Assembly: GCA_041497675.1 (NCBI GenBank)
Contig: JBGQGY010000001.1
Span: 13,727-77,726, forward strand
From: a bacterium
Lineage (GTDB): Bacteria > Sysuimicrobiota > Sysuimicrobiia > Sysuimicrobiales > Humicultoraceae
Reading direction: 5' to 3'
DNA length: 64,000 bases
A model generated the notes under the pieces. That model saw nothing but the letters and a program-made list of their open reading frames with translations, was not told the origin of the DNA and did no database searches. Of this stretch, positions 1 through 64,000 are shown one piece after another; positions within the stretch are counted from its first letter, which is position 1, and each line of letters opens with the position of its first letter. The translations under genes and the position numbers were made by a program.

Positions 1-1
1 C

Positions 2-1036
2 GAGGCGGCGATCAAGGCGATGCACGACGGGTACACGCACTACACGCCGGCGGCGGGCATCCTTGAGGCCCGCCAAGCCGTGGCCGACTACGTGACGCGG
101 ACGCGGCGCATCCCGGTCAAACCCGAGCACGTCATCATCGTCCCGGGCTCGAAGAACGTGCTGCTCTTTGCGATGCTCGCGCTGGTCAACCCCGGTGACG
201 AAGTCGTCTACCCGGATCCGGGGTATCCGATTTACGAGTCGGTTGCCCGGTTCGTCGGCGCCACCCTGCGGCCGATCAGGTTACGCGAGGAGAACGATTT
301 CCGCTTCGACCTCGACGAGTTCCGCTCGCTCATCGGTCCGCGCACGCGGATGGTGGTCCTCAACTCGCCGCACAACCCGTGCGGCTCGATGCTCGATCGC
401 GCCGATATCGAAGCGGTCGCCGCGGCCGTGCTGCCCACCCGCGCCATGGTCCTCAGCGACGAGATCTACGCCCAGATCGCCTACGAGGGCGAACCCTACA
501 GCATCGCGTCGGTCCCAGGCATGCAGGACCGCACGATCATCCTCGATGGGATGTCAAAGACGTATGCGATGACCGGCTGGCGGGTCGGATTTGGGGTCAT
601 GCGGCCCGAGCTGGTCGAGCGTATGGCGCAGTTGATGATCAACTCCAGTTCGTGCGCCGCCGGGTTCTCGCAGATCGCCACGATCGCGGCCTTGAACGGC
701 CCGCAGGGCGCGGTGACCGCCATGATCGCCGAGTTCAAGGCGCGCCGGCAGATCATCATCGACGAGCTCAACCGCATGGACGGCGTGACGTGCCGGTCGC
801 CGCGCGGCGCCTTCTACGCGTTTCCAAACGTGTCGGCCATCGAGCCCGAATCCAAACGGCTGGCCGATTTCCTGCTCGAAGAGGGCGGGGTGGCTTGTCT
901 GGCGGGTACGTCGTTTGGCGCCGGCGGACGCGGATTCCTGCGATTCTCGTACGCGAACAATCAAGAAAATATCCGGGAGGGCATGCGGCGGGTGCGGGGA
1001 GCGCTGCAGCGGTACCGGCCCGCGGTCGCCCGTTGA
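2..1036 (+). CDS. Class I/II PLP-dependent aminotransferase (aspartate/aromatic aminotransferase-like), 5' end truncated by window edge
   Basis: ORF runs off the 5' edge. The translation carries aminotransferase class I motifs (NSPHNPCG, SKTYAMTGWRVG). The stop overlaps the next gene as TTGA. Confidence 0.85.
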   Translation, partial: EAAIKAMHDGYTHYTPAAGILEARQAVADYVTRTRRIPVKPEHVIIVPGSKNVLLFAMLALVNPGDEVVYPDPGYPIYESVARFVGATLRPIRLREENDFRFDLDEFRSLIGPRTRMVVLNSPHNPCGSMLDRADIEAVAAAVLPTRAMVLSDEIYAQIAYEGEPYSIASVPGMQDRTIILDGMSKTYAMTGWRVGFGVMRPELVERMAQLMINSSSCAAGFSQIATIAALNGPQGAVTAMIAEFKARRQIIIDELNRMDGVTCRSPRGAFYAFPNVSAIEPESKRLADFLLEEGGVACLAGTSFGAGGRGFLRFSYANNQENIREGMRRVRGALQRYRPAVAR

Positions 1037-2385
1037 CCGGATCGTCGATCGACGCCTTTTTGGCCGTGCGGCTCGACGATTACATCGCCGAGACCGCGCG
1101 GCTCTGCGCGCACCCGAGCATTTCCGCGCAACGCCTCGGGCTCCCCGAGTGCGCCGAGATGGTCGCCGCCATGCTGGATCGGCGGGGCTTTGCGGTGGAG
1201 CGCGTGCCGACCGGCGGCGCGCCGGTCGTGGTCGGGCGTCTGCAGGGTACTTCAGCGCGGACCCTGCTCTTCTACAACCACTACGACGTCCAGCCCCCGG
1301 AGCCGCTCGATCTGTGGACCTCGCCGCCGTTCGAACCCACCGTGCGCGACGGCGCCCTCTACGGACGTGGAACAAAGGATGACAAGGGCGAATTTGTCGC
1401 GCGTCTGGCCGCGGTCGATGCGGTGCGCGCGGCCAACGGCGGTACACCGCCGTGCGGCGTGCTCTTCGTCGTGGAAGGCGAAGAAGAGATCGGCAGCCCC
1501 CACATCGCGCAGGTCGTACGGGAGCGTCGCGCGATGCTCTCGTGTCACGGCGCGGTCTGGGAGGAAGGTGGTCTCGATGCGACGGGGCGGCCCGTGGTTT
1601 CGTTGGGCCGGCGCGGCGTGTTGTCGATCGAGATGACGGTTGAGACGATGGCGCGCGACGCGCACTCGGGCAGCGCGCACATCCTGCCCAGCGCTGCGTG
1701 GAGGCTGCTGCGGGCGCTCACCACGCTCAAAGGGGCCGACGAGCGGATCCGGATCGACGGATTTTACGACGCGGTCCTGCCGCCGACGCCGCGCGATCTT
1801 GAGCTGTTCGACGCCCTGCCCGACGATGAGCCGCATCTGCGTGCCACCTACGGCGTCAAAGAGTTTGTCGGCGGCATGACGGGCAAGGCGCTCGACCGCG
1901 CGGTCTTCGAGCCCACGTGCAACATCCAGGGGATCACGACCGGATACCAGGGGCCCGGCAACAAAACCGTCATCCCGGCGCGCGCGTCGGCCAAGCTCGA
2001 TCTACGTCTGGTCCCTACCCAGGATCCCGAGGACATCTTTGCCAAGCTCCGACGTCATCTGGACCGGGGCGGGTTTGAGGACGTCCAGGTCGCGTGGCAC
2101 GGGGCGATGTGGCCCTCGAAGCTGTCGCCCGACGATCCGCTGGTGGCGTTGACGGCGCGCACCGCGGCCGACGTGTACGGCGTCCCCAGCCTGTTGCAGC
2201 CGATGGGCGGGGGGAGCAGCCCCGTCTACGCCTTTGCGGGGCCGCTGGGCATTCCGGTGGTGACGGCCGGGGTCGGCTACGCGGACAACCGGACCCACGC
2301 ACCAAACGAGCACGTACGGATTCAGGACTTTCACAACGCCGCCAGACATCTCGGCAGGATCCTGGAGGGCTTCGCGGGACTGTAG
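1033..2385 (+). CDS. M20 family metallopeptidase (dipeptidase / ArgE-DapE-like)
   Basis: M20 signatures present (HPSIS..., HYDVQP, GRGTKDDKG, VEGEEEIGS, HSGSAH). The start is inferred at TTG 1033, overlapping the upstream stop; an alternative ATG at 1158 would remove the conserved N-terminal segment. Confidence 0.8.
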   Translation: MTGSSIDAFLAVRLDDYIAETARLCAHPSISAQRLGLPECAEMVAAMLDRRGFAVERVPTGGAPVVVGRLQGTSARTLLFYNHYDVQPPEPLDLWTSPPFEPTVRDGALYGRGTKDDKGEFVARLAAVDAVRAANGGTPPCGVLFVVEGEEEIGSPHIAQVVRERRAMLSCHGAVWEEGGLDATGRPVVSLGRRGVLSIEMTVETMARDAHSGSAHILPSAAWRLLRALTTLKGADERIRIDGFYDAVLPPTPRDLELFDALPDDEPHLRATYGVKEFVGGMTGKALDRAVFEPTCNIQGITTGYQGPGNKTVIPARASAKLDLRLVPTQDPEDIFAKLRRHLDRGGFEDVQVAWHGAMWPSKLSPDDPLVALTARTAADVYGVPSLLQPMGGGSSPVYAFAGPLGIPVVTAGVGYADNRTHAPNEHVRIQDFHNAARHLGRILEGFAGL

Positions 2386-2414
2386 ACACCGTACGCTGCG
2401 TGTGTCGGGAGGCG

Positions 2415-3125
2415 ATGCGGATGGCGAGAGTCACGATCTGCGTCTTGATCCTGGTGATCCTCGGTGTGATGACCACGGGGGTCTCCTCGCAGCCCGCCGG
2501 TGAAGACCAAGCCATTATGCAGGTCATCGTCGCGAACGCGGAGGGGTTCTACCGGCGAGGGACCGCCTTTCATGTGGGCAACGGCATCTTTTACACGAAC
2601 GTGCACGTGGTGCGGGATCAGGTACCCGAGGGATTTACAGAGTGGTACTTGGCCGGCACGAATGCCACTCGATCCCACGACACGTGGTTGGGGCCCTTCT
2701 CGGTGACCTGCATGCATCCGATGTATCGGGGCAGGTCCGATTCGACACGGGCGTTTCCCTACGATGTCGCCCGCCTCAAGGTCGGTGGCGCAGAAGCCCT
2801 TCCGTCGATAAGATTTTCACCAGGGTTTCCAAGCGTCGGGATGCGGGTTCGGACGAAGGGGTTCCCATCGGCGTCTCGACCCTGGCCCCCCGTGTTGTAC
2901 GCTGCCCAGGGACGCATCGCAGAAATCGACATAACGGAGCAGACGTTCCAGGTCGATATCGAGTCCGGGTTCACCCTCGGCGGGTCAAGCGGTTCTCCGG
3001 TGATCGGTCCAGATGGCACTGTCGTAGGCATCCACTATGCGAGCACGACTCAGGGGAGAAGCTCCGCGGACGTCACGTTTGCGATATCGGTCCAGGCTGT
3101 GCGCTCGGGATGCCCGCTGCCGTAA
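2415..3125 (+). CDS. Secreted trypsin-like (S1) serine protease
   Basis: N-terminal signal peptide (MRMARVTICVLILVILGVMTTGVSS). Catalytic-Ser motif GGSSGSPV and His/Asp contexts (TNVHVV, PYDVARLKV) are present. Confidence 0.75.
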   Translation: MRMARVTICVLILVILGVMTTGVSSQPAGEDQAIMQVIVANAEGFYRRGTAFHVGNGIFYTNVHVVRDQVPEGFTEWYLAGTNATRSHDTWLGPFSVTCMHPMYRGRSDSTRAFPYDVARLKVGGAEALPSIRFSPGFPSVGMRVRTKGFPSASRPWPPVLYAAQGRIAEIDITEQTFQVDIESGFTLGGSSGSPVIGPDGTVVGIHYASTTQGRSSADVTFAISVQAVRSGCPLP

Positions 3126-3132
3126 CACCGGG

Positions 3133-4221
3133 TCACGGGTCCTCGGCCGCCCCGAACACGACTCCGCGCCGGATCGCCACGACCACCGCCCCGCCCTCTT
3201 CGAAGGGGGTAGACGGCGGCGCTTGAACGCGCAGCGCGGCCCCCGCGGCCAGACGCACCTTGTACTCGACCAGATTGCCGAGGAAGTTGCGGACCTCGAT
3301 GTGGGCCGCCAGGCCGGTTCCGGCATCGGCGTCGCCCACGTTGCGCAGTTCCAGGTCCTCCGGCCGTATCGCCAGCAGCACCTCCCCCGTGAGCCCGGCG
3401 GGGTTCTCCGCGCGTACCTCGTATCCGTAGATCGCAAGCCGTGCCGACCCGGGTTCCCGCGTGATGACGCTGGCCGGGAGAAAGTTCATCTGGCCGATGA
3501 AGTCGGCGACAAAGCGCGACGCGGGCCGGCGGTAGATGTCCGCCGGACGGCCGATCTGTACGATACGGCCGGCCGACATGACGGCCACCCGATCGGAGAG
3601 CGCCATGGCCTCGGCCTGGTCGTGCGTGACATAGAGGACGGGGATCCGCATCCGCCGCTGCAGTTCCTTGAGCTCGAAGCGCATCTGCTCCCGCAACTTG
3701 GCGTCGAGGTTCGATAGCGGTTCGTCGAGTAGCAGGACCTCGGGGCGGCCGGCCAGCGCGCGGCCCAACGCGACGCGCTGCTGCTGGCCGCCCGACAACT
3801 GGTGCGGGTAGCGGCCGCCCAGACCGCCAAGGGCCACCAGATCGAGGATCTCGTTCACTCGTGCCGCCGTGGCCTGTCGCGACTGCGCGGCCAGCCGGAG
3901 CGGATAGCCGATGTTTGCGGCGACGGTCATGTGCGGCCATACGGCGTAGTTCTGAAACACCATCCCGAGCCGCCGCTTTTCGGGTGGCACGAAGACGCCG
4001 GCGGCCGGGGCGTTGACGAGCCGCCCGTGGATCGAGACCTCACCGCGCGTCGGGAGCTCCAGCCCCGCGACGCACCGTAACGTGGTAGTCTTGCCGCAGC
4101 CGCTCGGGCCCAGCAAGGTGAAGAACTCATCGTCTCTGATCGAGAACGACACGTCCTGCACCGCGACGGTCTCGTCGAACTGCTTCAAGAGGTTGGAGAC
4201 GTGTACAGCGTCCATCGGCAT
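3133..4221 (-). CDS. ABC transporter ATP-binding protein, PotA/FbpC/MalK type with C-terminal TOBE-like domain
   Basis: Walker A GPSGCGKTT, signature LSGGQQQRVALGRAL and Walker B LLLDEPLSNLD are present. There is no adjacent permease or binding-protein gene. Confidence 0.9.
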   Translation of the reverse strand: MPMDAVHVSNLLKQFDETVAVQDVSFSIRDDEFFTLLGPSGCGKTTTLRCVAGLELPTRGEVSIHGRLVNAPAAGVFVPPEKRRLGMVFQNYAVWPHMTVAANIGYPLRLAAQSRQATAARVNEILDLVALGGLGGRYPHQLSGGQQQRVALGRALAGRPEVLLLDEPLSNLDAKLREQMRFELKELQRRMRIPVLYVTHDQAEAMALSDRVAVMSAGRIVQIGRPADIYRRPASRFVADFIGQMNFLPASVITREPGSARLAIYGYEVRAENPAGLTGEVLLAIRPEDLELRNVGDADAGTGLAAHIEVRNFLGNLVEYKVRLAAGAALRVQAPPSTPFEEGGAVVVAIRRGVVFGAAEDP

Positions 4222-4341
4222 CCCAGGGTGTGAACGTTCCTCGATATTCCGGGGCTCCCCTGCCGCGCGTCTGGGGCCGAGGCAGGATGGGTATGGTCCG
4301 CGCAGAAACTGTGCGCCCGGGAACGGCGACCGGAGGTTGAG

Positions 4342-4767
4342 TTGGGTGCAGGGGCCGCCGTGGCGGCGAGCTTCAGAGTTGTGCGAACACTGTGGCTGGC
4401 TGAGGCTATCGTGGTGGGATTCATCTGGCTGGGCCTCCCCGCACTGCTGGCGCGGCCCGAGGCAGAGGGAGGGCCCGCGGGCGTATTCGCCCGTATCTTC
4501 ATTGCGGTCGCCATCGCGGATCTGGTCTTGGGGTGGTGGATAAGGAACCGGGCCAAGAAGGCTGGTCCTGCGCCCGCAGACGGCGCATCGCCGGCCATCA
4601 TGGGAGCGTCGCTGGTCGCCGTGACGCTCGCCCTGACGCCGGGGATCCTTGCGGCGGCGCTCTACCTAGGCTTTGGCCATGTCGATGGTCATCGCATCCT
4701 CAGCATCATGAGCCTGGCAGGGTTGTGGGTCCTGCAGCCGCGTCTTGACGAATGGACGGTGCCGTGA
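4342..4767 (+). CDS. Hypothetical small membrane protein (about 4 predicted TM segments)
   Basis: Hydrophobic segments lie in the gap between the divergent ABC ATPase and the IDH gene. No homology recognised, so this could be spurious. Confidence 0.35.
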   Translation: MGAGAAVAASFRVVRTLWLAEAIVVGFIWLGLPALLARPEAEGGPAGVFARIFIAVAIADLVLGWWIRNRAKKAGPAPADGASPAIMGASLVAVTLALTPGILAAALYLGFGHVDGHRILSIMSLAGLWVLQPRLDEWTVP

Positions 4768-5849
4768 AGATCGTCCTTCTCGAAGGTGACCAGACCGGGC
4801 AGGAACTGCTCCGGGATGCCATCCGGGTGCTCGACCCCGAGGTGGTGGGTCTGCCGTTTGTGTTTGACCGGTTCGACCTGAGCCTCGACAACCGGCGCCG
4901 CACGAAGAATGCGGTCGTCCGCGAAGCCGCAGACGCGTTGCGGGAAGCGCGCTACGGGATCAAGGCGGCCACCACCACTCCCGAAGGCGCGGGCGACGTG
5001 GGCAGCCCCAATGCGCTGCTCCGTGAATGGATCGATGCGACGGTGATCCTCCGGACGGGACGCCGGATCCCGGGTGTCCGGCCGGTGGCCGGTGTCGTGG
5101 CGCCGATCGCGGTGGTGCGCATGGGCGTGGGTGACGCCTACAACGCCCGCGAGTGGCGGGAAGGCGCCGGCGACGATGAGGTGGCGTACCGCACTACCGC
5201 CGTGACCCGCCGTCACTGCCGGGCCGTGGCGGAGTTTTCGTTCCGGCACGCGCGCCAACTGGGCGCCAAGGTGTTTGGAGGGCCCAAATACACTGTCAGC
5301 CCCGTCTACGAAGGCATGCTCAAGGAAGAAGTGGATGCTGCCGCGGCGCGTCACCCGGAGATAGCCTACGATCCCCAGTTGATCGACGCGGTGTATGCTC
5401 TGCTGTTGCAGTCCACGGGCGAGGCCCTCGTGATCCCCGCCCTGAATCGTGATGGCGATACCCTGAGCGACTTTGTGTTGCAGATGTTCGGCAGCATCGC
5501 GGGGGCTGAGTCGGTGATCCTCAGCGTTGACAAAGAGAACAATCCGAAGGTCGTGCTGGCCGAGGCGCCGCACGGCACCGCCCCCAAGTTGTTCGGTAAG
5601 AACGTCGCCAACCCGATGGCCATGATCCTGGCGTGTGCGGCTGTCACGTCCTACCTGCCGCAGGCGGCCGCGGCCTCCGTGTCGCGTGCCATCTACGAGT
5701 CGACCTTTGAGGCGGTTCAGGGCGGCGTGCGTACGCTGGATCTCGGGGGCGACGCGACGACGACGGAATTCACCGACGAAGTCATCCGCCGGCTCCGTCT
5801 GAAGCTGGACGTCTGGCGCAGCCTCGGCCGGACTAGCCCCACCTCCTGA
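4752..5849 (+). CDS. Isocitrate dehydrogenase (NADP), subfamily II (eukaryote-like) of the isocitrate/isopropylmalate dehydrogenase family
   Basis: Motif matches to type II IDH: EGDQTGQEL (EGDEMT), DLSLDNRRRTKN (DLGIENRDAT), GIKAATTTPE (KCATITPDE), RMGVGDAY, ALNRDGDTLSDFV (NYDGDVQSD), EAPHGTAP (EAAHGTVTRH). Confidence 0.65.
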   Translation: MDGAVKIVLLEGDQTGQELLRDAIRVLDPEVVGLPFVFDRFDLSLDNRRRTKNAVVREAADALREARYGIKAATTTPEGAGDVGSPNALLREWIDATVILRTGRRIPGVRPVAGVVAPIAVVRMGVGDAYNAREWREGAGDDEVAYRTTAVTRRHCRAVAEFSFRHARQLGAKVFGGPKYTVSPVYEGMLKEEVDAAAARHPEIAYDPQLIDAVYALLLQSTGEALVIPALNRDGDTLSDFVLQMFGSIAGAESVILSVDKENNPKVVLAEAPHGTAPKLFGKNVANPMAMILACAAVTSYLPQAAAASVSRAIYESTFEAVQGGVRTLDLGGDATTTEFTDEVIRRLRLKLDVWRSLGRTSPTS

Positions 5850-5906
5850 AGGGCACATCCTGGTTGCATGCCCGGGAACAGCGGGCAGAGGAGGAAGGGG
5901 CCTCAT

Positions 5907-6530
5907 ATGGGTGCCTTCTGGCGGTTCGGGGCGGTCGTAGCGATCGTGACGGTCCTCGCGGCGACGACGGGCACCACCGCGGCGCCCTTGTCGGCGGCGT
6001 ATTTTCCGCTTGGGCAGGGGACGATCTGGACCTACCGCACGAACACGCACGGCGACATCATGATGAAAGTCGGTCCGCTCGCCAAAGTGGGAACGTTCGG
6101 GTGCCGGATCATCGAAACCGTGGTGGGAGGAAACACGACCCAGCGCGAATGCTACGGTGTTGAGGGCGACGGGGTGTACGCGTATGAGCGGAGCTACCCG
6201 GCCGGCACGATGCGGTTGGAGCCCCCACAGCGCGTGCTGGCCATCCCCGTTGCCGTCGGACGGGTCTGGGAGTGGACCGGGCGCATCGGTGACCAGGAGG
6301 TAACCCTCAAATACACTTGGGCGCGTCGCGAGAAGATACAGGTGCCCGCGGGATCCTTCGACGCGATGCAGCTGTACTTCGAGGGGCTGGTCCCGCCCAA
6401 CATCCAGGTCCAGACCTGGCGCTGGTTTGCCGCCGGCGTGGGGATGGTGAAAGAGGACTCGCTCGTCTCGCAGGCCGATCAGCGCATGCGCGTCTACGCC
6501 GAACTGGTGAGCGTCAAGATCGCCAGGTGA
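5907..6530 (+). CDS. Secreted hypothetical protein
   Basis: The ATG follows a purine-rich SD (GAGGAAGGGG). A signal peptide (MGAFWRFGAVVAIVTVLAATTGTTAA) is present. The stop overlaps the next gene as GTGA. Confidence 0.5.
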   Translation: MGAFWRFGAVVAIVTVLAATTGTTAAPLSAAYFPLGQGTIWTYRTNTHGDIMMKVGPLAKVGTFGCRIIETVVGGNTTQRECYGVEGDGVYAYERSYPAGTMRLEPPQRVLAIPVAVGRVWEWTGRIGDQEVTLKYTWARREKIQVPAGSFDAMQLYFEGLVPPNIQVQTWRWFAAGVGMVKEDSLVSQADQRMRVYAELVSVKIAR

Positions 6531-8347
6531 TCGGCCGGCCGGGGACCCGTCGCGCGCCGTTTGCGATCGCCGTTCTGGCGGTACTCGGGTTGGCGCTGGG
6601 CGCCGGCCCGTTGTACGCGAAGAGCTTCAGCTTTCCTCGTGTGGTCATCGAGGCTGCCGTCGGGACCGATGGCAGCCTTCAGATTGTCGAAACCCGGACC
6701 TATCGGTTTAGCGGGGCCTTTTTGTGGGCCAGCTACCGGCTGCCGCTGCCGGAGACCCAACGGATGCACAGCATCGCGGTGGCAGATGATCGCGGCGCCT
6801 ACCGCGAGTCCGGCGACGAGCAACCCGGCACGTTTACCGCGAGTCGGTCGGGCGACACCGTGGAGATCCGCTGGCATTTTCGAGCCTCCGATGAGTCGCG
6901 CGCGTTTGTGATTTCCTACGTGGTCGATGACGTCGTGACCGTGCACAGTGACGTCGCCGAGCTCTACTGGAAGTTCATCGGGACGGGCTGGGAGCAATCG
7001 ACCGACGACGTGCGGGTCACCGTGAGGCTCCCGGGCGCGGTGCCCGCGGATCAGATCAGGGTGTGGGGCCACGGCCCCCTGCAGGGGAACGCCACGCGAG
7101 TCGACGGCGGCGCGGTGTTCGCGCTGCGGGGCCTGCCCCCGAAGACCATGGTTGAGGGGCGCGTGCTGTTTCCGCGGGAGGTCGTCGCGGGCGCGCGCCT
7201 CCGGTCTACCGAGCCCGGTCTCCCCCGCATCCTGAAAGAAGAAGGTGACTGGGCCGATCAGGCCAATCGCCGGCGCGCGTTGATGCGCGCGGCGATGTAT
7301 GGGATGTACGCCCTCCCGGTGCTGGCGATCGCCGGGTGGTTGTGGCTCTACGTGCGGTACGGCCGCGAGCCGGTGCCGGGCCCGCCTGAAGGGTATTATC
7401 GCGAACTCCCCGCGGACTATTCCCCCGCTGAACTCGGGGTGCTGTGGCGGTTTGGATCGGTGCAGCCGGCCGATTTTTCGGCGACGGTGCTCGACCTGGC
7501 GCGCCGGGGGTACCTCGAAGTGAGGACGGGCACCGAGAAGCGACTCCTCTCCCACGATGAGACCTACACGCTCACGCGTACCGCGAAAGAAGATGGGCTG
7601 CGTCCATTCGAGAGGGAGGCGCTCGGCATCTTGTTTGAGGCGTATCACCGGGCGGGGACCCAGATCAAGATCTCGCACTCGCAGGGTCTGCCGGGCGATG
7701 CGAAGTCACGGATGCGGCGGCGATACCCTACGTGGTCGAGCCTGGTCTCAAAGGCCGCGGACGCCTATGGGTTCTTCGATCAGACGAGCATGCGCATGCG
7801 ATGGGCGGCCCTGCTGCTGGGCTTTCTGCTGGCGTTTGGCGGGTGGTGGGCGTTCGTGGGGCTTGGGCTCATCGGCGGCTCAACAGGGCTGGCCGCGGCG
7901 GGTCTCGCGACCATCGGGTCGGGCATTGTGATGGCGGCCGGAAGCGGTGCGGTCCGGCGGCGCTCGCAGCGGGGCGCGGATGACCTGCGCCAGTGGCAGG
8001 GGTTCCGCCGCTTCTTGCTCGACTTCTCCGAGATGCCGCGGGCCGAGTTGCCGGCGCTGACGCTGTGGGAGCAGTACCTGGTGTACGCGGTGCCCCTCGG
8101 GGTGGCGCACCGTGTGATCGACCAGCTGCGAAAGATCTACCCGGCGGCTGAGCTCGAGGCGACACCGGGCCTGCGGATGTGGTCGGGCTCGGGGCCCGGC
8201 GGGGGCAATGCCCTGGGCACGATTGGCGCTTTCACGACCGCGATTGCCGCGGCGACCTCCTCGGCGACGTCGAGCAGCGGCGGCGGGGGCGGTTTTTCGG
8301 GCGGCGGCGGTGGTGGGGGTGGGGGGAGCGGCGGTTCGGCGGGCTAA
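6527..8347 (+). CDS. DUF2207 family membrane protein with Gly-rich C-terminal tail
   Basis: GTG start with a signal peptide, an extracellular domain (YRFSGAFLWASYRLPLP), central TM segments and a C-terminal GGGGGFSGGGGGGGGGSGG tail typical of DUF2207. Confidence 0.65.
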   Translation: MIGRPGTRRAPFAIAVLAVLGLALGAGPLYAKSFSFPRVVIEAAVGTDGSLQIVETRTYRFSGAFLWASYRLPLPETQRMHSIAVADDRGAYRESGDEQPGTFTASRSGDTVEIRWHFRASDESRAFVISYVVDDVVTVHSDVAELYWKFIGTGWEQSTDDVRVTVRLPGAVPADQIRVWGHGPLQGNATRVDGGAVFALRGLPPKTMVEGRVLFPREVVAGARLRSTEPGLPRILKEEGDWADQANRRRALMRAAMYGMYALPVLAIAGWLWLYVRYGREPVPGPPEGYYRELPADYSPAELGVLWRFGSVQPADFSATVLDLARRGYLEVRTGTEKRLLSHDETYTLTRTAKEDGLRPFEREALGILFEAYHRAGTQIKISHSQGLPGDAKSRMRRRYPTWSSLVSKAADAYGFFDQTSMRMRWAALLLGFLLAFGGWWAFVGLGLIGGSTGLAAAGLATIGSGIVMAAGSGAVRRRSQRGADDLRQWQGFRRFLLDFSEMPRAELPALTLWEQYLVYAVPLGVAHRVIDQLRKIYPAAELEATPGLRMWSGSGPGGGNALGTIGAFTTAIAAATSSATSSSGGGGGFSGGGGGGGGGSGGSAG

Positions 8348-8808
8348 CGGCTGCCGCGATGCAGCAAGTGGCGGGCGAGTTCCAGGAGCGCCTGCCGGTC
8401 GCCCGCGGGAAGCCTCCGCGCAATCACCAGCAGTTCGCTGATGACCAGGTCGCCGCGCCCGCCTGCTCCCTCGCCGCGCTTCGAAGCCGCGGTCAACGTC
8501 TGATCACCCGCGAAGAGTGATAGCGGCCGGCTGCGCTTGAGGGGAAGCTGCACGGCCGCCACCGGTTTCATGTCGTCCGGCAGCGGCGCGGACAATTCTT
8601 CAACGTACTGGAGAAACGCGCTGCCCTTCATCCCAAAGGCCCGCGCGACGCGCGCGACAATGTCGCTGGACGGCCGCTTCAGGCCACGTTCGATCTCCGA
8701 GAGGTACGAGTAGGAGATACCCGCGAGTCTCGCCACCTCGTCGCGCGTGAGGTTCTTCGACGCCCGGAGCGTCTCGATGGCGCGCCCGTAGTCAAGCCGT
8801 GGCCGCAT
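8344..8808 (-). CDS. XRE-family helix-turn-helix transcriptional regulator
   Basis: The HTH_3 segment (LTRDEVARLAGISYSYLSEIERGLKRPS) is present. The gene lies immediately downstream of the amidohydrolase on the same strand. Confidence 0.75.
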   Translation of the reverse strand: MRPRLDYGRAIETLRASKNLTRDEVARLAGISYSYLSEIERGLKRPSSDIVARVARAFGMKGSAFLQYVEELSAPLPDDMKPVAAVQLPLKRSRPLSLFAGDQTLTAASKRGEGAGGRGDLVISELLVIARRLPAGDRQALLELARHLLHRGSR

Positions 8809-8878
8809 GCGTCTCCCACCCGCGGTGATGTTCGCGATCGTGTGAGGAGGTTCGCCATCGACGACCGGACGCCTGCGC

Positions 8879-10075
8879 CTAGCGCACGACGGCGAAGTGC
8901 TCGCGGTCGACTGAGTGGATGCCGTTGCCCCCGTTGGAGACCGAGTGGGCCAGGGTGTTCCTCAACGTGGTCCAGGTATCGTTGGCGCGCTGCAGCGACT
9001 GGCGGATCCACTCCTTGTCGCCTTCGTTTGGCGGGACGGCGCAGGCGATCTTCGCCCAGACCATCGCGTGGTAGAAACGCAGGGCGGTTGCCGCGACCCA
9101 GATTTCGCTGCGGACGCTGCCGTCACCGTTGGGCATGAAGATGTCGCAGATGTTGTCGCTGCCGATGCGCACGGTCACACCGGCCAGTACCATGTCCAGA
9201 ATGCGTGCGATGGAGTTGTGCACCGGGGTCAGCATCGGCCGTAGCTGGAGCATCGAGAGGGCGGCGGTGGGACAGCAGATCACGCCGACGTTGTACTTGC
9301 GGAGATTCTCGACAAGGCGCTGGAAGCGGGCCTCATCGTAGCACGACGGGGAGATCGCGTGGACCGCCCAGACCGTCGGGCCCTCCTCACCCGGCACCTT
9401 CGGTGAGCCGAGCCACCGCACCGCCTGGACGAGCTGCTCGGTCTCTTCTTCGCGCGGATCGTTGTCCTGATCCACTTGAAGGTGCACGGGTTTGCCGAGG
9501 TCATGAGCCAGCTCGAGGAGCATGCGGACATGACCGTCGAAGCCGACACGACCTTCGGCGCGATCTCGTACGGGCAACCCGCCCAGGACATCGGCAACCT
9601 TGGCCGCCTGTTTGTAGACTTCCCACCGGTCGGGATTGACTTTGGGATTCTTGAACCCGAAGATCGGCGAGACGGCGATCTTCAGCGCGAGCCGGTCCTT
9701 GAACTCCGCGCGCAAGCGGACCGCCTGCTCGATCGCCCCCAGACCGATGTCCGGCGTCGCGTCGATGAACGAGGTGACTTCGCGGACGCGCATCGCGGCC
9801 ATGCGCTCCAGTTCTTCGCGCATGCGCGTGTAGAGGTTGTCGGAGCGGTAGCCGAGACCCTTGTGCAGCTCACCCACCAGGATCTGCTTGACCGGTAGCG
9901 ACAACCCGGCGGCCCCCACGGGGTCGATGTTGGCGTGCTGCAGGAACTCCGGCGCCAAGGTGTTGGCGCGGTCCAGATGGGTGTGGGCGTTGACCCACCC
10001 GCCGAACTCCCTGACCGTCCGCTCCAGCGAGCGGCTCCACGTGCCGTTGTCGATGCCATCCACGATGGGATCCAT
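8879..10075 (-). CDS. Amidohydrolase superfamily protein (cytosine-deaminase-like metal-dependent hydrolase)
   Basis: Metal-binding motif NAHTHLD and TIM-barrel amidohydrolase features are present. The longer upstream extension in the ORF track contains a terminator hairpin. The start is at ATG 10075, or possibly the GTGs at 10084/10087. Confidence 0.75.
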   Translation of the reverse strand: MDPIVDGIDNGTWSRSLERTVREFGGWVNAHTHLDRANTLAPEFLQHANIDPVGAAGLSLPVKQILVGELHKGLGYRSDNLYTRMREELERMAAMRVREVTSFIDATPDIGLGAIEQAVRLRAEFKDRLALKIAVSPIFGFKNPKVNPDRWEVYKQAAKVADVLGGLPVRDRAEGRVGFDGHVRMLLELAHDLGKPVHLQVDQDNDPREEETEQLVQAVRWLGSPKVPGEEGPTVWAVHAISPSCYDEARFQRLVENLRKYNVGVICCPTAALSMLQLRPMLTPVHNSIARILDMVLAGVTVRIGSDNICDIFMPNGDGSVRSEIWVAATALRFYHAMVWAKIACAVPPNEGDKEWIRQSLQRANDTWTTLRNTLAHSVSNGGNGIHSVDREHFAVVR

Positions 10076-10112
10076 GATCAGCACCACACCTCCCCCCAAG
10101 ATTTGGGACAAC

Positions 10113-10135
10113 AAAAAACCCGCCGTGACGGCGGG
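10113..10135 (-). terminator. Intrinsic terminator-like hairpin (CCCGCCG-UCA-CGGCGGG + U6) inside the 5' leader of the amidohydrolase gene
   Basis: A perfect 7-bp GC stem is followed by TTTTTT on the minus strand, about 40 nt upstream of the start codon. Confidence 0.5.
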
Positions 10136-10311
10136 GCAGCAGGTATACGCTCGCGTGTGCGATTCACGACGACCTCCTTGTCCGCCTCTCTGGGCGGGGC
10201 TTAAAGGGGTCCGATCCACGGCAGACGATAGCACGCGGCGCCTGGTGCCGTCAAGCACAGAAACCGGCCCGGCGGTGCGGGAGACACCGCGCCGCCGCAT
10301 GCGTATACTGG

Positions 10312-11346
10312 ATGATCGTGGGCACCATCCCGCAGTATCAGGCCCGCCTCGTCGCAATCCGCGACGCCGGAAACGCCGACCACGGGCGGATTCTGGAGAT
10401 CGGGAACACGCTCTTTTCCGATGACTACCAAGACACGCCCGAGGAGTTTCGCCATCATCGCGAGCGCCTCCGGGCTGGCGGACACGCCGACGTGTTCGCG
10501 GTTGCCGAGGCGTCGGGGGGCATCGTCGGTTACTCGCACTATCAGCACATGCCCGAGCAGACCGACCGCGATCGGTACCGTGTGATCGTCGGCGTCGCTC
10601 ACGGTTGGCGTGGGCGTGGCGTAGGCGGCACGCTGTATGCGCACCTGGACACGGCGCTGCACGCGCGCGGCGCCCGGGTCGCCGAGTCGTTCGCGCGGGA
10701 GACCGACGCCCATGTGATCGGGTTTCTGGTCCGGCGAGGGTTCGCCGAGGTCATGCGGGCCTGGGAGTACCGGTTCGATCCCAGGGGGTTCGATCCGGCG
10801 CCATTCGGGCACTATCGTGAGCGCGTCCGCGCCGGCGGGGTGGTCATCACCACGCTGGCATCCGAACGAGATCGCGACCCGGGCGCGGTGCGCAAAGCCT
10901 ACGACCTGCACAGCGCGGTCGACGCCGACATCCCGTCGACCAGCCCGTTTCAGGCTCCCCCGCTTGAGCGTTACGTTGAGCACAACGTCACCGGGCCCAA
11001 TGCCCTGCTCGAAGCGTACTTCATCGCGAAGATCGGCGACGAGTACGTCGGCGAGTCGATCCTCCGGAAGCCAGGTACCGGCGCCTACCTGTTGGTGAAC
11101 ACCACGGGTGTGCGGCAGCCGTATCGCGGCCGCGGTATCGCCATGGCGCTGAAACTGGCCACGATCGACTATGCGCGGACCCACGAATGTCCCCAGATCC
11201 GCACGTGGAACGAGATCAACAACGCCGGGATGCTGGCCATCAACGAGCGGCTCGGGTTTGTGCGCACGCCGGCGTGGATCACCTACGAAAAGCGGCTCGC
11301 GCCCGGTGAGCGCTTCGCGTCGGAGCCGGAGGGAGGACCGAGGTGA
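10312..11346 (+). CDS. GNAT family N-acetyltransferase with two tandem GNAT domains (MshD-like architecture)
   Basis: Two acetyl-CoA-binding segments are present (VIVGVAHGWRGRGVGGTLY and QPYRGRGIAMAL). The stop overlaps the downstream gene as GTGA. Confidence 0.7.
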   Translation: MIVGTIPQYQARLVAIRDAGNADHGRILEIGNTLFSDDYQDTPEEFRHHRERLRAGGHADVFAVAEASGGIVGYSHYQHMPEQTDRDRYRVIVGVAHGWRGRGVGGTLYAHLDTALHARGARVAESFARETDAHVIGFLVRRGFAEVMRAWEYRFDPRGFDPAPFGHYRERVRAGGVVITTLASERDRDPGAVRKAYDLHSAVDADIPSTSPFQAPPLERYVEHNVTGPNALLEAYFIAKIGDEYVGESILRKPGTGAYLLVNTTGVRQPYRGRGIAMALKLATIDYARTHECPQIRTWNEINNAGMLAINERLGFVRTPAWITYEKRLAPGERFASEPEGGPR

Positions 11347-12467
11347 ACGAGCTGCGGCTCATCCGGCTGGCCGGCGATCCGGCCGATCAGGGTCGGGCGT
11401 TCGGCCGGGCGACCGCCGACCTGGTGGCCCACAACCTGGAGATCTACTTCAAGAGGTTTCTCGGGGAGACGTATCTCGATCGCGCCGAGGTGCTGAGACG
11501 GGTCGACCGGTACTGGCCGGTCGTCGAGGCCGAGGCGCCGGCGTTCGCGGCCATGGTCGCCGGCATAGCGGAGGGGGCCGCGCAACCCTTGCCCGTCGTG
11601 GCCGCGCTCAACCTGCGATACGAGTTGTTGTACGCGGAGTTCTCACGTCTCGGGCAGGCGGAGCCCGAGTACCGGTATCCCGCGGGAGAGTGCACGGCGT
11701 TCGCCGTGCTGCCCGAGATGTCCACCGATGGCCACCTGCGCATCGGACAGAACTGGGACTGGATCCCCAACGTCGCCGGTGTTTTGGTGCACGTCACGCA
11801 GCCCGGCGGGCTGCGCGTGCTGTGCTTCACCGAGGCCGGCATTGCCGGCGGCAAGATCGGGGCGAACAGCGCGGGGGTCGGGCTCACCGTCAACGGGTTG
11901 GTGTCGTCGGACGACGACTGGACACGCATGGGCCGCCCCTTCCACGCGCGGACGTGGGACATTCTCTGCAGCACGCGCCTGGAGGATGCGGTCAAGGCCG
12001 TGAGCGCCGGCGACCGCTCATGCTCGGCGAACTTTCTCATTGCGCAGGCCGGCCCGCTCGGACGTGGCGAAGCCGTCGACATCGAAGCGGCGCCGCGCGG
12101 CGTGTGTCTGCAACGGCCGCGCGGCGGAGTCTTCGCGCACGCGAATCATTTCCTCGAGCCGGAACGCCTCGGCATCTCGCAGCCGCTGGTCGAGGAGCGG
12201 CTGTCCACCTATCATCGCTGCGACCGCATGCAGCAGATGCTGGCCGCGGGCTCCGCGCACGGCCGGATCGCGTCCGACGCGCTCCAGGCGATGCTCCGCG
12301 ACCACGACGGCCTGCCGGAGTCGGTGTGCCGTCACCCCAATCCACGCCTGCACGAGCCCGATCGGTATCAGACCGTGGTGTCCATGATCATGGATCTGCA
12401 CGCGGGACGGGTCCTGGCGGCGGCCGGCCCTCCGTGCGTGAATGCCTTTGTCGAGTACGTCGTGTAG
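11343..12467 (+). CDS. C45 family acyl-CoA:6-aminopenicillanic-acid acyltransferase-like autoproteolytic hydrolase/acyltransferase
   Basis: GTG start after the SD GGAGGGAGG. The putative nucleophile context ECTAF and overall length and fold features fit C45/Ntn-type. Confidence 0.6.
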   Translation: MNELRLIRLAGDPADQGRAFGRATADLVAHNLEIYFKRFLGETYLDRAEVLRRVDRYWPVVEAEAPAFAAMVAGIAEGAAQPLPVVAALNLRYELLYAEFSRLGQAEPEYRYPAGECTAFAVLPEMSTDGHLRIGQNWDWIPNVAGVLVHVTQPGGLRVLCFTEAGIAGGKIGANSAGVGLTVNGLVSSDDDWTRMGRPFHARTWDILCSTRLEDAVKAVSAGDRSCSANFLIAQAGPLGRGEAVDIEAAPRGVCLQRPRGGVFAHANHFLEPERLGISQPLVEERLSTYHRCDRMQQMLAAGSAHGRIASDALQAMLRDHDGLPESVCRHPNPRLHEPDRYQTVVSMIMDLHAGRVLAAAGPPCVNAFVEYVV

Positions 12468-12486
12468 CGTTCGTCGGCATCGGCGC

Positions 12487-13182
12487 TCACCTCGGTTGGG
12501 GCGGACCCATCGGGCCCGGCGGTATGATGGGCTGCACGGGGATGCGGTCGACCGGGCCGCGCGGCACAGGGCGCCACGTGGACCAAGGCGTCGGTGTCGC
12601 GTAGTGCACGCGGTGGTTGCGCAGACCAACCTCACCTTCGATGGCAAGCGTCGCCCCGGCGCGGTGGCGCACCTGCATTTCGACGTGAATCCTGGCCGTG
12701 GTCTGCGGGGATTCCGCGGGTGCGCCCAAGGCCGTCAAATATGTGAAGGTCACGCTGTCGATGTTGGCGGACAGGTTGTTGACGCCGGTGTTGACCCGGC
12801 GCTCCACCTCGCGCTGCCGCGGATTGTGTTGAAACGTCACTTCGTAGACCGACGCGTGTCTGTAAGGGTTGCCCCTGGGGATCCTGACCCTGACACGAGT
12901 TGGGCAGAGGAGCGTCGGTGCGCACGCCGGATCGTCGACCACGGCTTCGGCCCACCGCAGTTCCTCGGTGATGCGCTCGAGCCCGCGCCGGGCCGCCTGG
13001 CTCACCTCGATCCGGCTCTCCGTCAGCACGAACGCGCGTCCCACGACCCTCGTGAGCCCCGCGGCGGCCGCGACGACGGTTGCGGCCAGGCTGAGCGACA
13101 GGATCACCTCGAGGATCGTCCAGCCGCTCTGGCCTGGACCCTGCGCGAGTACGCGCGGCGTTTTGGCTTTCCGCTTGCCCAC
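12487..13182 (-). CDS. Prepilin-type N-terminal cleavage/methylation domain protein (pseudopilin/type IV pilin-like)
   Basis: Class III signal peptide: basic leader, then G|WTILEVILSLSLAATVV with Glu at +5. GTG start. No pilus or T2SS genes nearby. Confidence 0.6.
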   Translation of the reverse strand: MGKRKAKTPRVLAQGPGQSGWTILEVILSLSLAATVVAAAAGLTRVVGRAFVLTESRIEVSQAARRGLERITEELRWAEAVVDDPACAPTLLCPTRVRVRIPRGNPYRHASVYEVTFQHNPRQREVERRVNTGVNNLSANIDSVTFTYLTALGAPAESPQTTARIHVEMQVRHRAGATLAIEGEVGLRNHRVHYATPTPWSTWRPVPRGPVDRIPVQPIIPPGPMGPPQPR

Positions 13183-13256
13183 GCCAGCCCCACCGCCCCA
13201 TCTGTCAATGCACTACGTTCATCGGCAGGTTCGGGCGGGAGTTACGGGGCGGCGTC

Positions 13257-14153
13257 ATGACCGGCGAAGTGGCGGCCGTCACCGCGGCCGTGGCCTTTGG
13301 GCTCAGCACCGTCACGGCTCGGCGCTTCATGGATGCCGTCACGCCGGAGGCCGGGGCGCTGGTCAGCATCGTGATGAACGTGATCACGTTCTGGACACTG
13401 GCGGCTGTGGTGATGCTGCGAAACGGCGCGCCGCCGCTTCCCGCGCAAGCCCTGATCCTCTTCATCGTGGGTGGATTGGCGGGGACGCTGGTCGGCCGGA
13501 ATCTCTCCTACCTCAGCATCGAGCGGATCGGTCCATCGCTGCTCGTGACGATCCGGCTCAGCCAGACGATCGTCACGCTGCTGTTGGGACTGGCGTTTCT
13601 CGGCGAGCTCCCTCGGCCGTGGCAGCTTGGGGGGCTGGCGAGCGTCCTCGTTGGGCTGTGGATCAGCCTGCGGTCACGCGGGGGTGACGGACCGGTGCGA
13701 GGCGCACCGGCGGCACGCCGTCTCGATCTGGCCGCGCTCCTGCTTGCGTTTGCGAGCGCAGCGGCGTTTGCATTTGGCGACACCGCACGGCGTGCTGCGC
13801 TGATGATCGTTCCCGCGCCGGTGCTCGGCGCGGCCGTGGGGTCGTCGGCGGCGCTGGTGGCACACCTCATCTGGTCGATCACGCGTCACTCCGCGCGATG
13901 GCCCGCGGGCCCGGCGCTGCGGAGCGTCGATCTTTGGACCAGCGCGCTCTTCAATACGTTGGCGATTCTCTTGCTCTACACTGCTCTACGCTCCGCGCCG
14001 GTCGCGGTCGTCTCGACCCTCTACAACCTGCAGGTGCTGGTGGTGCTCGCAGGCAGCCGCCTGTTGTTGGGCGACCGCGAGCCGGTCGGCTCCCGTTTGA
14101 TCGGTGGATCGGTGCTGACGCTGCTGGGCACGATCATGATCTTGATGGGATGA
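13257..14153 (+). CDS. EamA/DMT family transporter
   Basis: About 10 TM helices with the two-repeat EamA organisation. Confidence 0.8.
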   Translation: MTGEVAAVTAAVAFGLSTVTARRFMDAVTPEAGALVSIVMNVITFWTLAAVVMLRNGAPPLPAQALILFIVGGLAGTLVGRNLSYLSIERIGPSLLVTIRLSQTIVTLLLGLAFLGELPRPWQLGGLASVLVGLWISLRSRGGDGPVRGAPAARRLDLAALLLAFASAAAFAFGDTARRAALMIVPAPVLGAAVGSSAALVAHLIWSITRHSARWPAGPALRSVDLWTSALFNTLAILLLYTALRSAPVAVVSTLYNLQVLVVLAGSRLLLGDREPVGSRLIGGSVLTLLGTIMILMG

Positions 14154-14337
14154 CGTGACGGAGCGATTTCGACTCGGGCGGCAGTTAGTGGGGATGCGAG
14201 TGAGGCAGGTCTTGCGGCGCGCCCTCGGCGGCGACTTCCTCAGCCAGCAACTGCTGCATCCGCGCGGACGCCACCGCCGGTGTCTCCTGTCCCGGCAGGA
14301 CCACGCCGCCGGGGCGGCGCATAAGTGGGCCTAGGTT

Positions 14338-15048
14338 GTGACATCGATCGGGGGAATCCACCTGTCGGCGTGGCTCTACCTGGTGCTCGCGCACCTTGTC
14401 GCGGACTTCCTGCTGCAACCGTACGAGCTGGTGAAACTCAAGAACCGGCCGCTGGGTCTGACGATTCACGCGGTAGTGCACGGTGTGATTACGGCGATCC
14501 TGGTCGCGCCCGTGCTGCCCCGGTGGGGGCTCATCGTGCCGATCCTGGTCGTCGTGCACTACCTGCTGGATTGGTTGAAGGTGGCCAGGGGACCGTCGGC
14601 GGGGCCGGTGTCGCTGGTGGTCTTTCTGGCAGACCAGGCGGCCCACCTGACCGTGCTCCTGCTGGCGGTGCTGGCCTCGGGTCTCTCGTTCGACGCCCAG
14701 ATTGTGTATGCATCGCCGGCGGCAACGGCCGTGCTCTACTACGCCATCCCATACCTCGCCGTGACCGTCGCGGGCGCGATCCTCGTCTACCAGGTCGCCT
14801 TGGCGTTTCGGACACGGTCCGACCCTGGACTGGTGCTGGTCTGGCGGGAGCGTGTCGCAGGCATGATCGAGCGAGGCTTGGCGCTCACCGTCGTGTTGTT
14901 CCTGCGACCGTCGCTCTGGCCGGCGGCGATCCTGCCTGCGCTGATCATCGCGTGGCCGGCGCGACAAGCGCGAGGCCGGTGGATCGAGGCCGCCTGGAGC
15001 GTGGGGTTCGCCTTTGTCCTGGGGCTGCTGTTCAGAACGTGGACGTGA
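14338..15048 (+). CDS. DUF3307 domain membrane protein
   Basis: The N-terminal LAHLVADFLLQ motif is typical of DUF3307. The protein is polytopic. GTG start. Confidence 0.55.
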   Translation: MTSIGGIHLSAWLYLVLAHLVADFLLQPYELVKLKNRPLGLTIHAVVHGVITAILVAPVLPRWGLIVPILVVVHYLLDWLKVARGPSAGPVSLVVFLADQAAHLTVLLLAVLASGLSFDAQIVYASPAATAVLYYAIPYLAVTVAGAILVYQVALAFRTRSDPGLVLVWRERVAGMIERGLALTVVLFLRPSLWPAAILPALIIAWPARQARGRWIEAAWSVGFAFVLGLLFRTWT

Positions 15049-15116
15049 TCGGGCAGGTAACTCCCGCGAGCAGCGGGTAGTGTAGTAAGGACAAAAGATC
15101 TCTGGAGGATCACGCG

Positions 15117-15539
15117 ATGGCGGAACGAGACGACATCGTCAACAGCATGGCCTCGCTGGCGATGTTTGCCGATCTCTCGCGGCCGCAGCTGGAAGCCGCC
15201 TCACATACGTTTGAAGAGGAATGGTTCACGGACGGCCAGCGGATTCTCCGGCAGGGCTTCTCCGGCTCGAACTTCTACGTGATTCTCGAGGGTGAGGCCG
15301 CTGTCCGCATCAACGGCGAGACGCGCGCGGTCCTGATCCGCGGGGATTTCTTCGGCGAAGTCTCGGTGCTGCTGGGCGAGCCCCCTACGGCGGACGTCGT
15401 CGCGCTCCGGCCGCTGCGGTGCATCGTCTTGCCAGGGCCGGACACCGAGTCGTTCTTGGTATCGTATCCGCGAGTCATGTATCGGATGCTCCAGGCCCAG
15501 GCCCGGCGGCTCCGGAACGCCAACCTGTGGCGGGGTTGA
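15117..15539 (+). CDS. Standalone cyclic-nucleotide-binding (CAP effector) domain protein
   Basis: cNMP-binding signature (FFGEVSVLLGEPPTADVVA) present. No HTH. The stop overlaps the next gene as TGATG. SD GGAGGA. Confidence 0.75.
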   Translation: MAERDDIVNSMASLAMFADLSRPQLEAASHTFEEEWFTDGQRILRQGFSGSNFYVILEGEAAVRINGETRAVLIRGDFFGEVSVLLGEPPTADVVALRPLRCIVLPGPDTESFLVSYPRVMYRMLQAQARRLRNANLWRG

Positions 15540-17026
15540 TGGAACGACCTTTCCCGCCGGGGCGCTACCCGGTCGTTGTCGTCGGGAGCGGTCCGGGCGG
15601 TCTGCAGCTGTCCTATTCCCTTCGCCGGCTCGGCGTCGAACACGCCGTGCTCTCGGAGGATCCCGGCCCCGGCGGCATGTTCCTGCGCTACCCGTTGTTC
15701 CAGCGCCTCAACACCTGGTCGAAACCGCATGCGCCTGCGGAGCGCGGCACGCGACCCTACGAGTGGTACGACTGGAACAGTCTGGTCGGGGACGTGCCCG
15801 AGCATCGGTCGACCGTGAGCGAGTCGATGGAGGGCGTCTCGTATTTCCCCGCCCGGATCGAGATGTGCCGCGGCCTGTCGACGTTCGCAGCGCGGGCGAA
15901 CATCCAGGTGCGATACGAGTGCCGCTGGGAGGGCACCCGGCGCGAGGACGGAGGGTTCGCGCTGCAGACCTCCGATGGGGAATACCGCTGCCGGGTGGCG
16001 GTGTTTGCGGTCGGCATGGCCCAGCCGTGGAAGCCGCCCATTCCCGGTCTGGAGGACGCCCCACACTACGTGGAGACGAAACCGGCCCGCGAGTACGCAG
16101 GGAAGCGCGTGTTCATCATCGGGAAGCGGAATTCAGGGTTCGAGATCGCCGATGCGCTGCTCCCGTGGGCGCAACGCATCATGCTGGGATCGCCGCGGCC
16201 GCCGGTCATCTCGATCTTGCATTCGGGCGCAGGCGTCAAGGCGAAGTACCTCGTGCCCTTCGAGGATCACATCATGGGCGGCGGGGTGGCCGTCCTCGAT
16301 GCGTCGATTGAGCGCGTGCAGCGGGACGGCGCGCTCTGGCGCGTCTTCACGTCGGGCCCGGCGCTTGGGCCGATGCCATTTGAGATCGACGACGTGATCG
16401 CCGCCACCGGTTTCACGTCGCCACTCGGCGATTTGCCGACGCTGGGCGTGGCGACATTTAATCACGGCCGGTTGCCACGGCTGACCCACTACTGGGAAAG
16501 CGCCACAATGCCCGGGATCTATTTTGCGGGGACGATCACGCAGGCGGCGCCCGGGCTGCGGAAACATGGGGCCGCCGGCAACTCGGCCGCCGTGGGGGGG
16601 TTCCGTCACAACGCGCGCGTCCTGGCGCACCACCTGGCGCGCGAGCACTTCGGCGTCCACGTGCCGGCCGCAACGCTGCGGCAGGACGCGGTGGTGCCGT
16701 ACCTGTTGTCCGAGGTCACGCGGGCGCCGGAGCTGTGGAACCAGCAGGCGTATCTGGCGCGCGTGGTCTGCGTCGATCGCGAGCGGGGCGTGTTCGACGA
16801 CGGCATTCAGCCGCTGGCGGCCTTTGTGGACACGCCCGGCCCGGACGCGGTCGCGGTCAGCGTCGAGGTAGACGCGAAAGGTGAGATGCATCCCGGCGTC
16901 TACGTGCGGCGGGACGGGCAGACCAGCGAGCACGTCCTGTCGGGCGATCCGCTGTTGAACTTCGAACGCGACCGGCATCGCGCTGAGCTGGAGAGCGTGC
17001 TGAAGGAGCTCGTCGCGGCCGGCTGA
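15539..17026 (+). CDS. FAD/NAD(P)-binding oxidoreductase (pyridine nucleotide-disulfide oxidoreductase / flavin monooxygenase-like)
   Basis: Two Rossmann dinucleotide motifs are present (VVVVGSGPGGL and RVFIIGKRNSGFEIADAL). The gene is translationally coupled to the upstream cNMP-binding gene. Confidence 0.75.
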   Translation: MERPFPPGRYPVVVVGSGPGGLQLSYSLRRLGVEHAVLSEDPGPGGMFLRYPLFQRLNTWSKPHAPAERGTRPYEWYDWNSLVGDVPEHRSTVSESMEGVSYFPARIEMCRGLSTFAARANIQVRYECRWEGTRREDGGFALQTSDGEYRCRVAVFAVGMAQPWKPPIPGLEDAPHYVETKPAREYAGKRVFIIGKRNSGFEIADALLPWAQRIMLGSPRPPVISILHSGAGVKAKYLVPFEDHIMGGGVAVLDASIERVQRDGALWRVFTSGPALGPMPFEIDDVIAATGFTSPLGDLPTLGVATFNHGRLPRLTHYWESATMPGIYFAGTITQAAPGLRKHGAAGNSAAVGGFRHNARVLAHHLAREHFGVHVPAATLRQDAVVPYLLSEVTRAPELWNQQAYLARVVCVDRERGVFDDGIQPLAAFVDTPGPDAVAVSVEVDAKGEMHPGVYVRRDGQTSEHVLSGDPLLNFERDRHRAELESVLKELVAAG

Positions 17027-17041
17027 GCGCGCCGGCCGGCG

Positions 17042-17470
17042 CTAGTGGTGGTGGGCTTCGCCCGCACTGCGCAGCCGCCGCGCCATCTCGCCCAGCATCG
17101 CGACGGCGATCTTTGGATTGCGTTCCAGCAGTTGAATGAAATCCCACGAGGCCAGCGCCAGACACACCGTCGGTTCGATCGCCACGACGTGCGCCATTCG
17201 GGGCGACTGATCGAGCACGGAGAGCTCGCCGAAGAAGGCGCCCGGTCCCAGCACGGCCAGCTCGTCGCTGCCACGCACGACCCGGGCCCGACCGCGGATA
17301 ATCAGGTAGAAGCCGGTGCCGATCTGTTTCTGGCGGACGATGTACTGCCCCGGCCCGTACTCGATGACCTCGGCTTTGGCGGCGATCGCGCCCAGGGCGC
17401 GATCCGAGAGGCTCGAAAACAGGGCGACCTTACGGAGGTATTCGACCTTCGCCTTTTTCGTCAGCGTCAT
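17042..17470 (-). CDS. Standalone cyclic-nucleotide-binding (CAP effector) domain protein, paralog of 15117..15539
   Basis: cNMP-binding motif (GPGAFFGELSVLDQSPRMAHVVA) present. The C-terminus ends in HHH. Convergent with the oxidoreductase. Confidence 0.75.
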   Translation of the reverse strand: MTLTKKAKVEYLRKVALFSSLSDRALGAIAAKAEVIEYGPGQYIVRQKQIGTGFYLIIRGRARVVRGSDELAVLGPGAFFGELSVLDQSPRMAHVVAIEPTVCLALASWDFIQLLERNPKIAVAMLGEMARRLRSAGEAHHH

Positions 17471-17506
17471 CGTGCGACGGCTTCGACGGGATGAAGGACG
17501 GTCCTG

Positions 17507-18064
17507 CTATTTTGAGAGATCACCCGGTGTGAATGAATGCAGCACGCGGTCGCACACCTTCTGCCGGTCCCGCCACGCGTTCAGGGGCGCCGCGCACACG
17601 ACGTAGTGCAGGCGTTGCGGACCTGTGATGAGGACGCCCACGGACGCCCATTCACGGCCGCGCGTCGACCCGGTTAGCTCAAATCGATACCAGGCCACCT
17701 GGTCGGTACTCGCGTCCGTCCGCTGGAACCCGGAGACGCCGTGCATGGGGAGGAGCGACATCGCGAGGCGCCGCACCTCGTTCTCGGGCAGCGGCCCCGG
17801 TTCGGGGCGCGTCATGATCACGATGAATTCTGTCGCGGTGGTCTCCGGGGTCTCGCCCGGCGGCGCAGGGTTCGGGAGGAACCAGATTCGCCGGCCGTCG
17901 TCGGTCTCAATGGTGTGCCATGCGCCTGGGCGTTCAAGCGAAAAGCCGTGCCGATCGCTCGCGTACCGCTGGAGGGCATCGGTGCGTGCCGTTCGCCCAC
18001 AGCCGGCGGCAATGATCACTGCCATGAGGAGGAGGAGGGCGGCGAGGGCGGGCACACGGCTCAC
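17507..18064 (-). CDS. Putative lipoprotein (hypothetical)
   Basis: A GTG start gives MSRVPALAALLLLMAVIIAAGC with a lipobox-like AAGC; an alternative ATG lies at 18025. The much longer ORF in the track is not supported. Confidence 0.5.
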   Translation of the reverse strand: MSRVPALAALLLLMAVIIAAGCGRTARTDALQRYASDRHGFSLERPGAWHTIETDDGRRIWFLPNPAPPGETPETTATEFIVIMTRPEPGPLPENEVRRLAMSLLPMHGVSGFQRTDASTDQVAWYRFELTGSTRGREWASVGVLITGPQRLHYVVCAAPLNAWRDRQKVCDRVLHSFTPGDLSK

Positions 18065-18151
18065 AGCCCGTGGTCTACGCCACGGCGAAGCCCGGCGCCT
18101 GCTTGCCTGTCCGCCGGCAGCGCGCGATGATGACGGCGGGGGGAATCCGAG

Positions 18152-18811
18152 ATGACCGAGGTCCGAGTCGATGTCACCGCCGCGCCGCACCTGCGCGCGG
18201 CGGTGGTGGAGGCCGAGGGCGTCACCGTGACCCAGCACGATGCGGCGCTCCGGGCAGAGATCGACGAGGTCACCGCGCGTGTACGATCCGCGTACGCCGG
18301 CCGCCAGCCATCCGAGATCGCCGGTCTGCGGCCTGCGCGAGACCTGTACCATCGCGTCGGGGTCGATCCCACGAAGCTCCGGCCGTCGTCGGAGGCACTG
18401 CTGCGGCGCGTGCTGCGCGGCGATGGGCTGCCGGTCATCAACTCGCTGGTAGACATCAACAATCTGTGCTCGCTGGAGTTCCTGCTGCCCATCGGTCTGC
18501 ACGATCTCGACGCGGCCCGCGGGGGACTGGTGCTGCGTGTGGGGCGCGCAGGCGAAGGTTACGACGCGATCGGGAAGGGCGCATACAGCGTCGAAGGGCG
18601 CATCACCGCGGCCGACGATGTGGGACCGTGTGGCAGCCCGACCAGCGACTCGCAGCGAACGATGATCACGTTGACGACGCGGCGGTGTCTGATGATCATC
18701 TACGCGCCGCTGGGCCACCCGACCGCAGCGCTCGAGGCGCACGCTGCGACGGCGGCGGCGAGGATCATGCGGTTCGCCGGCGGGGCGATCCTCCAAGCCC
18801 GGGTATTGTGA
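18152..18811 (+). CDS. B3/B4 tRNA-binding domain protein (PheT B3/4-like, standalone)
   Basis: The VINSLVDINNLCSLEFLLPIGLHDLD segment matches the B3_4 domain core. Confidence 0.6.
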   Translation: MTEVRVDVTAAPHLRAAVVEAEGVTVTQHDAALRAEIDEVTARVRSAYAGRQPSEIAGLRPARDLYHRVGVDPTKLRPSSEALLRRVLRGDGLPVINSLVDINNLCSLEFLLPIGLHDLDAARGGLVLRVGRAGEGYDAIGKGAYSVEGRITAADDVGPCGSPTSDSQRTMITLTTRRCLMIIYAPLGHPTAALEAHAATAAARIMRFAGGAILQARVL

Positions 18812-18814
18812 GGA

Positions 18815-19657
18815 TCACGCTTTCCACTTGATGCTGCAACCTTTTGGCGGCGTCGCCGACGTCGCCGGGTCGCGCCCCGACAGCAGGGCGTCAACGGCGT
18901 CCCGCAGGTAGCGATGGGTGACCGCGGCTGGGTCTTCCATGTTGTCGTCCGGCGCGCCGTGGTAGCGCAGCACACGCTCGCGGTCGAACAGAAAGATTTC
19001 GGGTGTGCGGGTGGCGCCGAACGTCTTCGCCACTTCTTGAGTTTCGTCGAACAGATAGGGGAACGGGTAGGCTTTCTCCCTCGCGCGTGTCTGCATGGCC
19101 GGGAACGAATCATCCGGGAAGGCCACCGGGTCGTTGCTGCTGATCATGACGAACCGGACGCCGCGGCCCGCGTATTCACGTTGCAGGGCGATCATCCGAT
19201 CCTCCCACGCTTTCACGTAGGGGCAATGATTGCACCAGAACACCACGCCCAGGACAGGGGCGGCGGCAAGCTGTTCCGAGGATACGGTCGAGCCGTCCGT
19301 GGCGGGAAGGCTGAATGACAGGAGCCGTTCGCGGAGTCCCAGTGGCATCATGATCCTCCTGAGCGCCTGCCGGATCATCACGACCGTCGGCAGTGGGGAG
19401 AGGCGGTCGGCCTCAGTGCGGTACGTCCGGCAGGTCAACATGGCCGAACCCTGCACGCCCTCCGGCTGCAGGTCGATGCCGTCGAAGCGGATCGTCGGCG
19501 ATCCCGGAAACCGATGACGATCGGCGTCGGCCTGTGAGTCGACGCGGATGACCTCGACGGCATCATCGACGCCTTCCGCGCGCAGCACGTCACGGAGCCG
19601 CGCCAGGGCCTCCGGATGTGAAGGACAATCTTGCCAGTACAGGAATTCAATCTTCAT
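18815..19657 (-). CDS. Two-domain thioredoxin-fold protein: N-terminal thioredoxin-like domain (CPSH motif) fused to TlpA/AhpC-TSA-like thiol-disulfide oxidoreductase (WCNHC)
   Basis: ATG at 19657. The C-terminal domain has redoxin hallmarks (VVFWCNHCPYV, ISSNDP, RTPEIFLFD). The N-terminal about 100 aa has a thioredoxin-like beta-alpha-beta pattern with YWQDCPSH. Confidence 0.7.
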   Translation of the reverse strand: MKIEFLYWQDCPSHPEALARLRDVLRAEGVDDAVEVIRVDSQADADRHRFPGSPTIRFDGIDLQPEGVQGSAMLTCRTYRTEADRLSPLPTVVMIRQALRRIMMPLGLRERLLSFSLPATDGSTVSSEQLAAAPVLGVVFWCNHCPYVKAWEDRMIALQREYAGRGVRFVMISSNDPVAFPDDSFPAMQTRAREKAYPFPYLFDETQEVAKTFGATRTPEIFLFDRERVLRYHGAPDDNMEDPAAVTHRYLRDAVDALLSGRDPATSATPPKGCSIKWKA

Positions 19658-19765
19658 GATGCGGGCCTCGTTCTCCCGCTGCCTGTACAACGGTCGGCAA
19701 CCCCGCTCGTCTTCCCACTCTCGACTCCTGCGGGTGGGGCGGTAGGAGGCACGCGCATCGCGACA

Positions 19766-19993
19766 GTGACCAGCCGCTTCCTCAGGGTCGTGGTGACCAC
19801 GCACTACCAGCCTCGGACCGATGTCGAGCGCTGGCAGATTCAGGATCGGGTGGTCTTGCGTCTGGAGCGGCTGGGATATGAGGGGCGACCGCGGTTCTTC
19901 GAGGCCTCGGGCGGCCGTCTGGCGTTCCGCGTATGGCTCGGCCTGAAGCCCTCCCCCGATATCCTCAGAAGACTCCAGACGATCGACCAATGA
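19766..19993 (+). CDS. Hypothetical small protein (start uncertain)
   Basis: ORF in frame with a GTG at 19766. The stop overlaps the next ORF as ATGA. No recognisable domain. Confidence 0.25.
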   Translation: MTSRFLRVVVTTHYQPRTDVERWQIQDRVVLRLERLGYEGRPRFFEASGGRLAFRVWLGLKPSPDILRRLQTIDQ

Positions 19994-20283
19994 CTGCCGC
20001 GCCCTCACCGCTCGAAGGACTGTTGGGTCTGGCCGGCGCCGTGCTGGTCTTTGCGGCCTGCGCCGCCGTAGGCGGCCTAGCCGCCGCATTCGCCACGGCC
20101 AGGCCGCGGCTGCGGGGGCCAAGGCGTCTGGTGGTCTACGGCGTGCTCTGCGGTGTGTTCCTCGCGATGGGGATCGCGCTGACACGCAGCGAGGCGCGCG
20201 CCGTGGTCTGTGGATTCGCCATTCTGCCGTTCGTCGTGGGGTTCGTGATGGCGCGCGTTGATCTCCGCCGGCAGGCGGGGTGA
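19990..20283 (+). CDS. Hypothetical small membrane protein (3 predicted TM)
   Basis: ATG coupled to the upstream ORF. Three hydrophobic segments. Confidence 0.3.
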   Translation: MTAAPSPLEGLLGLAGAVLVFAACAAVGGLAAAFATARPRLRGPRRLVVYGVLCGVFLAMGIALTRSEARAVVCGFAILPFVVGFVMARVDLRRQAG

Positions 20284-20287
20284 GCCG

Positions 20288-21088
20288 CTATCGCGGCTGG
20301 CAGTTGAGGCAGTGGTTGGTGACTTGAAGCACCATTGTGCCGTAGACCCGGCCCAGACCGGCGATCTCGCTCGTCCCATTACTGGTGACCTCGCGCCAGA
20401 ACGGCCGTCCCTCGATCGTGACAAACGTCAACCGGCTGCCGACCTGGCCCCAGTCGTAGAACAGCGTGATCTGATGGACAACACCGGTGTCGTCGACGAC
20501 GGTCCTCATGGCGTACGGCGGACCCGGTCGCACGATCTGCTGACGCTGGCTTGGGGCGAAGAGCCACTTGGCGAACGCGCGCCGTGCCGTCTGGTCCTTG
20601 AGCAGCGCCTGCTGGTGATATTTCGTCATGATCTCGGTAATGATGTCCTGGCGCACGGCGCCGAGCACGTACCTGCCGTCGTTGCGATCCTCTTGGAGAA
20701 AGATGTCCAGCGTGGGCACGAACTCGGCCACCCTCTGCTCGTTTTCGATGATACTGGTCAGGATGGATCGGACGGCTCCGGAAAACGGCCGGACCAGAAA
20801 GGGGAGGTCGAGCCGGGTGATGGTGGCTTTCCGTATCCGTGGCTGTCCGTTGGCCGATCGCGACTCGAAGAGCGTGCCCACAGCGTGCACAGGAACCTGC
20901 CCGGTGGACAACGCCATGTTCAAGCGAGCCGTGAAGTCTGCCGTGAGCGTGTACGGGAGGGTGTTGGGCTCGGTGATGACCTTGGCCAGCAGGCTGTCGA
21001 CGGTGACGTCTTGGGCCCCTGCCACGCCGACACACACGAGCACACAGACACACAACATCATCGCCTTCCGGCAGGCGACGGTGCACAT
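20288..21088 (-). CDS. Secreted hypothetical protein
   Basis: Signal peptide MCTVACRKAMMLCVCVLVCVGVAGAQD. A TATAAT -10 box lies about 10 nt upstream of the ATG, suggesting a leaderless transcript. Confidence 0.55.
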   Translation of the reverse strand: MCTVACRKAMMLCVCVLVCVGVAGAQDVTVDSLLAKVITEPNTLPYTLTADFTARLNMALSTGQVPVHAVGTLFESRSANGQPRIRKATITRLDLPFLVRPFSGAVRSILTSIIENEQRVAEFVPTLDIFLQEDRNDGRYVLGAVRQDIITEIMTKYHQQALLKDQTARRAFAKWLFAPSQRQQIVRPGPPYAMRTVVDDTGVVHQITLFYDWGQVGSRLTFVTIEGRPFWREVTSNGTSEIAGLGRVYGTMVLQVTNHCLNCQPR

Positions 21089-21191
21089 AATAGAGCTATT
21101 ATAGCGCACCCACCGTAGGGGGGAAGGGAGGGCGCGCCGCGACCTGGGCATAACATGGAGTGACCGGTCGGGGGCGCGAAGGGCGGCCAAC

Positions 21192-21998
21192 ATGCGGTAC
21201 ACGGATGCCGATCTGAGGTTTCTGGCGCTGGCGCTGTGGCGAGACGACCCGGCGGCCGCGGAGGAACGACTGCGGGAATGGCGCGCCGGGCCACAAGCCG
21301 TGGACGCCTGCCTGGATGACGAACGGGTCTTCAACGCGCTGACCGCCGACGATCGCGCGGTCATCGCGTTGTCACCGCGCTTCCTGTTTACCCTGCTGCT
21401 GCGCCGGATCCGGCGAGACTTGGCGTCGATTCCGTACACGGTGGAACGGATTGAACGGGATGGCCGACTGGTCGTGTTCGATGCGGGAATCGTCCACCAC
21501 ATGCTCGAGAACGATGACATCTTCGCCTATCTGGTCGAACTGCTCGTATCGTTCGAGCGGGCGGAGACCCTGACGGTCCGGCGGGCCACCCCGCCGGGAG
21601 GGTTGAGGCGTCTGTCGACCATGAGCATCGAAGACATGGTCGAACTGGCCGGGTTGGTCGATCAACCGCTCCGCCCGATGGTCTTCCGCCGGATCGGCGA
21701 CATCGCATTGTTCACCACCTCGCTCTTCCCCGATGCGTTGCAGCACGGCCGGCGTCCGGCGGCGACCTCGGCGTACGCGCGGCCACCGATACGCCGGTGG
21801 CGTCTGGAAGACTACGAGGAGGAAGGACGCACATTCTATCGGCTCGCCTCAGAAAACCTGCAGTCGAGCCAACCGGGGCTTGCCCGCGTTCTCGCGCGGC
21901 TTGCCTCCGACTTCGCGCTCGCCCGCAAACCGCTTCACGTGCTGAGTGAACGGTATATGGTCTGGGCGCGTCCGCACTGGCGGCAGACGCCCTCCTAA
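21192..21998 (+). CDS. Hypothetical protein (no recognised domain)
   Basis: Clean 268-aa ORF divergent from the secreted protein gene. Confidence 0.5.
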   Translation: MRYTDADLRFLALALWRDDPAAAEERLREWRAGPQAVDACLDDERVFNALTADDRAVIALSPRFLFTLLLRRIRRDLASIPYTVERIERDGRLVVFDAGIVHHMLENDDIFAYLVELLVSFERAETLTVRRATPPGGLRRLSTMSIEDMVELAGLVDQPLRPMVFRRIGDIALFTTSLFPDALQHGRRPAATSAYARPPIRRWRLEDYEEEGRTFYRLASENLQSSQPGLARVLARLASDFALARKPLHVLSERYMVWARPHWRQTPS

Positions 21999-22037
21999 CG
22001 CCCCCTCATCCGCACAAGTCGTGCCGGCGGTGGTACG

Positions 22038-23408
22038 ATGTCGCCGATGCTCAAACGCGATGACAGGATCGTGGTGGCCGTTGAGCGGCTGGCCTACGGC
22101 GGGCGTGGGGTCGCCCGGGTCAACGGCCAGGTCGTCTTCATCGTCGGCGCTGCGCCGGGTGACGTCGTTCGCGCACGGGTGACGCGGGCCCGGCGATCGT
22201 ACGCGGAGGCCGATGCCGACGCGATCGAACGTGCTTCCGCGGATCGGGTGACCCCGCGGTGTCCCCACTTTGGAACCTGCGGCGGGTGCGGGTGGCAGCA
22301 CATCGCCTATCCGGCCCAAGCGGCCGCAAAGGAAGAGTTCATCCGCGAGGCCCTGAGGCACCTCGGCGGCATCTCGGACGCCACTGTGCGCCCTATTGTT
22401 GGCGCGACCGATCCCTGGTACTACCGGAACAAGATGGAGTTTTCGTTTCACCCCGAGGGCACGCTGGGGTTGCACCGGCGTGGGGAGTGGAACCGGATCG
22501 TGCCGGTGGAGTCCTGCTACCTGCAGTCTGATACGTCGATTGCGCTGGTACGGGCCGTGCGCGCGTTTGCGCGGCAGTCGGGGCTGCCGCCGTACGATCC
22601 AAGCACGCGCACAGGCTTTCTGCGCTCGTTGGTGATCCGCGAGGGACGCGCGACCGGCGACCGTCTGGTGGGCCTGCTGACCGGACCCGGCGCATTTCCC
22701 GCGGCCCAGGCGTTCATCGATGTCGTGCGGCAGGCCGCCCCAGACGTGACCGGGATCATCCGCGGCATCGTGGCCGGCGCATCAGACGGTGCGCCGATCA
22801 CCGACATGGAGTCGCTCGAGGGACGCCCATTTCTTGAGGACGTCTTGGCCGGACTTCGGTTTCGGATCGGTCTCGATGCGTTCTTCCAGACGAACACGGT
22901 CCAGGCGGGCGCCATGGTCGAGTACGTGGTGCAGCGGGCGGAGCCGCTCGCGGGGCAGCCGGCGATCGACCTGTACTGCGGCGTCGGGACGTTCTCGCTG
23001 GCGCTGGGGCGCGCGGGCGCCCGCGTGACGGGTATCGAGGTGGTCCAGGCTTCGATCGACGCGGCGAGGATGAACGCCGACCTCAACGGGCTCGGCGGCC
23101 TGACGTTCATCAGCGGCGATGCGCGCGTCGCGCTGCCGGCCGCCGCGGCGCCGGTCGGGACGCCCGCGGTGCTCGTGCTGGATCCGCCCAGGGGCGGGGC
23201 CGGCGGCAAGGTGATGCGGAAGATCGGGCGCACCGGCGCCCGGCGCGTCATCTACGTCTCGTGCAACCCGACGACGCTGGCGCCCGACCTGCGGGAATTA
23301 CTGCCTTTTGGCTATCGTCTGATCGATGTGCAACCGTTCGATCTGTTTCCACACACCTATCACGTCGAGGCCGTCGCGGTCCTCGATCGGCAGGAGGGGA
23401 CGACGTGA
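22038..23408 (+). CDS. rlmD: 23S rRNA (uracil-C5)-methyltransferase RlmD/RumA (TRAM + 4Fe-4S + SAM MTase)
   Basis: A TRAM domain at the N-terminus, the Cys cluster CPHFGTCGGCGWQH, and SAM motifs (DLYCGVGTFSL, VSCNPTTL) are present. Confidence 0.9.
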   Translation: MSPMLKRDDRIVVAVERLAYGGRGVARVNGQVVFIVGAAPGDVVRARVTRARRSYAEADADAIERASADRVTPRCPHFGTCGGCGWQHIAYPAQAAAKEEFIREALRHLGGISDATVRPIVGATDPWYYRNKMEFSFHPEGTLGLHRRGEWNRIVPVESCYLQSDTSIALVRAVRAFARQSGLPPYDPSTRTGFLRSLVIREGRATGDRLVGLLTGPGAFPAAQAFIDVVRQAAPDVTGIIRGIVAGASDGAPITDMESLEGRPFLEDVLAGLRFRIGLDAFFQTNTVQAGAMVEYVVQRAEPLAGQPAIDLYCGVGTFSLALGRAGARVTGIEVVQASIDAARMNADLNGLGGLTFISGDARVALPAAAAPVGTPAVLVLDPPRGGAGGKVMRKIGRTGARRVIYVSCNPTTLAPDLRELLPFGYRLIDVQPFDLFPHTYHVEAVAVLDRQEGTT

Positions 23409-23968
23409 GCGTCATCCAGGCGATCAAGACACGGCGAAGTACTCCGAAGCTGCGGCCCGATCCGGTGCCGCGCGAGGCGCTGGAGCAGATGCTCGAGGCG
23501 GCGGTCTGGGCGCCCAACCACCGGCTGACGGAGCCGTGGCGGTTCTACGTGATCACGAGTGAAGATGCCAAGCGGCGGTTCGCGGAGATCCGCCGTCGGC
23601 TCCGCGCGTCGGCATTCCCGAATCCTGATGCGCCGGAGGCGCAGAAGGCGCTGGAGCGGATCACACAGGACACGATGGCCACGCCCGCGCTGATCGTGGT
23701 GACCGTCCATCAGGCGGAGAATGAAGAGCAGCGGGAAGAGGACGTTGCCGCGACGTTCATGGCGATCCAGAACCTGATGCTGGCCGGCGTCGAGTTGAGC
23801 GTCGGCACCTACATGCGCACCGGCCCGATCATGCGCGACCCGGATCTACGCGCTCTGTTGAAGGTGGAAGACGACCGGCGCATCGTCGCCATCATCCACG
23901 CCGGTCACACGTCGGACGTCCCGCAGAAGCGGCGTACGCCGGCGGCCGAAAAGACGGTCTGGTTGTAA
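23405..23968 (+). CDS. Nitroreductase family protein
   Basis: GTG start overlapping the rlmD stop as GTGA. The IKTRRSTPKL and EPWRFYVI motifs are present. Confidence 0.75.
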   Translation: MSVIQAIKTRRSTPKLRPDPVPREALEQMLEAAVWAPNHRLTEPWRFYVITSEDAKRRFAEIRRRLRASAFPNPDAPEAQKALERITQDTMATPALIVVTVHQAENEEQREEDVAATFMAIQNLMLAGVELSVGTYMRTGPIMRDPDLRALLKVEDDRRIVAIIHAGHTSDVPQKRRTPAAEKTVWL

Positions 23969-23977
23969 GGTGATCGA

Positions 23978-24553
23978 CTAGCGCGGCGGGGTCGACACGA
24001 TCCAGCGGCCGTAGAACTCCTCGTCGGTCATCTGGCTCTTGAGCCACCGGTCGACCTCCGGGACCGTGACGGCGACGGTGGCGGCGATCCGACCGCTCGG
24101 CAATGCGACGCGCACGGTGATCGTATCGAGGGCCAGCTGAGGGTTCGCGCCGGGGCCGAGGATCCGCACGATCTCCGGCCGCAGCGACACCAGACGCCCG
24201 TCGGTCGTGGTGCGATAGAGGATATCGGCGCGGCGGGCGCCGCCGCGGGCGCGACGGTCGGTGATGGCCAGCCCGAGGATCTTGAACCCCTGACCCTCAA
24301 GCGCCTTCTTGTAGGTCGTCGACAGCTCGCGGTCGAGCTCGGGTTCATGCGACGAGGACGCCTGCGGGGCCGGCGGTGAGGTGGGCGCGCCCGGCGCCCG
24401 CGGAACGGCCGGCGACGCCGAGGGCCGGCCGCGATTGATGAGCGGCGACAGATCGGGTGAACCCGGCGTCTTGATGAAGCGCTGATAGCCGACGACGGCG
24501 ACGACCACCACCGCCAGTGCCACAACGATCCGCGTGCTCCAATTCACAGCCAT
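23978..24553 (-). CDS. Membrane-anchored hypothetical protein with Pro-rich linker
   Basis: Single N-terminal TM (IVVALAVVVVAVVGY), then a Pro/Ala-rich linker and a C-terminal globular domain. Confidence 0.45.
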   Translation of the reverse strand: MAVNWSTRIVVALAVVVVAVVGYQRFIKTPGSPDLSPLINRGRPSASPAVPRAPGAPTSPPAPQASSSHEPELDRELSTTYKKALEGQGFKILGLAITDRRARGGARRADILYRTTTDGRLVSLRPEIVRILGPGANPQLALDTITVRVALPSGRIAATVAVTVPEVDRWLKSQMTDEEFYGRWIVSTPPR

Positions 24554-24636
24554 AGATGTTCGGCGTGACCCTGACGCGTTCCTCACCGCCGACGGTACGG
24601 GCAGGAGGCCCGGTGGGCGCCGCGAAGGTTTGCGGA

Positions 24637-25653
24637 ATGCCGCGACCCCGCGTCTACGTTGCCCGCCGGATCCCCGGGCCCGGTCTCGAGCTGGTGCGCC
24701 GTGAGGCGGACGTCGCCGTCTGGCCGACCGACGAAGTGCCTCCGCCGCGCGACGTATTGATACAGGAAGCCGCCGCCTCCGACGGGATCATCTCGCTGCT
24801 CACGGACCGCATCGACGGTCAGTTGCTCGACGCCGCGCCGCGGCTGCGGGTCGTCAGCAACTACGCCGTGGGGTTTGACAACATCGACGTCGGCGCGGCC
24901 ACCTCTCGTGGCGTCGTGATCACCAACACGCCGGGCGTCCTGACCGAGACGGTGGCCGATTTCACCATGGCGCTGATGCTCGCCACGGCACGTCGCGTCG
25001 TGGAGGGCGACAAGTTTACGCGCGCCGGCCGCTGGAAGAGCTGGGAGCCGATGCTGCTGCTCGGGCCGGACGTCTACGGGGCCACCCTCGGTCTGGTGGG
25101 GTTTGGCCGCATCGGCGCGTCGGTCGCGCGCCGCGCACGCGGGTTTGGCATGCGGATTCTCTACTATGACGTCGTTCGCCGCCAGGATCTGGAATCCGAA
25201 CTCGGGATCGAGTTCGCGTCGTTCGAGGACGTCCTGCGGCAGGCCGACTTTGTCAGCGTGCACACGCCGCTGACGCCGGAGACCCGGCATCTGATCAGCG
25301 GGCCGCAGTTCCGTCTCATGAAGAAGACCGCCGTGCTCGTCAATACTGCGCGGGGACCGATCGTCGACCCCGACGCCCTCTACCAGGCCCTGTCGTCCGG
25401 GCAGATCTGGGGGGCGGGTCTCGATGTGTTCGAGGTCGAGCCGGTGCCCAAGGATCACCCGCTGCTGACCCTTGAGAACATCATTGTGGTCCCACACATC
25501 GCGAGTGCGAGCGTCGAGACGCGCACCAAGATGGCGAACATGGCGGTCGAGAACCTGCTCGCGGCGCTCGCCGGCCGCAAGCCGCCACACCTGGTGAACC
25601 CCGACGTCTGGGACCGGCGGCGTGGCGTGGGAGAGAGGAGCCACGACGGATGA
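24637..25653 (+). CDS. D-isomer-specific 2-hydroxyacid dehydrogenase (glyoxylate/hydroxypyruvate reductase-like)
   Basis: NAD-binding [13 protein letters not shown], catalytic context ([14 protein letters not shown]). The start is taken at the internal ATG 24637 ([12 protein letters not shown]). Confidence 0.85.
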
Positions 25654-26486
25654 GGCGTCCACGGACGGCGCTGGTCTTACTGGTGGTCGTTGCGGCGCTC
25701 GCGCTGTTTTTCCGCTCGCGCCAGCCACGCGAGGCGTCGGCCCCGCAGCCGCGGACCCCGGCCCCGCAGACAGCACCGGCACCCGTGCCGGATCTCGGCG
25801 GGCGGGAGATCAAGATCGGCAGCGACACGACGTATCCGCCGTTCGAAGTCGTGGACGCCGACAAGACCATCGTCGGGTTCGATCCCGACATGATGGATGA
25901 GATCTGCAAGCGGGCCCACTGCAAGCCGAAGTTCACCACGACGGCATGGGGAGGCATTTTCGTCGCGCTGTCGCAGGGCCAGTTCGACGCGGTCGCGTCC
26001 GGCGTCACCATCAACGATGAGCGGCGGAAGACGGTCGATTTTAGCGAGCCGTATCTTCGGTACGGCCAGGTCGTGCTCGTGCGCGCCGATGAGTCGGCGA
26101 TCGACGGTGTTGACGGGCTGCGCGGCCGTACGGTGGGCGTCCAGACGGGGACGACCAACGACGACAAGGCCACCGCGTTGCAGCGTGAGGGAAAGGTCGG
26201 CACGGTTCGCCGCTACGACAACTTTGCGCTCGTGGTGAAGGCGTTGCTCAACAAGGATATCGACGCGGTGGTGATCGACAGTTTTGCCGCCGATGGGTTC
26301 ATCCAGCTCCATCAGGGTCAGTTGAAGAAGGTGGGCCCGCCGTTCACCAGCGAGGCCCTTGGGATCGCGCTCAAACAGGGCGAGGCGACGCTCAAGCCGG
26401 CCTTTGACGCGGCGCTCGCGCAGATGAAGGCCGACGGGACGCTCGACGCGCTCTACAAGAAATGGTTCGTGGAACACCCCCCCTAA
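25650..26486 (+). CDS. ABC transporter substrate-binding protein, polar amino-acid (family 3) type
   Basis: Signal peptide plus SBP_bac_3 features ([35 protein letters not shown]). The start overlaps the upstream stop as ATGA. Confidence 0.85.
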
Positions 26487-26515
26487 GCCGTAAGCGCGCG
26501 TGTAACGGCGACGCC

Positions 26516-26545
26516 TTGCGTTGCCTCAGGCAGCCTCCGTATAAT
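26516..26545 (+). promoter_or_regulatory. Sigma70-type promoter for tRNA-Val (-35 TTGCGT, 18-nt spacer, -10 TATAAT)
   Basis: A perfect TATAAT at 26540-26545 sits 12 nt upstream of the tRNA 5' end. Confidence 0.55.
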
Positions 26546-26557
26546 GAATGGCGCATT

Positions 26558-26632
26558 GGGCGCTTAGCTCAGGGGTAGAGCACCATCCTGACGCGATGGG
26601 GGTCGCAGGTTCAAATCCTGCAGCGCCCACCA
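26558..26632 (+). tRNA. tRNA-Val (anticodon GAC) with encoded CCA
   Basis: Manual cloverleaf fold gives acceptor GGGCGCT/AGCGCCC, D stem GCTC/GAGC, anticodon stem CCATC/GATGG with loop CUGACGC, and T loop TTCAAAT. Confidence 0.95.
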
Positions 26633-26670
26633 ACAACCGAACAATCGTTCGCTGCGACAGATGCGAGAGT

Positions 26671-27156
26671 TCAAAGAAACGACCGTGCGCGAAACGGTCG
26701 TTCTTTTGTCGTCAGTCCATTCTCCAGGTACGGGATGAGCGATCCACGAGCCCTTCCTCGGGTAGATTCTAGAACATCGTATTGGTGTTTGCGGCGGTTT
26801 CCGGGACTTCCTTCGAGGACGTCCCAATGCTCGACAATCTTGCCGTTCTCCAGTCGGAAGATGTCGATTACAGCCATCCCGCGGTCCCCTGGTTGTCGCA
26901 CGAAATGGCTGTGCTGAACGACTAGGTCCCCTTCCGCGACCTGCCGCTTGATCGTGACCTGCAACTGGGGGAACGCGCCTGCAAAGCCGCGTACGACCTG
27001 GATGAACGGCTCCGGTCCATCGCCTGCTTGGGGATTGTGCTGCCGGTAGTACGGGCCGATGTACCGCTTCACCGCATCTTCCGGCCGCCCTTGGTTGATG
27101 GCGAGTTCGCAAAACTCACGGACGATCCGCTTGTTCGCGTCTAGCTGGCCATTCAT
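26671..27156 (-). CDS. SnoaL-like / NTF2-like (ester cyclase-like) family protein
   Basis: The N-terminal NKRIVREF..., PQLQVTI and ENGKIVEHWDV patterns are typical of SnoaL_2 proteins. Confidence 0.55.
   Translation of the reverse strand: MNGQLDANKRIVREFCELAINQGRPEDAVKRYIGPYYRQHNPQAGDGPEPFIQVVRGFAGAFPQLQVTIKRQVAEGDLVVQHSHFVRQPGDRGMAVIDIFRLENGKIVEHWDVLEGSPGNRRKHQYDVLESTRGRARGSLIPYLENGLTTKERPFRARSFL
26673..26707. terminator. Bidirectional intrinsic terminator (perfect 13-bp stem AAAGAAACGACCG / CGGTCGTTTCTTT)
   Basis: The hairpin lies between the tRNA-Val 3' end and the 3' end of the convergent minus-strand gene. A/T tracts flank both sides. Confidence 0.7.
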
Positions 27157-27317
27157 GGTTGTCCCTCCATAACTAGGGTAGGAGTCTTGCTCTCTTCTGG
27201 CGTGTTACTCTCCAAACGATGCATACTTATCGTAGGAGAGCAAAAGGAGTGCTACAAAGCGTGAGAAATCAGGTCCACACCGGATGGATTCCGGCGTCCT
27301 CCCATCGATAATGGTCC

Positions 27318-27354
27318 TTAGGGCGTCCTAATCAATCTCGTTAGGAGGTCCTCA
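27318..27354 (+). promoter_or_regulatory. Two copies of a 14-bp palindromic motif, TTAGGGCGTCCTAA and TTAGGAGGTCCTCA, 23 bp apart upstream of feoB (candidate metalloregulator operator)
   Basis: Direct repeat of a TTAGGnnGTCCTnA inverted-repeat motif. Half-sites resemble DtxR/IdeR TTAGG...CCTAA. The region is locally low-GC. Confidence 0.35.
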
Positions 27355-27375
27355 GGGTCGGAACCGGAGGACGTC

Positions 27376-29358
27376 ATGTCAGGTTGTCACGATGTCGCGA
27401 CTGTTGAGGCGGGCACGAATTCCCGGTTGCCGAGCGTTGCGCTGCTCGGGCACCACAACGTCGGCAAGTCCGTTTTATTTCAGCGCCTGACCGGCCGATT
27501 TGCCTCCGTCGCCAACTACCCGGGAACCACGGTGGAGGTCGCCCAGGGCACGTCGCGCGCGTTGGGCGGCATTCCGGTATTTGACACCCCAGGCGTCCTG
27601 GGGTTTCCCGCACGCTCAGAGGACGAGCAGGCCACGACTCGGGTGCTCCTTTTCGAGCCGCTGAAGGCGATCGTGCAGGTCGGCGACGCGAAGAACCTCC
27701 GGCGCACGCTGCTGCTGACCGTCCAACTCGCCGAGATGGGCGTGCCGTTGGTCCTGGCGTTAAACATGATGGACGAAGCCGGAGCGCGCGGCGTGCGCGT
27801 GGAGAGCGAGCGCTTGAGTCAGCGGCTCGGCCTTCCCGTGCTGCAGACTGTCGCCATCACCGGCACCGGCGTGGACGCGCTCGCCGGCGCGGTGTGTGAG
27901 GTAGGCCTGCCGCGGCTGCACCTGACCTACGGTGCGGAGATCGAGGACGCGCTGGCCGAGATCGGCCCGCAACTGCCGCCTGCGCCGATCTCGCCGCGGG
28001 CACTGGCGCTGCTGTGGCTGAGCCGCGACCACGTGATCGAGTCGTGGGCGGCGGAGCGGCTCGACAACGAGGTGTACCGGCGTCTCGTGGCGCGCCGCGA
28101 GGCGCTGCAGCTGTCCTTCACGGGGCCGATTGCCGAAGTCATCCAGCGCGCCCGTCTCGCTTGGGTCGCCGCGGTTGCCGCCTCGGTCATCACAGCCGAG
28201 GGAAACTGGTGGACCGGTCTGGGAGCGACGCTGGGACGGCTGGCCGCGCACCCGCTGTGGGGGCTGCCGATTCTTGCCGGTGTGTTGTACGGGGTGTACT
28301 GGTTCGTGGGCGTCTTCGGCGCCGGGACCCTTGTTGGTCTCCTGGAGGAACAGCTCTTCGGCGAGATCCTCAACCCTCGCATCACGGCGTGGGTGGGCCG
28401 GGTCATTCCGATCAAGGTGGCTGCCGACTTCTTGGTCGGCGAGTACGGGCTCTGGACGATGGGCATGACCTATGCCCTGGCGCTCATCCTGCCCATCGTC
28501 ACGACGTTCTTCGCCGTGTTCGGTGTGCTTGAGGACTCGGGATACCTACCCCGCCTCGCTGTGCTGAGCAACCGGATCTTTCGTGTGCTCGGTCTCAACG
28601 GGAAGGCGGTGCTTCCCATGGTGCTCGGCCTGGGCTGCGTGACCATGGCCACCCTCACGACGAGAATCCTGGAGAGCCGCCGTGACCGTCTCCTGGTGAT
28701 CCTGCTGCTCGCGCTGGCTGTGCCCTGTTCGGCGCAGCTCGGCGTGGTGATGGGCATGCTGGCCAGCATCTCGCTCGCAGCGACGATGATCTGGGGTGGC
28801 GTGATTGGGCTCGTGCTGCTGGCGGTGGGATGGCTCGCCGCGCGCTTGGTGCCAGGGGAGCGGTCGTTTCTCGTGCTGGAGTTGCCGCCGCTGCGACGCC
28901 CGTCGCTCGCCGGGGTGGCGGCAAAGACCGCTGCGCGGCTTGAGTGGTATCTGAAGGAAGCCTTGCCGCTCTTTCTCGCCGGCTCGGCGCTCGTGTTCCT
29001 CATGGATCGGGTGGGAGCGCTGCCGGCGCTCACCCGGGCCGCGGAGCCGCTCGTCACCGGATGGTTGGGGCTTCCTCCTCAGGCGAGCGCGGCATTCCTG
29101 ATGGGCTTCCTGCGGCGCGACTTCGGGGCCACCGGCCTGTTCGCCCTAGAGTCGCAGGGACTGCTGACGCCGCTGCAGGTCGTGGTGGCGATGGTCACCA
29201 TCACCTTGTTCATCCCCTGTTTCGCCAGCGTGCTGATCATCGCCAAGGAGCGCGGGTCCCGGACCGCGGCGGCGGTGACGGCGCTGGTCTTTCCGCTGGC
29301 GTTCGTGGTGGGTGGCGTGCTGTACAGAATCCTCGGCGCGCTGGGGTGGGGCTCGTGA
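27376..29358 (+). CDS. feoB: Ferrous iron transport protein B (FeoB): G-domain plus polytopic membrane domain
   Basis: G1 GHHNVGKS, G2-G4 (DTPG, NMMDEA) and a gate-motif membrane domain are present. Confidence 0.95.
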   Translation: MSGCHDVATVEAGTNSRLPSVALLGHHNVGKSVLFQRLTGRFASVANYPGTTVEVAQGTSRALGGIPVFDTPGVLGFPARSEDEQATTRVLLFEPLKAIVQVGDAKNLRRTLLLTVQLAEMGVPLVLALNMMDEAGARGVRVESERLSQRLGLPVLQTVAITGTGVDALAGAVCEVGLPRLHLTYGAEIEDALAEIGPQLPPAPISPRALALLWLSRDHVIESWAAERLDNEVYRRLVARREALQLSFTGPIAEVIQRARLAWVAAVAASVITAEGNWWTGLGATLGRLAAHPLWGLPILAGVLYGVYWFVGVFGAGTLVGLLEEQLFGEILNPRITAWVGRVIPIKVAADFLVGEYGLWTMGMTYALALILPIVTTFFAVFGVLEDSGYLPRLAVLSNRIFRVLGLNGKAVLPMVLGLGCVTMATLTTRILESRRDRLLVILLLALAVPCSAQLGVVMGMLASISLAATMIWGGVIGLVLLAVGWLAARLVPGERSFLVLELPPLRRPSLAGVAAKTAARLEWYLKEALPLFLAGSALVFLMDRVGALPALTRAAEPLVTGWLGLPPQASAAFLMGFLRRDFGATGLFALESQGLLTPLQVVVAMVTITLFIPCFASVLIIAKERGSRTAAAVTALVFPLAFVVGGVLYRILGALGWGS

Positions 29359-29369
29359 GGGTACCCCTG

Positions 29370-29831
29370 ATGACTTGCTCGATGTGCGGCCATGTCTACG
29401 ATCCAGCCGACGCGCAGGCTTGCGCTGCGTGCCCGCTGCACACAGGCTGCGCAATGACGTGCTGCCCGGCGTGCGGGTACACCGCGGTCGACCCCAACCG
29501 GTCCACGCTCGCGCGTTGGTTCGCCGGCATCTTCGGCGGGCACACGATTGTGGGTCGGACCGGTACGCACGGGACGGAGTGGGACGGTCCGCGGCCCGAC
29601 CTCATGCTTGCCGACCTATCTCCCGGCGACGAAGCTAGCGTGGTGGACTTCGAGGGGCCCGCCGCGGATAGGCGCGCGCAGTTGCAGGCGTATGGGCTCG
29701 TGCCGGGCCGCCGGCTGCGCGTCGTTCAACAGCGACCGGTTACGGTACTGCTGGTGGATCACACCGAGCTTGCCATTGAAGGGGATCTGGCCCGAGGTAT
29801 CAGGGTGCAACGGCCGGCACTAACCGCGTGA
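29370..29831 (+). CDS. feoA: FeoA-domain protein with N-terminal Cys-rich (8 Cys) putative metal-binding extension
   Basis: The C-terminal about 75 aa has an SH3-like FeoA pattern (LSPGDEASVVDF...LQAYGLVPGRRLRVVQQRPVTVLLVDHTELAIE). The N-terminus reads CSMCGHVYDPADAQACAACPLHTGCAMTCCPAC. Confidence 0.7.
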   Translation: MTCSMCGHVYDPADAQACAACPLHTGCAMTCCPACGYTAVDPNRSTLARWFAGIFGGHTIVGRTGTHGTEWDGPRPDLMLADLSPGDEASVVDFEGPAADRRAQLQAYGLVPGRRLRVVQQRPVTVLLVDHTELAIEGDLARGIRVQRPALTA

Positions 29832-30089
29832 GCGAACGCTCGCGAGATTCGTTAGGTCTTCCATTCGTGCGGTATCTCGAGTCACCGAGCCGTGCGAGGG
29901 AGCGCATCACGTGCCGGTTGCTTTTCCAGCATCAGTTCGACTAGAGTGGACCTGCGTTACGGGCGCGCTAGTCGCTGGCGCGCGCCGACTGGGACTGTTC
30001 GCTCTTAAGCGCCAGGTTGGAAGATCTCTGATCAGGTCCACCAGATTTTCCCCCCGCATACGAGTCGCTAAGAGAGGCACGCAATCGTC

Positions 30090-31055
30090 ATGACACGTCT
30101 GTATCCAGAGATCGAACCGTACGAACATGGCATGTTGGAGGTGGGTGACGGCAACCGCGTGTACTGGGAGACATGCGGCGATCCTCGCGGCAAGCCGGCC
30201 GTCGTCTTGCACGGTGGTCCGGGTTCGGGATGTGTGGAGTGGCACCGCAGGCTATTCGATCCCACTGCCTATCGCGTCGTGTTGTTCGATCAGCGAGGCT
30301 GCGGGCGAAGCACGCCACACGCAAGCGCCCCCGATACGGACCTGGCGAGCAACCACACCGCACACCTGATCGCGGACATTGAACTGTTGCGTCAACACCT
30401 GGATGTCGACCGATGGTTGGCATTCGGCGGATCCTGGGGCAGCACGTTGGCGCTCGCCTACGCCGAAACGTATCCGGATCGGGTCACGGAGATGATCTTG
30501 TTTGGTGTGACGACCGGACGCCACAGCGAGTTTGACTGGACGTTCCGTGGCGGTGTAGCCGTCTTTTTCCCCGAGCAATGGGACCGTCTCCGCGCTGCCG
30601 TGCCGGTCGCCAAACGAGACGGCGATCTCGTCGAGGCCTACCACCGATTGCTGAACGATCCCGACCACACGGTCCGCCGGCAAGCCGCCGAGGCCTGGTG
30701 CATGTGGGAATCGGCGACACCCGCGTGGCCTCCGACGACTGGACTCGCCGAACGATTCACCAATCCCACCTTTGCGATGGCGTTTGCGCGCATCGTGACC
30801 CACTACGTCCGGCACAATGCATGGCTGGAAGACGGGCGCTTGCTCCGCGACGCCGGCTCGCTGGCCGGAATCCCCGGGACACTGGTGAACGGACGCTTTG
30901 ATTTTCAAGCACCGATCGCCAACGCGTGGGAGCTCAAGCGCGTGTGGCCACGCGCCGAGCTCGTGATCGTTGACGACGCTGGCCACGGCGCCAAGCACCC
31001 GGGCCTCACCCAAGAACTGATCCGCGCCACCGACCAATTCGCAAGGCTCCGATAG
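30090..31055 (+). CDS. pip: Prolyl aminopeptidase (proline iminopeptidase, S33 alpha/beta hydrolase)
   Basis: HGGPGSG, GGSWGSTLALAYA (nucleophile elbow) and a C-terminal His context are present. SD AGAGAGG. Confidence 0.9.
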   Translation: MTRLYPEIEPYEHGMLEVGDGNRVYWETCGDPRGKPAVVLHGGPGSGCVEWHRRLFDPTAYRVVLFDQRGCGRSTPHASAPDTDLASNHTAHLIADIELLRQHLDVDRWLAFGGSWGSTLALAYAETYPDRVTEMILFGVTTGRHSEFDWTFRGGVAVFFPEQWDRLRAAVPVAKRDGDLVEAYHRLLNDPDHTVRRQAAEAWCMWESATPAWPPTTGLAERFTNPTFAMAFARIVTHYVRHNAWLEDGRLLRDAGSLAGIPGTLVNGRFDFQAPIANAWELKRVWPRAELVIVDDAGHGAKHPGLTQELIRATDQFARLR

Positions 31056-31136
31056 GGTATGATGGTAACCGTGCCGGTCATATCGGGAGAGGATGTCGGG
31101 AACTCGGTCCGGACCGAGTTGGGCACCGGTGCGTCT

Positions 31137-32894
<1,758 letters not shown>

Positions 32895-32913
32895 CGACCC
32901 AGGAGGGGATACG

Positions 32914-33297
32914 ATGAAGTACCGCTTTCATCACATCCACGTGATCTGCCGCGACCTGCCGGCCAGTGAGGCGTTCTTCGCGAACGACCTGGGGGCCACG
33001 CTTGTTGAGCGCCGCAAGTTTGGGACTGCCGATGGAGCGATCATCGACCTCGACGGGACGCGCATCTACCTCCGCGCGCGCCGGGAGGGCGACGCCATCA
33101 CGGGTGACTCCACCAACGCGCGGTTTGGTTACGACCATATCGGACTTCAGGTCGACGACCTCGATGCCGCGTACAAGGCCCTGTCAGGGAAAGGGTACGT
33201 CTTTTTCATGCCTCCCCAGCAGCAAGGGGACATGCGGATCGCGTTTCTCAAAGGACCGGACAACATCACCATCGAGCTCCTCCAACCCCTCGGCTGA
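32914..33297 (+). CDS. VOC family protein (glyoxalase/bleomycin resistance/dioxygenase fold)
   Basis: HHIHVICRDL and HIGLQVDDLDAAYKAL are typical of the VOC fold. SD AGGAGGGG. Confidence 0.75.
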   Translation: MKYRFHHIHVICRDLPASEAFFANDLGATLVERRKFGTADGAIIDLDGTRIYLRARREGDAITGDSTNARFGYDHIGLQVDDLDAAYKALSGKGYVFFMPPQQQGDMRIAFLKGPDNITIELLQPLG

Positions 33298-33315
33298 CTA
33301 TCGCTTCAATTTCCC

Positions 33316-34107
33316 TCAGTCGAGCGCCTCGTCCTTGACGGGAACAGTGTAGTTGAGTCCGAGCCGACCGCCGTCGGCGTAGATGGTCTGGCTGGTGACA
33401 TAGCTCGCATCCGCCGAGGCGAGGAAGCAGGCGACGGCGGCGATCTCATCTGGGTCGCCGATGCGCCCGAGCGGCGTGCGCGTGAGCAGCCGGCGTTTTG
33501 CCTCTTTATCGGTCGCCACGGCCTGCAGGATTTCGGTCTGGATGGAGCCGGGGCCGATGGCGTTCACCCGAATGCCGAACGGCGCGAGCGACAGCGCCAT
33601 GACCTTCGTGAGTTGGTCGAGCCCGCCCTTGGACACGCAATACGGCACCTGGTTGGGAATCGCGACGACGGCATTAATGGAACTCATGTTGATGATCGTG
33701 CCGGGAGGCCTGCCCGCCTTCACCTGCGCCACCATCTGTCGTGCCGCCGCCTGACCGACCAGGAACGCCCCCTTGAGGTTGGTCCGGAGTACGCGATCGA
33801 AGTCGGCTTCTGAGACGTCGAGAAAATCGGCGGAATGGACGATGCCGGCGTTGTTGACGAGGATGTCGACACCGCCCAGCGCCGATGCCCCAGCGACCAG
33901 CCTGCGCGCCTGGCCCGCGTCACCCACGTCGGTCATGATGAAGCGGCAGCGGTCGCCGAGCGCGGCCGCACTGGCCTCGCCGGTCTTCTGGTCGATGTCG
34001 CCGATGACGACCCTAGCGCCTTCCGCGACGTAGCGCTTGGCAATCGCAAATCCGATCCCGCGCGCCCCGCCGGTGACGATCGCGATCTTGTTGTCGAGTT
34101 TGCCCAT
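33316..34107 (-). CDS. SDR family NAD(P)-dependent oxidoreductase
   Basis: TGGARGIG, NNAG and the YxxxK catalytic motif (YCVSKGG) are present. Confidence 0.9.
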   Translation of the reverse strand: MGKLDNKIAIVTGGARGIGFAIAKRYVAEGARVVIGDIDQKTGEASAAALGDRCRFIMTDVGDAGQARRLVAGASALGGVDILVNNAGIVHSADFLDVSEADFDRVLRTNLKGAFLVGQAAARQMVAQVKAGRPPGTIINMSSINAVVAIPNQVPYCVSKGGLDQLTKVMALSLAPFGIRVNAIGPGSIQTEILQAVATDKEAKRRLLTRTPLGRIGDPDEIAAVACFLASADASYVTSQTIYADGGRLGLNYTVPVKDEALD

Positions 34108-34207
34108 GGGAATCTCAGTTCAAGACCCGTATTGCGCGCACCTTGTGGCGGCGTGAAACGGCCGCCCGGTCACAGGAGCCGGTGCACGCCGGACGAATTG
34201 AAGGTGC

Positions 34208-34882
34208 ATGGAATTCTATGACGTCATGCGTACGACGTTTTCCGCGCGTGAGTTCACCGCGGATCCGCTCCCAGATGACACCCTCTTCAAGATCCTGAAC
34301 GTCGCCCGATTCGCGCCCAGCGGCGGCAATCGGCAGGGGTGGCGCGTGGTGGTCGTGCGCGATCGCGCCACGCGTGAGGCGATCGCCGCGCTGAACGCCC
34401 CAACCGCCAGACGCTATATGGCGCAGGTGCATGCCGGCGAGAACCCCTGGAACACCATCGATCCCACGACGGTTGACGCGGCGACCATCGAGCAGACGCG
34501 GGTGCCGGCGCGGATGACCGAGCCGCTGCTCACGGCGCCGGCGGTCCTCATCCTCTGCGTCGATCTCAAGGTGGTGGCGTCGACGGATCAATATTTGAAA
34601 CGGGTCGGCATCGTCAGCGGGGCGTCGATCTATCCCTTTGCGTGGAGCATCCTGCTGGCCGCGCGGCACGAGGGGTTTGGAGGCACCATCACCACGCTCG
34701 CGATCGCGCAGGAACCGCAACTGCAGTCGCTCCTGGGTATCCCCCCGCACGTCGCCGTATGCGCCATCATGCCGCTCGGCCGTCCGGTGCGCCAGCTGAG
34801 GCGGCTCAAGCGGAAGGCGGTCCCGGAATTTGCGATGCTCGAGCGCTGGGGTGGTCCGCCGCTGAACGTGGCCAGGCGCTGA
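34208..34882 (+). CDS. Nitroreductase family protein
   Basis: The RTTFSAREF, APSGGNRQGWRVVVV motifs are present. Confidence 0.8.
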   Translation: MEFYDVMRTTFSAREFTADPLPDDTLFKILNVARFAPSGGNRQGWRVVVVRDRATREAIAALNAPTARRYMAQVHAGENPWNTIDPTTVDAATIEQTRVPARMTEPLLTAPAVLILCVDLKVVASTDQYLKRVGIVSGASIYPFAWSILLAARHEGFGGTITTLAIAQEPQLQSLLGIPPHVAVCAIMPLGRPVRQLRRLKRKAVPEFAMLERWGGPPLNVARR

Positions 34883-34900
34883 TCCAGCGGATCTTCGGGT

Positions 34901-35845
34901 ATGGGGACGTATCTGCTCAAACGTCTACTGGGAAGCCTGCCGCTGATGCTGGGCGTCTCCATGCTCGTCTTTGGCATCCTCCAGGCCATGCCGGGCGGCC
35001 CCCTGGCGGTCTACCTGGACAATCCCTTCATCACCGGCAAAGACCTGGCCCTGCTCAAGCACCAGCTCGGTCTCGACCAGCCGGTGCACGTCCAGTACGT
35101 CAAGTGGTTTAGCGCCTTTCTGACCGGCCAATGGGGGATCAGCTTTTCGTCGGGCGAACCCGTGGCCAAACTTATCAGCGCCCGGTTGCCCGCGACCGTT
35201 CTCCTGATGGGCACCGCCTTCGTCATTGCCACGATCTTTTCGGTCACGACAGGCGTGTACAGCGCCGTCCGACACTACTCTGCCTTCGACTATAGTGTGA
35301 CCGTCTTCTCACTCCTCGGGATCTCCATGCCGGTCTTCTGGTTTGGACTGATGCTGCAGCTACTGCTGGCCGTTCACCTCGGATGGCTACCCGTGGCCGG
35401 TTTTGGAGAGGCCGGGAACGTGGCGGACATCGTCCGTCATCTCGTTCTGCCGGCGACCGTGCTGTCGCTGCTGAGCGCCGGACGGTGGAGCCGGTACACG
35501 CGGGCGGGCGTCCTCGAGGTCCTCAGCCAAGACTACGTCCGCACCGCGCGGGCGAAGGGACTTCCGGAACGGGCGGTCATCTTTCGCCACGCGCTACGGA
35601 CGAGTCTGACACCGGTCGTGACCATCATGGCGCTGGACCTCGCGGGGCTGTTCTCCGGCGCGGTGGTGACCGAGACGGTGTTTGCCTGGCCGGGGATGGG
35701 GAGTCTTCTGATCCAATCGGTCTCGAAGGTGGACTACCCTGCCATCCTGGCGATCCTGATGGTCAGCTCGTTCGCCATCGTCCTGTCGAACCTACTCGCG
35801 GATGTGAGCTACAGCCTGCTCGACCCCAGGATCGTGTACCGCTAA
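34901..35845 (+). CDS. ABC transporter permease (DppB/OppB-like, peptide/nickel family)
   Basis: BPD_transp_1 EAA-like region. N-terminal MGTYLLKRLLGSLPLMLGVSMLVF is typical of DppB. Confidence 0.9.
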   Translation: MGTYLLKRLLGSLPLMLGVSMLVFGILQAMPGGPLAVYLDNPFITGKDLALLKHQLGLDQPVHVQYVKWFSAFLTGQWGISFSSGEPVAKLISARLPATVLLMGTAFVIATIFSVTTGVYSAVRHYSAFDYSVTVFSLLGISMPVFWFGLMLQLLLAVHLGWLPVAGFGEAGNVADIVRHLVLPATVLSLLSAGRWSRYTRAGVLEVLSQDYVRTARAKGLPERAVIFRHALRTSLTPVVTIMALDLAGLFSGAVVTETVFAWPGMGSLLIQSVSKVDYPAILAILMVSSFAIVLSNLLADVSYSLLDPRIVYR

Positions 35846-35850
35846 CTGTT

Positions 35851-36720
35851 ATGAGCGCACACGTGGTTGCCACTCTCACCTCCAGTCTGTACGCCGACGC
35901 GTGGAAACGGTTCGTCAGGCACCGCCTCGCCTTGGGGGGACTGGTCGTCCTGTTGATCCTTGGAGGGGCCGCGCTGGGGGCGCCCATCCTCGCACGCTAC
36001 GCGCCAAATCAGCTTGACCTCCGCAACATGGGGTCGCCGCCGTCGCGCGCACACTGGTTTGGCACCGACGACCTGGGGCGGGATGAATTCAGCCGATCGC
36101 TGCATGCGGGCCGTGTGTCGCTCTCCATCGGGATATTGAGCGCTTCGGTAGCCGCGCTCGTCGGCACCACTGTTGGGGCCTTCGCAGGATATTATGGGGG
36201 CATCGTGGAAAGCGCGCTGATGCGACTGGTGGACGTGGTGTTGTCCGTGCCGCCGCTTCCCCTCGTGATAGTCCTGTCGGCCATCACCAAGCCGACGCCC
36301 CTGATCCTGATTCTGATCATCGCCGGCATCGGGTGGATGGGGACGGCGCGCTTGGTGCGGAGTTCGCTGCTCACGATCCGAGAGGGGGAGTACGTCGAAG
36401 CCGCCCGGGCGATGGGATGCAGCAGTCTGCGCATCATCCTCCGGCACGCACTACCGAACTGTCTTGCCCCGGTGATCGTCGCGGGTACGCTCGCGGTCGG
36501 CAATGCGATCATCACTGAGTCGGTGCTGTCGTATCTCGGGGTTGGGGTGCAACCACCGACGGCGACCTGGGGGAACATGCTCAAGAACGCGCAGTCGACG
36601 ATGACGACCAGGCCGTGGTTGGCGATCTTCCCTGGGTTGTTCATCATGCTCAGCCTCCTCAGCGTGAATGCACTGGGTGATGGCCTGCGTGATGCGCTCG
36701 ATGTCCGCTTGAAGACGTAG
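35851..36720 (+). CDS. ABC transporter permease (DppC/OppC-like)
   Basis: The N-terminal OppC_N-like segment and EAA motif region are present. The start is taken at ATG 35851, not the long overlapping upstream extension. Confidence 0.9.
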   Translation: MSAHVVATLTSSLYADAWKRFVRHRLALGGLVVLLILGGAALGAPILARYAPNQLDLRNMGSPPSRAHWFGTDDLGRDEFSRSLHAGRVSLSIGILSASVAALVGTTVGAFAGYYGGIVESALMRLVDVVLSVPPLPLVIVLSAITKPTPLILILIIAGIGWMGTARLVRSSLLTIREGEYVEAARAMGCSSLRIILRHALPNCLAPVIVAGTLAVGNAIITESVLSYLGVGVQPPTATWGNMLKNAQSTMTTRPWLAIFPGLFIMLSLLSVNALGDGLRDALDVRLKT

Positions 36721-38366
36721 TGTCTATCCGAAGGGGGGCACGGACGGTGTCGAGATCCTACGCGCGTGGACGATGGCTCAGCCTACCGTTGGTCATCGCG
36801 CTATTGGCGATGGTCGTGACGATGGGTGGGCCGGGGGCGATCGGCGCCCCGAGGGACGACGAGGTGGTGGTGGCATTCGACAAAGAGCCCGACACGCTCA
36901 ACCCATACTCCACCAATACATTGTCGGCCAAGGAGCTCAACGTCGTCGAAGGGTTTCATGTCACAAACGACAACATGCAGCACGTCCCGCGCATCGTGCA
37001 GCGGGTTCCCTCGCTGACCAACGCCGGTCTGACGATGACTGCCGGCAAGATGACGGTGACCTGGAGGCTCAAACCCGACCAGAAGTGGAGCGACGGGAAG
37101 CCCGTGACCTCGGCCGACGCGGAGTTTACGTACAAGACCATGACCGACCCGACGTTTCGGGTGGATAGTCGGGCCGGGTGGCCGGTTATCGAGTCCGTCA
37201 GGACCCCGGACCCATTAACCGTTGTCGTGGCGTTCAAAGAACATTACGCGGCGTACCGAGATCTGTTCAGGTACCTCCTGCCAAAGCACGTTCTCGAGGG
37301 GAAAGACCTGAATACGTTTTCGGAGTACAACCGCTCTCCGGTCACCACCGCGCCCTTTATGGTTCAGCAGTGGGTGCCCGGGCAGTTCATCGTGTTGGTC
37401 GCCAACCCCAACTACCGCGGGGCGGCGCAGGGTCTTCCCCACTTCAAGAAGATGACCTGGCGGTTTGTGCCGGATGCGAACACACGGATGAACATGCTCA
37501 AGGCGGGCGAGGTCCAGATCGCGTGGGCGGTGCCGTTTGATCAGATCAAGGCGTTGCAGGCGATCTCCCGGCTGAAGGTCGTCGTCCACCCGCTGAATGC
37601 GTGGATGCACTTTGACTTTAACCTCCGGAAACCGATGTTCCAGGACGTGCGGATGCGGCAGGCGGTCGCTTACGCGATCGACAAAGAAGCCATCGTGACT
37701 CAGGTGCTGGGCGGACTCGGGAAACCGGCCGGTCCTCCCATGACGCCGCTGTCATGGGCATACAATCCCAATGCGTACAGCCAGTACAAATTCGACCTCG
37801 CCAAAGCCAGACAGTTGGTGGCCGAGGCCGGATGGCGACCGGGTCCCGACGGCATTCTTCAAAAGGACGGCAAACCGTTTACCTTCGACAATTGCCACAA
37901 CATCGGCGATGCGACGCAGGAGCGCGTGCAGCAGGTCATCCAGGCCATGCTTCGACAGATCGGTATGAATATGGAAATTCGAAACTTTTCCCCAACGGTG
38001 TACGGTGGGATCCGGTTCCGGGGCGAGTGCGACACGCTCTTTCACCGCTGGATCGTCCCCGCAACGCCGGTGCTCTCGATCTTCTACGCCGCCGACGCCA
38101 CGCCGCCGAACGGGCTCAACCAGGTCTTTTACATCAACGCCGAGATCACGGATATTATCAAGGAGGCTGAAGGCACCGTCGATCAGCCGAAGGCCAAAGC
38201 GTTGTTCTGGCGGGCCCAGGAGATTCTGGCGCGCGACTTGCCGACAATCCCGATCTACTACCTGGTGGGGGCGCAGGCGACGACAACGCGGCTGACCGGG
38301 CTCGTGGGCAACCCGACCAACGACGGCGACGGCTGGAACTCAGAAGTATGGAAGATGGGGCCCTAG
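36720..38366 (+). CDS. ABC transporter substrate-binding protein, family 5 (peptide/nickel)
   Basis: Signal peptide plus SBP_bac_5 features (WSDGKPVTSADAEFTYK). GTG start overlapping the permease stop. Confidence 0.85.
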   Translation: MSIRRGARTVSRSYARGRWLSLPLVIALLAMVVTMGGPGAIGAPRDDEVVVAFDKEPDTLNPYSTNTLSAKELNVVEGFHVTNDNMQHVPRIVQRVPSLTNAGLTMTAGKMTVTWRLKPDQKWSDGKPVTSADAEFTYKTMTDPTFRVDSRAGWPVIESVRTPDPLTVVVAFKEHYAAYRDLFRYLLPKHVLEGKDLNTFSEYNRSPVTTAPFMVQQWVPGQFIVLVANPNYRGAAQGLPHFKKMTWRFVPDANTRMNMLKAGEVQIAWAVPFDQIKALQAISRLKVVVHPLNAWMHFDFNLRKPMFQDVRMRQAVAYAIDKEAIVTQVLGGLGKPAGPPMTPLSWAYNPNAYSQYKFDLAKARQLVAEAGWRPGPDGILQKDGKPFTFDNCHNIGDATQERVQQVIQAMLRQIGMNMEIRNFSPTVYGGIRFRGECDTLFHRWIVPATPVLSIFYAADATPPNGLNQVFYINAEITDIIKEAEGTVDQPKAKALFWRAQEILARDLPTIPIYYLVGAQATTTRLTGLVGNPTNDGDGWNSEVWKMGP

Positions 38367-38369
38367 CAG

Positions 38370-39446
38370 ATGGCGAAGATCGCGATCGTCGGCTGTGGTG
38401 GAATCGGGGGTCTGGCCGGATTCTACATGGCCCAGGCGGGCGAGTCTGTCGTCTTTGTCGACCAGAACGCCGACCATGTCCGGGCGATCCGCGACCGCGG
38501 CCTCTCCGTGAACGGCGTGTACGGGCCGATGTCCATTGGTCCCCAGCGCTCGTACACGCCAAGTGAGATTCCCGAACCGCTCGACGGGCTGATCTTTCTC
38601 GCATGCAAATCGCAGCACACGGCCGCGGCCGTCCCGCCGTTACTACGGTATCTGACCCCACAGACGTGCATTATCTCGCTTCAGAACGGCATGAACGAAG
38701 ACACGATTGCCGACGTCGTCGGGCGTGAGCGCACGATGGGCGCCCTGCCCGACTACGGCGGCGCGTACCTCAACCCGGGCGTGCTCGAAGCGGTCCACGA
38801 GGGAACGGTGTACGTGGGTGAGCTCGACGGTCAAGTCACCGACCGCGCGCGCGAGGCCGCCCGCCTCCTAGGGATCGGCCGGAACAAATGCGAGCTGCTC
38901 AACGACATCGTGGGACGTCTGTGGACGAAGCAGGTCTACAATTCACAGGTGGTCACGACGGCCCTCATCGATGGGACGGTCGTCCAGGTGTTGGGAAACA
39001 AGAAAGTTCAACGTGTGTCGATCGCCCTGGTGCGGGAGGCGATCCGTGTGTCAGATGCCGCCGGTGTGCGTCTGCACCCAGACCGCTGGTTCACGCCGGA
39101 CCTGTACCGTGCGGATACCCCCGAGGCGACACAGCAGCTCCTGGCCGCGTTTGACCGGCTCGTCGAGCACCTAGGGGGCCACCAGGTCGGCGAAGGGCCG
39201 GGCGGCTACACGTACGTGAAGAAAGCCAGCGGGATTCATTGGGATATCGTCTACCGCAGGCGCAAGAGTGAGGCGGCCCACCTGACGGTGGTGTGTGTGG
39301 CCGACCGGTATGGCGTGAAAGTGCCGTTGAACACTCGTCTGATCGAGTTGATCGAAGAGATCGAGGACGGCAAGCGCACGCTCGGGTGGCACAACGTCGA
39401 CGAGCTGACGGCCTACGCGGAGACTCTGGGCAAAGCGCTCCGCTAA
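38370..39446 (+). CDS. panE: 2-dehydropantoate 2-reductase (ketopantoate reductase, ApbA/PanE family)
   Basis: N-terminal Rossmann KIAIVGCGGIGG and an ApbA C-terminal domain are present. Confidence 0.8.
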   Translation: MAKIAIVGCGGIGGLAGFYMAQAGESVVFVDQNADHVRAIRDRGLSVNGVYGPMSIGPQRSYTPSEIPEPLDGLIFLACKSQHTAAAVPPLLRYLTPQTCIISLQNGMNEDTIADVVGRERTMGALPDYGGAYLNPGVLEAVHEGTVYVGELDGQVTDRAREAARLLGIGRNKCELLNDIVGRLWTKQVYNSQVVTTALIDGTVVQVLGNKKVQRVSIALVREAIRVSDAAGVRLHPDRWFTPDLYRADTPEATQQLLAAFDRLVEHLGGHQVGEGPGGYTYVKKASGIHWDIVYRRRKSEAAHLTVVCVADRYGVKVPLNTRLIELIEEIEDGKRTLGWHNVDELTAYAETLGKALR

Positions 39447-40687
39447 GGACTCTTGTAGACGACGCCGTCCTTCATCACCAGCCGGACGCGCTGCGGGTCG
39501 GCCACGACCGAGATATCGGCTAGCGGGTCGCCATCGATCAAGATCAGGTCGGCCAGGCGCCCCGGTTCTAGGGTGCCGAGGACATCGCCCATCCCAAGCA
39601 CCTGAGCGCCCATCTTCGTCGACGCGACAATTGACTGCATGGGCGTCATGCCCGCCTGCACCATGTAAACGAGTTCGCGGGTGTTTTGGGCATGCCCCAG
39701 CGCGCCCGCATCGGTGCCCATGGCGATCTTCACGCCGAGGTCGAGCGCCCGTTTGAAGTTGCGACGCTGCACGTCGAAGACCGGGGGCAGCTTCGCCGCC
39801 GTGTACGCGGGCAGCGAGTGCGGGTCGCGGTCCAGCCGCTCCTTCATGCGATGGGTGACGCTGAGGGTGGGCACGAGCCAGATGCCCAGGCGCACCATCC
39901 GCTCCAAGTCTTCCTCGTCGGCCACGGCCGCGTGCTCAATGGAATCCACGCGCGCCTCCAGGCAGATCTTCAACCCCTCACCGCCGTGGGCGTGGACCAG
40001 CACGGGTTTGCCGGCGGCATGCGCCTCATCCACCATGGCCCGCAGCTCTTCGAGGGTGAACTGTCTGGTCGTCGGGCCGCCCCGTGGAGAGCCGACGCCC
40101 CCGGTCGTCGCAATCTTGATACAGTCCGCCCCGGCGCGGATGACCTCACGAACCTTGCGCCGGCACGCGTCGGCGCCGTCGGCCGTGCCGTCGGGGATGC
40201 CGGGCAGCCGCGGAAAGTCCGAGGAGAGCCCGCAGGGCTGCATCAGGTCGCCGTGACCGCCGGTCTGCGTGATGATCACCAGGCTGATGACCAGCCGCGG
40301 GCCGGGGGTGACGCCCTGTTCGACGGCCATCTTGACCCCGAGGTCGACGCCCGCCGCGTCGCGGAACGCCGTGACGCCGGTCATGAGCGTTTCGGTCGCC
40401 CAGCGTCCGACCTGGAGAACCGCCAGACTCGGGGCGGTGTTCATACGCTGTTTGATATCCAATCCCAGATGGGCCAGGTGATCGTGGCAGTCGATGATGC
40501 CCGGCATCGCGGTGAGCGACGGGTAATCATAGACCTTGAGCCGATCACCCGCTGCCTGGAGCGACGCCGAGGGTCTAACGTCGCTGATCGTGTTGCCTTC
40601 GATCGTCAGGGCCATATTGCGCGCCGGCGGCACCCCGGTGCCGTCGATCAGTTGTCCGACCTTGATCACCATGGCGGTGCCCGTCAT
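39443..40687 (-). CDS. Amidohydrolase family protein (imidazolonepropionase / Xaa-Pro dipeptidase-like)
   Basis: PGIIDCHDHL metal-binding motif, with HAHG and DAG motifs downstream. Confidence 0.8.
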   Translation of the reverse strand: MTGTAMVIKVGQLIDGTGVPPARNMALTIEGNTISDVRPSASLQAAGDRLKVYDYPSLTAMPGIIDCHDHLAHLGLDIKQRMNTAPSLAVLQVGRWATETLMTGVTAFRDAAGVDLGVKMAVEQGVTPGPRLVISLVIITQTGGHGDLMQPCGLSSDFPRLPGIPDGTADGADACRRKVREVIRAGADCIKIATTGGVGSPRGGPTTRQFTLEELRAMVDEAHAAGKPVLVHAHGGEGLKICLEARVDSIEHAAVADEEDLERMVRLGIWLVPTLSVTHRMKERLDRDPHSLPAYTAAKLPPVFDVQRRNFKRALDLGVKIAMGTDAGALGHAQNTRELVYMVQAGMTPMQSIVASTKMGAQVLGMGDVLGTLEPGRLADLILIDGDPLADISVVADPQRVRLVMKDGVVYKSP

Positions 40688-40807
40688 CTATGCGCCCTCC
40701 CGTCATGCGTCCGCGATTCGATGCTGCCGGCGCATGTATTCCCCGCAAGACTTCGTGGGCCTCTTGGAGAAATCACCGTTGCGAATACTCTCAGCGGGAG
40801 GTCTGCG

Positions 40808-41602
40808 ATGCGCAAGTGGAATCTGGCCCTGATGAACTCTGGTGAGATTGGTGCGATCGTCAAAGAGCACTCGCTGCTGCTGGTCCCGGTTGGCTGCGTC
40901 GAGCAGCACGGACCCGTCGGGTTCACCGGCGCCGACACGTATCTTGCAGAATACGTGTGCCACCGGGCGGCTGAGAGACTCGACGATGTGTACGTGACGC
41001 CGCCGTTGTGGTTTGGGTACACGCCCTACACCAGTTTCGCGGGGACGGTGAGCCTGCGTCTGGCGACCTTGGAGGCCGTCGTCCAGGACGTCGTGGAAGG
41101 GTATCTGGCGCACGGGTTCCGTCACATCGTCATTGTCAACAACCATGGACCAAACGAGGCGGCGATCGAGCCCGTGGCGGCGAGGGTGCGGCGGCAGCAC
41201 GGGGTGGTGCTCGGCGTGCTCTATCCGTGGCGACTGGCTAATCACGTGTCGGCGGATCTATACCCGGATACCCGCGCCGTCTTCGGCCACGGTGGCGAGC
41301 CGACGATTTCTGTCATGATGGCGCTCTCACCCGGAACGATCGACCCGTCGCCTCCCGGGGCGCGCGGCTACGTGAGTCCGGAAGGCCCGTTCCAGGTCAC
41401 GTCGTACCGAGCGGCCCGGTTCGGCGGTTTTGAGATCGGGTTGTTCAACGAAGCGTCACACGTGCTTCCCAGCGGGGCCAGCGGGGACTGGACCGTGGCG
41501 TCCGAGGAGCGCGGCCGCGAGATTCTCCGACGCATGGTAGACTACGCGTTGCAGTTCCTGCCCGCGTTTTTGCGTCTGAGCCGCGAGCGCCGCCGCCCCT
41601 AG
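40808..41602 (+). CDS. Creatininase (creatinine amidohydrolase) family protein
   Basis: LLLVPVGCVEQHGP and VNNHGPN motifs are present. ATG with SD GGGAGG. The long upstream ORF extension is rejected. Confidence 0.8.
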   Translation: MRKWNLALMNSGEIGAIVKEHSLLLVPVGCVEQHGPVGFTGADTYLAEYVCHRAAERLDDVYVTPPLWFGYTPYTSFAGTVSLRLATLEAVVQDVVEGYLAHGFRHIVIVNNHGPNEAAIEPVAARVRRQHGVVLGVLYPWRLANHVSADLYPDTRAVFGHGGEPTISVMMALSPGTIDPSPPGARGYVSPEGPFQVTSYRAARFGGFEIGLFNEASHVLPSGASGDWTVASEERGREILRRMVDYALQFLPAFLRLSRERRRP

Positions 41603-42999
41603 GCCGCGGGTTCCTCCGGAGGGAACTTCAGGGCCGCGATCTCGATGCCGGCCTCGGTGGGATCGACCGACTGCACGATGTGTCTGGTGTGATGTTCCTC
41701 GAGGTCCAGATCGGACACCACCTCGGGCGGGGTGGCCTGCGGGTCGATCACGCTGACGAGCGGGCGAGCGGGGCTGCTGCGGCCCGGCCGGCGGACCACG
41801 GCGAGGGTGCCTCCGTCCAGACGGACCAGAGTACCCACCGGGTAGACGCCCATCTCCTGCAAGAAGATCCTCGCCAGCGTGGGGTCATAGAGCGTTCCCG
41901 CGCCCGCCAGGATGAGCCGCATGGCCTCTTCGGGGGTGTGGGGCCGGCGGTAGACCCGCCGAGACGTTGTCGCGGCGTCGAATACGTCTGCGATCTGTAC
42001 GAGGCGCGCGAGCAGGTGCGGACGGGGTTTGGTGCTGATGCGCGGGTATCCCGACAGGTCGTAGTTGGCGTGGTGCTCGAACGCGACGACCATCGTCAGC
42101 TTTGACGGGCCCGCGAGCCCGCGCAGCATCTCCGCCCCAAGGATCGGGTGCTGCTGGATGATGGTCCGCTCGTCGTCGGTGAGTTTGCCGACCTTGTTGA
42201 GGATCTCGTGGGGGATGCGCGTCTTGCCGATGTCATGCATCAATGCCGCGACGCCGAGCGTGGCCATCTGGTCGCGGCTGAACGCCAACCGCGGCGCCAT
42301 GAACAGCGCCAGGATGCCCACGTTGACCGAGTGATGCGCCGTGTCTGCGTCATAGTTCTTGATGGTGGCGGCGCGCATGAGGCTCAGCGGGTCTTTGGTG
42401 AGGATGTCGACGAGTGAATCCACGACAACGCGGGCTTTGTGCAAGTTGAGGGCGCCGTTGCCCGCCGCCTGCGAGTAGAGTTCGTCGATGACGCGCAGCC
42501 CGGCGCGGTAGGCGTCGGTCGGCTCAACCTTGAGCGCGGCCCGCGCCGTGACCGGGTTTGCCTCGGTAGCCCCCACGGAGAGGTAGCGGATCCCGCGGTG
42601 GTCGAGGTACGCGGCGGCCCCGCCCATCTGTTGCACCTCAGCGACCGGCATGCAGAGCATGTCGACGAAATGGCGCAACTCGTGCAACTCCACGCCGCGG
42701 CGGATTTCGAGCGACAGAATGGAGCGTCGCCTGAACTCACCGAGGAGTGAGGCCAGCTGGAGACTTTCCTCGAGTAATATGGTGTTGTCCACAAAAAATG
42801 TCTCTTCATGGATAAAGATTCCAATTAATGGGCGGTCGGCCAGCAACGCCGTGACCAACTGATACGCGTCCGCGACGAAGCGGTCGATGACCCGATGGGT
42901 GCGGCCGTAGAGCGCCGCGGTTCGGCGGATCCGCGAGAGCGCGCGCAAGACTTCAACCGGTCGCTCGCGCACAATGGGGTTGAACGCGGGGTCGGTCAC
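41599..42999 (-). CDS. HD-GYP domain c-di-GMP phosphodiesterase with N-terminal uncharacterised domain
   Basis: HD motif (HDIGK) and HHANYDLSGYP (HD-GYP signature) are present. Confidence 0.85.
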   Translation of the reverse strand: MTDPAFNPIVRERPVEVLRALSRIRRTAALYGRTHRVIDRFVADAYQLVTALLADRPLIGIFIHEETFFVDNTILLEESLQLASLLGEFRRRSILSLEIRRGVELHELRHFVDMLCMPVAEVQQMGGAAAYLDHRGIRYLSVGATEANPVTARAALKVEPTDAYRAGLRVIDELYSQAAGNGALNLHKARVVVDSLVDILTKDPLSLMRAATIKNYDADTAHHSVNVGILALFMAPRLAFSRDQMATLGVAALMHDIGKTRIPHEILNKVGKLTDDERTIIQQHPILGAEMLRGLAGPSKLTMVVAFEHHANYDLSGYPRISTKPRPHLLARLVQIADVFDAATTSRRVYRRPHTPEEAMRLILAGAGTLYDPTLARIFLQEMGVYPVGTLVRLDGGTLAVVRRPGRSSPARPLVSVIDPQATPPEVVSDLDLEEHHTRHIVQSVDPTEAGIEIAALKFPPEEPAA

Positions 43000-45005
43000 G
43001 TGGGTCGCGCCTGCATGCTGGCAGCCGGAGGCATGCGGTCGGGCGCCCCGTCGAAGGCCTGGATCGTGGCGACGGCCTCCCCGGCCAGGCGCCGGAGGGT
43101 GCGGGGCCGTCGCCCGAAGGCGAGCCGGTGTTGGGAGAATCGAACCAGCGCGGGGATCGCGTCTTTGGCGCGCGACCGCGCCAAAGACGCGATAATCTCC
43201 TGCTTGAGGGCAAAGGTCAACTGCATCGGGTCGAGCCGCGCCAGCAAGTGGAGCAACTTCGGCAGGGAGAGCAGCACCGCGGTGTCGCTCATCGAGAGGA
43301 CGACCTTGAGACGGATCCGCCCATCGACGTCGTCGAGCAGCTTGGCCAGTAGCGCGTTGGCCTCCTGCCCGCCGATGCTGGCAAGGGCGGCTACGGCCTC
43401 GCTGCGAACACGGTGGTCGCGATGCGAGGCGAGCCGCGCGATGTGACCCATCCCCCGAGGATCGCCCAGACGACCCAAGATGTATGCGACGTTACGCGCC
43501 AGATACCAACGCCCATCGGTCGCGAAGAATCCCACGTCGTCGATGCGATCGCGGGCCAGGGTCACGATGATGTCGCAGAGCATTCGCCGAGTCCCGGCAC
43601 GCAACTCCTCACCAAGGATCATCATCAGCGGCGCAACGATGCGACTGCCCAGCAGCGACAGACACAGTCGAAGCTCTTCCTCCACCGGGGTGCCGCGGCC
43701 GTTCCACAGCGTCTCCACCATCGTATTGAGGAGGCGGGTTTTCGCCACCCCATCCGTGAGATCCGCCACCGCGCGCTCGTGAGCCGGCGTCTTGGCGGCG
43801 CCGTCCCGAAGGCCTTGCAGCACGACCCGCAGCAGCGAGAAATCTTCCTGCCCGACGAGCCACGGGAGGTACTCATCGACTGATCGGATCGTGCCCACGA
43901 TCTCTGACTCATCCGCCTGGTTGCGAAACATGTCGACGAGCGTGCCGATGACCTCGCGGGCGACGGAGGCCTCGTCCGTGCCCTCCATCTCGATGCGGAT
44001 GCTTTCTGGCGGTCCGTCATCGGCCGGGCGCCCCGCCGGGAGGGGCAGGGAGGTGGACCCCGCGACCGCCGTCTGCGGCTGCTGCGCGTGCAGGATTTGC
44101 ATCTCCGGGTCCAAAGCCAGCAGGTCGCCCGGACCCTCGCCCCCGCTGCTTTCGAGCGAGTTACGGGGCACAATCCCGACCAGTCTCTGCTCGGACAGAT
44201 GGTCCAGTAGCACCCGGGCCATCGCATCGTTGCTCCCCGGCGCGGTCAGCGTGCGCTGCAGCGGCATCCGAACCGGGTCCTCGAGCAGGAGGATGGCCGC
44301 GGCGAGGTGGCTGTAGAACTGCTCGCGGTCTTCGCTGGACTGGGTCGCGATGATGCGATCGAGGTTCTTGACGACGTCGTACAGCGTCTGACTCCAGTCG
44401 AGGTGCTGGTCGTCGGCCGCGTTCCCCAGCATCGTCCGCAATTGCTCGAACAGTCCGCCAATCGCACCGGGGCCGGACCTCAGGATGTCGACGACAAACT
44501 GATGATTTTCGGCGGTCAGTTCCTGGCCGTCGCCCATCAGGTCCCACAACGCGCCCCACGACTCGTCCTGCGGCGCGGCGCCCACGGCGAGAACGATCTC
44601 CATGACCCTGATCGTCTGCACACCTGCCCGGCGCATGCCTCCGGCGATACCCCCGGACCCTTCGAGACTCACCCGGTCTTGTCTGACGATGGTCAAGAAC
44701 GTCGTGATCTCCTGGGCGGTCACACCGGGGAGGACCGCGAAGCCGATGACCTTTCTGGCGTACAGGTGGAGGGCCAGGCTGGCCGACGTGGCATCCTTGA
44801 ACGTCGCCTCGTTGACCTGGAACGACCGGCGGGATACCCGAACGGTGAACGGTCCGTTTGTCTCGATGTAGGTATGCAGCCCGGCGAGGACCTCGCCAAT
44901 CGCCCGGTCCGTGACCGGGCTCGGGGGCGGATAGAGGGTGTAGGTCTTGAGAGCGACGGCAAAACGTCGCAGGATGGCGCTCGCCGCGGATGCCTTTGAG
45001 TCCAT
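42996..45005 (-). CDS. HEAT/PBS-lyase repeat-containing protein (large N-terminal uncharacterised region)
   Basis: C-terminal HEAT-like repeats (RVRSEAVAALASIGGQEANALLAKLLDD..., GRLGDPRGMGHIARL). The start overlaps the HD-GYP gene. Confidence 0.6.
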   Translation of the reverse strand: MDSKASAASAILRRFAVALKTYTLYPPPSPVTDRAIGEVLAGLHTYIETNGPFTVRVSRRSFQVNEATFKDATSASLALHLYARKVIGFAVLPGVTAQEITTFLTIVRQDRVSLEGSGGIAGGMRRAGVQTIRVMEIVLAVGAAPQDESWGALWDLMGDGQELTAENHQFVVDILRSGPGAIGGLFEQLRTMLGNAADDQHLDWSQTLYDVVKNLDRIIATQSSEDREQFYSHLAAAILLLEDPVRMPLQRTLTAPGSNDAMARVLLDHLSEQRLVGIVPRNSLESSGGEGPGDLLALDPEMQILHAQQPQTAVAGSTSLPLPAGRPADDGPPESIRIEMEGTDEASVAREVIGTLVDMFRNQADESEIVGTIRSVDEYLPWLVGQEDFSLLRVVLQGLRDGAAKTPAHERAVADLTDGVAKTRLLNTMVETLWNGRGTPVEEELRLCLSLLGSRIVAPLMMILGEELRAGTRRMLCDIIVTLARDRIDDVGFFATDGRWYLARNVAYILGRLGDPRGMGHIARLASHRDHRVRSEAVAALASIGGQEANALLAKLLDDVDGRIRLKVVLSMSDTAVLLSLPKLLHLLARLDPMQLTFALKQEIIASLARSRAKDAIPALVRFSQHRLAFGRRPRTLRRLAGEAVATIQAFDGAPDRMPPAASMQARPT

Positions 45006-45009
45006 GGAG

Positions 45010-47616
45010 TTAGCCCGCGGTCACCACGCGGTCGCGTCCTTCTGCCTTCGCCCGGTAGAGGGCGGCGTCCGCGGCCTTGAGCACCTTTTCGCCGGTCGCC
45101 TCGTGGTCGGGGAAGACGGCGATGCCCAGCGAGAGGGTCACCGCTCCCAGGGACGTCCCTTGGTGCTCGACGGACAGACGCGCGGCGGCCTGACGGATCC
45201 CCTCGGCCCGCGCCTGGGCGATATGGAGCGGCGCGCCCGGTAGGATCAGGGCGAACTCCTCGCCGCCGTACCGGCAGGCGATGTCCTCAGCGCGGATACC
45301 CTTTTGGAGCACGGTGGCGAGTGCCCGCAAGAGCGCGTCGCCCGCCGCGTGGCCGAAGGAGTCGTTGAATCGCTTGAAGTGGTCGAGATCCAGCATGATC
45401 ACAGAAACGGGAATCCCCGCGCGGGACGCCCGCTGCAGCTCGCGTATCAGCGATTCCTCCATGTACCGCCGGTTGAACAGACCGGTGAGCGGGTCGCGGA
45501 TCGACTGGTGGCGCAGCGTCTCTCGCAGCCGCAGGTTCGTAATGGCCAGTCCGATCTGTTCGGCGACCGCGCCGGCAAGCTGCTCGACGGATTCGCTCCA
45601 GATGTCTGGGTGATGAAGATCGATCCCCCGGATCGCGAGGTGCAACACTCCAAGGGAATCGCCCTGTGAGGCCATCGGGATGCAGATGGTCGCATCCGGT
45701 GGGTGGGGCCCCAGGTGCGGGCAGGGAAGACCAGCGGTCGTCGACGTCCACGTGTGCCCCCGGCCCCGTCGGACGGCCCAGCAGTCCTCAGGGACGAACA
45801 CGTGCGGGGTCGGGGCCCCGTCGCCCCACGCCGTGACGGCCTCGAGCAGGTCGTTGGCCGGCGTCAGGATGTACAGCGCACCCGACAGCTTGGGAAACAG
45901 CTGGGGGAGGAAGAGCGCGACCACCTTCGAGACCTCGTCTTGGTGCTGGCAGCCCAGCAGATATTCGGTCATCTCGCCAAGCAACGAAATCTCGCGGTTC
46001 CGCTGCTGGAGCTGACCGACCCACGCCGTGAGCTTTTCGTTGGCCTCACGGACGGCCTTCTCGGCCTGCTTACGCTCGGTCAGGTCGGTGATGATGGCGA
46101 TGGAGCCGTGGTACTCGCCGTCCTTGATCCGTGGCACGGCCGTCACCAAGACGTCGATCACTTTGCCCCCGGCACCCTTGAACCGGACGTCATACGTGTC
46201 GACGGCGCCCTCCCGTCGCCGGCCGCGCGCCGCCTTGATGACCGCGTGATCGTCTTCATAAACGAAGTCCATCGTGTTCTTGTACGTCAGCCGCTCCACG
46301 GGGTAGCCGAGCATGTCGGCGAGGGCAGGGTTGACGTACTCATAGCGCCCCTGCGCATCGGTGACCGCGAGCCCCTGCGCGATCGTGTTCATGACCTGCA
46401 GTGCGAAATCGCGCTGCGCGCGCAGCTCGCCATCGATGCGCTTGCGATCGGTGATGTCCTCGGCGATGCCCACGAATCCTGTGACCCTTGCATCTTTGTC
46501 GCGGATCGCGCCGGCCTGGGCCTGCACCCAGTGGATCTCGCCGTCTGGGCGTTGGAAGCGGAACTCCAGCGAGAATTCGCGCCCTTCGCGCGTACACGTA
46601 TCCCACCATGTGGAGACCAGCACGCGGTCGTCGGCGTGGATCGCCAGAGTCCAGCCGTCGCCAATGTTCTCGTCCAGACGGAGCCCGGTGATTTCTTGCC
46701 ACTTGGCGTTGACGTACTCGCACCGCCCCGCCGGGTCCGTGTGGAAGATGCCCATCGGCGACGCGGCTGCCAGCGAGCGGAACCGTTCCTCACTCTGCCG
46801 CAGCGCCTCTTCAGCGAGGTGACGCGTTGAGATGTCCCGCGCGTGGGCCTGGAAGCCGGCGACGCGATCGCCGTCGAGTATCAAATGGACGTTTTGGCCC
46901 AGCCACGTCCGCCCGCCGCTCTTGGTCATCACCGGCAGTTCGAGGTATGAGGTCGGTGTTCGTTCGCTGATCTGCACGCGATAGAAGGCCCGCGCTTCCT
47001 TTCGGGCTTCGGGGGCGACCAGGTCGAGATAGTGACGGCCGACGCATTCCTCCGGAGAGAACCCCAGAACGCGCGTCACCACCGCATTCACAAACGTAAA
47101 GCGTCCTCGGTTGTCCGTCTGATAGATGATATCGGTGGCCTGTTCGATGAGGGTCTTGTAGCGGCTCTGGCTCTCCCGCAGCGCCTCCGCGGCTAGTCGC
47201 CGCTCCGTGATGTCGATCCCGAGTGAAATCGTGCCTGTGGCGCTGCCCCCGTCGCGCATCTCCCTGTTGTGCCAGGAAATGAACCGCTCCTCGCCCGAGC
47301 TGGTCAGGATGGGGCCTTCGAGTGAAGCCGGGATCCCGGCGGCGGCCCCGCGTGCGAACTGTTCCCACGCGTCGGGATACCGTGACCGCGGCACAAGGAC
47401 TTCGAACCAGTCGCGACCCACCAGGTCGGCTGGGGCGTACCCGGTGATGCGCTCGGCTTCGTCGTTGGTCCAGACGATCCGGCCGGCCGTGTCGAGTTGG
47501 ATGACGATGACGTGGGCGTGCTGAATCAGATCCTGGGCTAGGGCCTGGACCTGCAGAGCCGGCTGTTGGCGTGGAAGGTTGGCAACCTCGCCCATCCGTG
47601 CCGTCCTTTTTGGCAT
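45010..47616 (-). CDS. Sensor diguanylate cyclase: four PAS domains, GAF domain and GGDEF domain
   Basis: Four PAS cores (e.g. TDNRGRFTFVN, TDPAGRCEYVN, TDAQGRYEYVN). The GGDEF active site is RYGGEEF, with an RxxD-type I-site context. Confidence 0.9.
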   Translation of the reverse strand: MPKRTARMGEVANLPRQQPALQVQALAQDLIQHAHVIVIQLDTAGRIVWTNDEAERITGYAPADLVGRDWFEVLVPRSRYPDAWEQFARGAAAGIPASLEGPILTSSGEERFISWHNREMRDGGSATGTISLGIDITERRLAAEALRESQSRYKTLIEQATDIIYQTDNRGRFTFVNAVVTRVLGFSPEECVGRHYLDLVAPEARKEARAFYRVQISERTPTSYLELPVMTKSGGRTWLGQNVHLILDGDRVAGFQAHARDISTRHLAEEALRQSEERFRSLAAASPMGIFHTDPAGRCEYVNAKWQEITGLRLDENIGDGWTLAIHADDRVLVSTWWDTCTREGREFSLEFRFQRPDGEIHWVQAQAGAIRDKDARVTGFVGIAEDITDRKRIDGELRAQRDFALQVMNTIAQGLAVTDAQGRYEYVNPALADMLGYPVERLTYKNTMDFVYEDDHAVIKAARGRRREGAVDTYDVRFKGAGGKVIDVLVTAVPRIKDGEYHGSIAIITDLTERKQAEKAVREANEKLTAWVGQLQQRNREISLLGEMTEYLLGCQHQDEVSKVVALFLPQLFPKLSGALYILTPANDLLEAVTAWGDGAPTPHVFVPEDCWAVRRGRGHTWTSTTAGLPCPHLGPHPPDATICIPMASQGDSLGVLHLAIRGIDLHHPDIWSESVEQLAGAVAEQIGLAITNLRLRETLRHQSIRDPLTGLFNRRYMEESLIRELQRASRAGIPVSVIMLDLDHFKRFNDSFGHAAGDALLRALATVLQKGIRAEDIACRYGGEEFALILPGAPLHIAQARAEGIRQAAARLSVEHQGTSLGAVTLSLGIAVFPDHEATGEKVLKAADAALYRAKAEGRDRVVTAG

Positions 47617-47727
47617 CCTGTAAAAAAGGTGTCGGGAGGTTATTCCCGTTTTGATGGAAGTTCAGGCCGCGCACAGGACTCAGCGGCACATCGGAGAACA
47701 CCCGTACCCGTGCCGCGCGGATCGCTC

Positions 47728-48690
47728 ATGGCAGCAGGGCTGGTGGCCGCCGCGACGCTGCTGGCCGTCAGCCTGGCGGCTCCATCCCCCCACGCCGCGG
47801 GTCAGAGCCCCCGTGGCATCTATCTGACCGATCCGGGCAACGGCCGGATCGTCCGGCTCGCCGATCTCACCGGTGCGGGCTGGACGACGCTCAGTATGCA
47901 GTCTGCGCCGCCCGGGACCGGCCGGCAGTTCGCGTTCCAGTCGGGTATTGTGGTCGACGGCTCGGGCCGGATTTACTTCTCCGACGTTACCAACTCACGC
48001 ATCGTACGGGTCGACAACATCACGGGCGCGGGCTGGGTCACGTTTGGAAGCCGAGGCACCGGGCGCAACCAGTTCGACCTGCCGGCGGGCATTTCCGTCG
48101 ATGCCACCGGCCGAATCTACATCGCGGACGCCAGCAACTCGCGGATCGTGCGTATCAATGATATGACCGGCGCCGGGTGGACGGCGCTGGGAAGCCGGGG
48201 CGCGGGACCCTCACAGTTCAACTTCCCGCAAGGCATCGCCGTGGACGGCGCCGGCCGGATCTACGTCGCGGATGCCATCAACGACCGCATCGTTCGTATC
48301 AATGATATGACCGGCGCCGGCTGGACGACCTTTGGCACGCTGGGAAGCGGCGCGCGGCAGCTCGAATTTCCCGCGTCCGTGGCGGTCGATGCATCAGGCC
48401 GTGTGTACGCCACCGACTCGAGCAACGACCGCGTCGTGCGGATCAATGACATGACCGGCGCGGGCTGGGCGACCTTCGGCAAGATCGGAACCGGGCCGGG
48501 CGAGTTCTCGTTTCCAACGGGTCTGGCGTTAGACGCCCAGGGTCGGTTGTACGTGACCGACGAGGTTCATCGCCTCGTGCGGTTCAACGACATGACCGGC
48601 GCCGGTTGGACGGCGCTCGGCAGTATGGGGAGCGGCGTCAATCAGTTTTCCTTCCCATCAGGGGTGTGTGCGGATCCGTCCGGCCGGTGA
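47728..48690 (+). CDS. Secreted NHL-repeat six-bladed beta-propeller protein
   Basis: Signal peptide, then six roughly 49-aa repeats (FxFPxGIAVD..GRIYVAD..N.RIVRINDMTGAGWT). Confidence 0.75.
   Translation: MAAGLVAAATLLAVSLAAPSPHAAGQSPRGIYLTDPGNGRIVRLADLTGAGWTTLSMQSAPPGTGRQFAFQSGIVVDGSGRIYFSDVTNSRIVRVDNITGAGWVTFGSRGTGRNQFDLPAGISVDATGRIYIADASNSRIVRINDMTGAGWTALGSRGAGPSQFNFPQGIAVDGAGRIYVADAINDRIVRINDMTGAGWTTFGTLGSGARQLEFPASVAVDASGRVYATDSSNDRVVRINDMTGAGWATFGKIGTGPGEFSFPTGLALDAQGRLYVTDEVHRLVRFNDMTGAGWTALGSMGSGVNQFSFPSGVCADPSGR
47830..48660 (+). repeat. Six tandem ~147-bp coding repeats (NHL blades); repeats 3 and 4 near-identical at DNA level
   Basis: cgcatcgt(g/t)cgtatcaatgatatgaccggcgccgg(g/c)tggacg recurs at about 48138 and 48286. 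Periodicity is about 147 bp. Confidence 0.7.
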
Positions 48691-49419
48691 TCAGCGGAAG
48701 CCTGGAAGGGCGCGAAGAAGACCGGAGATCAATGCTGCGGTCGCGTCGAGGATCGGTTCCTGACGCGCGGCGCGCGGCAACTCGAAGTGCAACGCCCGCT
48801 CAATCATCTCGGTCGAGAAGATCCCAAGAGTCTTGGTGCATGTGGCCGTGAAGAACAGCTGATCGGCGGGTTCAATCCGGAGGTCGAGCGCGGGGAACGA
48901 CGGTGAGCGGCGGCGGACTGCGGCGAGGAGAAGTGGATAGGCCTCTTTCAGTGCCCACGCGTCGTTGGCACCCGTGCCCTTGGCGGCGACCTCAATGTCC
49001 TGCGCCGTGCGCGGTTCGGCGTTGCCGTGGATCTCGACGTAGAGGGGCAGGCGGGCGGTGCCCGCCGCCACCCGGACCAAGCGCACATAGGTCTCGTAGG
49101 CACTTCGTGCCCGCTCGGTCAGGGGTTCGTTGGGACACATGCGCCCCGCCCCCTCGGTTGGCCGGTTGACGTTGATGCGAAGGCCGGGCGCGGTGCCACG
49201 GAAGACGATGTAGCCGGCATGAATCTGCGCCGCGGTGCTGATGGCGATCGGTGGCGTATTGATGTCATAGGTGCCGTGTGGCGCAGCGATCACGACGCCG
49301 GTGGCCGATACCAGGTATTCGAACACCCCATCTGCGGTCCGCACGACCTCCTGCGCGTGCGCCGGCGCCGGGGCCAGTGTCAGCACCAGCAGCAACGTCA
49401 AGACGCGCGTGGGGATCAT
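48691..49419 (-). CDS. Secreted hypothetical protein (possibly N-formylglutamate amidohydrolase-like fold)
   Basis: ATG 49419 with signal peptide MIPTRVLTLLLVLTLAPAPAHAQ. AAPHGTYD motif. Assignment tentative. Confidence 0.45.
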   Translation of the reverse strand: MIPTRVLTLLLVLTLAPAPAHAQEVVRTADGVFEYLVSATGVVIAAPHGTYDINTPPIAISTAAQIHAGYIVFRGTAPGLRINVNRPTEGAGRMCPNEPLTERARSAYETYVRLVRVAAGTARLPLYVEIHGNAEPRTAQDIEVAAKGTGANDAWALKEAYPLLLAAVRRRSPSFPALDLRIEPADQLFFTATCTKTLGIFSTEMIERALHFELPRAARQEPILDATAALISGLLRALPGFR

Positions 49420-49480
49420 CGCACACGGCCATTCGGGTTGCGTCGTGGAAGCCCCTTCGGGTCCCGAGAGGCGGCCGCGG

Positions 49481-49509
49481 TTGACACACGAGTGGTTCGT
49501 CTCTACGAT
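49481..49509 (+). promoter_or_regulatory. Sigma70-type promoter of the thrS leader (-35 TTGACA, 17-nt spacer, -10 TACGAT)
   Basis: Consensus -35 with a good -10. It lies about 300 nt upstream of the thrS ATG, matching the usual T-box leader length. Confidence 0.55.
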
Positions 49510-49515
49510 GGGTCG

Positions 49516-49800
49516 AGAGTTGCGTGGACGAGGACGAGTACGTCGTACGCCGACCAACCCTGATCGCCGGGGCGTGAGAGAGGCAGGGCCGATGGCTGAG
49601 AGCCCTGCCGGTCGGAACGGCGGAATACCCCCTCTGAGCAGCGCCGAACGGTCGTCGCCGACAACGATGACGCGGTAAGGCGCCGGGTGCGCCCGAGATC
49701 GCGCGGATAAGTGTCCGGCGCGCGCCGTGCACGAAGCGCGACCGGAAACGAGGGTGGAACCGCGGATGCCCGTCCCTTGAAGGGGCGGGCTGATGTGTTT
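49516..49800 (+). promoter_or_regulatory. T-box riboswitch leader (tRNA-Thr-responsive) with terminator/antiterminator
   Basis: The conserved T-box core AGGGTGGAACCGCGG lies at 49751-49765. It is immediately followed by the terminator GCCCGTCCC-TTGAA-GGGGCGGGC and a U-rich tract (49768-49800). A Stem I-like helix with GA (K-turn-like) elements spans about 49571-49645, with candidate Thr specifier ACC at 49627-49629 (ACG triplets further upstream). Confidence 0.6.
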
Positions 49801-49816
49801 TCTAGAGGAGGACAGG

Positions 49817-51736
49817 ATGGCGGAGATCAGCGTTCAACTGCCCGACGGGTCGCACCAGCAGGTGCCGGCCGGGAGCCCGGCGTCGGCGCTCGCCGAACGC
49901 CTCGGTCTGCGCGGCGTCGTGGCCGCCGTTGTGAACGGCCGGCCGCGCGATCTCGCGGCGCCGCTCGAACCCGACGCGCGCGTCGAGTTTGTGACGTTTG
50001 AGGACCCGGCGGGTCGTGAAGTCTACTGGCATTCCACGGCGCACGTGATGGCGCAGGCCGTCAAGCAGCTCTTCCCGGAGGCGAGACTCGCGATCGGGCC
50101 GCCGATCGACGACGGATTCTACTACGATTTTGATATCGGTCGGCCGTTCAGCCCCGATGACTTGGAACGCATCGAGACACGCATGCGAGAGCTCGCCGTG
50201 GCCGACCAGCGCATCGAACGCACCGAGATCCCGCGCGACGACGCGCGCCGCGAGTTCGAGTCCCGGGGCGAGGTCTACAAGCTCGAACTGCTCCGCGATA
50301 TTCCCGACGCCCGGCTGTCGTTCTATCGTCAGGACGGGTTTCAGGATATGTGCCGAGGGCCGCACCTGCCGCGCACAGGTCTGATCAAGGCGATCAAACT
50401 CCTGTCGACGTCGGGCGCATACTGGCGGGGCGACGAGCACCAGCCGATGCTGCAACGCATCTACGGCGTCTCCTATCCTGCGCAGGACCAACTTGACGCG
50501 CACCTGCACCGGCTCGAAGAGGCGCGGCGGCGCGATCACCGACGCATCGGGCGCGAGCTCGGTCTGTTTCAGATCCTGCCCGAAGTTGGTCCAGGTCTGC
50601 CGTTGTGGCTGCCAAAGGGCGCCACGGTACGGCGGATCATCGAACGATACATCGTCGACCTGGAGATCGCCTCGGGGTACGAGCACGTGTACAGTCAGGA
50701 GATCGCGTCCTCGCAGCTGTACAAACTCTCAGGGCATTGGGACCACTATCGCGAGAACATGTACCCGCCGATGCAGATCGACAACGAAGAACTCGTGTTG
50801 CGGCCGATGAACTGTCCGCATCACATCATGATGTACAAGCATGCTCAGCACTCGTATCGTGACCTGCCCGTCCGTATCGCCGAATTGGGCAAGGTCTACC
50901 GGTACGAGCGGTCGGGCGTGCTGACGGGGCTGTCGCGGGTGCGCGGGATGACGATGAACGACGCGCACATCTTCATGCGCCCCGATCAGATCAAAGACGA
51001 GATCATGGGCGTCATGCGGCTGATCCGGCAGGTCTACGCGGACTTCAAGATCGAGTCTGAGTGGTATCGGTTGTCGCTGCGGGACCCGACCGACAAGGAA
51101 CACTTCATCGACAACGATGTGTTGTGGAATCTGGCGGAGGGGATGCTGCGCGACGCGCTGACGGAGATGGCTACTCCGTTCAGGGAGGCGGTCGGCGAGG
51201 CCACGTTCTACGGACCCAAGATCGATGTGCAGGTCCCGACGGCCTTGGGCAAAGATGAGACGCTCTCGACGATCCAGCTCGACTTCTTGCTGCCGGAGCG
51301 GTTCGGTCTCGAGTACATCGGCGAGGACGGCGCCGCACACCGGCCGGTCATGATCCACCGGGCGGTGACGAGCACGATGGAGCGCTGGGTGGCGCTGCTG
51401 ATCGAGCAGTACGAGGGGCGGTTCCCGCTGTGGTTGGCTCCCGAGCAGGTCCGGGTCCTGCCGATCGCCGATCGTCACGCGGACTACGCGGCGCAGGTCA
51501 AGGGCCGGCTGACCGCTGCCGCGCTGCGGGCGGCGGTGGACGGCTCGAACCAGCGGATTTCCTATAAGATCCGCCAGGCGCAGGTCGAGCAAGTCCCGTA
51601 CATGGCCGTGGTCGGGGATAAGGAAGCGGCGGCCGGCTCGGTCGCGGTGCGCAGCCGCTCGGCCGGCGACCTGGGACCGGTGTCACTGGAACAGTTCGTC
51701 GAACAGTTGTCGCAGGAAGTCGCCTCGAAAGCGTAG
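49817..51736 (+). CDS. thrS: Threonine--tRNA ligase
   Basis: N-terminal TGS domain (MAEISVQLPDGS), second domain, class II motifs (HRDLP... RVRGMTMNDAHIF) and a C-terminal anticodon-binding domain. SD GGAGGA. Confidence 0.95.
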   Translation: MAEISVQLPDGSHQQVPAGSPASALAERLGLRGVVAAVVNGRPRDLAAPLEPDARVEFVTFEDPAGREVYWHSTAHVMAQAVKQLFPEARLAIGPPIDDGFYYDFDIGRPFSPDDLERIETRMRELAVADQRIERTEIPRDDARREFESRGEVYKLELLRDIPDARLSFYRQDGFQDMCRGPHLPRTGLIKAIKLLSTSGAYWRGDEHQPMLQRIYGVSYPAQDQLDAHLHRLEEARRRDHRRIGRELGLFQILPEVGPGLPLWLPKGATVRRIIERYIVDLEIASGYEHVYSQEIASSQLYKLSGHWDHYRENMYPPMQIDNEELVLRPMNCPHHIMMYKHAQHSYRDLPVRIAELGKVYRYERSGVLTGLSRVRGMTMNDAHIFMRPDQIKDEIMGVMRLIRQVYADFKIESEWYRLSLRDPTDKEHFIDNDVLWNLAEGMLRDALTEMATPFREAVGEATFYGPKIDVQVPTALGKDETLSTIQLDFLLPERFGLEYIGEDGAAHRPVMIHRAVTSTMERWVALLIEQYEGRFPLWLAPEQVRVLPIADRHADYAAQVKGRLTAAALRAAVDGSNQRISYKIRQAQVEQVPYMAVVGDKEAAAGSVAVRSRSAGDLGPVSLEQFVEQLSQEVASKA

Positions 51737-51839
51737 GTCCTCGCGCGAACAACGGGCGGGGATGCCGTCGCTGGCGGCGTTCCCCGCTCGAGTGACTTGA
51801 CCCCCTACAACGCCGCCGTAGTGCGCCGATCTTTGAGGT

Positions 51840-54308
51840 GTGAGAGAGAAGCTGCGCGCGGGTGCATTCGTGAACCACAAGAGTTCGGGTTACGTGGCAC
51901 CGGCCGTCTGGCTCGCCGTGGCGTTCGCTGGCGGGATCGTCCTCACCGAAAACGCTCCTGACGTTTCGGGCTGGGTCTGGCCGGCGGTCGTCGGTGCGGG
52001 TCTGCTCGGCTGTTCCGGCCTGATGGTGCGAACGCGTCCTCTGGCGTTGCTTGTGGCCGTTGTGGCCTTTGGTCTCCTAGGGATGGCCGACGCGGGATTC
52101 CACGTCGCGTCCCAGCCCACGTGGCCGCCTGCCGCCGACGGGCAGATCCTTACCGCCGCCGGCGTCGTGCGGTCTCCACCCGAACCGGCCGGGTCGGGCT
52201 GGCGCGCGGTGGTTGACCTGACCGCCATCGAGTCGGCGGCGCCGGACGCCGGCGGCGTCCGTGGATCGGTGCGGGTCGCCGGTCGCGGCGATCCGCCGCG
52301 CATCGACGTGGGGGATCGCGTGCGGCTCCGCGGTTGGTTCCGGGAGGGCCGGCCGCCGGGGAACCCCGGTGAACGCTCGGAGCGCGATGCCCTGAGGCGG
52401 CGCGGACTCTCGGGGACGATCAGCATGGGCGGCGGGTCCGTCGAGGTCATCGGGCGCGGCTCGTGGTCGGTCCAGCGCGCGATCGCCGCGATCAGACGCC
52501 GGATCGTGGACGCCGTCATGCGCGCCCTGCCCCCGCCGGACAACGGGTTGCTGCTCAGCCTGCTGCTGGGTATCGACGGCTTCATCGCGCCCGACCTCTA
52601 CCGCGAGTTCGCTCGCGCCGGGCTCGTCCACCTCATGGTGGTGTCGGGCGCGCAGGTAGCCATTGTGGCCGGCGCCGTCGCGGCCGCGGCACGGATGGGC
52701 CGGCTCTCCCGTGGAGCCTCCGCCGCGATCACCGGCGCCGGGATCGCCACGTTTGCGGTGATGGTTGGGTGGGCGCCATCCATCGGGCGCGCGGTGGTGA
52801 TGGGCGCGATCGGTCTCGCCGGCGTCGTGCTTGGGCGGCCTCGTGATCGCGGCGCCACGATCGCGGCCGGCGCGTTAGTGCTGTTGGCGTTGAACCCACC
52901 CGTGCTCTTCGACATCGGGTTTCAACTTTCGTTCGCCGCGACCTGGGGGCTGTTGTTCGCCGCCCCGGCTCTGCGCCGGCAGATCGGGGCCTGGACGGCG
53001 CCTCTTGGCCGTGTCGGCCGGCACCTGGCCGACGCCGTAAGCGTGACCCTGGGTGCGCACCTGGCCGTCACACCCCTGCTGGCCGCGCACTTCCAGACGC
53101 TCCCGCTGGCGGGGCTCGTCGCCAACGTGCTGGCCGTGCCGCTGATCGCGGTCCTCGTGCCGGCGGGGTTTGTCCTGCTCCCGCCGGTCGTGGCTGTGGA
53201 TACTGCCGGGCCGTGGCTGCTCAGTTTGCTGCGGCCGGCGCTCGCGGCCCTCTTGTGGATCACCCACGTGTTCGCGCGGTCCTCGTGGGCAGCCCTGGTC
53301 ACGCCACCGGTGCCCCCCGTGATTGTCGCGGCCTGGTACGCGCTCCTGGGCGGCGGCATCGCGGTGGCCTCCGGCGGGTGGAACCTGCCGCGATGGCGGC
53401 GGACACTAGCGGCAACGGCGGGGATCGTCGTGTTCTCCGCGTGGCATCTCGGCGCGATCCATCCGCCGCCGGTGGTGATCGTCACCGCGCTCGACGTGGG
53501 TCAAGGCGACGCCATCCTCATTCAGACCCCGGGGGGCCGGACGGTCTTGATCGACGGAGGAGGTGAACCCGGCGCTGCCCGAAGCGGGTGGGACATTGGG
53601 CAGATGCGCGTCGTGCCGGCGCTGCGCCGCGCGGGGGTGCGGCGGCTGGACATCGTCCTCCTGTCGCATCCCCACGAGGACCACGTTGGAGGACTGCCTG
53701 CGGTGATGGAGAACTTCTCGGTCGGACTCGTGCTGGATCCCGGCGTCCCGCATCCATCACCGTCGTACCTGCGCCTGCTCCGCATGACCGAAGCCGGGCG
53801 GATTGCCTACCGGAAGGCCAGGGAAGGACAACGCATCGACCTGGGCGCCGGGACATGGCTGTCGATCCTGTACCCTCCAGAATTCCCTCCAACGCTGGAC
53901 GGTGATCCCGTCCACGCGCGATCGGTCATGGCCCGGTTGACCTACGGGCGCACGGCGGTGCTGTTTGCGGGCGACATCGAGGGACCGGTCGAGCGATACC
54001 TGGTCGATCGAGGCGTCCTGCAGCAGAGTCAGGTCTTGAAAGTGGGACACCACGGCAGCAAGACGTCGACCACCCCGCTGTTGCTCGCGCACGTACGGCC
54101 GCAGATCGCGGTCATCTCCGTCGGCGCCGGCAACAGTTTCGGACACCCCCACCAGTGGACGCTCGATGCGCTGGAGGCGATCGGGGCCGTCGTCTATCGC
54201 ACCGATCACGACGGCGCGGTTCGGGTCACGAGCGACGGATCGACGGTTCGGGTGGAGACCACCCGCGCGACTGAGCAGCGAGGCGCCGGTCGTGCGCGGT
54301 TTCGTTGA
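51840..54308 (+). CDS. comEC: DNA internalisation-related competence protein ComEC/Rec2 (competence domain + metallo-beta-lactamase domain)
   Basis: Polytopic ComEC core (LVHLMVVSGAQV) and a C-terminal MBL fold (HPHEDHVGG, KVGHHGSKTS). GTG start. Confidence 0.9.
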   Translation: MREKLRAGAFVNHKSSGYVAPAVWLAVAFAGGIVLTENAPDVSGWVWPAVVGAGLLGCSGLMVRTRPLALLVAVVAFGLLGMADAGFHVASQPTWPPAADGQILTAAGVVRSPPEPAGSGWRAVVDLTAIESAAPDAGGVRGSVRVAGRGDPPRIDVGDRVRLRGWFREGRPPGNPGERSERDALRRRGLSGTISMGGGSVEVIGRGSWSVQRAIAAIRRRIVDAVMRALPPPDNGLLLSLLLGIDGFIAPDLYREFARAGLVHLMVVSGAQVAIVAGAVAAAARMGRLSRGASAAITGAGIATFAVMVGWAPSIGRAVVMGAIGLAGVVLGRPRDRGATIAAGALVLLALNPPVLFDIGFQLSFAATWGLLFAAPALRRQIGAWTAPLGRVGRHLADAVSVTLGAHLAVTPLLAAHFQTLPLAGLVANVLAVPLIAVLVPAGFVLLPPVVAVDTAGPWLLSLLRPALAALLWITHVFARSSWAALVTPPVPPVIVAAWYALLGGGIAVASGGWNLPRWRRTLAATAGIVVFSAWHLGAIHPPPVVIVTALDVGQGDAILIQTPGGRTVLIDGGGEPGAARSGWDIGQMRVVPALRRAGVRRLDIVLLSHPHEDHVGGLPAVMENFSVGLVLDPGVPHPSPSYLRLLRMTEAGRIAYRKAREGQRIDLGAGTWLSILYPPEFPPTLDGDPVHARSVMARLTYGRTAVLFAGDIEGPVERYLVDRGVLQQSQVLKVGHHGSKTSTTPLLLAHVRPQIAVISVGAGNSFGHPHQWTLDALEAIGAVVYRTDHDGAVRVTSDGSTVRVETTRATEQRGAGRARFR

Positions 54309-54507
54309 CCGCATCGCCGACGGTGTCGCGGTCGTCCTGCTCGAGGGCGGCGGGCGTGCATATCTTCCGGCCGGTCATCTACCGCGTGAGACCCAGGCCG
54401 GCAGCCTCATTGAGGTGACCATTTCGGCATTGGGGCCGATGCCGGCCGGCGAGGTCGCAGACTTGATCGAGCGTCTGCAGTCAGGCGAGCACCACCACCA
54501 TGGGTAA
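54292..54507 (+). CDS. DUF3006 family small protein
   Basis: GTG start overlapping the comEC 3' end. Pattern VDRIADGVAVVLLEGGGRAYLPAGHLP...GSLIEV fits DUF3006. The C-terminus ends EHHHHG. The stop overlaps the holA start. Confidence 0.5.
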   Translation: MRGFVDRIADGVAVVLLEGGGRAYLPAGHLPRETQAGSLIEVTISALGPMPAGEVADLIERLQSGEHHHHG

Positions 54508-55486
54508 CCGTCCGACGCTGATCATCGGTGAAGAAGACTTCCTGGCGGAAGAGGCGCTGGGCCGTCTGATCGGTCAGACGCTGCCCGACGAAGATCGCAG
54601 TCTCAACCTCGACGTGCTCGACGGCAGCACGCCAATCGGCGAGATCCTCACGCGGCTCGATACCGCACCGTTTTTTGGTCCTGCGCGCGTCGTCGTGGTC
54701 CGCAGGCTCGAAGCCATGCGTGAAGCCGACCACGACGCGCTGGTCGCCTATCTGGACCGAGGTGACGCCCCGACGGTCGCGCTATTTGTGGCGCGAGAGC
54801 TCGATCGTCGGCGGCGATTGTTTCTCACGTTTCGCAAGGCGGCCACGATCGTCGAGTGCCGGCCGTTGCCGCCGCGCGATCTCCCGTCGTGGGTCGCAGG
54901 CCGGTTCAAAGTGGTGGGCAAGCGCACCGCGCCGGGTGCCGCGGAGAGTCTGACGGCTCTCTCCGGCGGGAATCTGCGCGATCTCGATCACGAGGTCGCG
55001 AAGGTCGCGACCTACGTTGGTGACCGACCGGTGGTGACGATTGCCGACGTCGAGGCGATTGCCACGAGGCTTGGGGAGGCGTCCATCTTTACGCTCGTTG
55101 ACGCAGTGGGCGGTCGCGACGCGGCGATGGCGCTCGTGGCGCTGAACGACATCCTCTCGACGCATGAACCGTTGCAGGTGCTGTTCATGATCGCGCGGCA
55201 ATTTCGCCTGATCCTGCGCGCGCAGCAGTTGGGTGCCAAGGGCGTGCCCGCGTCGACGCTATCTGAGCAGTTGTCGATTCACCCGTTTGTCGCCAGAAAG
55301 ATCAGCGAGCAGGCACGTGGGTATCGGGACCCGCAATTCCCGGGGATCTTTGTCGCCCTGGAGGGTGCCGACCGCGCCATTAAGACGGGCAGCAAGCCAC
55401 GGCTGGTGCTGGAGATCTTGATTGTGCGGCTGTGTGACGCGGAGCGCGCCGGTGATCGACGCCCGCCCGCGGCCTGGGTAGGCTAG
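54500..55486 (+). CDS. holA: DNA polymerase III subunit delta
   Basis: Conserved position after comEC. Delta-subunit N-terminal and C-terminal domains are present. Confidence 0.85.
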   Translation: MGNRPTLIIGEEDFLAEEALGRLIGQTLPDEDRSLNLDVLDGSTPIGEILTRLDTAPFFGPARVVVVRRLEAMREADHDALVAYLDRGDAPTVALFVARELDRRRRLFLTFRKAATIVECRPLPPRDLPSWVAGRFKVVGKRTAPGAAESLTALSGGNLRDLDHEVAKVATYVGDRPVVTIADVEAIATRLGEASIFTLVDAVGGRDAAMALVALNDILSTHEPLQVLFMIARQFRLILRAQQLGAKGVPASTLSEQLSIHPFVARKISEQARGYRDPQFPGIFVALEGADRAIKTGSKPRLVLEILIVRLCDAERAGDRRPPAAWVG

Positions 55487-55725
55487 CCTTGGGCGGCCTT
55501 CAGGCGGCGCATGAGCCGGGACTTCCGGCGCGCCGCGGTGTTCGGATGGATAATACCGTGCGCGGCTGCCTTGTCGATCGCCGCTTGCGCTTCGGGCACC
55601 TGTTCCGCTTTTGTGTGCCCGGTCCGCAGCAGCGTTTTGATCCGCGACCTGACCCCGGCGTTCGCCTCGCGGCGCCTGGCCGACGTGCGCAGGTGTTTGA
55701 GTCCCGACTTGGTGCGTTTTGCCAC
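55483..55725 (-). CDS. rpsT: 30S ribosomal protein S20
   Basis: GTG start after SD GGGAGG. Basic S20 pattern (AKRTKSGLKHLRTSARRREANAGVRSRIKT..., AAHGIIHPNTAARRKSRL). The upstream extension in the ORF track is rejected. Confidence 0.85.
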   Translation of the reverse strand: MAKRTKSGLKHLRTSARRREANAGVRSRIKTLLRTGHTKAEQVPEAQAAIDKAAAHGIIHPNTAARRKSRLMRRLKAAQG

Positions 55726-55823
55726 GATGGAACCTCCCGCAGCCGCGCTCGTGACGCGGCGATCCCGCGGCATTCTAGCATGTCACCCCGGCAGGGACAA
55801 GCGCTGATCGGACTCCGGCACCC

Positions 55824-57386
55824 ATGACGGGCACCGTGCGTCTGGCTCGCGCCGCGACGCTGCTGGCCGCCGCGACGGTCGCGAGCCGCGCGCTGGGACT
55901 CGTGCGGGAGGTGGTGGTAGCGGCCCTCTTCGGCGCATCGGACGCCAAGGCCGCCTACGTCATTGGGTACTACGTCCCATTCTTCGTGCAGAGGCTCCTG
56001 ATCGGCGGCACGCTCAGCATCGTGCTGATTCCGACGCTGGCCGATGTCATCGCGCGTCGCGACGAGGAAGAGTTAGGCCGCGTCACGTCCTACCTGTTTA
56101 CCGCGGTCGTCCTCCTGGGCGTGGTGATGGTGGCCGTGGGGGAGCTGGTCGCGCCGTGGCTCATCCAGCTGGCGGCGCCGGGTTTTGCGGCGCGTCCCGG
56201 ACAGTTCGAGCTGACCACCTCGCTCACACGGATCAACTTCCTGGCGATGTTCTTTCTGGCGCTCGCCATTTTTGCGACCGCCTACCTGCAGGCCCTGCAG
56301 CGGTTTGTGGCTCCCGCGATCGCGCCGCTCGTGTTCAACGTGGTGACGATCGCCGGCACGGTGTGGTTGGGGCCTCGTTTGGGGATCGTCGGGCTGGCGG
56401 TCGCCTGGGTGGCGGGAGCGGCGGCGCAGTTCCTGGCGCAGGCCCCCGCGCTGTATCGTCAAGGTTTTCGGTTTCATCTGGCGCTTGCCTGGAATCACCC
56501 GGCCATCAGGACGGTGGGCCGTCTTGCGTTGCCCGCGATGTTCGGCCTCGCCATCGTAGAGATCAACGCCTACGTCGACAGGCTGTTCGCGTCGTTGCTG
56601 TCCCCGACACCCGGTGTCAACGCCGTCGCGGCGCTCGACTACGCATTCGAAGTCGTGCAGGCGCCCGTGGGCATCCTGGCGATCTCAGTCGCCACTGTGC
56701 TTTTCCCCGGGATGAGCCAGATCGCCGCCGCAGGGGATCGCGTGAAGCTCAGACAGACCACGTCGCTGGGGCTGCGTAGCCTGCTGTTGGTGGTGGTGCC
56801 CGTGTCCGCCGCGTTGGTCGGTTTCGCGCGGCCGCTCGTGGAGCTCGTCTTCCAGCGAGGGGAGTTCGGGCCCGCGGCGACAACAACGGTGGCCGACTGT
56901 CTGGCCGCGTTTGCCGTCGGGCTGGTGCCCATGGCCATCTACTACGTGATCACGCGAACGTTCTACGCCATGCAGGACATGCGCACGCCGGTGACCATTG
57001 GCGCGGCGATGATCGCGCTCAACGCTATCCTCGACTACGTCTTGATGCAGGTGATGGGCGTGGCCGGCGTCGCGCTGGCCACGGCCCTGGTGACGTTTGT
57101 CAACGTGGGTCTGCTGATCGCCGCGCTGCAGCGGCGCGTCGGAGGGCTGGAAGGCCGGCGGATCGCCTCCACCGCGGCGCGCGTGATCCTCGCGACCGGG
57201 GTGGCGTTTGGGGCCGCGGTCCTCGTCTTGCGGGTCGTGCAGGCGGGGCCCGCGTCAACGATGCTCGACCGGCTGCTCGTCCTCGGCACCGGAATGGGGA
57301 CGGCCGCCATCACCTATCTGGCGGCGTGTGTCCTGCTGCGGGTGGAGGAATTGAGCCTCTTGAAAGACCTGATCCGCCGGCGCTGA
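55824..57386 (+). CDS. murJ: Lipid II flippase MurJ (MviN)
   Basis: 14-TM MOP-superfamily protein with typical MurJ N-terminus (LGLVREVVVAALFGASDAKAAYVIGYYVPFF). Confidence 0.95.
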   Translation: MTGTVRLARAATLLAAATVASRALGLVREVVVAALFGASDAKAAYVIGYYVPFFVQRLLIGGTLSIVLIPTLADVIARRDEEELGRVTSYLFTAVVLLGVVMVAVGELVAPWLIQLAAPGFAARPGQFELTTSLTRINFLAMFFLALAIFATAYLQALQRFVAPAIAPLVFNVVTIAGTVWLGPRLGIVGLAVAWVAGAAAQFLAQAPALYRQGFRFHLALAWNHPAIRTVGRLALPAMFGLAIVEINAYVDRLFASLLSPTPGVNAVAALDYAFEVVQAPVGILAISVATVLFPGMSQIAAAGDRVKLRQTTSLGLRSLLLVVVPVSAALVGFARPLVELVFQRGEFGPAATTTVADCLAAFAVGLVPMAIYYVITRTFYAMQDMRTPVTIGAAMIALNAILDYVLMQVMGVAGVALATALVTFVNVGLLIAALQRRVGGLEGRRIASTAARVILATGVAFGAAVLVLRVVQAGPASTMLDRLLVLGTGMGTAAITYLAACVLLRVEELSLLKDLIRRR

Positions 57387-57448
57387 CTATCGGGAGTCTG
57401 CGCGGCGGCCGGAGCGTGGGCCCTGTGGATCGGTCGCGGACAGTTTTC

Positions 57449-57477
57449 TTGACACCCGAAAATCGCCGGTGATACGC
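57449..57477 (+). promoter_or_regulatory. Candidate sigma70 promoter of hrcA operon (-35 TTGACA; weak/extended -10 TGATACGCT)
   Basis: A consensus -35 lies 32 nt upstream of the CIRCE element. Confidence 0.4.
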
Positions 57478-57485
57478 TTTGAGCG

Positions 57486-57512
57486 TTAGCACTCTCGAGC
57501 GGAGAGTGCCAA
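57486..57512 (+). promoter_or_regulatory. CIRCE operator (TTAGCACTC-N9-GAGTGCCAA), HrcA binding site
   Basis: 9-bp inverted repeat with a 9-nt spacer and one mismatch to the consensus right arm GAGTGCTAA. It lies 20 nt upstream of the hrcA start. Confidence 0.8.
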
Positions 57513-57531
57513 CCGTAGGGGGCAAACGGGA

Positions 57532-58322
57532 ATGGTGGAGCTCGACGAACGCAAGCGAGCGATCCTGTGCGCCGTCGTGGAGGAGTACACGCGGTCGGCG
57601 GAGCCGGTGGGGTCAGAGCACCCGCTGGTCCGTGACCGGCTGCGCGTCAGCCCTGCCACAATCCGAAGCGCGATGGCCGGGTTGGAGGAGATGGGGCTCC
57701 TGACGCATCCTCACACGTCCGCCGGGCGCATGCCCACCGATCGCGGATACCGAACCTACGTCGACATGCTCCTCGACGGCGAGCCATTGTCGTCCCCTGA
57801 CCGACAAACGATTCGCCGCAAGATTGACGACGTGGCGGCCGAACCGACCGGTGCCGCAGGGCAGGCGGCGCGGGTCCTGGCCTCGGTGACCCAGTACCCG
57901 TCGGTCGTCGCGTCCCCTGGTTTGCAGAACCAGATCTTTCGCTCGCTTCACCTCGTGCCCTTCGGGGCGCGGAAAGTGCTCGCCGTCATTGCGACCAACT
58001 CGGGCACGTTGCGGGGGCAGGCACTCGATCTGCCCGACGACGTGGAGCCGGAAGACCTCGAGCGGCTCTCCGGCGAGATTGCGCGCTGGCCGAGGTGCTG
58101 GCCGGCGCGCCGCGACAGGGGCTGTGGATCTCAACTGGAGCCGAGAACCGTTGCGAGGAACTGCAGGCCTGCAGCCTGATCATGGCCGCCTTTGAGTGTG
58201 GTGATCAGATGGTCGGCACCGTGGGCATCGTCGGCCCGACGCGGATGCGGTACCGTCAGGCCCTGACCGCCGTGCGCTACGTGGCCGATCGACTCAGCCA
58301 GGTGCTGCGAGTCCTTGAGTAG
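57532..58322 (+). pseudogene. hrcA: hrcA, heat-inducible repressor, disrupted by a frameshift near 58081-58086 and about 75-80 aa shorter in the middle than typical HrcA
   Basis: The N-terminal 184 aa (wHTH ...SATIRSAMAGLEEMGLL..., VLAVIATNSGTLRG) are in frame A, which stops at 58179. The conserved C-terminal about 80 aa (GLWISTGAEN...CSLIMAAF...VGIVGPTRMRY) are in frame B, open from 57828 to 58322. Removing a single base would join them as ...LSGEIARLAEVLAGAPRQGLWIS.... Confidence 0.6.
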
Positions 58323-59436
58323 TCCCCGGTCGGCCCGCGACCTCTACGAAATCCTTGGCGTCGAGCGCGGCGCGACACAAGATGAGATCAAAGCGGCCTA
58401 CCGCCGTCTGGCGCGCGAGACCCACCCCGACGTCCGCCGCGATGATCCTCACGCCACGGAGCGCTTCAAGGAAGTGAACGAAGCCTACGCCGTCCTGAGC
58501 GATCCGGATAAGCGCGACGACTATGATCGGTACGGGCAGGTTGGCCGGGGTGGGTCCTCTGATCCCTTCCAAGGTCCCGTTGGGCCGTTCGGCGACTTGT
58601 TCGACCTGTTCTTCGGTGGGCACGCCGCGTCCGCGCGGCCCGACCGCTCGGGCCCAGAGCGCGGCTCGGACCTACGGCTCGACATCGAGCTCACGCTCGA
58701 GGAGGTGGCCTCCGGTGTCGAACGTCAGGTGACCGCCGGGCGGCTCGAGACGTGCCCAGCGTGTTTTGGTACGGGGGCCGAGCGAGGCGCGACCCCGGAG
58801 CGATGCCCGACGTGCCAGGGGGCCGGTGAAGTCCGCCGGACGCAGCGCACGGTGCTTGGCCACATGACGCAGATCGGGTCGTGCCCGCAGTGCAGCGGCA
58901 CGGGCACGTACATCGCCAAACCGTGTGCGAAGTGCCGGGGCGCGGGCCGGCTGGAGACGCGGCGCGAGGTGACGGTCTCGGTGCCGGCCGGGGTTGAGCA
59001 TGGGATGCACCTGCGTCTGGCGAGTGAGGGCGAAGCCGGGGCGCGCGGCGGCGCACGAGGCGATCTGTTTGTCGTCATCCACGTGAAGCCCCATGAGATC
59101 TTTGAACGGCGCGGGACCGATCTGTCCTGCGAGGTAAAAGTATCGATGGTCCAGGCGGCGATCGGTGACGAGATCCGCATCCCGACGCTCACCGGCGAAG
59201 CGACGCTGACCGTGCCCCCGGGTACGCAGCCGGGCGCGAGGCTCACGATGCGGGGTCAGGGGTTGCCGGGGGTGCGCGGCGGTCGCGGCGACCTGCACGC
59301 GGCGATCCGCGTTGAGATCCCGCGCAACCTGACGGCCGAGCAGCGTGCACTGCTGCAGGAGTTCGGCGGGCTGCGCGCTGATCGTCCGGGCAAGCGCAAG
59401 ACGGTCCTGAAGAAAGTCAAAGACCTGCTGCAGTAA
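58315..59436 (+). CDS. dnaJ: Molecular chaperone DnaJ
   Basis: TTG start overlapping the hrcA stop. J domain (DLYEILGV...HPD), G/F region, four CxxCxGxG zinc-finger repeats, C-terminal domains. Confidence 0.95.
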   Translation: MSSPRSARDLYEILGVERGATQDEIKAAYRRLARETHPDVRRDDPHATERFKEVNEAYAVLSDPDKRDDYDRYGQVGRGGSSDPFQGPVGPFGDLFDLFFGGHAASARPDRSGPERGSDLRLDIELTLEEVASGVERQVTAGRLETCPACFGTGAERGATPERCPTCQGAGEVRRTQRTVLGHMTQIGSCPQCSGTGTYIAKPCAKCRGAGRLETRREVTVSVPAGVEHGMHLRLASEGEAGARGGARGDLFVVIHVKPHEIFERRGTDLSCEVKVSMVQAAIGDEIRIPTLTGEATLTVPPGTQPGARLTMRGQGLPGVRGGRGDLHAAIRVEIPRNLTAEQRALLQEFGGLRADRPGKRKTVLKKVKDLLQ

Positions 59437-59440
59437 CCCC

Positions 59441-60325
59441 GTGCGGTGGATTGAAGTGTCCGTGGACGCGACCCGATCGTGGGTAGAAGCGGTGGGGGAC
59501 GCGCTCCTGCAGTACTGCCCGCAAGGGTTCTCGGAGAGCGCAGCCGGCCGGGCGGGTCACCGCCTGCTCCGCGCCTACCTCCCCACAGGGGTGGATGGTC
59601 GCGCGAGATTGCGGTTGCTCCGGCGAGCGGTCGTCAGGTTGGCGGGTCGACCACGCGTGCGGGCACGCGTGGTGCATGATGCGGGATGGGCGGCGCTGTG
59701 GAAGATCCACGCGCACCCGTTCCGGGTCGGGCGTGTCCTGATCCAGCCCAGCGGGGGGACGGTTCACGCGGATCGTCACGGCGACGGTCGAGCGGCCGGC
59801 GGTGCCGCTCACGTCGTGGTCAGGCTCGACCCCGGTATGGCCTTCGGCAGCGGTGAGCATGCCTCGACGCAGTTGTGTCTGTCGGCGATCGACCGGTTTG
59901 TCACACGCCGATCGGTGCTGATCGACCTCGGAACCGGATCGGGGATTCTGGCGATCGCCGCCGCGCGGTTCGGGGCGCGTCGCGTGCTGGCGATCGACAA
60001 CGACCCGCTTGCGGTGGCCGTCGCACGCGCAAACGTCAGGCGAAACGGTGTCGCGCGCCGGGTCACGGTGCGCCGCGGGGAGGGGCTGGCGGGGGTTCGG
60101 CGCCGCGCCGACCTCATCGTGGCGAATCTGACAGCGGACATCTTGCCCGGGGTGTTGGACGACGTCGCGCGGTGTCTCGTCCCCGGCGGCGGGTTCGTCG
60201 CGTCGGGGTTCGGCAGCCCGCGGGTCGCGGAGGTCCGACGGCGCATTCGGGCGGCCGGGCTGCGCGTGGTGGCCACACGGCGCGTGCGTGGATGGTGCGC
60301 TGTGCACGCGGCCAGCAGGCCATGA
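59441..60325 (+). CDS. prmA: Ribosomal protein L11 methyltransferase
   Basis: GTG start. FGSGEHASTQLCL and DLGTGSGILAIAA SAM motifs. Conserved position after dnaJ. Confidence 0.85.
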   Translation: MRWIEVSVDATRSWVEAVGDALLQYCPQGFSESAAGRAGHRLLRAYLPTGVDGRARLRLLRRAVVRLAGRPRVRARVVHDAGWAALWKIHAHPFRVGRVLIQPSGGTVHADRHGDGRAAGGAAHVVVRLDPGMAFGSGEHASTQLCLSAIDRFVTRRSVLIDLGTGSGILAIAAARFGARRVLAIDNDPLAVAVARANVRRNGVARRVTVRRGEGLAGVRRRADLIVANLTADILPGVLDDVARCLVPGGGFVASGFGSPRVAEVRRRIRAAGLRVVATRRVRGWCAVHAASRP

Positions 60326-61071
60326 GCGCGGCCGAGTCCCCCCGGGTCCGGAGGCGCTTTTTCGCACCTGCGGCGGCCCTCGACAGTGAGCGGGTCGTTT
60401 TTCTGCCGCGGGAGGCGCATCACATCGCGCACGTGCTGCGGCTGCGGCCCGGCGCGCGACTGGTCGCGTTCGACGGCGCGCGTGAGGTTGACGTCGAGCT
60501 CGACACCGTGAGCCCTGAGGTCGTGGCGCGGCGCCTCGGCACCCCGGCCCCGTCGCGGCGACCGATTGAGATCGCATTGCTGCAGGGCGTCGCGCGCGGT
60601 CCGAGGATGGATCTCGTCGTCCGCATGGCCACGGAGATCGGGATCTCCGCGATCCATCCGGTGCTGACGAGCCGCGCCGTGGCCGATCCGGCACCCGCCC
60701 GTGTGGACCGGTGGCGCCGGATCGCGCTGGAATCCGCCCGCCAGTGTGGACGCGCCGATCTGCCGGACATTCATCCTCCGGCGAGTCTCAGCGAATCGCT
60801 CGCGGCCCTCGGCCCGGTGGATCTCTTGTTGGTCCCCTGGGAAGAGGAGTCGCGGCCGATTGGGACGGTGCTGGCCGACCGCGCGTGTGCGACCGTCGCC
60901 GTGGTCATCGGGCCCGAGGGCGGTTTGACTCTGGGAGAGGTCGACCTCGCACGGCGCGCCGGGGGCGAGACAGTGTCTCTCGGGCCCTTGATCCTGCGCA
61001 CGGAGACCGCCGGGCTCGTGGCGGCGGCGATGATCATCTACGAGCGTCTGCTCCGCCCCGCGCCACGGTAG
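60322..61071 (+). CDS. rsmE: 16S rRNA (uracil1498-N3)-methyltransferase RsmE
   Basis: ATG overlaps the prmA stop as ATGA. PUA-like N-terminus and SPOUT C-terminal motifs (VVIGPEGGLT, PLILRTETA). Confidence 0.85.
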   Translation: MSAAESPRVRRRFFAPAAALDSERVVFLPREAHHIAHVLRLRPGARLVAFDGAREVDVELDTVSPEVVARRLGTPAPSRRPIEIALLQGVARGPRMDLVVRMATEIGISAIHPVLTSRAVADPAPARVDRWRRIALESARQCGRADLPDIHPPASLSESLAALGPVDLLLVPWEEESRPIGTVLADRACATVAVVIGPEGGLTLGEVDLARRAGGETVSLGPLILRTETAGLVAAAMIIYERLLRPAPR

Positions 61072-61082
61072 GCTACACCAGT

Positions 61083-61110
61083 TGCATTTCCATGCACCGG
61101 TATGTATAAT
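61083..61110 (+). promoter_or_regulatory. Strong sigma70 promoter of argCJB (-35 TTGCAT, 16-nt spacer, -10 TATAAT), consistent with leaderless/short-leader argC mRNA
   Basis: The -10 ends 9 nt before the argC ATG. A partial ARG-box-like sequence TGTATAATCATAC overlaps the -10. Confidence 0.6.
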
Positions 61111-61119
61111 CATACCATT

Positions 61120-62157
61120 ATGCCAATCCGTGTCAGCATCATTGGAGCCTCCGGATATGGTGGTGGGGAGCTCGTGCGACTGCTCGTCGGCCACCCCGAG
61201 GTGCGCCTCGTGCACCTGACCGCCGAGAGCCGCAAGGCCGAGCCCTACGGCGAGGTCTTTCCGAACCTGCGCGGGTTCGTCTCGCACGTCACCGAAGAAG
61301 CCAACCTCGAAGCCATCGGGGCCGACTCTGACGTCGTCTTCTTCGCGCTCCCCAACGGCATGCCGATGACGATGGCGCCGAAGTTGGGCTCCAAGGTGAA
61401 GATCGTCGATCTCGGCGCCGACTTCCGGTTGAAGAATCTCGCCACGTACAAGCAGTGGTACAAGGCCGATCATGCCTGCCCGGACCTGTTGTCGGAGTCC
61501 GTCTACGGCCAGCCGGAACTCCACCGCGAGGAGATCAAGAGCGCCCGCGTCATCGGCAACCCGGGCTGTTATCCAACGGCGGCCCTGATCGCCATCGCCC
61601 CGTATGTCCAGGCCAACGTCGTCGAGCGCAACGACATCATCGTCGACGCCAAGTCCGGCGTGTCGGGTGCCGGGCGAGGCGCCTCGATGGGCGTGCACTT
61701 CTCCGAAGTGAACGAGAATGTCAAACCCTATAACGTGGCCGCGCACCGGCACGGCCCGGAAATGGAGCAAGAAGTCGCAGCGCTGGCCGGGGCGCCAATG
61801 ACCGTCACGTTCACGCCGCATCTGATTCCGATGACGCGCGGCATCCTGGCGACGGTCTACATGCGTCTGGTGCACTCCATGACCACCGCTGAGGCCGAGG
61901 GTGTCCTGCTGGAAGCGTACGCACACGAACCGTTCGTGCGGGTGCTACCGGGTGGTCTCCCGGAGACCAAAGCCACGTTTGGATCGAACTACTGCGACGT
62001 GGCGGTGCGCGTCGATCCGCGCGGCAAGGTGTTGATCGTCATGGCCGCCATCGACAACCTGGTCAAGGGTGCGTCGGGCCAGGCGATCCAGAACATGAAC
62101 CTGATGTGTGGGGTGTCCGAGCGCACGGGGATCGATCGCCCGCCGATCTACCCGTAG
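61120..62157 (+). CDS. argC: N-acetyl-gamma-glutamyl-phosphate reductase
   Basis: IIGASGYGGGEL and the catalytic Cys context GNPGCYPT are present. The start is at MPIRVSII rather than the upstream in-frame ATG. Confidence 0.9.
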   Translation: MPIRVSIIGASGYGGGELVRLLVGHPEVRLVHLTAESRKAEPYGEVFPNLRGFVSHVTEEANLEAIGADSDVVFFALPNGMPMTMAPKLGSKVKIVDLGADFRLKNLATYKQWYKADHACPDLLSESVYGQPELHREEIKSARVIGNPGCYPTAALIAIAPYVQANVVERNDIIVDAKSGVSGAGRGASMGVHFSEVNENVKPYNVAAHRHGPEMEQEVAALAGAPMTVTFTPHLIPMTRGILATVYMRLVHSMTTAEAEGVLLEAYAHEPFVRVLPGGLPETKATFGSNYCDVAVRVDPRGKVLIVMAAIDNLVKGASGQAIQNMNLMCGVSERTGIDRPPIYP

Positions 62158-62181
62158 CGAAGAAAGGACGGAGAGACGCCG

Positions 62182-63399
62182 ATGGCGATCTTGCGGCACC
62201 AGGTGACGGCCATGGAGGGCACCGTGACCACGCCGCGCGGGTTTCGCGCAGCGGGGATTCACTGCGGCATCAAACCGGAGAAGCCCGACCTGGCGCTGAT
62301 CGTCTCCGACGCGCCCGCGCCGGCCGCCGGCATGTTCACGCAGATCAAGACACGCTCCGCGCCGGTGATTATCAACGAGATGAAGTTGAAGAGCGGCCGG
62401 GCGCAGGCGGTGATCATCAACAGCGGGAACGCCAACGCCGCCACGGGGGAGCGAGGGTTCGCCGACGCGCGCACGATGTGCGCCGCCGCGGCGAAGGCCT
62501 TGGGCATCACCGACGACCTGGTGCTCGTCGCCAGCACGGGGGTGATCGGGCGGCCGCTCCCGATCGAGAAGATCACCACGGCCGTGCCGTCGCTGGTGGC
62601 AGCCCTGGGCTCGGACGGGATGACCGCCGCGCGCGCCATCCTGACGACCGACGCCTTTGCAAAGACTGCCGCCGCCGAAGTCGACCTGGGCGACCGCACG
62701 ATCAGGATCGGCGGCATCGCCAAAGGGGCGGGGATGATCCATCCGAACATGGCGACGATGATCGCCGTGATCACGACCGACGCCGCAGTCGAGCCGGTCG
62801 TCCTGCGGACGGCGGTACGGGCCGCGGTGGGGAAAACGTTCAACTGTATCAGCGTGGACGGCGACACCTCGACAAGCGACAGCGTCTTCCTCCTGGCGAA
62901 CGGAGCCTCAGGCAGCGCGCCGATGACCGCCGAAGACGACCGCTACGCGGCCTTCGTGGCCGGGCTCACGCACGTCGCGGGCCGGCTGGCGCGGCTGATC
63001 GTTGAGGATGGCGAGGGGACGACCCGATTGATCGAGGTCACGGTGCGCGGCGCCCGGTCCGACGCCGATGCGCGGTTGGCGGGGCGGACGGTCATGAGCT
63101 CAATGCTCGTGAAGACGATGTTTTACGGCGCCGAGCTCAACTGGGGGCGGATCACCGCCGCGGTGGGCCGTAGCGGCGCGGACGTGGATCCCGATCGTCT
63201 GGGCGTCGCGATCGGCGATGTCTGGATCGTGAAGAACGGGGTCGGCGTCCCCGCGGTCTACGCGCAGGCCGAACCCCTGCTGCGCGAGAAAGAGGTGCGC
63301 GTCACGATCGACCTCGGGCTGGGTGACGGGACGTTTACCGGGTGGACCAACGATCTGGGCGAGACATACGTGAAGATCAACAGCGGGTATCTCACGTGA
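62182..63399 (+). CDS. argJ: Bifunctional glutamate N-acetyltransferase / amino-acid acetyltransferase ArgJ
   Basis: ArgJ autoproteolytic site context ATMIAVITTDA and overall ArgJ pattern. Confidence 0.9.
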   Translation: MAILRHQVTAMEGTVTTPRGFRAAGIHCGIKPEKPDLALIVSDAPAPAAGMFTQIKTRSAPVIINEMKLKSGRAQAVIINSGNANAATGERGFADARTMCAAAAKALGITDDLVLVASTGVIGRPLPIEKITTAVPSLVAALGSDGMTAARAILTTDAFAKTAAAEVDLGDRTIRIGGIAKGAGMIHPNMATMIAVITTDAAVEPVVLRTAVRAAVGKTFNCISVDGDTSTSDSVFLLANGASGSAPMTAEDDRYAAFVAGLTHVAGRLARLIVEDGEGTTRLIEVTVRGARSDADARLAGRTVMSSMLVKTMFYGAELNWGRITAAVGRSGADVDPDRLGVAIGDVWIVKNGVGVPAVYAQAEPLLREKEVRVTIDLGLGDGTFTGWTNDLGETYVKINSGYLT

Positions 63400-64000
63400 T
63401 CACGTCACCGGCGATCGATCTGGCCACCGAGGCCCGGTTGATCGCCGCGGGGGTTCGGTATGCCGCCGCGTGGCGGGGGAAGACCGTCGTCATCAAGTAC
63501 GGCGGCAGCGTACTCGATGCCGGTGCCGCGGGCACGGTGATCGAAGACCTGGTGTTGCTGAAGGGTGCAGGGGTGAACCCCGTTCTCGTGCACGGCGGCG
63601 GTCCTGAGATCACCAAGATGCTCGAACGGGTCGGCAAAGAAGCGCGATTCGTCAACGGTCTGCGCGTGACGGACGCCGAGACGATGGAAATCGTCGAAAT
63701 GGTGCTTGCGGGGCGGACCAACAAGGCCATGGTGACGATGATCGGCACCGCGGGCGGCAGCGCCGTGGGACTGTCCGGCAAAGACGCCGGCCTGCTGCGC
63801 GCCCGCAAGTTGACCGGTCCGGTCGATCTGGGTTTCGTCGGCGAGGTCACCGACGTGCACCCCGAGGTGATCCACACCATCAGTGCGACCGGACACATCC
63901 CGGTGATCGCGTCAATCGGCATCGGGCCCGAGGGCGAGAGTCTAAATTTGAACGCCGATCATGCCGCCGGCGCGCTCGCCGCGGCCGTCGGTGCGAGCAA
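63396..64000 (+). CDS. argB: Acetylglutamate kinase, 3' end truncated by window edge
   Basis: GTG overlaps the argJ stop as GTGA. GKTVVIKYGGS and VLVHGGGPEI motifs. The ORF continues past the window end. Confidence 0.9.
   Translation, partial: MITSPAIDLATEARLIAAGVRYAAAWRGKTVVIKYGGSVLDAGAAGTVIEDLVLLKGAGVNPVLVHGGGPEITKMLERVGKEARFVNGLRVTDAETMEIVEMVLAGRTNKAMVTMIGTAGGSAVGLSGKDAGLLRARKLTGPVDLGFVGEVTDVHPEVIHTISATGHIPVIASIGIGPEGESLNLNADHAAGALAAAVGAS

Follow-up and report, generated by a model that had tools for sequence, protein, structure and literature searches.

The window (the whole 64-kb stretch of DNA that was analysed) carries on its forward strand a feoB gene at positions 27376..29358, which encodes a protein of 660 amino acids with a G-domain, a helical domain and two Gate-motif membrane domains. 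The protein scores 358.9 bits against TIGR00437 (cut-off 315.65) and matches the Pfam models FeoB_N, FeoB_Cyto, Gate (twice) and FeoB_C. C421, C451 and C615 are among its conserved residues, and the GTPase motifs GxxNVGKS, DTPG and NMMD do not vary. The feoB stop codon (TGA, 29356-29358) is followed after 11 nucleotides by the ATG (29370) of a second reading frame on the same strand, and the sequence GAGGG at 29357..29361, overlapping the stop codon and 8 nucleotides before the ATG, reads as a Shine-Dalgarno-like ribosome-binding site for it. This second frame (29370..29831, stop codon included), which is supported by the list of open reading frames, by homologues and by metagenome gene calls, encodes a two-domain protein of 153 amino acids: a cysteine-rich module (residues 1-58; 29370..29543), recognized by its conservation, a profile match to rubredoxins and stand-alone reading frames elsewhere; a variable linker (residues 59-79; 29544..29606); and an SH3-like FeoA domain (residues 80-147; 29607..29810). 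The locus is best explained as a two-gene ferrous-iron uptake operon, feoB and then a gene here called cys-feoA, whose product is best explained as two separate Feo accessory functions joined in one chain.

That the 153-amino-acid protein ends in an SH3-like FeoA domain, as an earlier note on this DNA had proposed, is confirmed by Pfam, AlphaFold and Foldseek. Pfam FeoA (PF04023) matches residues 80-147 with an E-value of 1.3e-9 (38.4 bits; cut-off 23), the AlphaFold model of this part has a pLDDT of about 96, and in Foldseek, where the top matches are FeoA structures (TM(target) up to 0.88), it superposes on 2k5f and 3e19, both solved structures of FeoA (E about 4e-6). The linker ahead of it varies in length among homologues and has a pLDDT below 50 at residues 56-71 of the full-length model. 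This FeoA is encoded with feoB and adjoins it, but downstream instead of upstream, and the rest of the window, the 219-nucleotide gap ahead of feoB included, has no FeoA-like reading frame. (A tblastn search of the window for a second FeoA, a Fur or a DtxR gene gave chance matches only, the best at about 16.8 kb, inside unrelated reading frames.) The order of the two genes, feoB first, was also read correctly in the note; it is kept in related loci and is no local rearrangement. As a noteworthy feature, the reversal fares less well: it is conserved, but taken alone it is not special, since a sister clade of FeoB has feoB-feoA without the module.

The eight cysteines have the spacing C3-x2-C6-x11-C18-x2-C21-x5-C27-x3-C31-C32-x2-C35, exactly as first described, all of them within residues 3-35. 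They belong to what appears to be a rubredoxin/zinc-ribbon-like knot (residues 3-36), and after the knot comes a conserved helix, S45-x-L-A-R-W (46-54). The whole protein has 73 homologues, mostly covering at least 95% of the query, and the module family amounts to at least 224 clusters at 50% identity (E<=1e-10), found in Chloroflexota, Actinomycetota and one Armatimonadota MAG. (One candidate member of 1119 amino acids, P0211, is a repetitive Cys/His protein, and its match is spurious.) Conservation was calculated from about 210 representatives of the family: in the alignment of 210 members the eight cysteines are 92-100% conserved, as are G7, P22, P33 and G36, and the cysteines are invariant in a 14-member alignment spanning 42-78% identity. 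The pattern is far beyond chance.

An ATG at residue 79, just ahead of the FeoA domain, might suggest that feoA truly begins there and that the cysteine stretch is an untranslated spacer, mistaken in annotation for protein. However, the eight cysteines are kept at 40-50% identity across phyla, the module occurs as a separate, stop-terminated reading frame in 37 loci, linker indels keep the frame, and the good ribosome-binding site at 29357-29361 has no obvious counterpart before Met79. It is because of the cysteine conservation and the existence of split genes that the internal start is rejected; its probability is close to nil. Independent gene callers also pick the same start for cys-feoA in 8 metagenome contigs. 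The earlier note had foreseen that its reading might fail through an internal start excluding the cysteines or through their loss from orthologues; no better internal start was found, and the cysteines are conserved. As far as sequence comparison can tell, the segment is a coding, translated, conserved domain.

A survey of Feo loci, as the note had advised, places the module directly after feoB in all 81 related loci; in 39 of them it is fused to FeoA, and in 37 it is encoded by a separate gene of 57-80 amino acids. In the split loci the genes separate at the position of the linker, and in 35 loci the module's own stop is followed by a coupled feoA start (e.g., gaggagcTGAggaaATG, and ATGA and TAATG overlaps); L124 and L125, for example, have feoB, then a module of about 70 amino acids, then feoA. 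Two loci have a DtxR-like protein after the module in place of FeoA. Stand-alone proteins of 110 amino acids or fewer make up 82 of 145 representatives. The module lies within about 50 nucleotides of the end of feoB in 38 of the 38 genome loci that include upstream DNA, and the adjacency recurs in metagenome loci with a FeoB at least 57% identical to that of the window (57-67% identity for the FeoBs preceding the module in other loci). The description of the protein as a FeoA with an N-terminal cysteine domain therefore holds for the window, but the module is no speciality of FeoA: roughly every second system encodes it as a free small protein. In the window its 58 residues make up an autonomous unit with eight cysteines. 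Because only its position directly after feoB never varies, a more apt description is that of a third component, FeoC-like and associated with FeoB, which in the window is fused to FeoA. The natural fusion implies in turn a joint action of the module with FeoA and FeoB.

What kind of protein is the module? It scores below the cut-off of every Pfam and NCBIfam model. The HMM search of the cysteine-rich N-terminus that had been proposed returned weak zinc-ribbon and rubredoxin matches only: Pfam Rubredoxin (PF00301) scores 11.6 bits against a cut-off of 23 (E 0.09-0.3), NCBIfam NF045768 scores 11.3 bits against 90, and several zinc-ribbon models (DZR, Zn_ribbon_3, UPF0547) score as well as or better than Pfam Rubredoxin. 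With a profile of the module, the best PDB matches are the short rubredoxins 6nw0/6rxn (E 9e-6), across both knuckles and the G-Y-x-Y-D-P motif, and hhalign gives a probability of 95.8% (E 7e-9) for the module against rubredoxin. The alignment spans 37-41 columns with the pattern CxxCG-[YH]-x-[YF]-D-P ... C-C-P-x-C-G, all four rubredoxin iron ligands included. These ligands align with the outer cysteines (C3, C6, C32 and C35), which lie in CxxCG and CPxCG knuckles (C3-x2-C6-G7 and C32-P33-x-C35-G36, 90-100% conserved). The inner cysteines (C18, C21, C27 and C31; CxxCPx4Cx3C) are an insertion relative to rubredoxin and could form a second site. The full-length AlphaFold model places beta-hairpins around both knuckles, with one helix, at a moderate N-terminal pLDDT of 57-82 (57.8 for the module modelled alone), and because this confidence is only moderate, the assignment of ligands to two sites rests on sequence alignment. 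Judged by these profiles, the module is of the zinc-ribbon/rubredoxin type of metal-binding fold, in keeping with the note's zinc-ribbon-like reading of the segment.

Knuckles of the form CxxCG/CPxCG are just as characteristic of zinc ribbons whose role is purely structural. Perhaps, then, the eight cysteines bind two Zn2+ in order to fold a very small docking domain by which FeoA, or the module itself, is brought to FeoB, without sensing anything, and the fusion just raises the local concentration of FeoA. The matches to zinc-ribbon families, weak but as good as or better than that to Pfam Rubredoxin, would fit such an adaptor, as would the frequency of these knuckles in structural zinc sites, and the tight genetic link to feoB requires only binding. 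The best relatives of solved structure, however, are iron-binding rubredoxins, and the match to them includes signature residues other than cysteine. Moreover, two other unrelated cysteine-rich Feo accessories exist, and for one of them, FeoC, an O2-sensitive Fe-S cluster has been reported, which speaks for a functional cysteine chemistry in the Feo system. A purely structural adaptor is possible, but on the doubtful side.

Cys4-His5 of the window's FeoB (MSGCHD; 27385..27390, forward strand) lies in an N-terminal extension ahead of the G1 motif, and was singled out by its co-occurrence with the module: of 72 FeoBs with a downstream module, 41 have the CH motif (leaving 31 of 72 module-bearing systems without it), vs 0 of 33 without a module (Fisher p = 9e-10, a test that ignores phylogeny). 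The restriction of this tag to module-bearing systems, a plausible rubredoxin-type Fe(Cys)4 site, and production of the module together with FeoB through translational coupling would suit an iron acceptor or chaperone, which receives Fe2+ as it emerges from FeoB on the cytoplasmic side and delivers it further, keeping the toxicity of free Fe2+ down, in a hand-off that might involve the Cys-His pair. But Cys4 sites are usually too tight and inert for metal transfer, genes for Fe-S assembly or storage show no link to the module in the neighbourhoods examined, and its fusion to FeoA, which regulates FeoB, is more readily explained by control than by trafficking. An iron chaperone is accordingly unlikely.

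Transcription of the operon appears to have its own iron control. A perfect palindrome, TTAGGGCGTCCTAA, a candidate DtxR/IdeR-type operator, lies at 27318..27331 (forward strand), 45-58 nucleotides upstream of the feoB ATG, and a second copy with one mismatch, TTAGGAGGTCCTCA, lies 23 bp downstream of the first, at 27341..27354 (forward strand). The pattern TTAGGNNNNCCTAA, allowing one mismatch or none, has just these two matches in the window, both upstream of feoB, vs 0.19 expected. Motifs of the TTAGGNNNNCCTAA type are found in related loci upstream of feoB or of a DtxR-family gene that precedes it, tandem pairs recur in L027 (24-bp spacing) and L110, and TTAGG-N4-CCTAA is enriched at these feo promoters. 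In at least 26 loci the gene just upstream of feoB encodes either Fur (PF01475, 87.7 bits) or a DtxR-family protein; in the window neither regulator was found. Promoter and terminator scans gave nothing, and Rfam found only tRNA-Val in the leader, no riboswitch. Going by the two IdeR-like palindromes, feo transcription is probably iron-repressed.

Might the module itself control feo expression? Stand-alone members are labelled in source annotations as RNA-binding Zn-ribbon, RpoP or DUF1610-type Zn-ribbon (and the adjoining feoA was missed in at least one record), and many homologues have very basic linkers. A zinc-ribbon module with an arginine-rich linker could bind DNA or RNA, as was once proposed for FeoC. 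Yet the RNA-binding and RpoP names are generic COG transfers, the linker of the window's protein is not basic, and dedicated Fur or DtxR regulators already adjoin most of these operons. A nucleic-acid-binding regulator is very improbable.

The control of FeoB, and the roles of FeoA and FeoC in it, are a long-standing question for the most widespread bacterial importer of Fe2+. The reading we lean towards, with moderate confidence, is that the module would serve FeoB as a FeoC-like accessory that responds to metal or redox state, tethered here to FeoA. In the cytoplasm it would bind metal: the knuckle site would take Fe or Zn, and the inner site may hold a second ion or an Fe-S cluster. Docking on FeoB, possibly through the conserved helix and near the N-terminal Cys-His tag, would make the interaction of FeoA with FeoB, hence GTPase-controlled Fe2+ import or the stability of FeoB, dependent on cytoplasmic iron or redox state. 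Such a dependence would parallel the role proposed for the [4Fe-4S] FeoC of Gammaproteobacteria. A bolder version, speculative and rather improbable, is that the module is a third Feo subunit whose own rubredoxin-type iron site combines with the Cys-His tag of FeoB into an intermolecular site for iron sensing or hand-off that gates the transporter; the import of Fe2+ would then be under feedback from cytoplasmic Fe2+ itself at the level of protein, a solution evolved independently of FeoC.

The eight-cysteine module looks like a new third component of Feo uptake, a conserved and uncatalogued module predicted to bind metal. Two unrelated cysteine-rich elements after feoB, FeoC and PF12669, are already in the literature, where their repeated origin for metal or redox sensing has been asked about (PMC8749426). 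The module family would be a third, independent case, distinguished by a recognizable fold, eight invariant candidate ligands and a natural fusion to FeoA. The module, alone or with its FeoA (58 or 153 amino acids), makes a compact soluble protein suited to spectroscopy and to reconstitution with FeoB. The annotation of stand-alone members, now labelled RpoP or DUF1610-type Zn-ribbon, can also be corrected. Literature on FeoA with a zinc ribbon, a rubredoxin-like domain, Chloroflexi or operon architecture yielded no description of the module.

FeoC (PF09012; E. coli YhgG, 1xn7; Klebsiella FeoC bound to NFeoB, 4awx) resembles the module in being small and cytoplasmic and in having its gene directly behind feoB. 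According to PMC8749426, its cysteine motif carries a [4Fe-4S] cluster, and full Feo function depends on this motif. The two share the spacing CxxCPx4C (CKSCPEGKAC in E. coli, CAACPLHTGC in the window), part of the cysteine-rich FeoC motif, Cx4Cx2Cx5C. FeoC, however, is a winged-helix protein with four cysteines in the wing, whereas the module has no helix-turn-helix but eight cysteines in a two-knuckle fold (beta-hairpins and one helix in the model). FeoC follows a feoA-feoB pair and occurs mainly in Gammaproteobacteria, whereas in module systems, mainly of Chloroflexota and Actinomycetota, feoA is last or fused. Homology between them was considered and rejected: hhalign gives a probability of 5.8%, PF09012 is not matched at E<=1, and the likeness is one of motif only.

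PF12669 is a short cysteine-rich reading frame right after feoB in genomes without feoC, sometimes fused to a Feo protein, and a response to metal or redox state like that of FeoC has been suggested for it (PMC8749426). It combines Cx3-5Cx2-3Cx6-8C with a membrane helix, occurs mainly in Firmicutes/Bacteroidetes and fuses to FeoB, whereas the module has eight cysteines at a different spacing, no predicted transmembrane segment, and fuses to FeoA. The cysteines of the module lie before its helix, those of PF12669 after the N-terminal membrane helix, and PF12669 is not matched at E<=1 in the window's protein or 25 members. With the short rubredoxin of D. desulfuricans (6rxn / 6nw0) the module aligns at both knuckles and at the iron ligands, but the second four-cysteine motif stands where rubredoxin has a hydrophobic loop between its knuckles, and rubredoxin is an electron carrier while the context of the module is that of a transporter accessory.

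The FeoA-FeoB fusions of, for example, Bacteroides also join Feo accessory parts (PMC8749426), but the partner of the window's FeoA is the cysteine module, not FeoB. In Stenotrophomonas an extra small protein encoded after feoB, FeoI, binds FeoB; it is a single-pass membrane protein, and its paper makes no mention of cysteines (PMC9047314). An identical order of three genes is found in Methanococcus voltae, where feoB (Mvol_0975), a cysteine-rich "ferredoxin-like" reading frame (Mvol_0976) and feoA (Mvol_0977) follow one another and all three products are strongly induced together (PMC9431491). There too a small cysteine-rich protein lies between feoB and feoA, but Mvol_0976, compared here by its description, is called unique to M. 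voltae and is said to have a CX2CX2C ferredoxin motif, which the module does not share.

The feo locus of the window opens with feoB (27376-29358, + strand, 660 aa), whose product carries the Pfam domains FeoB_N, FeoB_Cyto, Gate (twice), and FeoB_C and clears the NCBIfam equivalog model TIGR00437 with 358.9 bits against a cut-off of 315.65. An open reading frame of 153 aa follows on the same strand in a different frame, running from its first ATG at 29370 to its stop at 29831, and its product begins MTCSMCGHVYDPADAQACAACPLHTGCAMTCCPACGYTAVDPNRSTLARWFAGIFGGH... Pfam FeoA spans residues 80-147 of this protein (E 1.3e-9). The ORF list and the Pfam match thus bear out an earlier note, made from the sequence alone, that placed feoB first and a FeoA domain at the C-terminal end of the downstream protein; the cysteine spacing it described is also found exactly. 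The ATG lies 11 nt beyond the feoB stop (TGA, 29356-58) and 8 nt after GAGGG (29357-61). An in-frame GTG at 29355, overlapping the feoB stop, is an alternative start, and the cysteine region is part of the product with either one. The window has no other FeoA gene, whether ahead of feoB or anywhere else in its 64 kb. A gap of 219 nt precedes feoB, and the promoter region is flanked by a divergent SnoaL-like gene (26671-27156, - strand) and tRNA-Val (GAC; 26558-26632). The SnoaL-feoB arrangement recurs in a metagenome contig (L040).

The gene is real and its family conserved. Among 5.8 billion proteins searched, 73 homologues were identified, mostly 140-190 aa in length, 40-50% identical and covering at least 95% of the query, and in their alignments the eight cysteines, G7, P22, P33, and G36 are invariant. 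When a profile of residues 1-58 (here called the module) was run against 1.84 billion cluster representatives, 224 clusters scored E<=1e-10, and the count rose to 925 with a threshold of E<=1e-3. Conservation of the eight cysteines over 210 members is 92-100%, the lower values stemming from N-terminally truncated entries. Since there is this conservation, and since the identical 153-aa product is called with the same start on eight metagenome contigs, neither of the outcomes that the earlier note had named as fatal is seen, i.e., a better internal start excluding the cysteines or their loss in orthologues. The cysteine segment as an annotation artefact is excluded. In one cluster representative (P0109, 259 aa), the C-terminus of FeoB continues into the module and FeoA; a frameshift in the assembly would explain this, as would a rare triple fusion.

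Where is the module found? A first scan, limited to a single genome for each species, identified 39 loci, exclusively in MAGs, from Chloroflexota (Anaerolineales and Chloroflexia, including one member of Roseiflexaceae), Actinomycetota (Gaiellales, Thermoleophilia, Solirubrobacterales, and Conexibacteraceae), and, in one case, Armatimonadota. Wherever upstream DNA is available, the module is directly preceded by a FeoB sharing 57-66% identity with that of the window, and the called feoB stop lies 5-47 nt ahead of the module, except in L012, whose feoB is interrupted early by an in-frame stop. The cysteine part stops after 57-76 aa in 14 of these loci, and FeoA there has its own ORF. The junctions look like those of genuine coupled genes: L029, L032, and L036 read ...cagaggagcTGAggaaATG, L013 has TAAggcATG, and the two ORFs overlap at ATGA in L031 and at TAATG in L035. 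A FeoB profile run against metagenomes in a second scan contributed 80 more loci, whose six-frame translations were run against HMMs of the module and the FeoA domain.

Both scans pooled give 81 module-bearing loci. The fused architecture of the earlier note recurs in 39 of them, and in 37 the module is a separate gene, followed by feoA (35 loci) or by a DtxR-like protein with a FeoA-type SH3 domain (L108 and L116); contig ends cut the remaining five. Similarly, the best 145 new cluster representatives include 82 stand-alone (<=110 aa) and 61 FeoA-fused forms. On long contigs, the order is feoB, module (70 aa), feoA (102 aa), mntP (L124) or dtxR, feoB, module (69 aa), feoA (L125). The constant feature across these loci is the position of the module directly after feoB, and the window's fusion is one of two common states: the module is autonomous, its adjacency to feoB obligate.

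The mntP gene of L124 (5616-6173, PF02659), encoding a manganese exporter, comes directly after feoB, module, and feoA, a hint that Mn, besides Fe, may be a substrate of some such systems. Where feoA is separate, its product starts with an extension very rich in arginine, e.g. MRKRRPRRIWWRRFFGRGRSTGRG... (L025:6182-6634, L125:~4990-5443, L029:6218-6511, and others). Linkers of many fused forms are equally basic; that of the window is not. The public call at L125:4987-5484, a 165-aa minus-strand ORF with no Pfam hit, is an annotation error hiding a clear plus-strand FeoA (HMM E 7e-27).

The reversed gene order is not specific to the module, because feoA lies 0-130 nt downstream of feoB, and the module is absent, where FeoB is 54-56% identical to the window's. 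It is a property of a larger clade, and the module is an addition seen in part of it. FeoBs 47-53% identical fall into those with the module plus a longer FeoA, those with a DtxR-like gene downstream, and those with nothing relevant there. In a more distant FeoB clade, a DtxR-like protein of 220-236 aa ending in a FeoA-type SH3 domain replaces plain FeoA. It lies directly downstream of feoB in L103, L110, L113, L114, and L120 and after the module in L108 and L116; that of L110 starts with CxxC (MKCPNCNF...).

What might the module be? The HMM search proposed in the earlier note yielded, for the window protein and 25 members, no Pfam or NCBIfam model at cut-off and weak matches below it to generic zinc-ribbon families and Rubredoxin. 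Among all PDB sequences, the best matches to the module profile are the short rubredoxins 6nw0 and 6rxn (E 9e-6, 28.5 bits). The first rubredoxin knuckle pairs with CxxCG-[HY]-x-[YF]-D-P and the second with C-C-P-x-C-G; hhalign assigns the pairing with the 6rxn sequence a probability of 95.8% (E 7e-9, 37 columns), with C18, C21, and C27 falling within the inter-knuckle loop or replacing it. The signature in sequence is that of a two-knuckle rubredoxin/zinc ribbon with four further invariant cysteines. On the basis of the 6rxn alignment rather than geometry, C3, C6, C32, and C35 would form an outer site equivalent to rubredoxin's ligands, and C18, C21, C27, and C31 (CxxCPx4Cx3C) an inner one. 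An AlphaFold model of the module by itself was too uncertain for use. In the full-length model the FeoA domain is excellent (pLDDT about 96), the linker disordered (residues 56-71, below 50), and the N-terminus moderate (57-82), with short strands beside each knuckle and a helix spanning 46-54. The helix sequence, S45-x-L-[AV]-R-[LW]..., is conserved in stand-alone and fused forms alike; the helix may be a docking element.

The FeoB partner has its own candidate metal ligands. The window FeoB starts MSGCHD (Cys4-His5, 27385-27390), and an x-C-H-x tag N-terminal to the G1 motif occurs in 41 of 72 module-bearing and 0 of 33 module-less non-redundant FeoBs (Fisher p = 9e-10, uncorrected for shared ancestry, so the association may simply mark the clade). 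The tag equips the cytoplasmic G-domain with a Cys-His pair exclusively in transporters with a cysteine-rich partner, and it may bind metal there. More distant relatives start instead with MHxH... or with His-rich stretches such as MHEHHKK and MHMHEHKHKH. On balance, we lean toward a metal-binding module that serves FeoB as a FeoC-like accessory responsive to iron or redox state. Perhaps it is instead a purely structural adaptor holding two zincs, the main rival, though an unlikely one; a role as iron acceptor or chaperone seems quite improbable. If the module is an accessory of the FeoC-like kind, then in the window its covalent tether to FeoA would mean that the two accessory functions reach FeoB together.

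The neighborhood of these loci encodes iron regulators. A Fur-family gene (PF01475, 87.7 bits) ends right before feoB in at least 17 Anaerolineales-type loci, and a DtxR-family gene (PF01325 + PF02742 + FeoA) does so in at least nine others; neither family was found in the 64 kb of the window. Two palindromes there, TTAGGGCGTCCTAA (27318-31) and TTAGGAGGTCCTCA (27341-54), match TTAGG-N4-CCTAA, and they are the only such sites in the 64 kb with up to one mismatch (0.19 expected). Across 119 loci, six sites lie in the 26.7 kb made up of up to 250 nt upstream of feoB and ten in the remaining 696 kb, five of these ten at the start of a DtxR-family gene preceding feoB. The motif, often in tandem, marks the promoters of these feo operons or, where a DtxR-family gene heads them, of that gene (L027:3780/3804, L030:3932, L110:1430/1444, L002:2930, L005:3124). 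The mycobacterial IdeR box, TTAGGTTAGGCTAACCTAA, includes this 14-mer, and the window palindromes are predicted to be DtxR/IdeR-type operators.

A literature search found no published description of the module, and source annotations list fused members as plain FeoA and stand-alone ones as RpoP or DUF1610-type Zn-ribbon proteins. It would be a further cysteine-rich FeoB accessory, unannotated and widespread in two large phyla, a finding that is directly testable and not revolutionary. FeoC and PF12669 are known cysteine-rich elements encoded after feoB, and the module failed membership tests for both. FeoC is described as a winged-helix protein whose Cx4Cx2Cx5C motif is reported to carry a [4Fe-4S] cluster in E. 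coli and to be indispensable for full function; in Salmonella, FeoC shields FeoB from proteolysis (PMC8749426; PMC9047314). The resemblance of the module to FeoC is confined to the spacing CxxCPx4C. Whether cysteine-rich elements after feoB are convergent metal or redox sensors is a question already posed (PMC8749426). Methanococcus voltae has a cysteine-rich "ferredoxin-like" ORF between feoB and feoA, co-induced with both (PMC9431491): the gene order is that of the module systems, whereas the protein, by its description, is set apart.

Follow-up and report, generated by a model that had tools for sequence, protein, structure and literature searches.

A conserved two-gene cassette encoding a HEAT-repeat protein and a predicted HD-GYP phosphodiesterase with homologous N-terminal domains

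Three co-directional genes in the window

The window, by which we mean the entire 64-kb stretch of DNA analysed, contains a single HEAT/HD-GYP cassette and a single GGDEF gene, and the ORF list places these together as three co-directional genes on the minus strand for a cyclase of 4xPAS-GAF-GGDEF architecture, a HEAT protein of 669 aa and an HD-GYP protein of 466 aa. The sensor diguanylate cyclase (868 aa, 45010..47616, minus strand; ORF, Pfam and NCBIfam) ends in a TAA stop (45010-45012) which is separated by a 4-nt spacer (45006..45009) from the ATG of the HEAT-partner gene at 45005. The HEAT partner (42996..45005, minus strand) was delimited by its ORF, family alignments A1 and A3, AF2 and HMMER and forms the non-catalytic half of the conserved pair described below, the catalytic half being the HD-GYP phosphodiesterase (41599..42999, minus strand; ORF, Pfam HD_5 and PDB sequence matches). 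The TGA stop of the HEAT gene and the GTG start of the HD-GYP gene share a GTGA overlap (42996..42999), which suggests translational coupling of the two. The spacer, the overlap and the three minus-strand ORFs had all been noted in a preliminary description of the locus and are exactly as given there, coordinates included. A promoter/terminator scan of the operon region yielded nothing exceeding shuffled expectation.

Within the cyclase Pfam and NCBIfam recognise four PAS domains (approximately aa 30-519, nt 46060-47529), a weakly matching GAF domain (aa 569-694, nt 45535-45912) and a GGDEF domain (aa 706-863, nt 45028-45501; PF00990 E 3e-50, TIGR00254 E 3.2e-56), all on the minus strand. The GGDEF domain has the active-site motif of a diguanylate cyclase, RYGGEEF, together with a RAED I-site five residues upstream (RAED-IACRY-GGEEF). 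An orthologue of 85% identity begins at the equivalent of Met8 of the window protein, and the true start of the cyclase may be at 47595 rather than 47616.

The HD-GYP protein is a predicted active hydrolase

The HD-GYP protein consists of an N-terminal alpha/beta domain with a paralogue in the HEAT partner (aa 15-143, 42571..42957), linker helices leading into the catalytic domain in the AF2 model (aa 160-214, 42358..42522), the catalytic domain itself as delimited by Pfam, PDB alignment and residue conservation (aa 215-385, 41845..42357) and a C-terminal extension that is conserved in the family alignment A2 and has no Pfam match (aa 386-466, 41602..41844), all on the minus strand. Pfam HD_5/HD matches at aa 218-375 (E 7.7e-27), and neither Pfam nor NCBIfam recognises a domain in residues 1-215. 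The best match among solved structures is PmGH (4mcw, E 6.5e-36), with V-cGAP3 (5z7c, E 3.8e-29) second and PA4781 (4r8z) also matched.

Across the window protein and 99 homologues, residues H223, H255, D256, K259, H284, H309, H310, G317, Y318 and P319 are found in 100 of 100 sequences, and D338 is an aspartate in 95 and a glutamate in 5. The position of D219, which aligns with the third-metal ligand E185 of PmGH, is more variable (D 50, E 21, Y 14 and N 9 of 100). The GYP region, EHHANYDLSGYP, departs from the HHExxDGxGYP pattern in having HHA for HHE and L for the first G. The metal ligands of the HD superfamily, the GYP residues and the substrate-binding Lys are all present, the last being K259, the invariant counterpart of the c-di-GMP-binding Lys235 of 4MCW. 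Because every metal-binding and GYP residue is kept in the HD-GYP domain, the protein is predicted to be an active hydrolase and, judging from these residues, its substrate is most probably c-di-GMP.

The HEAT partner is an alpha-solenoid protein with no recognisable enzymatic domain

The AF2 model of the HEAT partner (mean pLDDT 77.5) comprises an N-terminal alpha/beta domain (aa 1-137, 44595..45005; also defined by hhalign and reciprocal HMM matches), a family-specific helical middle region modelled with moderate confidence and lacking a Pfam match (aa 149-277, 44175..44561), a disordered linker of variable length (aa 278-342, 43980..44174; pLDDT <50 and gappy columns in A1 and A3) and a C-terminal HEAT/ARM-type alpha-solenoid (aa 345-653, 43047..43973; AF2 pLDDT ~90, Foldseek and HEAT_2), all on the minus strand. 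The Pfam HEAT_2 match is confined to aa 496-571 (E 1.5e-12) and no domain is recognised by Pfam or NCBIfam in residues 1-490, so that the modelled solenoid, with 310 residues of high confidence behind the disordered linker, is about twice as long as the HEAT_2 match. Foldseek searches with the solenoid returned designed armadillo proteins, the PP2A A subunit and importins (E 3e-6 to 3e-4), and AlphaRep and HEAT chains were matched by the protein in the PDB. Pfam, AF2 and Foldseek all place the HEAT partner among the HEAT/ARM alpha-solenoids.

No enzymatic domain is recognisable in the protein by Pfam, NCBIfam or AF2/Foldseek, and Pfam and NCBIfam found no PilZ, MshEN, degenerate GGDEF or degenerate EAL domain. 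We also rejected a reading of the middle region as a degenerate HD-GYP domain, which might have served as a c-di-GMP receptor, the hhalign probability against the HD-GYP protein being below 1%. The preliminary description had raised a phycobilisome lyase as an identity that would undo its reading, and this we can discard: the HEAT partner lies far below the cut-offs of the PBS lyase/NblB families NF045915 (27.7 vs 300 bits) and NF058502 (23.2 vs 330 bits), and its PBS-lyase-type HEAT match covers ~80 of 669 residues. An exhaustive HMMER search at E <= 1e-10 gave 392 clusters of HEAT-partner proteins at 50% identity. A word-indexed protein search with the distant alignment A3 added no further members, generic HEAT proteins dominating, and a contig scan with alignment A1, whose patterns are narrow, returned a single locus. 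Alignment A1 shows conserved Arg-rich stretches in the family, namely RRMLCD, DxRxRLK and a C-terminal RR...R...LRRLA.

Both proteins begin with the same domain

The N-termini of the HEAT partner and of the HD-GYP protein align with each other in hhalign (96.3%, E 1.6e-9), and with deeper alignments the match rises to 99.5% over 126 columns (E 1.2e-22). Plain HMMs of either N-domain also match the other protein, with E values of 1e-8 to 1e-24 for nearly all pairs and 7e-5 for the weakest. In both AF2 models the elements follow one order, two long helices and then b-b-b-a-b-a-a-a-b, and the N-domain of the HD-GYP protein, compact and of alpha/beta type, is modelled with high confidence. Eight positions are kept in both paralogues (HEAT/HD-GYP: R13/R19, K20/R26, L24/L30, Y25/Y31, P30/P36, L77/L85, R84/R92 and G119/G127). 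In a tree of the N-domains the paralogues fall in separate clades with congruent branching, a pattern that indicates co-divergence of the HEAT partner and HD-GYP protein. From these comparisons the shared alpha/beta domain of ~130 aa can be seen to have arisen by ancient duplication. No Pfam model exists for it and no solved homologue was detectable. The HD-GYP N-terminus, described earlier as uncharacterised, is without a recognised domain and is in addition homologous to the N-terminus of its neighbour, a homology that the preliminary description did not notice and that, as read from the alignments, is new here. Because the N-domains are homologous, the likely role of the HEAT partner shifts from that of a generic c-di-GMP effector to that of a paralogous partner subunit.

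The domain is distinct from DUF3391 (PF11871), as the order of elements differs and the Pfam match stays below the cut-off (profile positions 92-135 against residues 142-185 of P0134, 24.8 bits vs 27.8). The linker helices are the sole part with a weak likeness to the last DUF3391 helix, and this was seen in 2 of 34 relatives, both distant.

The conserved unit is a two-gene cassette

In the metagenome loci 19 HD-GYP genes with the N-domain could be assessed, and all 19 have a HEAT gene immediately upstream on the same strand. Of 61 control loci whose HD-GYPs lack the N-domain, none has a HEAT-partner match within 4 kb. This contrast supports the earlier proposal of a functional link between the HEAT protein and the HD-GYP enzyme, and the pairing proves far more conserved than the sequence of one locus could reveal. 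The same pair was found at ~12 further loci, reached from either protein, which by source name include Armatimonadota, Bacteroidales and Desulfobacterales MAGs. Where genes were called, the stop and start codons overlap by 1-7 nt in most of the orthologous loci, while a few have gaps of 15-51 nt instead, and tandem double cassettes in four loci (L013, L030, L032 and L033) illustrate that the two genes are duplicated together. The flanks carry housekeeping genes and do not form a CBASS-like defence context. The window locus has the same form, the HEAT gene immediately preceding the HD-GYP gene and both encoding the shared N-domain. The conserved unit is a HEAT-partner and HD-GYP two-gene cassette present in several bacterial phyla. 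We found no description of an HD-GYP and HEAT pairing in the literature searched, in keeping with the earlier remark that the combination is not a characterised system. Nearly all of the sequences come from uncultured organisms.

The cyclase behaves differently. A GGDEF gene is found directly upstream of the pair only in the window, in L008 (HEAT protein 95% identical) and in L018-L020 (83%), and these relatives at 83-95% identity come from several samples; the 85%-identical orthologue of the cyclase occupies this place in L008 and L018-L020 alone. In all of the more distant loci examined, that is at HEAT identities of 57% or less and in the cassettes from other phyla, no cyclase lies directly upstream. 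The position is taken by a Peptidase_M24 gene in L001, a divergent esterase gene in L002-L005, a divergent Fer4/NrfD gene in L006 and the P0012 contig and other genes in L009-L016 and L021-L050. Four other cassette loci have a GGDEF gene within 4 kb, in varying position and orientation, and GGDEF genes are equally present near unrelated HD-GYPs. The cyclase is a recent, lineage-specific local addition that lies outside the conserved cassette. The preliminary description had named a lack of co-conservation in other genomes as grounds for its refutation, and this applies to the cyclase but not to the HEAT/HD-GYP pair; a module of synthesis, scaffold and degradation does not hold as the conserved unit, since the cyclase adjoins the pair only at HEAT identities of 83% or more, and a conserved three-gene triad is ruled out by the gene context of the more distant loci.

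Comparison with known systems

The closest parallel in organisation is RcbAB of Vibrio vulnificus, a bicistronic pair whose products interact by way of a common N-terminal domain, with the non-catalytic partner de-repressing and anchoring the c-di-GMP enzyme (PMC12282931). Like RcbA/RcbB the cassette is bicistronic, carries the same kind of N-domain on both products, joins one c-di-GMP catalytic domain with one non-catalytic C-terminus and involves an alpha-solenoid repeat. The two differ in that the RcbB enzyme is a GGDEF cyclase and the cassette enzyme an HD-GYP phosphodiesterase, and in that the domain shared by RcbA and RcbB is a TPR array whereas that of the cassette is a compact alpha/beta domain, with the HEAT solenoid found only in the C-terminus of the partner. 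We found no sequence relationship with RcbAB, and no TPR family scored above threshold in the HEAT partner or the HD-GYP protein. The interaction is established for RcbAB (PMC12282931), whereas for the cassette pair it is one that we infer; by analogy, the cassette resembles RcbAB in logic and not in membership.

Among HD-GYP proteins, RpfG (REC), PmGH (GAF-like, PDB 4MCW) and Bd1817/PA4108 (DUF3391, PDB 3TM8) have the same layout as the cassette enzyme, with an input domain, a linker helix and the HD-GYP domain, and share with it the catalytic domain, metal ligands and GYP. The input domain of the cassette enzyme is absent from the 2021 census of HD-GYP architectures. DUF3391 consists of four strands followed by two helices, in contrast to the two long helices followed by a beta/alpha core of the cassette N-domain. 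We know of no dedicated neighbouring partner with a paralogous input domain in the RpfG, PmGH or Bd1817/PA4108 families.

A HEAT-type alpha-solenoid is also paired with a phosphoesterase in PP2A, whose A/PR65 subunit is matched by the solenoid in Foldseek (E ~1.5e-5). This resemblance is one of generic repeat fold only (TM-scores 0.2-0.3) between systems with unrelated enzymes in different kingdoms, and the PP2A scaffold, in contrast to the HEAT partner, shares no paralogous domain with the catalytic subunit. NblB and CpcE/PBS lyase share PBS-lyase-type HEAT repeats with aa 495-573 of the HEAT partner, but their genomic context is unrelated and the window organism is not a cyanobacterium.

Proposed mechanism and alternative explanations

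By analogy with RcbA and RcbB, we propose that the HEAT partner is a non-catalytic subunit, acting as scaffold or regulator, which attaches to the phosphodiesterase by means of the domain common to both, a proposal to which we give an even chance of being correct. The overlapping genes would allow the two proteins to be made in fixed proportion and the paralogous N-domains would assemble into a hetero-oligomer, with the C-terminal solenoid on its disordered tether offering a docking surface. The HEAT partner would then gate the phosphodiesterase, or set it beside a particular target or cell site, with the outcome that c-di-GMP is removed locally. In the shallow lineage of the window a PAS4-GAF-GGDEF cyclase with an I-site would have been inserted 4 nt upstream into the same transcription unit, and only there would synthesis and breakdown of the messenger be co-expressed.

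A reading close to the preliminary description treats the three genes as a self-contained module in which c-di-GMP made by the cyclase is bound by the HEAT protein, in the role of effector or adaptor, and degraded by the HD-GYP enzyme. The co-directional genes with their 4-nt gap and 4-nt overlap, the same gene order in the relatives at 83-95% identity from several samples and the intact GGEEF motif and I-site all accord with such a module, and the Arg-rich stretches of the HEAT family could in principle bind a dinucleotide. However, we consider it very unlikely: beyond the shallow clade no cassette has a cyclase upstream, the nearby GGDEF genes of four loci are variously placed and equally common near unrelated HD-GYPs, and the HEAT protein has none of the known c-di-GMP-binding domains (PilZ, MshEN, degenerate GGDEF/EAL). 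The substrate itself could be another, as HD-GYP proteins include 3'3'-cGAMP phosphodiesterases and pGpG-specific enzymes. Hydrolysis of 3'3'-cGAMP, pGpG or another cyclic oligonucleotide, with the adjacency of the cyclase incidental, would fit the cGAMP-specific V-cGAP3 as second-best solved relative and the many cassettes, indeed most, with no adjoining c-di-GMP gene. That PmGH, a c-di-GMP phosphodiesterase, ranks first among the solved relatives, that K259 is invariant, that the third operon gene in the sole lineage having one is a diguanylate cyclase and that the flanks are of housekeeping rather than CBASS-like character make this, too, a highly improbable explanation.

Instead of being an interface, a domain shared by two proteins could equally sense a ligand common to them. 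A further alternative gives the shared N-domain the role of sensing one small ligand (a metabolite, a metal or a nucleotide such as c-di-GMP or pGpG), and both proteins would respond in parallel without forming a complex, so that one alters the level of the messenger and the other a HEAT-mediated protein interaction. Sensing or signal input is the role generally ascribed to the N-terminal domains of HD-GYP proteins (Galperin and Chou, bioRxiv 10.1101/2021.11.05.467447), the polar residues kept in both paralogues (R, K/R, Y and R) are compatible with a pocket for an anionic ligand and the domain is compact, alpha/beta and confidently modelled. On the other hand, genes that are strictly adjacent, translationally coupled and duplicated together typically encode physically interacting partners, and we hold parallel sensing to be unlikely; it is also compatible with the scaffold or regulatory subunit model, as a ligand could regulate the heteromer. 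A bolder form of that model, which we advance tentatively, is an obligate heteromeric phosphodiesterase holoenzyme whose subunits would be joined by an undescribed, possibly BTB-like domain that each of them carries, in which the solenoid subunit would pick the target or site to be cleared of c-di-GMP and which would be a widespread, dedicated HD-GYP device for local signalling. If such a holoenzyme is real, its logic would be comparable to that of the PP2A scaffold subunit. Alternatively, the shared domain may be a new nucleotide-sensing module.

To our knowledge HD-GYP phosphodiesterases are far less understood than the EAL enzymes, and there is scarcely any description of protein partners dedicated to them. 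The analysis corrects the tempting view of a conserved three-gene operon to make, bind and break the messenger, and defines a large, multi-phylum HD-GYP family in which each enzyme examined has a co-inherited HEAT partner, with at least 392 partner clusters at 50% identity. Were the partner a scaffold or regulatory subunit, the shared domain would be a new input or interaction domain for the c-di-GMP toolkit, and the cassette a concrete, testable case of local c-di-GMP wiring in poorly studied phyla such as Armatimonadota. The named members of the HEAT-partner family come mostly from Armatimonadota MAGs and also from Nitrospirota MAGs, and their source names call them only "hypothetical" or "HEAT repeat" proteins.

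Organisation of the three genes in the window

The sensor cyclase, the HEAT-repeat partner and the HD-GYP protein are encoded, as the preliminary description states, by three consecutive minus-strand ORFs of 868 aa (45010-47616), 669 aa (42996-45005) and 466 aa (41599-42999) respectively, within a window of ~65-67% G+C. Reading the sequence, the TAA of the cyclase is followed after 4 bases by the ATG of the HEAT partner, whose TGA overlaps the GTG start of the HD-GYP gene in the tetranucleotide GTGA. On the downstream side a plus-strand creatininase gene (40808-41602) is convergent with the HD-GYP gene, the two stops overlapping by 4 nt, and on the upstream side a plus-strand gene for an NHL-repeat beta-propeller with a hydrophobic N-terminal stretch (47566-48690) is divergent from the cyclase. 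As the three genes are flanked by these convergent and divergent neighbours they probably form one transcription unit. Scanning the operon region for promoters and terminators by a simple method returned nothing exceeding chance. The 638-aa ORF at 39686-41602 (plus strand) in the mechanical list is an artefact that joins the real creatininase to the antisense frame of the minus-strand amidohydrolase gene (39443-40687).

In the cyclase, Pfam and NCBIfam searches identified a GGDEF domain strongly (E 3e-50) and a GAF domain weakly, along with four PAS stretches; the protein carries the RYGGEEF motif with a RAED I-site five residues upstream. Its start may be Met8 (ATG at 47595) rather than 47616, since the orthologue in locus L018, 85% identical to the window cyclase, begins there. 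The sole match in the HEAT partner was HEAT_2 at residues 496-571, with no assignment for residues 1-490, and the HD-GYP protein matched HD_5/HD at 218-375, with no assignment for residues 1-215.

A shared N-terminal domain

The N-termini of the window HEAT partner (44595-45005) and HD-GYP protein (42571-42957) gave a weak BLASTP match to one another (18% identity, E 0.048). Profile-profile comparison scored 96.3% (E 1.6e-9), rising with deeper alignments to 99.5% (E 1.2e-22 over 126 columns), and when an ordinary HMM of either domain was run against the other protein, nearly all pairs scored E 1e-8 to 1e-24 and the weakest 7e-5. On these sequence comparisons the homology of the two domains is confirmed. 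AF2 modelled the HD-GYP N-terminal region with a mean pLDDT of 86.6 and a pTM of 0.77 in the order H-H-E-E-E-H-H-E-H-H-H-E, and essentially the same order of elements is predicted in the HEAT protein, with a mean pLDDT of 77.5 for the whole chain and ~85-90 over residues 1-137. Eight positions are conserved across the two paralogues, including an R...[KR]xxxLYxxxxP signature and a later Arg and Gly. In a tree of the domain the HEAT and HD-GYP copies fall into two distinct clades whose internal branching orders match, indicating that the domain duplicated long ago and that the two copies have since diverged together.

We found no Pfam or NCBIfam model for this domain, nor does it appear in the catalogue of HD-GYP-associated domains by Galperin and Chou (bioRxiv 10.1101/2021.11.05.467447). 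DUF3391 was ruled out, the only contact, below threshold, being between a linker helix of two distant relatives and the last 44 positions of the model. The shared-domain profile also gave a marginal match to the BTB/POZ domain of BCL6 (E 0.03), in register with a predicted b-b-a-a-b-a-a-a core, a likeness that structure searches did not confirm.

Conservation of the HEAT/HD-GYP pair

In every context examined from HEAT-protein homologues the HD-GYP gene lies directly 3' of the HEAT gene, usually with an overlap of 1-7 nt between stop and start. These contexts comprised L001 (57% identical to the window HEAT protein), L006 (53%), the P0012 contig (52%), L009 (36%) and L002-L005 (31%). Using the HD-GYP protein as query returned many full-length relatives, those with named sources being mostly Armatimonadota MAGs, and in their contexts too a HEAT_2 protein of 660-750 aa is directly upstream. 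Cassettes of the two genes were present in Armatimonadota MAGs (L010, L011 and, from a genome scan, L014), a Bacteroidales MAG (L013, two in tandem), a Desulfobacterales MAG (L015) and a metagenome assembly (L016). In L011 (1-9041) the genes around the cassette are highly expressed housekeeping genes, with secE-nusG-rplK-rplA-rplJ on one side and rpmG-tuf on the other. Some 160 nt downstream of the L016 cassette, on the opposite strand, a Response_reg and HEAT_2 protein (4227-5444, minus strand) is encoded, a further HEAT protein in a signalling context.

As a natural control we scanned metagenomes with generic HD-GYP patterns and scored all ORFs at the resulting 80 loci with HMMs built in this analysis. 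These covered five regions, two from the HD-GYP protein (its N-terminal region and catalytic domain) and three from the HEAT partner (N-terminal, middle and C-terminal). The N-domain was present in 21 HD-GYP ORFs from 19 loci, and in 19 of the 21 a same-strand HEAT-partner ORF ends no more than a few tens of bases from the HD-GYP start. The remaining two are located at contig ends, outside the assessable set, so none of the assessable cases lacks a partner. At the 61 loci with an HD-GYP devoid of the N-domain there was no partner match within 4 kb. With 19/19 partnered versus 0/61 controls, the association is therefore specific to the N-domain subfamily and essentially obligatory. Direct tandems of HEAT, HD-GYP, HEAT, HD-GYP in L013 (3743-10439) and in metagenome contigs L030, L032 and L033 show that the two genes are duplicated together, as is likewise seen for cognate two-component pairs.

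The preliminary description had proposed a module of all three genes. This reading is partly supported: its link between HEAT and HD-GYP holds in every context examined, including 19 of 19 assessable metagenome cases; conservation of the triad across genomes does not. Outside the window, a PAS-GAF-GGDEF gene precedes the pair only in L008 (HEAT protein 95% identical) and L018-L020 (83%, three samples). In the other contexts reached from the HEAT homologues the upstream neighbour changes from one to the next, being Peptidase_M24, CN_hydrolase, a divergent esterase or a divergent Fer4/NrfD gene. What is actually found is a widespread, uncharacterised cassette of an HD-GYP protein and a HEAT partner with a new shared domain, belonging to the known kind of c-di-GMP phosphodiesterases with accessory regulators. 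In L008 the cyclase is split into two ORFs of 463 and 383 aa (5382-7953) and the ApbA gene into 221 and 150 aa (13504-14581), both whole in the window, and these splits are probably assembly frameshift errors and not biology. The NHL-propeller gene is also present in L008, apparently fragmented.

Family size and properties of the two proteins

Searching 1.84 billion cluster representatives exhaustively by HMMER with the partner stripped of its repeats (aa 1-485) returned 1,925 matches at E <= 1e-3, of which 392 reached E <= 1e-10 and 48 reached E <= 1e-30. Of the top 150, most were 600-780 aa long and aligned to the whole profile. Among ten shorter matches checked (430-615 aa) HEAT_2 repeats followed the N-domain in eight, and two had no Pfam match. 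Named sources were Armatimonadota and Nitrospirota MAGs, with protein names limited to "hypothetical protein" or "HEAT repeat domain-containing protein", and our literature search found no paper tying HD-GYP enzymes to a HEAT partner.

Beyond the N-domain the AF2 model of the partner continues with a set of helices specific to the family (aa 149-277), a linker that is disordered and variable (278-342) and a high-confidence alpha-solenoid (345-653) twice the length of the Pfam match. The Foldseek matches were all to generic ARM/HEAT scaffolds, among them designed armadillo proteins, importins and the PP2A A subunit. The middle region has no similarity to the HD domain, and a degenerate phosphodiesterase was therefore ruled out.

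In the HD-GYP domain all metal ligands, the GYP motif and substrate lysine were kept in 100 of 100 sequences, with D338 being D or E. The closest solved relative of the domain is the c-di-GMP phosphodiesterase PmGH (E 6.5e-36), followed by the cGAMP-specific V-cGAP3. A C-terminal extension of ~80 residues (41602-41844; GVYPVGTLVRLDGGxLAVV...RP.V.V), conserved in the five partners aligned, had no Pfam match.

Proposed mechanism

The two genes are shown to be strictly co-inherited and often overlapping, with a paralogous N-terminal domain in common; the HEAT partner is shown to be a non-enzymatic solenoid protein and the HD-GYP member is, from its conserved residues, apparently an active hydrolase. 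We propose that the two proteins may assemble via the shared domain, with the HEAT partner gating or positioning the phosphodiesterase. Among documented systems the nearest precedent is RcbAB of Vibrio vulnificus, where the products of adjacent genes have a TPR domain in common at the N-terminus and bind each other by way of it, the non-catalytic partner de-repressing and anchoring a diguanylate cyclase (PMC12282931). In the main alternative, the shared domain would sense a ligand common to both proteins, a role compatible with assembly through that domain.

In the window lineage a sensor cyclase has been recruited into the operon, which would couple synthesis and breakdown transcriptionally; this recruitment is a local elaboration and not the essence of the system. 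GGDEF genes occur near other cassettes (L011, L023, L028, L050) in differing positions and orientations, and are equally found near unrelated HD-GYPs. Directly 3' of the L028 cassette a 663-aa ORF (5851-7839), matching both the HD-GYP catalytic HMM and a GGDEF domain, appears to be an HD-GYP/GGDEF fusion.

Follow-up and report, generated by a model that had tools for sequence, protein, structure and literature searches.

The window – here, the whole 64,000-nucleotide stretch of DNA that was analysed – carries on its forward strand thrS (49817-51736), which encodes a threonine--tRNA ligase (ThrRS) of 639 aa (TIGR00418, 705 bits against a cut-off of 384). The mechanical call of this open reading frame (ORF) takes as its start an in-frame ATG at 49793, which falls within the tail of the terminator described below, but the real start is the ATG at 49817, as judged from the Shine-Dalgarno (SD) sequence, from the N-termini of homologues – MAEISVQLPDG in the window matches MAQIQIELPDG in the relative L082 – and from the same 639-aa product in the NCBI assembly GCA_041485865.1. 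The SD sequence itself, AGGAGGA (49806-49812, +), ends 4 nt before this ATG and stands outside the terminator hairpin.

Downstream of thrS, the segment 51840-57386 (+) holds comEC, a small DUF3006-like ORF, holA and murJ; the order thrS-comEC-holA-murJ looks Firmicutes-like, and the pairing of comEC with holA also appears to resemble the situation in Firmicutes. On the other side, upstream of the thrS leader, a divergent ORF of 242 aa (48691-49419, minus strand) has no match in Pfam or NCBIfam, and the adjoining ORF 47566-48690 encodes an NHL-repeat beta-propeller protein. The latter contains a 144-nt tandem repeat (48279-48612; 2.3 copies, 75% matches), which, lying inside this ORF, reflects the repeats of the protein. 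The neighbouring segment 41599-47616 (minus strand) is reminiscent of c-di-GMP signalling, with a PAS/GAF/GGDEF product (45010-47616), a HEAT-repeat product (42996-45005) and an HD_5 (HD-GYP-like) product (41599-42999).

The thrS leader was compared with those of six relatives (L001 and L081-L085) whose ThrRS proteins are 65-79% identical to that of the window. Among species-representative genomes, the nearest ThrRS (69% identical) is that of L001, a MAG named 'Bacillati bacterium ANGP1', while the metagenome relatives show 79% (L081), 78% (L082) and 65% (L083-L085) identity; the leader of L081 is truncated at its 5' end.

A sigma-70-type promoter occupies 49481-49509 (+), with TTGACA at 49481-49486, a 17-nt spacer and TACGAT at 49504-49509. 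It had been pointed out in a preliminary description of this DNA as a consensus promoter ahead of thrS, and it is indeed there: it matches the consensus in 10 of 12 positions, is the sole promoter-like site in 49300-49900 and has no counterpart in 50 shuffles. We consider it a strong promoter, with transcription probably starting near 49516. In every complete leader (n=6), a -10 element precedes the Stem I S-turn by 19-58 nt; L082 has TTGACA-17-TAATAT, and L001 and L083-L085 have a perfect TATAAT. The same preliminary description had read the region between promoter and thrS as a T-box leader that senses tRNA-Thr and attenuates transcription.

Stem I and the specifier codon

Stem I extends over 49522-49639 (+), as delimited by the Rfam alignment, the fold of the isolated domain and the pairing in the seven leaders. 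The preliminary description had recognised a Stem I-like helix with GA elements, which is present, but had placed it at about 49571-49645, a range that takes in the distal half and the 3' strand alone. Starting from the base, GC 49522-49523 pairs with GC 49638-49639, followed by a GA (K-turn) motif (GGA 49526-49528 with TGA 49635-49637) and a helix of GAGG 49530-49533 with CCTC 49631-49634. Above it opens the specifier loop – its S-turn side ACGAGTA at 49534-49540, its 3' side GAATACCC at 49623-49630 – and two further helices, 49541-49546 with 49617-49622 and 49550-49555 with 49610-49615. The distal part consists of an AG bulge (about 49575-49581), a helix of 49582-49589 with 49602-49609 that is 100% paired across the leaders and includes 3 covarying pairs, and a loop (49590-49601) that contains GCTGAGA. 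Judged by sequence and secondary structure, the leader therefore has a long Stem I with a basal GA/K-turn and a distal AG bulge/loop platform. When 49521-49641 is folded alone, it gives the canonical Stem I; this structure is absent from the minimum-energy fold of the whole leader, which is why the domains were folded separately.

Immediately ahead of the AG bulge, the 5' strand of Stem I in the window contains an extra hairpin (49558-49572, +; CCCTG and CGGGG arms around an ATCGC loop), which forms in the Stem I fold. L082 has a hairpin of roughly 10 bp (about 320-347) at the matching place. The feature is confined to these two leaders (L081 is truncated there) and is lineage-specific; it is reflected in the length of the 5' strand, which comes to 41 nt in the window and 50 nt in L082 as against 22-23 nt in L001 and L083-L085. 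The opposite 3' strand, from the distal helix to the specifier loop, measures 13 nt in all seven leaders, so that the insertion leaves the spacing between codon and elbow platform unchanged.

The codon in the specifier position is ACC (Thr; 49627-49629, +, inside GGAATACCC), whose predicted partner is the anticodon GGU of tRNA-Thr. Of the candidates put forward in the preliminary description, it was this triplet that proved correct, not the upstream ACG triplets: for the window as well as for L001 and L083, the Rfam alignment has ACC in the specifier slot. On its 3' side, the specifier loop of the seven leaders shows the pattern GAA-N-ACC-N, in which ACC alone is invariant, the base before it being U/G/G/C/C/C/G and the base after it C/A/A/C/A/U/G. 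The leader thus combines an S-turn specifier loop (AGUA ... GAA) with a 3' codon that matches the regulated gene, thrS.

Since the frames -1, 0 and +1 are all treated as candidates in the T-box database TBDB (PMC7778990), a specificity read from a neighbouring frame has to be considered, namely CCN (Pro, +1) or NAC (Tyr/Asp/His, -1). The +1 frame does read a proline codon (CCC, CCA, CCU or CCG) in every leader, and in the window ACC is followed by a non-purine. However, only ACC is fixed, whereas the third base changes in the +1 frame and the -1 frame would encode three different amino acids; ACC is also what the Rfam alignment places in the slot, and the gene that follows is thrS. Proline would in addition call for a T-box bulge with UGGU, given that bacterial tRNA-Pro has A73 (PMC9976931), and the T-box cores of thrS in the fetched loci, which come from several phyla, have UGGA in 64 cases out of 64. 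We reject both the Pro and the Tyr/Asp/His frames, which we regard as highly improbable, and take ACC as the specifier.

One detail of the specifier region departs from the usual pattern: the base directly 3' of the codon is not a purine in the window (C 49630), nor in L082 (C) or L084 (U), while L001, L081, L083 and L085 do have a purine there. A purine at this position is a preference due to stacking, not an absolute requirement (PMC7583486).

From Stem II to the ribosome-binding site

Stem II (49641-49683, +) is built from an outer helix (GCGCC/GGCGC), an internal loop (GAA/GUAA) at the S-turn position, and an inner helix exceeding the family consensus in length (30 nt where the consensus has 10). 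Folded alone, it reaches -21.8 kcal/mol, with the minimum-energy structure making up 72% of the ensemble. The adjacent Stem IIA/B element (49684-49705, +) comprises a hairpin, CGG-GTGCGC-CCG (49684-49695), and a pseudoknot between TGCGC 49688-49692 and GCGCG 49701-49705. Pairing is 100% for hairpin and pseudoknot alike in each of the seven leaders; the changes seen in the pseudoknot are one-sided only (U-G to U-A, G-C to G-U), and the IIA/B segment CCGGGTGCGCCCG is invariant in the alignment. Next comes Stem III with its flanking purines (49709-49748, +): AAGTG, corresponding to RRRxG, at 49709-49713, the stem proper at about 49714-49746, for which the Rfam alignment shows 21 nt against 7 in the consensus, and a 3' AA. 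The leader thus possesses both Stem II with the IIA/B pseudoknot and the arrangement RRRxG-Stem III-AA. The purine string of the latter and the G.U pair that closes helix A2 have been assigned to the aminoacylation sensor (PMC7583486).

The antiterminator (49751-49777, +) corresponds to model positions 187-216. It opens with the conserved T-box core AGGGTGGAACCGCGG (49751-49765), which the preliminary description had located correctly and which is found in exact form (GGTGGAACCGCG) just upstream of thrS in each of the six relatives. Helix A1 pairs AGGG 49751-49754 with CCCT 49774-49777 and is 100% paired in the seven leaders; directly next to it is the 7-nt T-box bulge TGGAACC (49755-49761, +), in which UGGA, the family's UGGN element, lies beside A1 and is predicted to pair with UCCA at the 3' end of the tRNA. 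Helix A2, likewise 100% paired, is formed by GCGG 49762-49765 with CCGT 49770-49773 (+) and is closed in the window by a G.U wobble (G49762 with U49773; alignment columns 290/305). This closing pair, described as a steric sensor of the aminoacyl group (PMC7583486), is G.U in 4 of the 7 leaders and G-C in L081, L082 and L085.

Overlapping the antiterminator is an intrinsic terminator (49768-49803, +) with a 5' arm GCCCGTCCCT (49768-49777), a TGA loop, a 3' arm AGGGGCGGGC (49781-49790) and a tail TGATGTGTTTTCT (49791-49803). The GC hairpin and U-rich tract that had been noted right after the core are indeed there, the hairpin having 10 pairs, one of them G.U, rather than the 9 bp first reported; with its 3-nt loop, such a terminator-like site is expected 0.2 times in shuffles. 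A GC hairpin of 9-11 bp followed by a T-rich tail recurs in all seven leaders, and those parts of the terminator arms that the antiterminator does not share vary in length in concert (4, 6 or 7 pairs). The competition between the two structures that had been proposed on the basis of the AGGG/CCCU pairing is borne out, CCCT 49774-49777 being part of the terminator 5' arm as well; in fact, the whole of 49770-49777 is common to this arm and to the antiterminator, which makes the two folds mutually exclusive. The arrangement is kept in 7/7 leaders. The weakest element is the U-tract TGATGTGTTTTCT, which is interrupted, and the predicted efficiency of termination is therefore uncertain.

The imperfect U-tract is also one of the points that would fit a different mode of action, in which the 3' hairpin hides the ribosome-binding site and the leader works as a translational T-box, like the class II ileS leaders of Actinobacteria. 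The host has a high GC content, as do the Actinobacteria in which translational T-boxes have been described (PMC7583486), and when the whole leader is folded, weak pairing is possible between the tail UGUUUUCU and the SD region GGAGGACA (49795-49813). Yet this pairing is rich in G.U and was seen in the fold of the window, and the SD sequence (49806-49812) is found 16 nt past the hairpin with which the antiterminator competes. The hairpin with its T-rich tail is, moreover, present in all seven leaders while its distance from the start codon varies widely between relatives; together with the position of the SD sequence, this points to transcription attenuation rather than SD sequestration. The architecture argues in the same direction. 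The class II ileS T-boxes of Mycobacterium and Nocardia share with the window the high-GC host, the T-box bulge/discriminator domain, and Stem II with the IIA/B pseudoknot (PMC7583486), but they have a very short Stem I that lacks the distal platform and a sequestered SD sequence, whereas the window has the full-length Stem I and distal platform of class I and a terminator that leaves the SD sequence free. We consider translational control unlikely and reject it in favour of transcription attenuation.

Model score and conservation

In a covariance search run in E-value mode, the Rfam T-box model RF00230 matches 49516-49780 end to end (model positions 1-219) with 51.5 bits, which corresponds to E = 1.8e-10 in a local search of 501 nt and to E = 2.3e-8 when all 4227 families are run against both strands of the 64 kb. 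It is the sole sub-threshold family with E < 0.01 across the whole window; a second T-box was looked for in the 64 kb and ruled out. The curated gathering score of RF00230 is 93 bits – an operational annotation cut-off, not a biological feature – and a scan of the window at this threshold reports a tRNA alone and no T-box.

The preliminary description had named a covariance score below threshold as grounds for giving up the T-box reading, and 51.5 bits is, taken literally, such a score. We do not accept it as a refutation: it reflects the reach of the model, not the absence of a T-box. The threshold is a curated one for annotation, the full-length match has E = 2.3e-8, and the shortfall can be accounted for, 16.8 bits being lost to the composition correction and the rest to three stretches inserted with respect to the consensus (18 nt on the 5' side of Stem I, plus the long tips of Stems II and III mentioned above). 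A further reason comes from the relatives, whose leaders are plainly homologous and likewise stay below the cut-off: L083 (77.3 bits) and L001 (69.4 bits) match over the full length and read GAA-N-ACC-A, L082, L084 and L085 give fragments alone (18-23 bits), and for L081, the leader cut off at its 5' end, nothing is reported. The gathering score is thus reached by none of the seven leaders of the clade, the best having 77.3 bits.

It follows that standard annotation would miss all seven, and that automatic annotation and resources relying on RF00230 under-count T-boxes in this lineage, every examined thrS T-box of which lies below the gathering score. The same Rfam model underlies the catalogue of more than 23,000 T-boxes in TBDB (PMC7778990). 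The seed alignment of RF00230 could be extended with these seven leaders.

Conservation provides a second line of evidence. An nhmmer profile made from the six relatives alone, with the window left out, finds 49518-49804 at E = 2.2e-41 (136 bits), the next best match in the window having E = 0.24; taken with the Rfam E-value of 2.3e-8, this places the match well beyond chance. The alignment of the seven leaders has 82 invariant columns. When an explicit T-box structure – Stem I helices, IIA/B hairpin, pseudoknot, antiterminator helices A1 and A2 – is written on it, 91.3% of cells are standard pairs, compared with 42-51% in controls that shift the 3' partners by 1-3 columns. Both-sided changes occur in 8 pairs, a number reached in none of 500 shuffles; one base pair of helix A1, for instance, is A-U in the window, L081 and L082, U-A in L001, L083 and L085, and U-G in L084. 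In the Stem I helices, pairing across the seven leaders amounts to 92-100%, and three of these helices show compensatory changes. The exception is the helix of 49550-49555 with 49610-49615, which was named from the window alone and is 47% paired in the alignment; the subclade of L001 uses a different register there, and we make no claim of covariation for it.

These data also bear on the possibility that we are dealing with a decayed or chance T-box-like sequence that has no regulation left. Such a relic might be expected to score below the Rfam gathering cut-off, to carry three insertions relative to the consensus and to have a non-purine after its specifier, as this leader does. It would hardly be expected to match the model at E = 2.3e-8, nor to keep 82 invariant columns when the ThrRS proteins are only 65-79% identical, with compensatory changes that preserve the helices and with promoter and terminator conserved around the leader. 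The insertions themselves are confined to the 5' strand of Stem I and the tips of Stems II and III, leaving the 13-nt ruler strand untouched. We therefore reject decay, the chances of which appear very slim, and continue to regard the leader as a genuine T-box.

Proposed mechanism and related systems

We assign 49516-49803 (+), with a probability of about 90%, to a class I (long Stem I) T-box riboswitch for tRNA-Thr that acts by transcription attenuation of thrS. This supports the reading offered in the preliminary description: the match to RF00230 is full-length with ACC in the specifier slot, the leader and its compensatory base changes are kept in six relatives in which ACC is invariant and its neighbours vary, and a terminator hairpin with a U-rich tail, overlapped by the antiterminator, is found in 7/7 leaders. 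Direct observation in these leaders covers the elements of sequence and structure, the extent to which they are conserved and covary, the fact that the two helices exclude each other, and which gene lies downstream.

tRNA binding, the sensing of charging and actual termination are taken over from the established mechanism of the T-box family, which would here operate as follows. Transcription driven by the promoter at 49481-49509 would start near 49516, and Stem I would offer ACC (49627-49629) to the anticodon GGU of tRNA-Thr, with the distal AG-bulge/loop platform docking the tRNA elbow and with Stem II and the IIA/B pseudoknot supporting the pairing between codon and anticodon. An uncharged tRNA would then pair its predicted 3' UCCA with UGGA at 49755-49758, so that the antiterminator (49751-49777) is stabilised and transcription reads through into thrS. 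With a charged tRNA, the antiterminator would not be stabilised, the more stable hairpin at 49768-49790 would form and transcription would stop in the tail (49791-49803). The leader, a genuine but ordinary T-box, is thus predicted most likely to sense uncharged tRNA-Thr, a textbook feedback loop of an aminoacyl-tRNA synthetase that leaves the understanding of T-boxes unchanged.

As far as the tRNA partner is concerned, the sequence predicts threonine specificity through tRNA-Thr(GGU) with discriminator U73. The threonine assignment builds on the facts set out above, namely that ACC alone is fixed while the -1 and +1 frames vary, and that proline would call for UGGU where all 64 cores have UGGA. 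Position 73 does not count among the fixed identity elements of tRNA-Thr (PMC9976931), and in the literature on tRNA identity we found no general discriminator for bacterial tRNA-Thr. ARAGORN, run on the window and on 26 fetched loci, detected no tRNA-Thr gene, and the 7.3-kb contig of GCA_041485865.1 that carries the same ThrRS has no tRNA gene.

The closest known counterparts are the thrS T-boxes of Firmicutes, including Bacillus subtilis thrS/thrZ (RF00230, class I transcriptional), which regulate the same gene. They share with the window the order of elements – Stem I (GA motif, specifier loop, AG bulge, distal loop), Stem II, IIA/B pseudoknot, Stem III, antiterminator versus terminator – as well as a Thr specifier codon ending in C and the UGGA bulge. 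The window leader differs from them in its 69% GC content, extra Stem I hairpin, longer tips of Stems II and III, C after the specifier, score below the cut-off and host, which belongs to an uncultured lineage. In Firmicutes, thrS is under T-box control in at least 29 of 34 genomes and is among the genes most consistently regulated in this way, and 18 T-boxes are known from the high-GC Symbiobacterium (PMC2494555). The glyQS-type T-boxes of Geobacillus and Oceanobacillus use the same class I transcriptional mechanism, Stem I platform and T-box bulge, but lack Stem II and the IIA/B pseudoknot, both of which are present and conserved in the window. What is new is thus a member of the T-box family from a poorly sampled high-GC lineage; the family itself is well known.

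The thrS operator of Escherichia coli likewise feeds back on thrS via an RNA leader related to the recognition of tRNA-Thr, but there it is ThrRS that binds tRNA-like hairpins in its own leader, so that control is protein-mediated and translational and involves mimics of the anticodon arm. To our knowledge, none of the T-box elements seen in the window belong to that operator.

A precedent for a lineage-specific extra stem on a canonical T-box appears to be provided by 'stem Sa' of staphylococcal glyS, which is reported to be situated in the antiterminator/terminator domain (PMC9177973), whereas the extra hairpin of the window is in Stem I (49558-49572). Somewhat speculatively, the window and L082 might constitute a structural sub-variant of class I T-boxes, in which a Stem I three-way junction, the extra hairpin beside the tRNA-elbow platform and a pyrimidine in place of the stacking purine after the specifier could alter the docking of tRNA-Thr or recruit another factor; more broadly, and just as tentatively, T-boxes that escape annotation at the Rfam gathering score may be in use throughout an uncultured high-GC Bacillati lineage. 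The seven leaders in any case offer natural variants for structural work: the Stem I insertion, a pyrimidine after the specifier and, in three relatives, G-C replacing the G.U sensor pair.

The sole tRNA gene in the window, tRNA-Val(GAC) at 26558-26632, lies 23 kb from thrS. A tRNA-Val(GAC) gene is also found about 100 nt upstream of thrS in loci devoid of a T-box, namely those of Nitrospira defluvii and three metagenome contigs (L007 1325-1399; L086 1331-1405; L087 1332-1406; L089 1324-1398).

Follow-up and report, generated by a model that had tools for sequence, protein, structure and literature searches.

A 241-bp out-of-frame deletion in the heat-shock repressor gene hrcA of an environmental bacterial lineage

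The hrcA locus and its two reading frames

The locus lies on a window of 64 kb (the whole stretch of DNA analysed, 64,000 nucleotides) and comprises the remnant of an MFS transporter gene, a putative promoter followed by a CIRCE operator, the two parts of a disrupted hrcA, and the intact genes dnaJ, prmA, and rsmE (Table 1). Rfam and tRNA scans gave nothing near hrcA. The stop codon TGA (57450–57452) of the MFS remnant overlaps the –35 box of the hrcA promoter. The MFS gene stands between murJ and hrcA in the related contigs L008, L017, L027, and L031, and is a full 370-aa MFS_1 gene in L031, L008, and L017; the window keeps only its last ~60 nt, and progressively more of it is retained in L004 and then in L016/L032.

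Table 1 Features of the hrcA locus (window coordinates).
Feature	Position	Strand	Description	Basis
MFS transporter remnant	57391..57452	+	Last ~20 codons, ending in AAAGAWALWIGRGQFS and the stop	tblastn; alignment with L031, L008, and L017
Putative sigma-A/sigma-70-type promoter of the hrcA operon	57449..57478	+	TTGACA 57449–57454, 18-nt spacer, TACGCT 57473–57478; TG at 57470–57471	Sequence reading and conservation
CIRCE operator	57486..57512	+	TTAGCACTC-N9-GAGTGCCAA (full, TTAGCACTCTCGAGCGGAGAGTGCCAA), just downstream of the promoter; HrcA binding site by family	
Shine-Dalgarno-like AGGGGG	57517–57522	+	Before hrcA	
hrcA, 5' part	57532..58082	+	Codons 1–183 plus two bases of codon 184, encoding the winged helix-turn-helix, the linker, the first GAF segment, and, from the inserted domain, its three strands and first helix; 96% nt identity to intact L008 and L015	
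Deletion junction GCGC	58083..58086	+	4-nt microhomology common to both breakpoints	Alignment to L008, L015, and L016
hrcA, 3' part	58083..58322	+	Codons 265–343 (ALAEVLAGAPRQGLWISTGAEN...VADRLSQVLRVLE) in the –1 frame, preceded by the final base of codon 264; original stop TAG 58320–58322	TIGR00331 273–337, translation, alignments
Out-of-frame tail	58087..58179	+	WPRCWPARRDRGCGSQLEPRTVARNCRPAA; stop TGA 58177–58179	
Shine-Dalgarno-like AGGTG	58300–58304	+	10 nt upstream of the dnaJ start	
dnaJ	58315..59436	+	373 aa, intact	ORF list; Pfam domains on the identical gene in L001
prmA	59456..60325	+	289 aa, intact	Gene call and Pfam on L001; ORF list
rsmE	60322..61071	+	249 aa, intact; start overlaps the prmA stop	Gene call and Pfam on L001; ORF list

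The promoter motif is kept in all relatives, including Candidatus Fervidifonticultor and a distant clade with a short HrcA (see below). A consensus promoter scan left it under threshold and did not call it, so that the promoter is inferred from this conservation. The CIRCE element differs from the consensus TTAGCACTC-N9-GAGTGCTAA by one mismatch, a match that was obtained in none of 100 shuffles, and relatives have the same element.

The open reading frame starting at the hrcA start codon (57532..58179) encodes 215 residues, that is, HrcA residues 1–184 followed by an out-of-frame tail of 31 residues. This product matched positions 1–178 of the 338 positions of the TIGR00331 (hrcA) profile (E, 1.3e-51; 176.1 bits), PF03444 (HrcA winged-helix; residues 4–75; E, 3.3e-5), and the first third of PF01628. 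The score falls below the curated TIGR00331 cut-off of 197.2 bits; the intact protein P0122 of a relative reaches 276.7 bits over positions 1–337. The –1 frame has a stop at 57825–57827 and is open thereafter up to the TAG at 58320–58322; its last 65–70 residues matched TIGR00331 positions 273–337 (E, 2.6e-14; 53.5 bits), and its C-terminus also matched PF01628 positions 159–213. One continuous reading frame spanning TIGR00331 is absent at the locus, with ~94 profile positions (179–272) missing between the two parts, and the 3' part is now unreachable from the hrcA start codon. An artificial join of both parts is 264 residues long and scores 230 bits on TIGR00331. All coordinates given for these frames in an earlier note on this DNA were confirmed: an N-terminal part running in one frame to the stop at 58179, a conserved C-terminus in the –1 frame open from 57828 to 58322, and a continuous protein of 264 residues when the parts are joined.

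At the 3' end of hrcA, its original stop and the TTG start of dnaJ overlap (cTTGAGTAG), a layout also present in L008 and L017. No terminator-like site was found between hrcA, dnaJ, prmA, and rsmE, and one was found upstream of hrcA (57423–57439); as judged from their spacing, the four genes form a tightly packed putative operon. With its winged helix, its conserved C-terminal block, a CIRCE element just after a sigma-A-type promoter, and an autoregulatory placement heading a chaperone operon, the locus resembles the HrcA/CIRCE system (TIGR00331; PF03444 and PF01628; structure 1STZ; Bacillus subtilis hrcA-grpE-dnaK-dnaJ). It differs from that system in that the coding sequence is broken by the deletion described below, and the window and its relatives, unlike B. 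subtilis, have hrcA-dnaJ-prmA-rsmE without grpE-dnaK.

The deletion, its junction, and its occurrence in related contigs

Relatives were sought with the N-terminal part of hrcA in species-representative genomes and metagenome contigs. The protein search with the N-terminal 185 residues gave a best match of 69% identity and did not return the near-identical cluster; the close relatives came instead from a related-locus scan and from the 90% cluster of the 215-residue product. Close relatives are L008 (MAG SRR11839388_concoct_9), L015, L016, and L017, and more distant ones are L018, L009, and L010, the last two being Candidatus Fervidifonticultor octavus and sextus, respectively. HrcA is continuous, 342–344 residues long, and in the same synteny in L008, L015, L017, L018, L009, L010, L034, and L035; in L016, the gene is cut at the contig end, and the middle region deleted in the window is present. 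The intact 343-residue genes of L008, L015, L034, and L035 are 94–97% identical to the window in nucleotide sequence. The gene order murJ-(MFS)-hrcA-dnaJ-prmA-rsmE is common to the window, L008, L009, L010, L017, L023, L027, and L031. The nearest named relatives are the Candidatus Fervidifonticultor species, with 62–63% HrcA identity and the same synteny; this genus belongs to the family Humicultoraceae of the phylum Candidatus Sysuimicrobiota, formerly CSP1-3 (PMC11604079). Judging from these matches, the uncultivated bacterium from which the window comes probably belongs to this phylum as well.

Alignment of the window with L008 (intact, 343 residues) revealed a single gap of exactly 241 bp (3 × 80 + 1) in sequences otherwise ~96% identical, and the alignments with L015 and L016 yielded identical breakpoints. 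The breakpoint contexts are ...GAGATTAC/GCGC/CGGCTG... on the left and ...GCCACG/GCGC/TGGCCG... on the right, so that the last retained left base may be placed anywhere within 58082–58086. The deletion took nucleotides 552–792 of the 1032-nt ancestral coding sequence, that is, codons 185–264 of the 343-residue protein. Since this one event accounts for both the 80 lost codons and the frame shift, no separate indel of one base need be assumed in the GCGCGC run. The earlier note had placed a one-base change in that run (58081–58086), and the location is right, with the junction at 58082–58086, but the separate indel does not stand. Its estimates of an internal deletion of about 240(±1) bp and of 75–80 residues missing even from a repaired protein come out as exactly 241 bp and 80 codons, and the alignment to close orthologues that it proposed found all of them full length, with none equally short and in frame.

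The exact 215-residue product was found on seven further contigs from different samples: three Logan contigs (SRR35969122, SRR29604911, and SRR29605738), two JGI contigs (3300052992 and 3300053056), and two NCBI MAGs (GCA_041492865.1 and GCA_041485865.1). Over as much as 14 kb, these contigs share 97.9–99.9% identity with the window, their hrcA is the window sequence except for one synonymous change in L005, and the genes adjoining hrcA are intact on all of them. The lesion is therefore present in the population, and relatives carry the gene in its intact state. In five of the seven contigs, a T>A substitution affects the conserved second position of CIRCE (57487), and the right arm of CIRCE is lost in the L016/L032/L035 lineage. 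The T>A substitution was considered as proof of operator decay but is treated here as anecdotal, since the hrcA of L016 is intact although its CIRCE is damaged still further.

Apart from the deletion, neither half of the disrupted gene has acquired any additional stop or indel. The window branch has nine synonymous and three to four non-synonymous private changes (the latter Q161R, R163Q, I282T, and T307M), of which I282T falls in the conserved ISIGxEN block. The ratio of non-synonymous to synonymous changes (3–4/9) is no higher than those of sister lineages (1/8–12, 2/5–7, and 5/12), all of these resting on few events. This likeness to the intact sisters suggests that most of the window branch evolved under purifying selection and that the deletion is recent, as does the lack of any other accumulated lesion; post-deletion decay of hrcA is not yet visible. 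Of the 19 members of the 90% cluster, 15 were compared; no intact protein among them has the residues private to the window lineage, and thus no intact allele of the window haplotype was seen among these 15. One contig with the deletion, L004, differs from the window by 2.3% in each of the two flanks, yet shows no difference over 1663 bp (57423–59087) covering the promoter, hrcA, and two-thirds of dnaJ (Poisson probability, ~2e-17). This pattern points to a transfer of the deletion allele from one strain background to another by homologous recombination, or else to a consensus contig that is a mosaic.

Collectively, we consider it very probable that hrcA of the window is a real, young pseudogene that arose by one microhomology-mediated deletion of 241 bp, with loss of the repressor function and of CIRCE repression. 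This agrees with the pseudogene reading offered in the earlier note, which is borne out by the out-of-frame deletion, the intact orthologues, and the recurrence of the junction.

Protein parts removed by the deletion and alternative explanations

A literature search for HrcA domain boundaries found no usable description, and we used instead an AlphaFold model of the intact protein P0122 (mean pLDDT, 83.6; pTM, 0.80), which shares 98% identity with the other intact proteins aligned with it, together with its match to the Thermotoga maritima HrcA structure 1STZ (Foldseek E, 1.5e-21; TM, 0.64–0.68; sequence search E, 1.3e-20). To our knowledge, 1STZ is the only solved HrcA structure, and it reportedly contains an inserted dimerising domain. 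The model begins with a winged helix (residues ~1–80) and linker helices, and continues with strands at 135–143, 148–155, and 160–166 and helices at 173–187, 197–204, and 208–227, which we take to be the inserted dimerising domain. The rest of the GAF-like domain consists of a strand (232–236), helices at 238–243, 250–261, and 263–271, strands within 278–316, and a helix at 321–342. Mapped on this model, the lost residues 185–264 comprise, in the inserted domain, the last part of the first helix and the two helices after it, as well as one strand, two helices, and the conserved ...VEGxxxLLxEPEF... block of the GAF-like domain. The deletion crosses domain boundaries and is therefore not a clean domain excision; the model makes it unlikely that the product would fold even if the frame were kept. 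By analogy with the family, repressor activity would have been lost.

The earlier note had also proposed a sequencing error and an unusual short HrcA. The source is probably a metagenome-assembled contig, and the related contig L033 is clearly full of indel errors, both of which could favour a true genome with an intact hrcA into which assembly introduced the deletion or frame shift. However, seven other contigs, assembled from different samples by three pipelines, have exactly this junction, and their neighbouring genes are all intact; the lesion measures 241 bp and is no homopolymer indel; and the flanking repeat of 4 nt is far under any assembler k-mer. Since the same junction recurs across samples and assemblers, it is not a sequencing or assembly error, and the chance of such an artefact is exceedingly small. 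A different way to leave the cell with a working repressor would be an intact hrcA elsewhere, which would keep the regulon controlled and the deletion without phenotype. The part of the genome inspected is 64 kb, which would allow for such a copy, but hrcA is normally single-copy, the disrupted locus is the syntenic orthologue of hrcA in every relative found, and signatures of dnaK, groEL, and a second hrcA were all absent from the 64-kb window; a redundant copy is accordingly improbable.

A functional HrcA of about 264 residues, arising at the junction through programmed ribosomal frameshifting or transcriptional slippage, would fit the 230 bits of the joined sequence, and natural in-frame forms of 243–248 residues do occur in a distant clade (P0011, P0039, and P0046; L023–L026), which shares with the window the synteny murJ-hrcA-dnaJ-prmA and the absence of part of the central region, and which has a perfect consensus CIRCE ahead of the gene. 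In that clade, however, the short gene is in frame and conserved between diverged sequences, and the whole inserted domain is cleanly absent (columns ~139–237 in P0011 and P0039) with the ...NILKQPEF... block kept, whereas the window gene is out of frame, has its boundaries at residues 185 and 264, still contains half of the inserted domain, and has lost the NILKQPEF-type block. Moreover, the two-frame arrangement is not conserved, because all close relatives have a full-length gene (342–344 residues) in a single frame. A search of the ~350-nt overlap of the two frames (57828–58179) found no slippery X_XXY_YYZ heptamer in any frame, and the sole homopolymer of at least five bases, GGGGG, lies 70 nt upstream of the junction. 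Both recoding and an unusual short HrcA are thus very improbable. Somewhat less so, though still quite unlikely, is the possibility that the 215-residue product keeps partial function as a weak or GroEL-independent CIRCE-binding repressor. Its N-terminal 184 residues are unaltered save for a few substitutions, the start codon, ribosome-binding site, and CIRCE are kept, and none of the eight contigs has a further disabling mutation in the N-terminal part. Nevertheless, the fragment is without three of the dimerising-domain helices and most of the GAF-like domain, and HrcA is reported to bind its inverted repeat as a dimer; the lack of extra mutations is explained equally well by the youth of the deletion, and a conserved CIRCE position is already substituted in most of the sister contigs.

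Expected consequences and other hrcA lesions in the species complex

In the sequence of events that we propose for this pseudogene, a microhomology-mediated event between the two GCGC copies would have removed the 241 bp and moved the downstream frame by one base. Ribosomes beginning at the normal start would then make 215 residues with an intact winged helix, a partial dimerising domain, and a 31-residue nonsense tail; having almost nothing of the second half of the GAF-like domain, this product should not form a dimeric, GroEL-dependent repressor. The hrcA promoter, presumably released from CIRCE repression, would still drive dnaJ-prmA-rsmE, leading to constitutive chaperone expression, and any other CIRCE-controlled operons would be affected likewise. 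Since the promoter and CIRCE are still in place while the repressor is broken, the dnaJ operon and any other CIRCE operons should be constitutive, and the derepression of dnaJ-prmA-rsmE expected in the earlier note is reasonable from the gene layout. In addition, ribosomes starting at hrcA would now stop at 58177–58179, 136 nt ahead of the dnaJ start, so that any translational coupling between hrcA and dnaJ would be lost. Laboratory hrcA null mutants of B. subtilis, Synechocystis, and others are viable and express their CIRCE-controlled chaperone operons constitutively. The window would resemble them in this expression, as extrapolated from these mutants, and differs from them in that its allele arose in nature and is apparently fixed in one environmental lineage. 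A literature search for precedents of natural hrcA loss found nothing directly relevant.

The 90% cluster of the 215-residue product also holds other disrupted alleles, from lineages 93–96% identical to the window. A 630-bp in-frame deletion in hrcA is present in L027–L030 (Logan ERR14652013, ERR14652019, ERR14652020, and ERR14652025), which are mutually identical; it joins ATGGTGGA to GCTAGAAGAG, removes residues ~5–214 including the whole DNA-binding domain, and leaves a 133-residue HrcA remnant between intact neighbours. Because the 630-bp and 241-bp deletions each keep sequence that is missing in the other, they are independent events. A putative 1-nt deletion is present in the MEGAHIT contigs L031 (60 kb) and L032 (17 kb), from ERZ27256953 and ERZ27254858, again with intact neighbours, where one T is missing in GATCTGCTC at codon 258/259 and the products are 295 residues long; it is seen in one assembly per haplotype, and the same haplotypes are also found with an intact hrcA (L015 and L034, and L016 and L035). 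The frameshifted hrcA of P0123/L033 was not counted as evidence, since that contig has nearly all of its genes in fragments. The alleles of L027–L032 are like that of the window in affecting the same gene at the same locus, with neighbours intact and promoter and CIRCE retained, and unlike it in carrying different, independent lesions. The locus has undergone repeated deletions, in the MFS gene and in hrcA, and hrcA was hit at least twice and probably three times.

The window may tentatively be seen as one case of a recurrent, independent dismantling of the HrcA-CIRCE circuit in a species complex of uncultivated Sysuimicrobiota-like bacteria, possibly reflecting selection for constitutive chaperones over neutral decay, a reading that we regard as possible rather than likely. 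Observations offered for it are the three lesions in at least three lineages (the 1-nt deletion in two haplotype backgrounds), the CIRCE changes, and the intact neighbours. Also offered is the 1.66-kb zero-difference stretch of L004, which carries the 241-bp deletion in a 2%-diverged background.

The loss of hrcA described here, in a new organism, is of an ordinary kind, and its recurrence among sister lineages is of moderate interest. For annotation, hrcA of this lineage should be marked as disrupted, and should neither be "repaired" nor be called as two genes. The different breaks in sister lineages, together with the trimmed in-frame form in a distant clade, provide a natural experiment on whether there are habitats in which the HrcA-CIRCE heat-shock circuit can be dispensed with or is selected against, and the alleles bear on which parts of HrcA, such as the inserted dimerising domain, are needed for function.

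Further hrcA lesions in sister lineages

In the sister lineage represented by loci L027–L030, which is ~94% identical to the window, hrcA carries a lesion that differs from that of the window. An in-frame loss of 630 bp, the same in all four assemblies, joins codon 3/4 to codon ~215 and leaves a 133-aa HrcA remnant without the DNA-binding domain, the adjoining genes being intact. Another lesion was found in L031 and L032, two MEGAHIT contigs that represent different haplotypes and both lack one T from GATCTGCTC at hrcA codon 258/259 and encode 295-aa products. Intact hrcA is also present in both haplotypes (L015 and L034 for one, L016 and L035 for the other). The 1-nt deletion may be a loss-of-function allele that arose repeatedly or was passed on by recombination, or else an artefact. 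Around the site of this deletion, alignment revealed 11 substitutions within ~130 nt of the L035 hrcA, of which three change the amino acid (E>G, V>E and W>R); such clustering resembles the import of a tract or a locally relaxed constraint.

Features of the hrcA loci
Feature	Location	Remark
MFS_1 transporter gene remnant, last ~60 nt	window 57391-57452	between murJ and hrcA promoter
dnaJ TTG start overlapping original hrcA stop	window 58315-58322	cTTGAGTAG
hrcA with 630-bp in-frame deletion	L027:4001-4402	also L028, L029, L030
hrcA with 1-nt deletion	L031:4001-4888; L032:4001-4888	
Intact hrcA with substitution cluster	L035:3001-4032	otherwise L016-like; cluster at alignment columns 866-995
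Short HrcA genes	L023:2440-3171; L024:2516-3247; L026:1929-2675	

Changes surrounding hrcA

L004, another contig bearing the window's hrcA deletion, is 2.3% divergent from the window on either side of 57423-59087. Over the intervening 1663 bp, which hold the promoter, hrcA with its deletion and the greater part of dnaJ, the two show zero differences (P about 2e-17). Either recombination carried the deletion allele between strains, or L004 is a mosaic metagenome contig. Upstream of hrcA, the operator CIRCE has a T>A change at window 57487 (conserved position 2) in five of the seven further contigs that share the window's deletion, and its right arm is lost in the L016/L032/L035 lineage (GAG--CGCCGC), despite which the hrcA ORF is intact in L016 and L035. 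At the position of the MFS_1 remnant, L008, L017, L027 and L031 contain a full 370-aa gene; because the remnant is graded, being 31 nt longer in L004 than in the window and longer again in L016/L032, stepwise erosion of this gene is suggested.

The overlap of the dnaJ start with the hrcA stop is kept in L008 and L017. In the window allele, the frame shift moves hrcA termination 136 nt upstream, and thus any hrcA–dnaJ translational coupling is lost. Any such coupling is retained by the in-frame 630-bp deletion of L027.

Short in-frame HrcA of a distant clade

A more distant clade, sharing the synteny murJ-hrcA-dnaJ-prmA with the window locus, encodes natural in-frame HrcA proteins of 243–248 aa, from which the whole inserted (dimerising) domain is absent; the edges of the missing segment differ a little between P0011 and P0039. 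Every short-HrcA gene (L023, L024 and L026) is preceded by a perfect consensus CIRCE. If these short proteins are functional, the inserted domain would be dispensable for HrcA.
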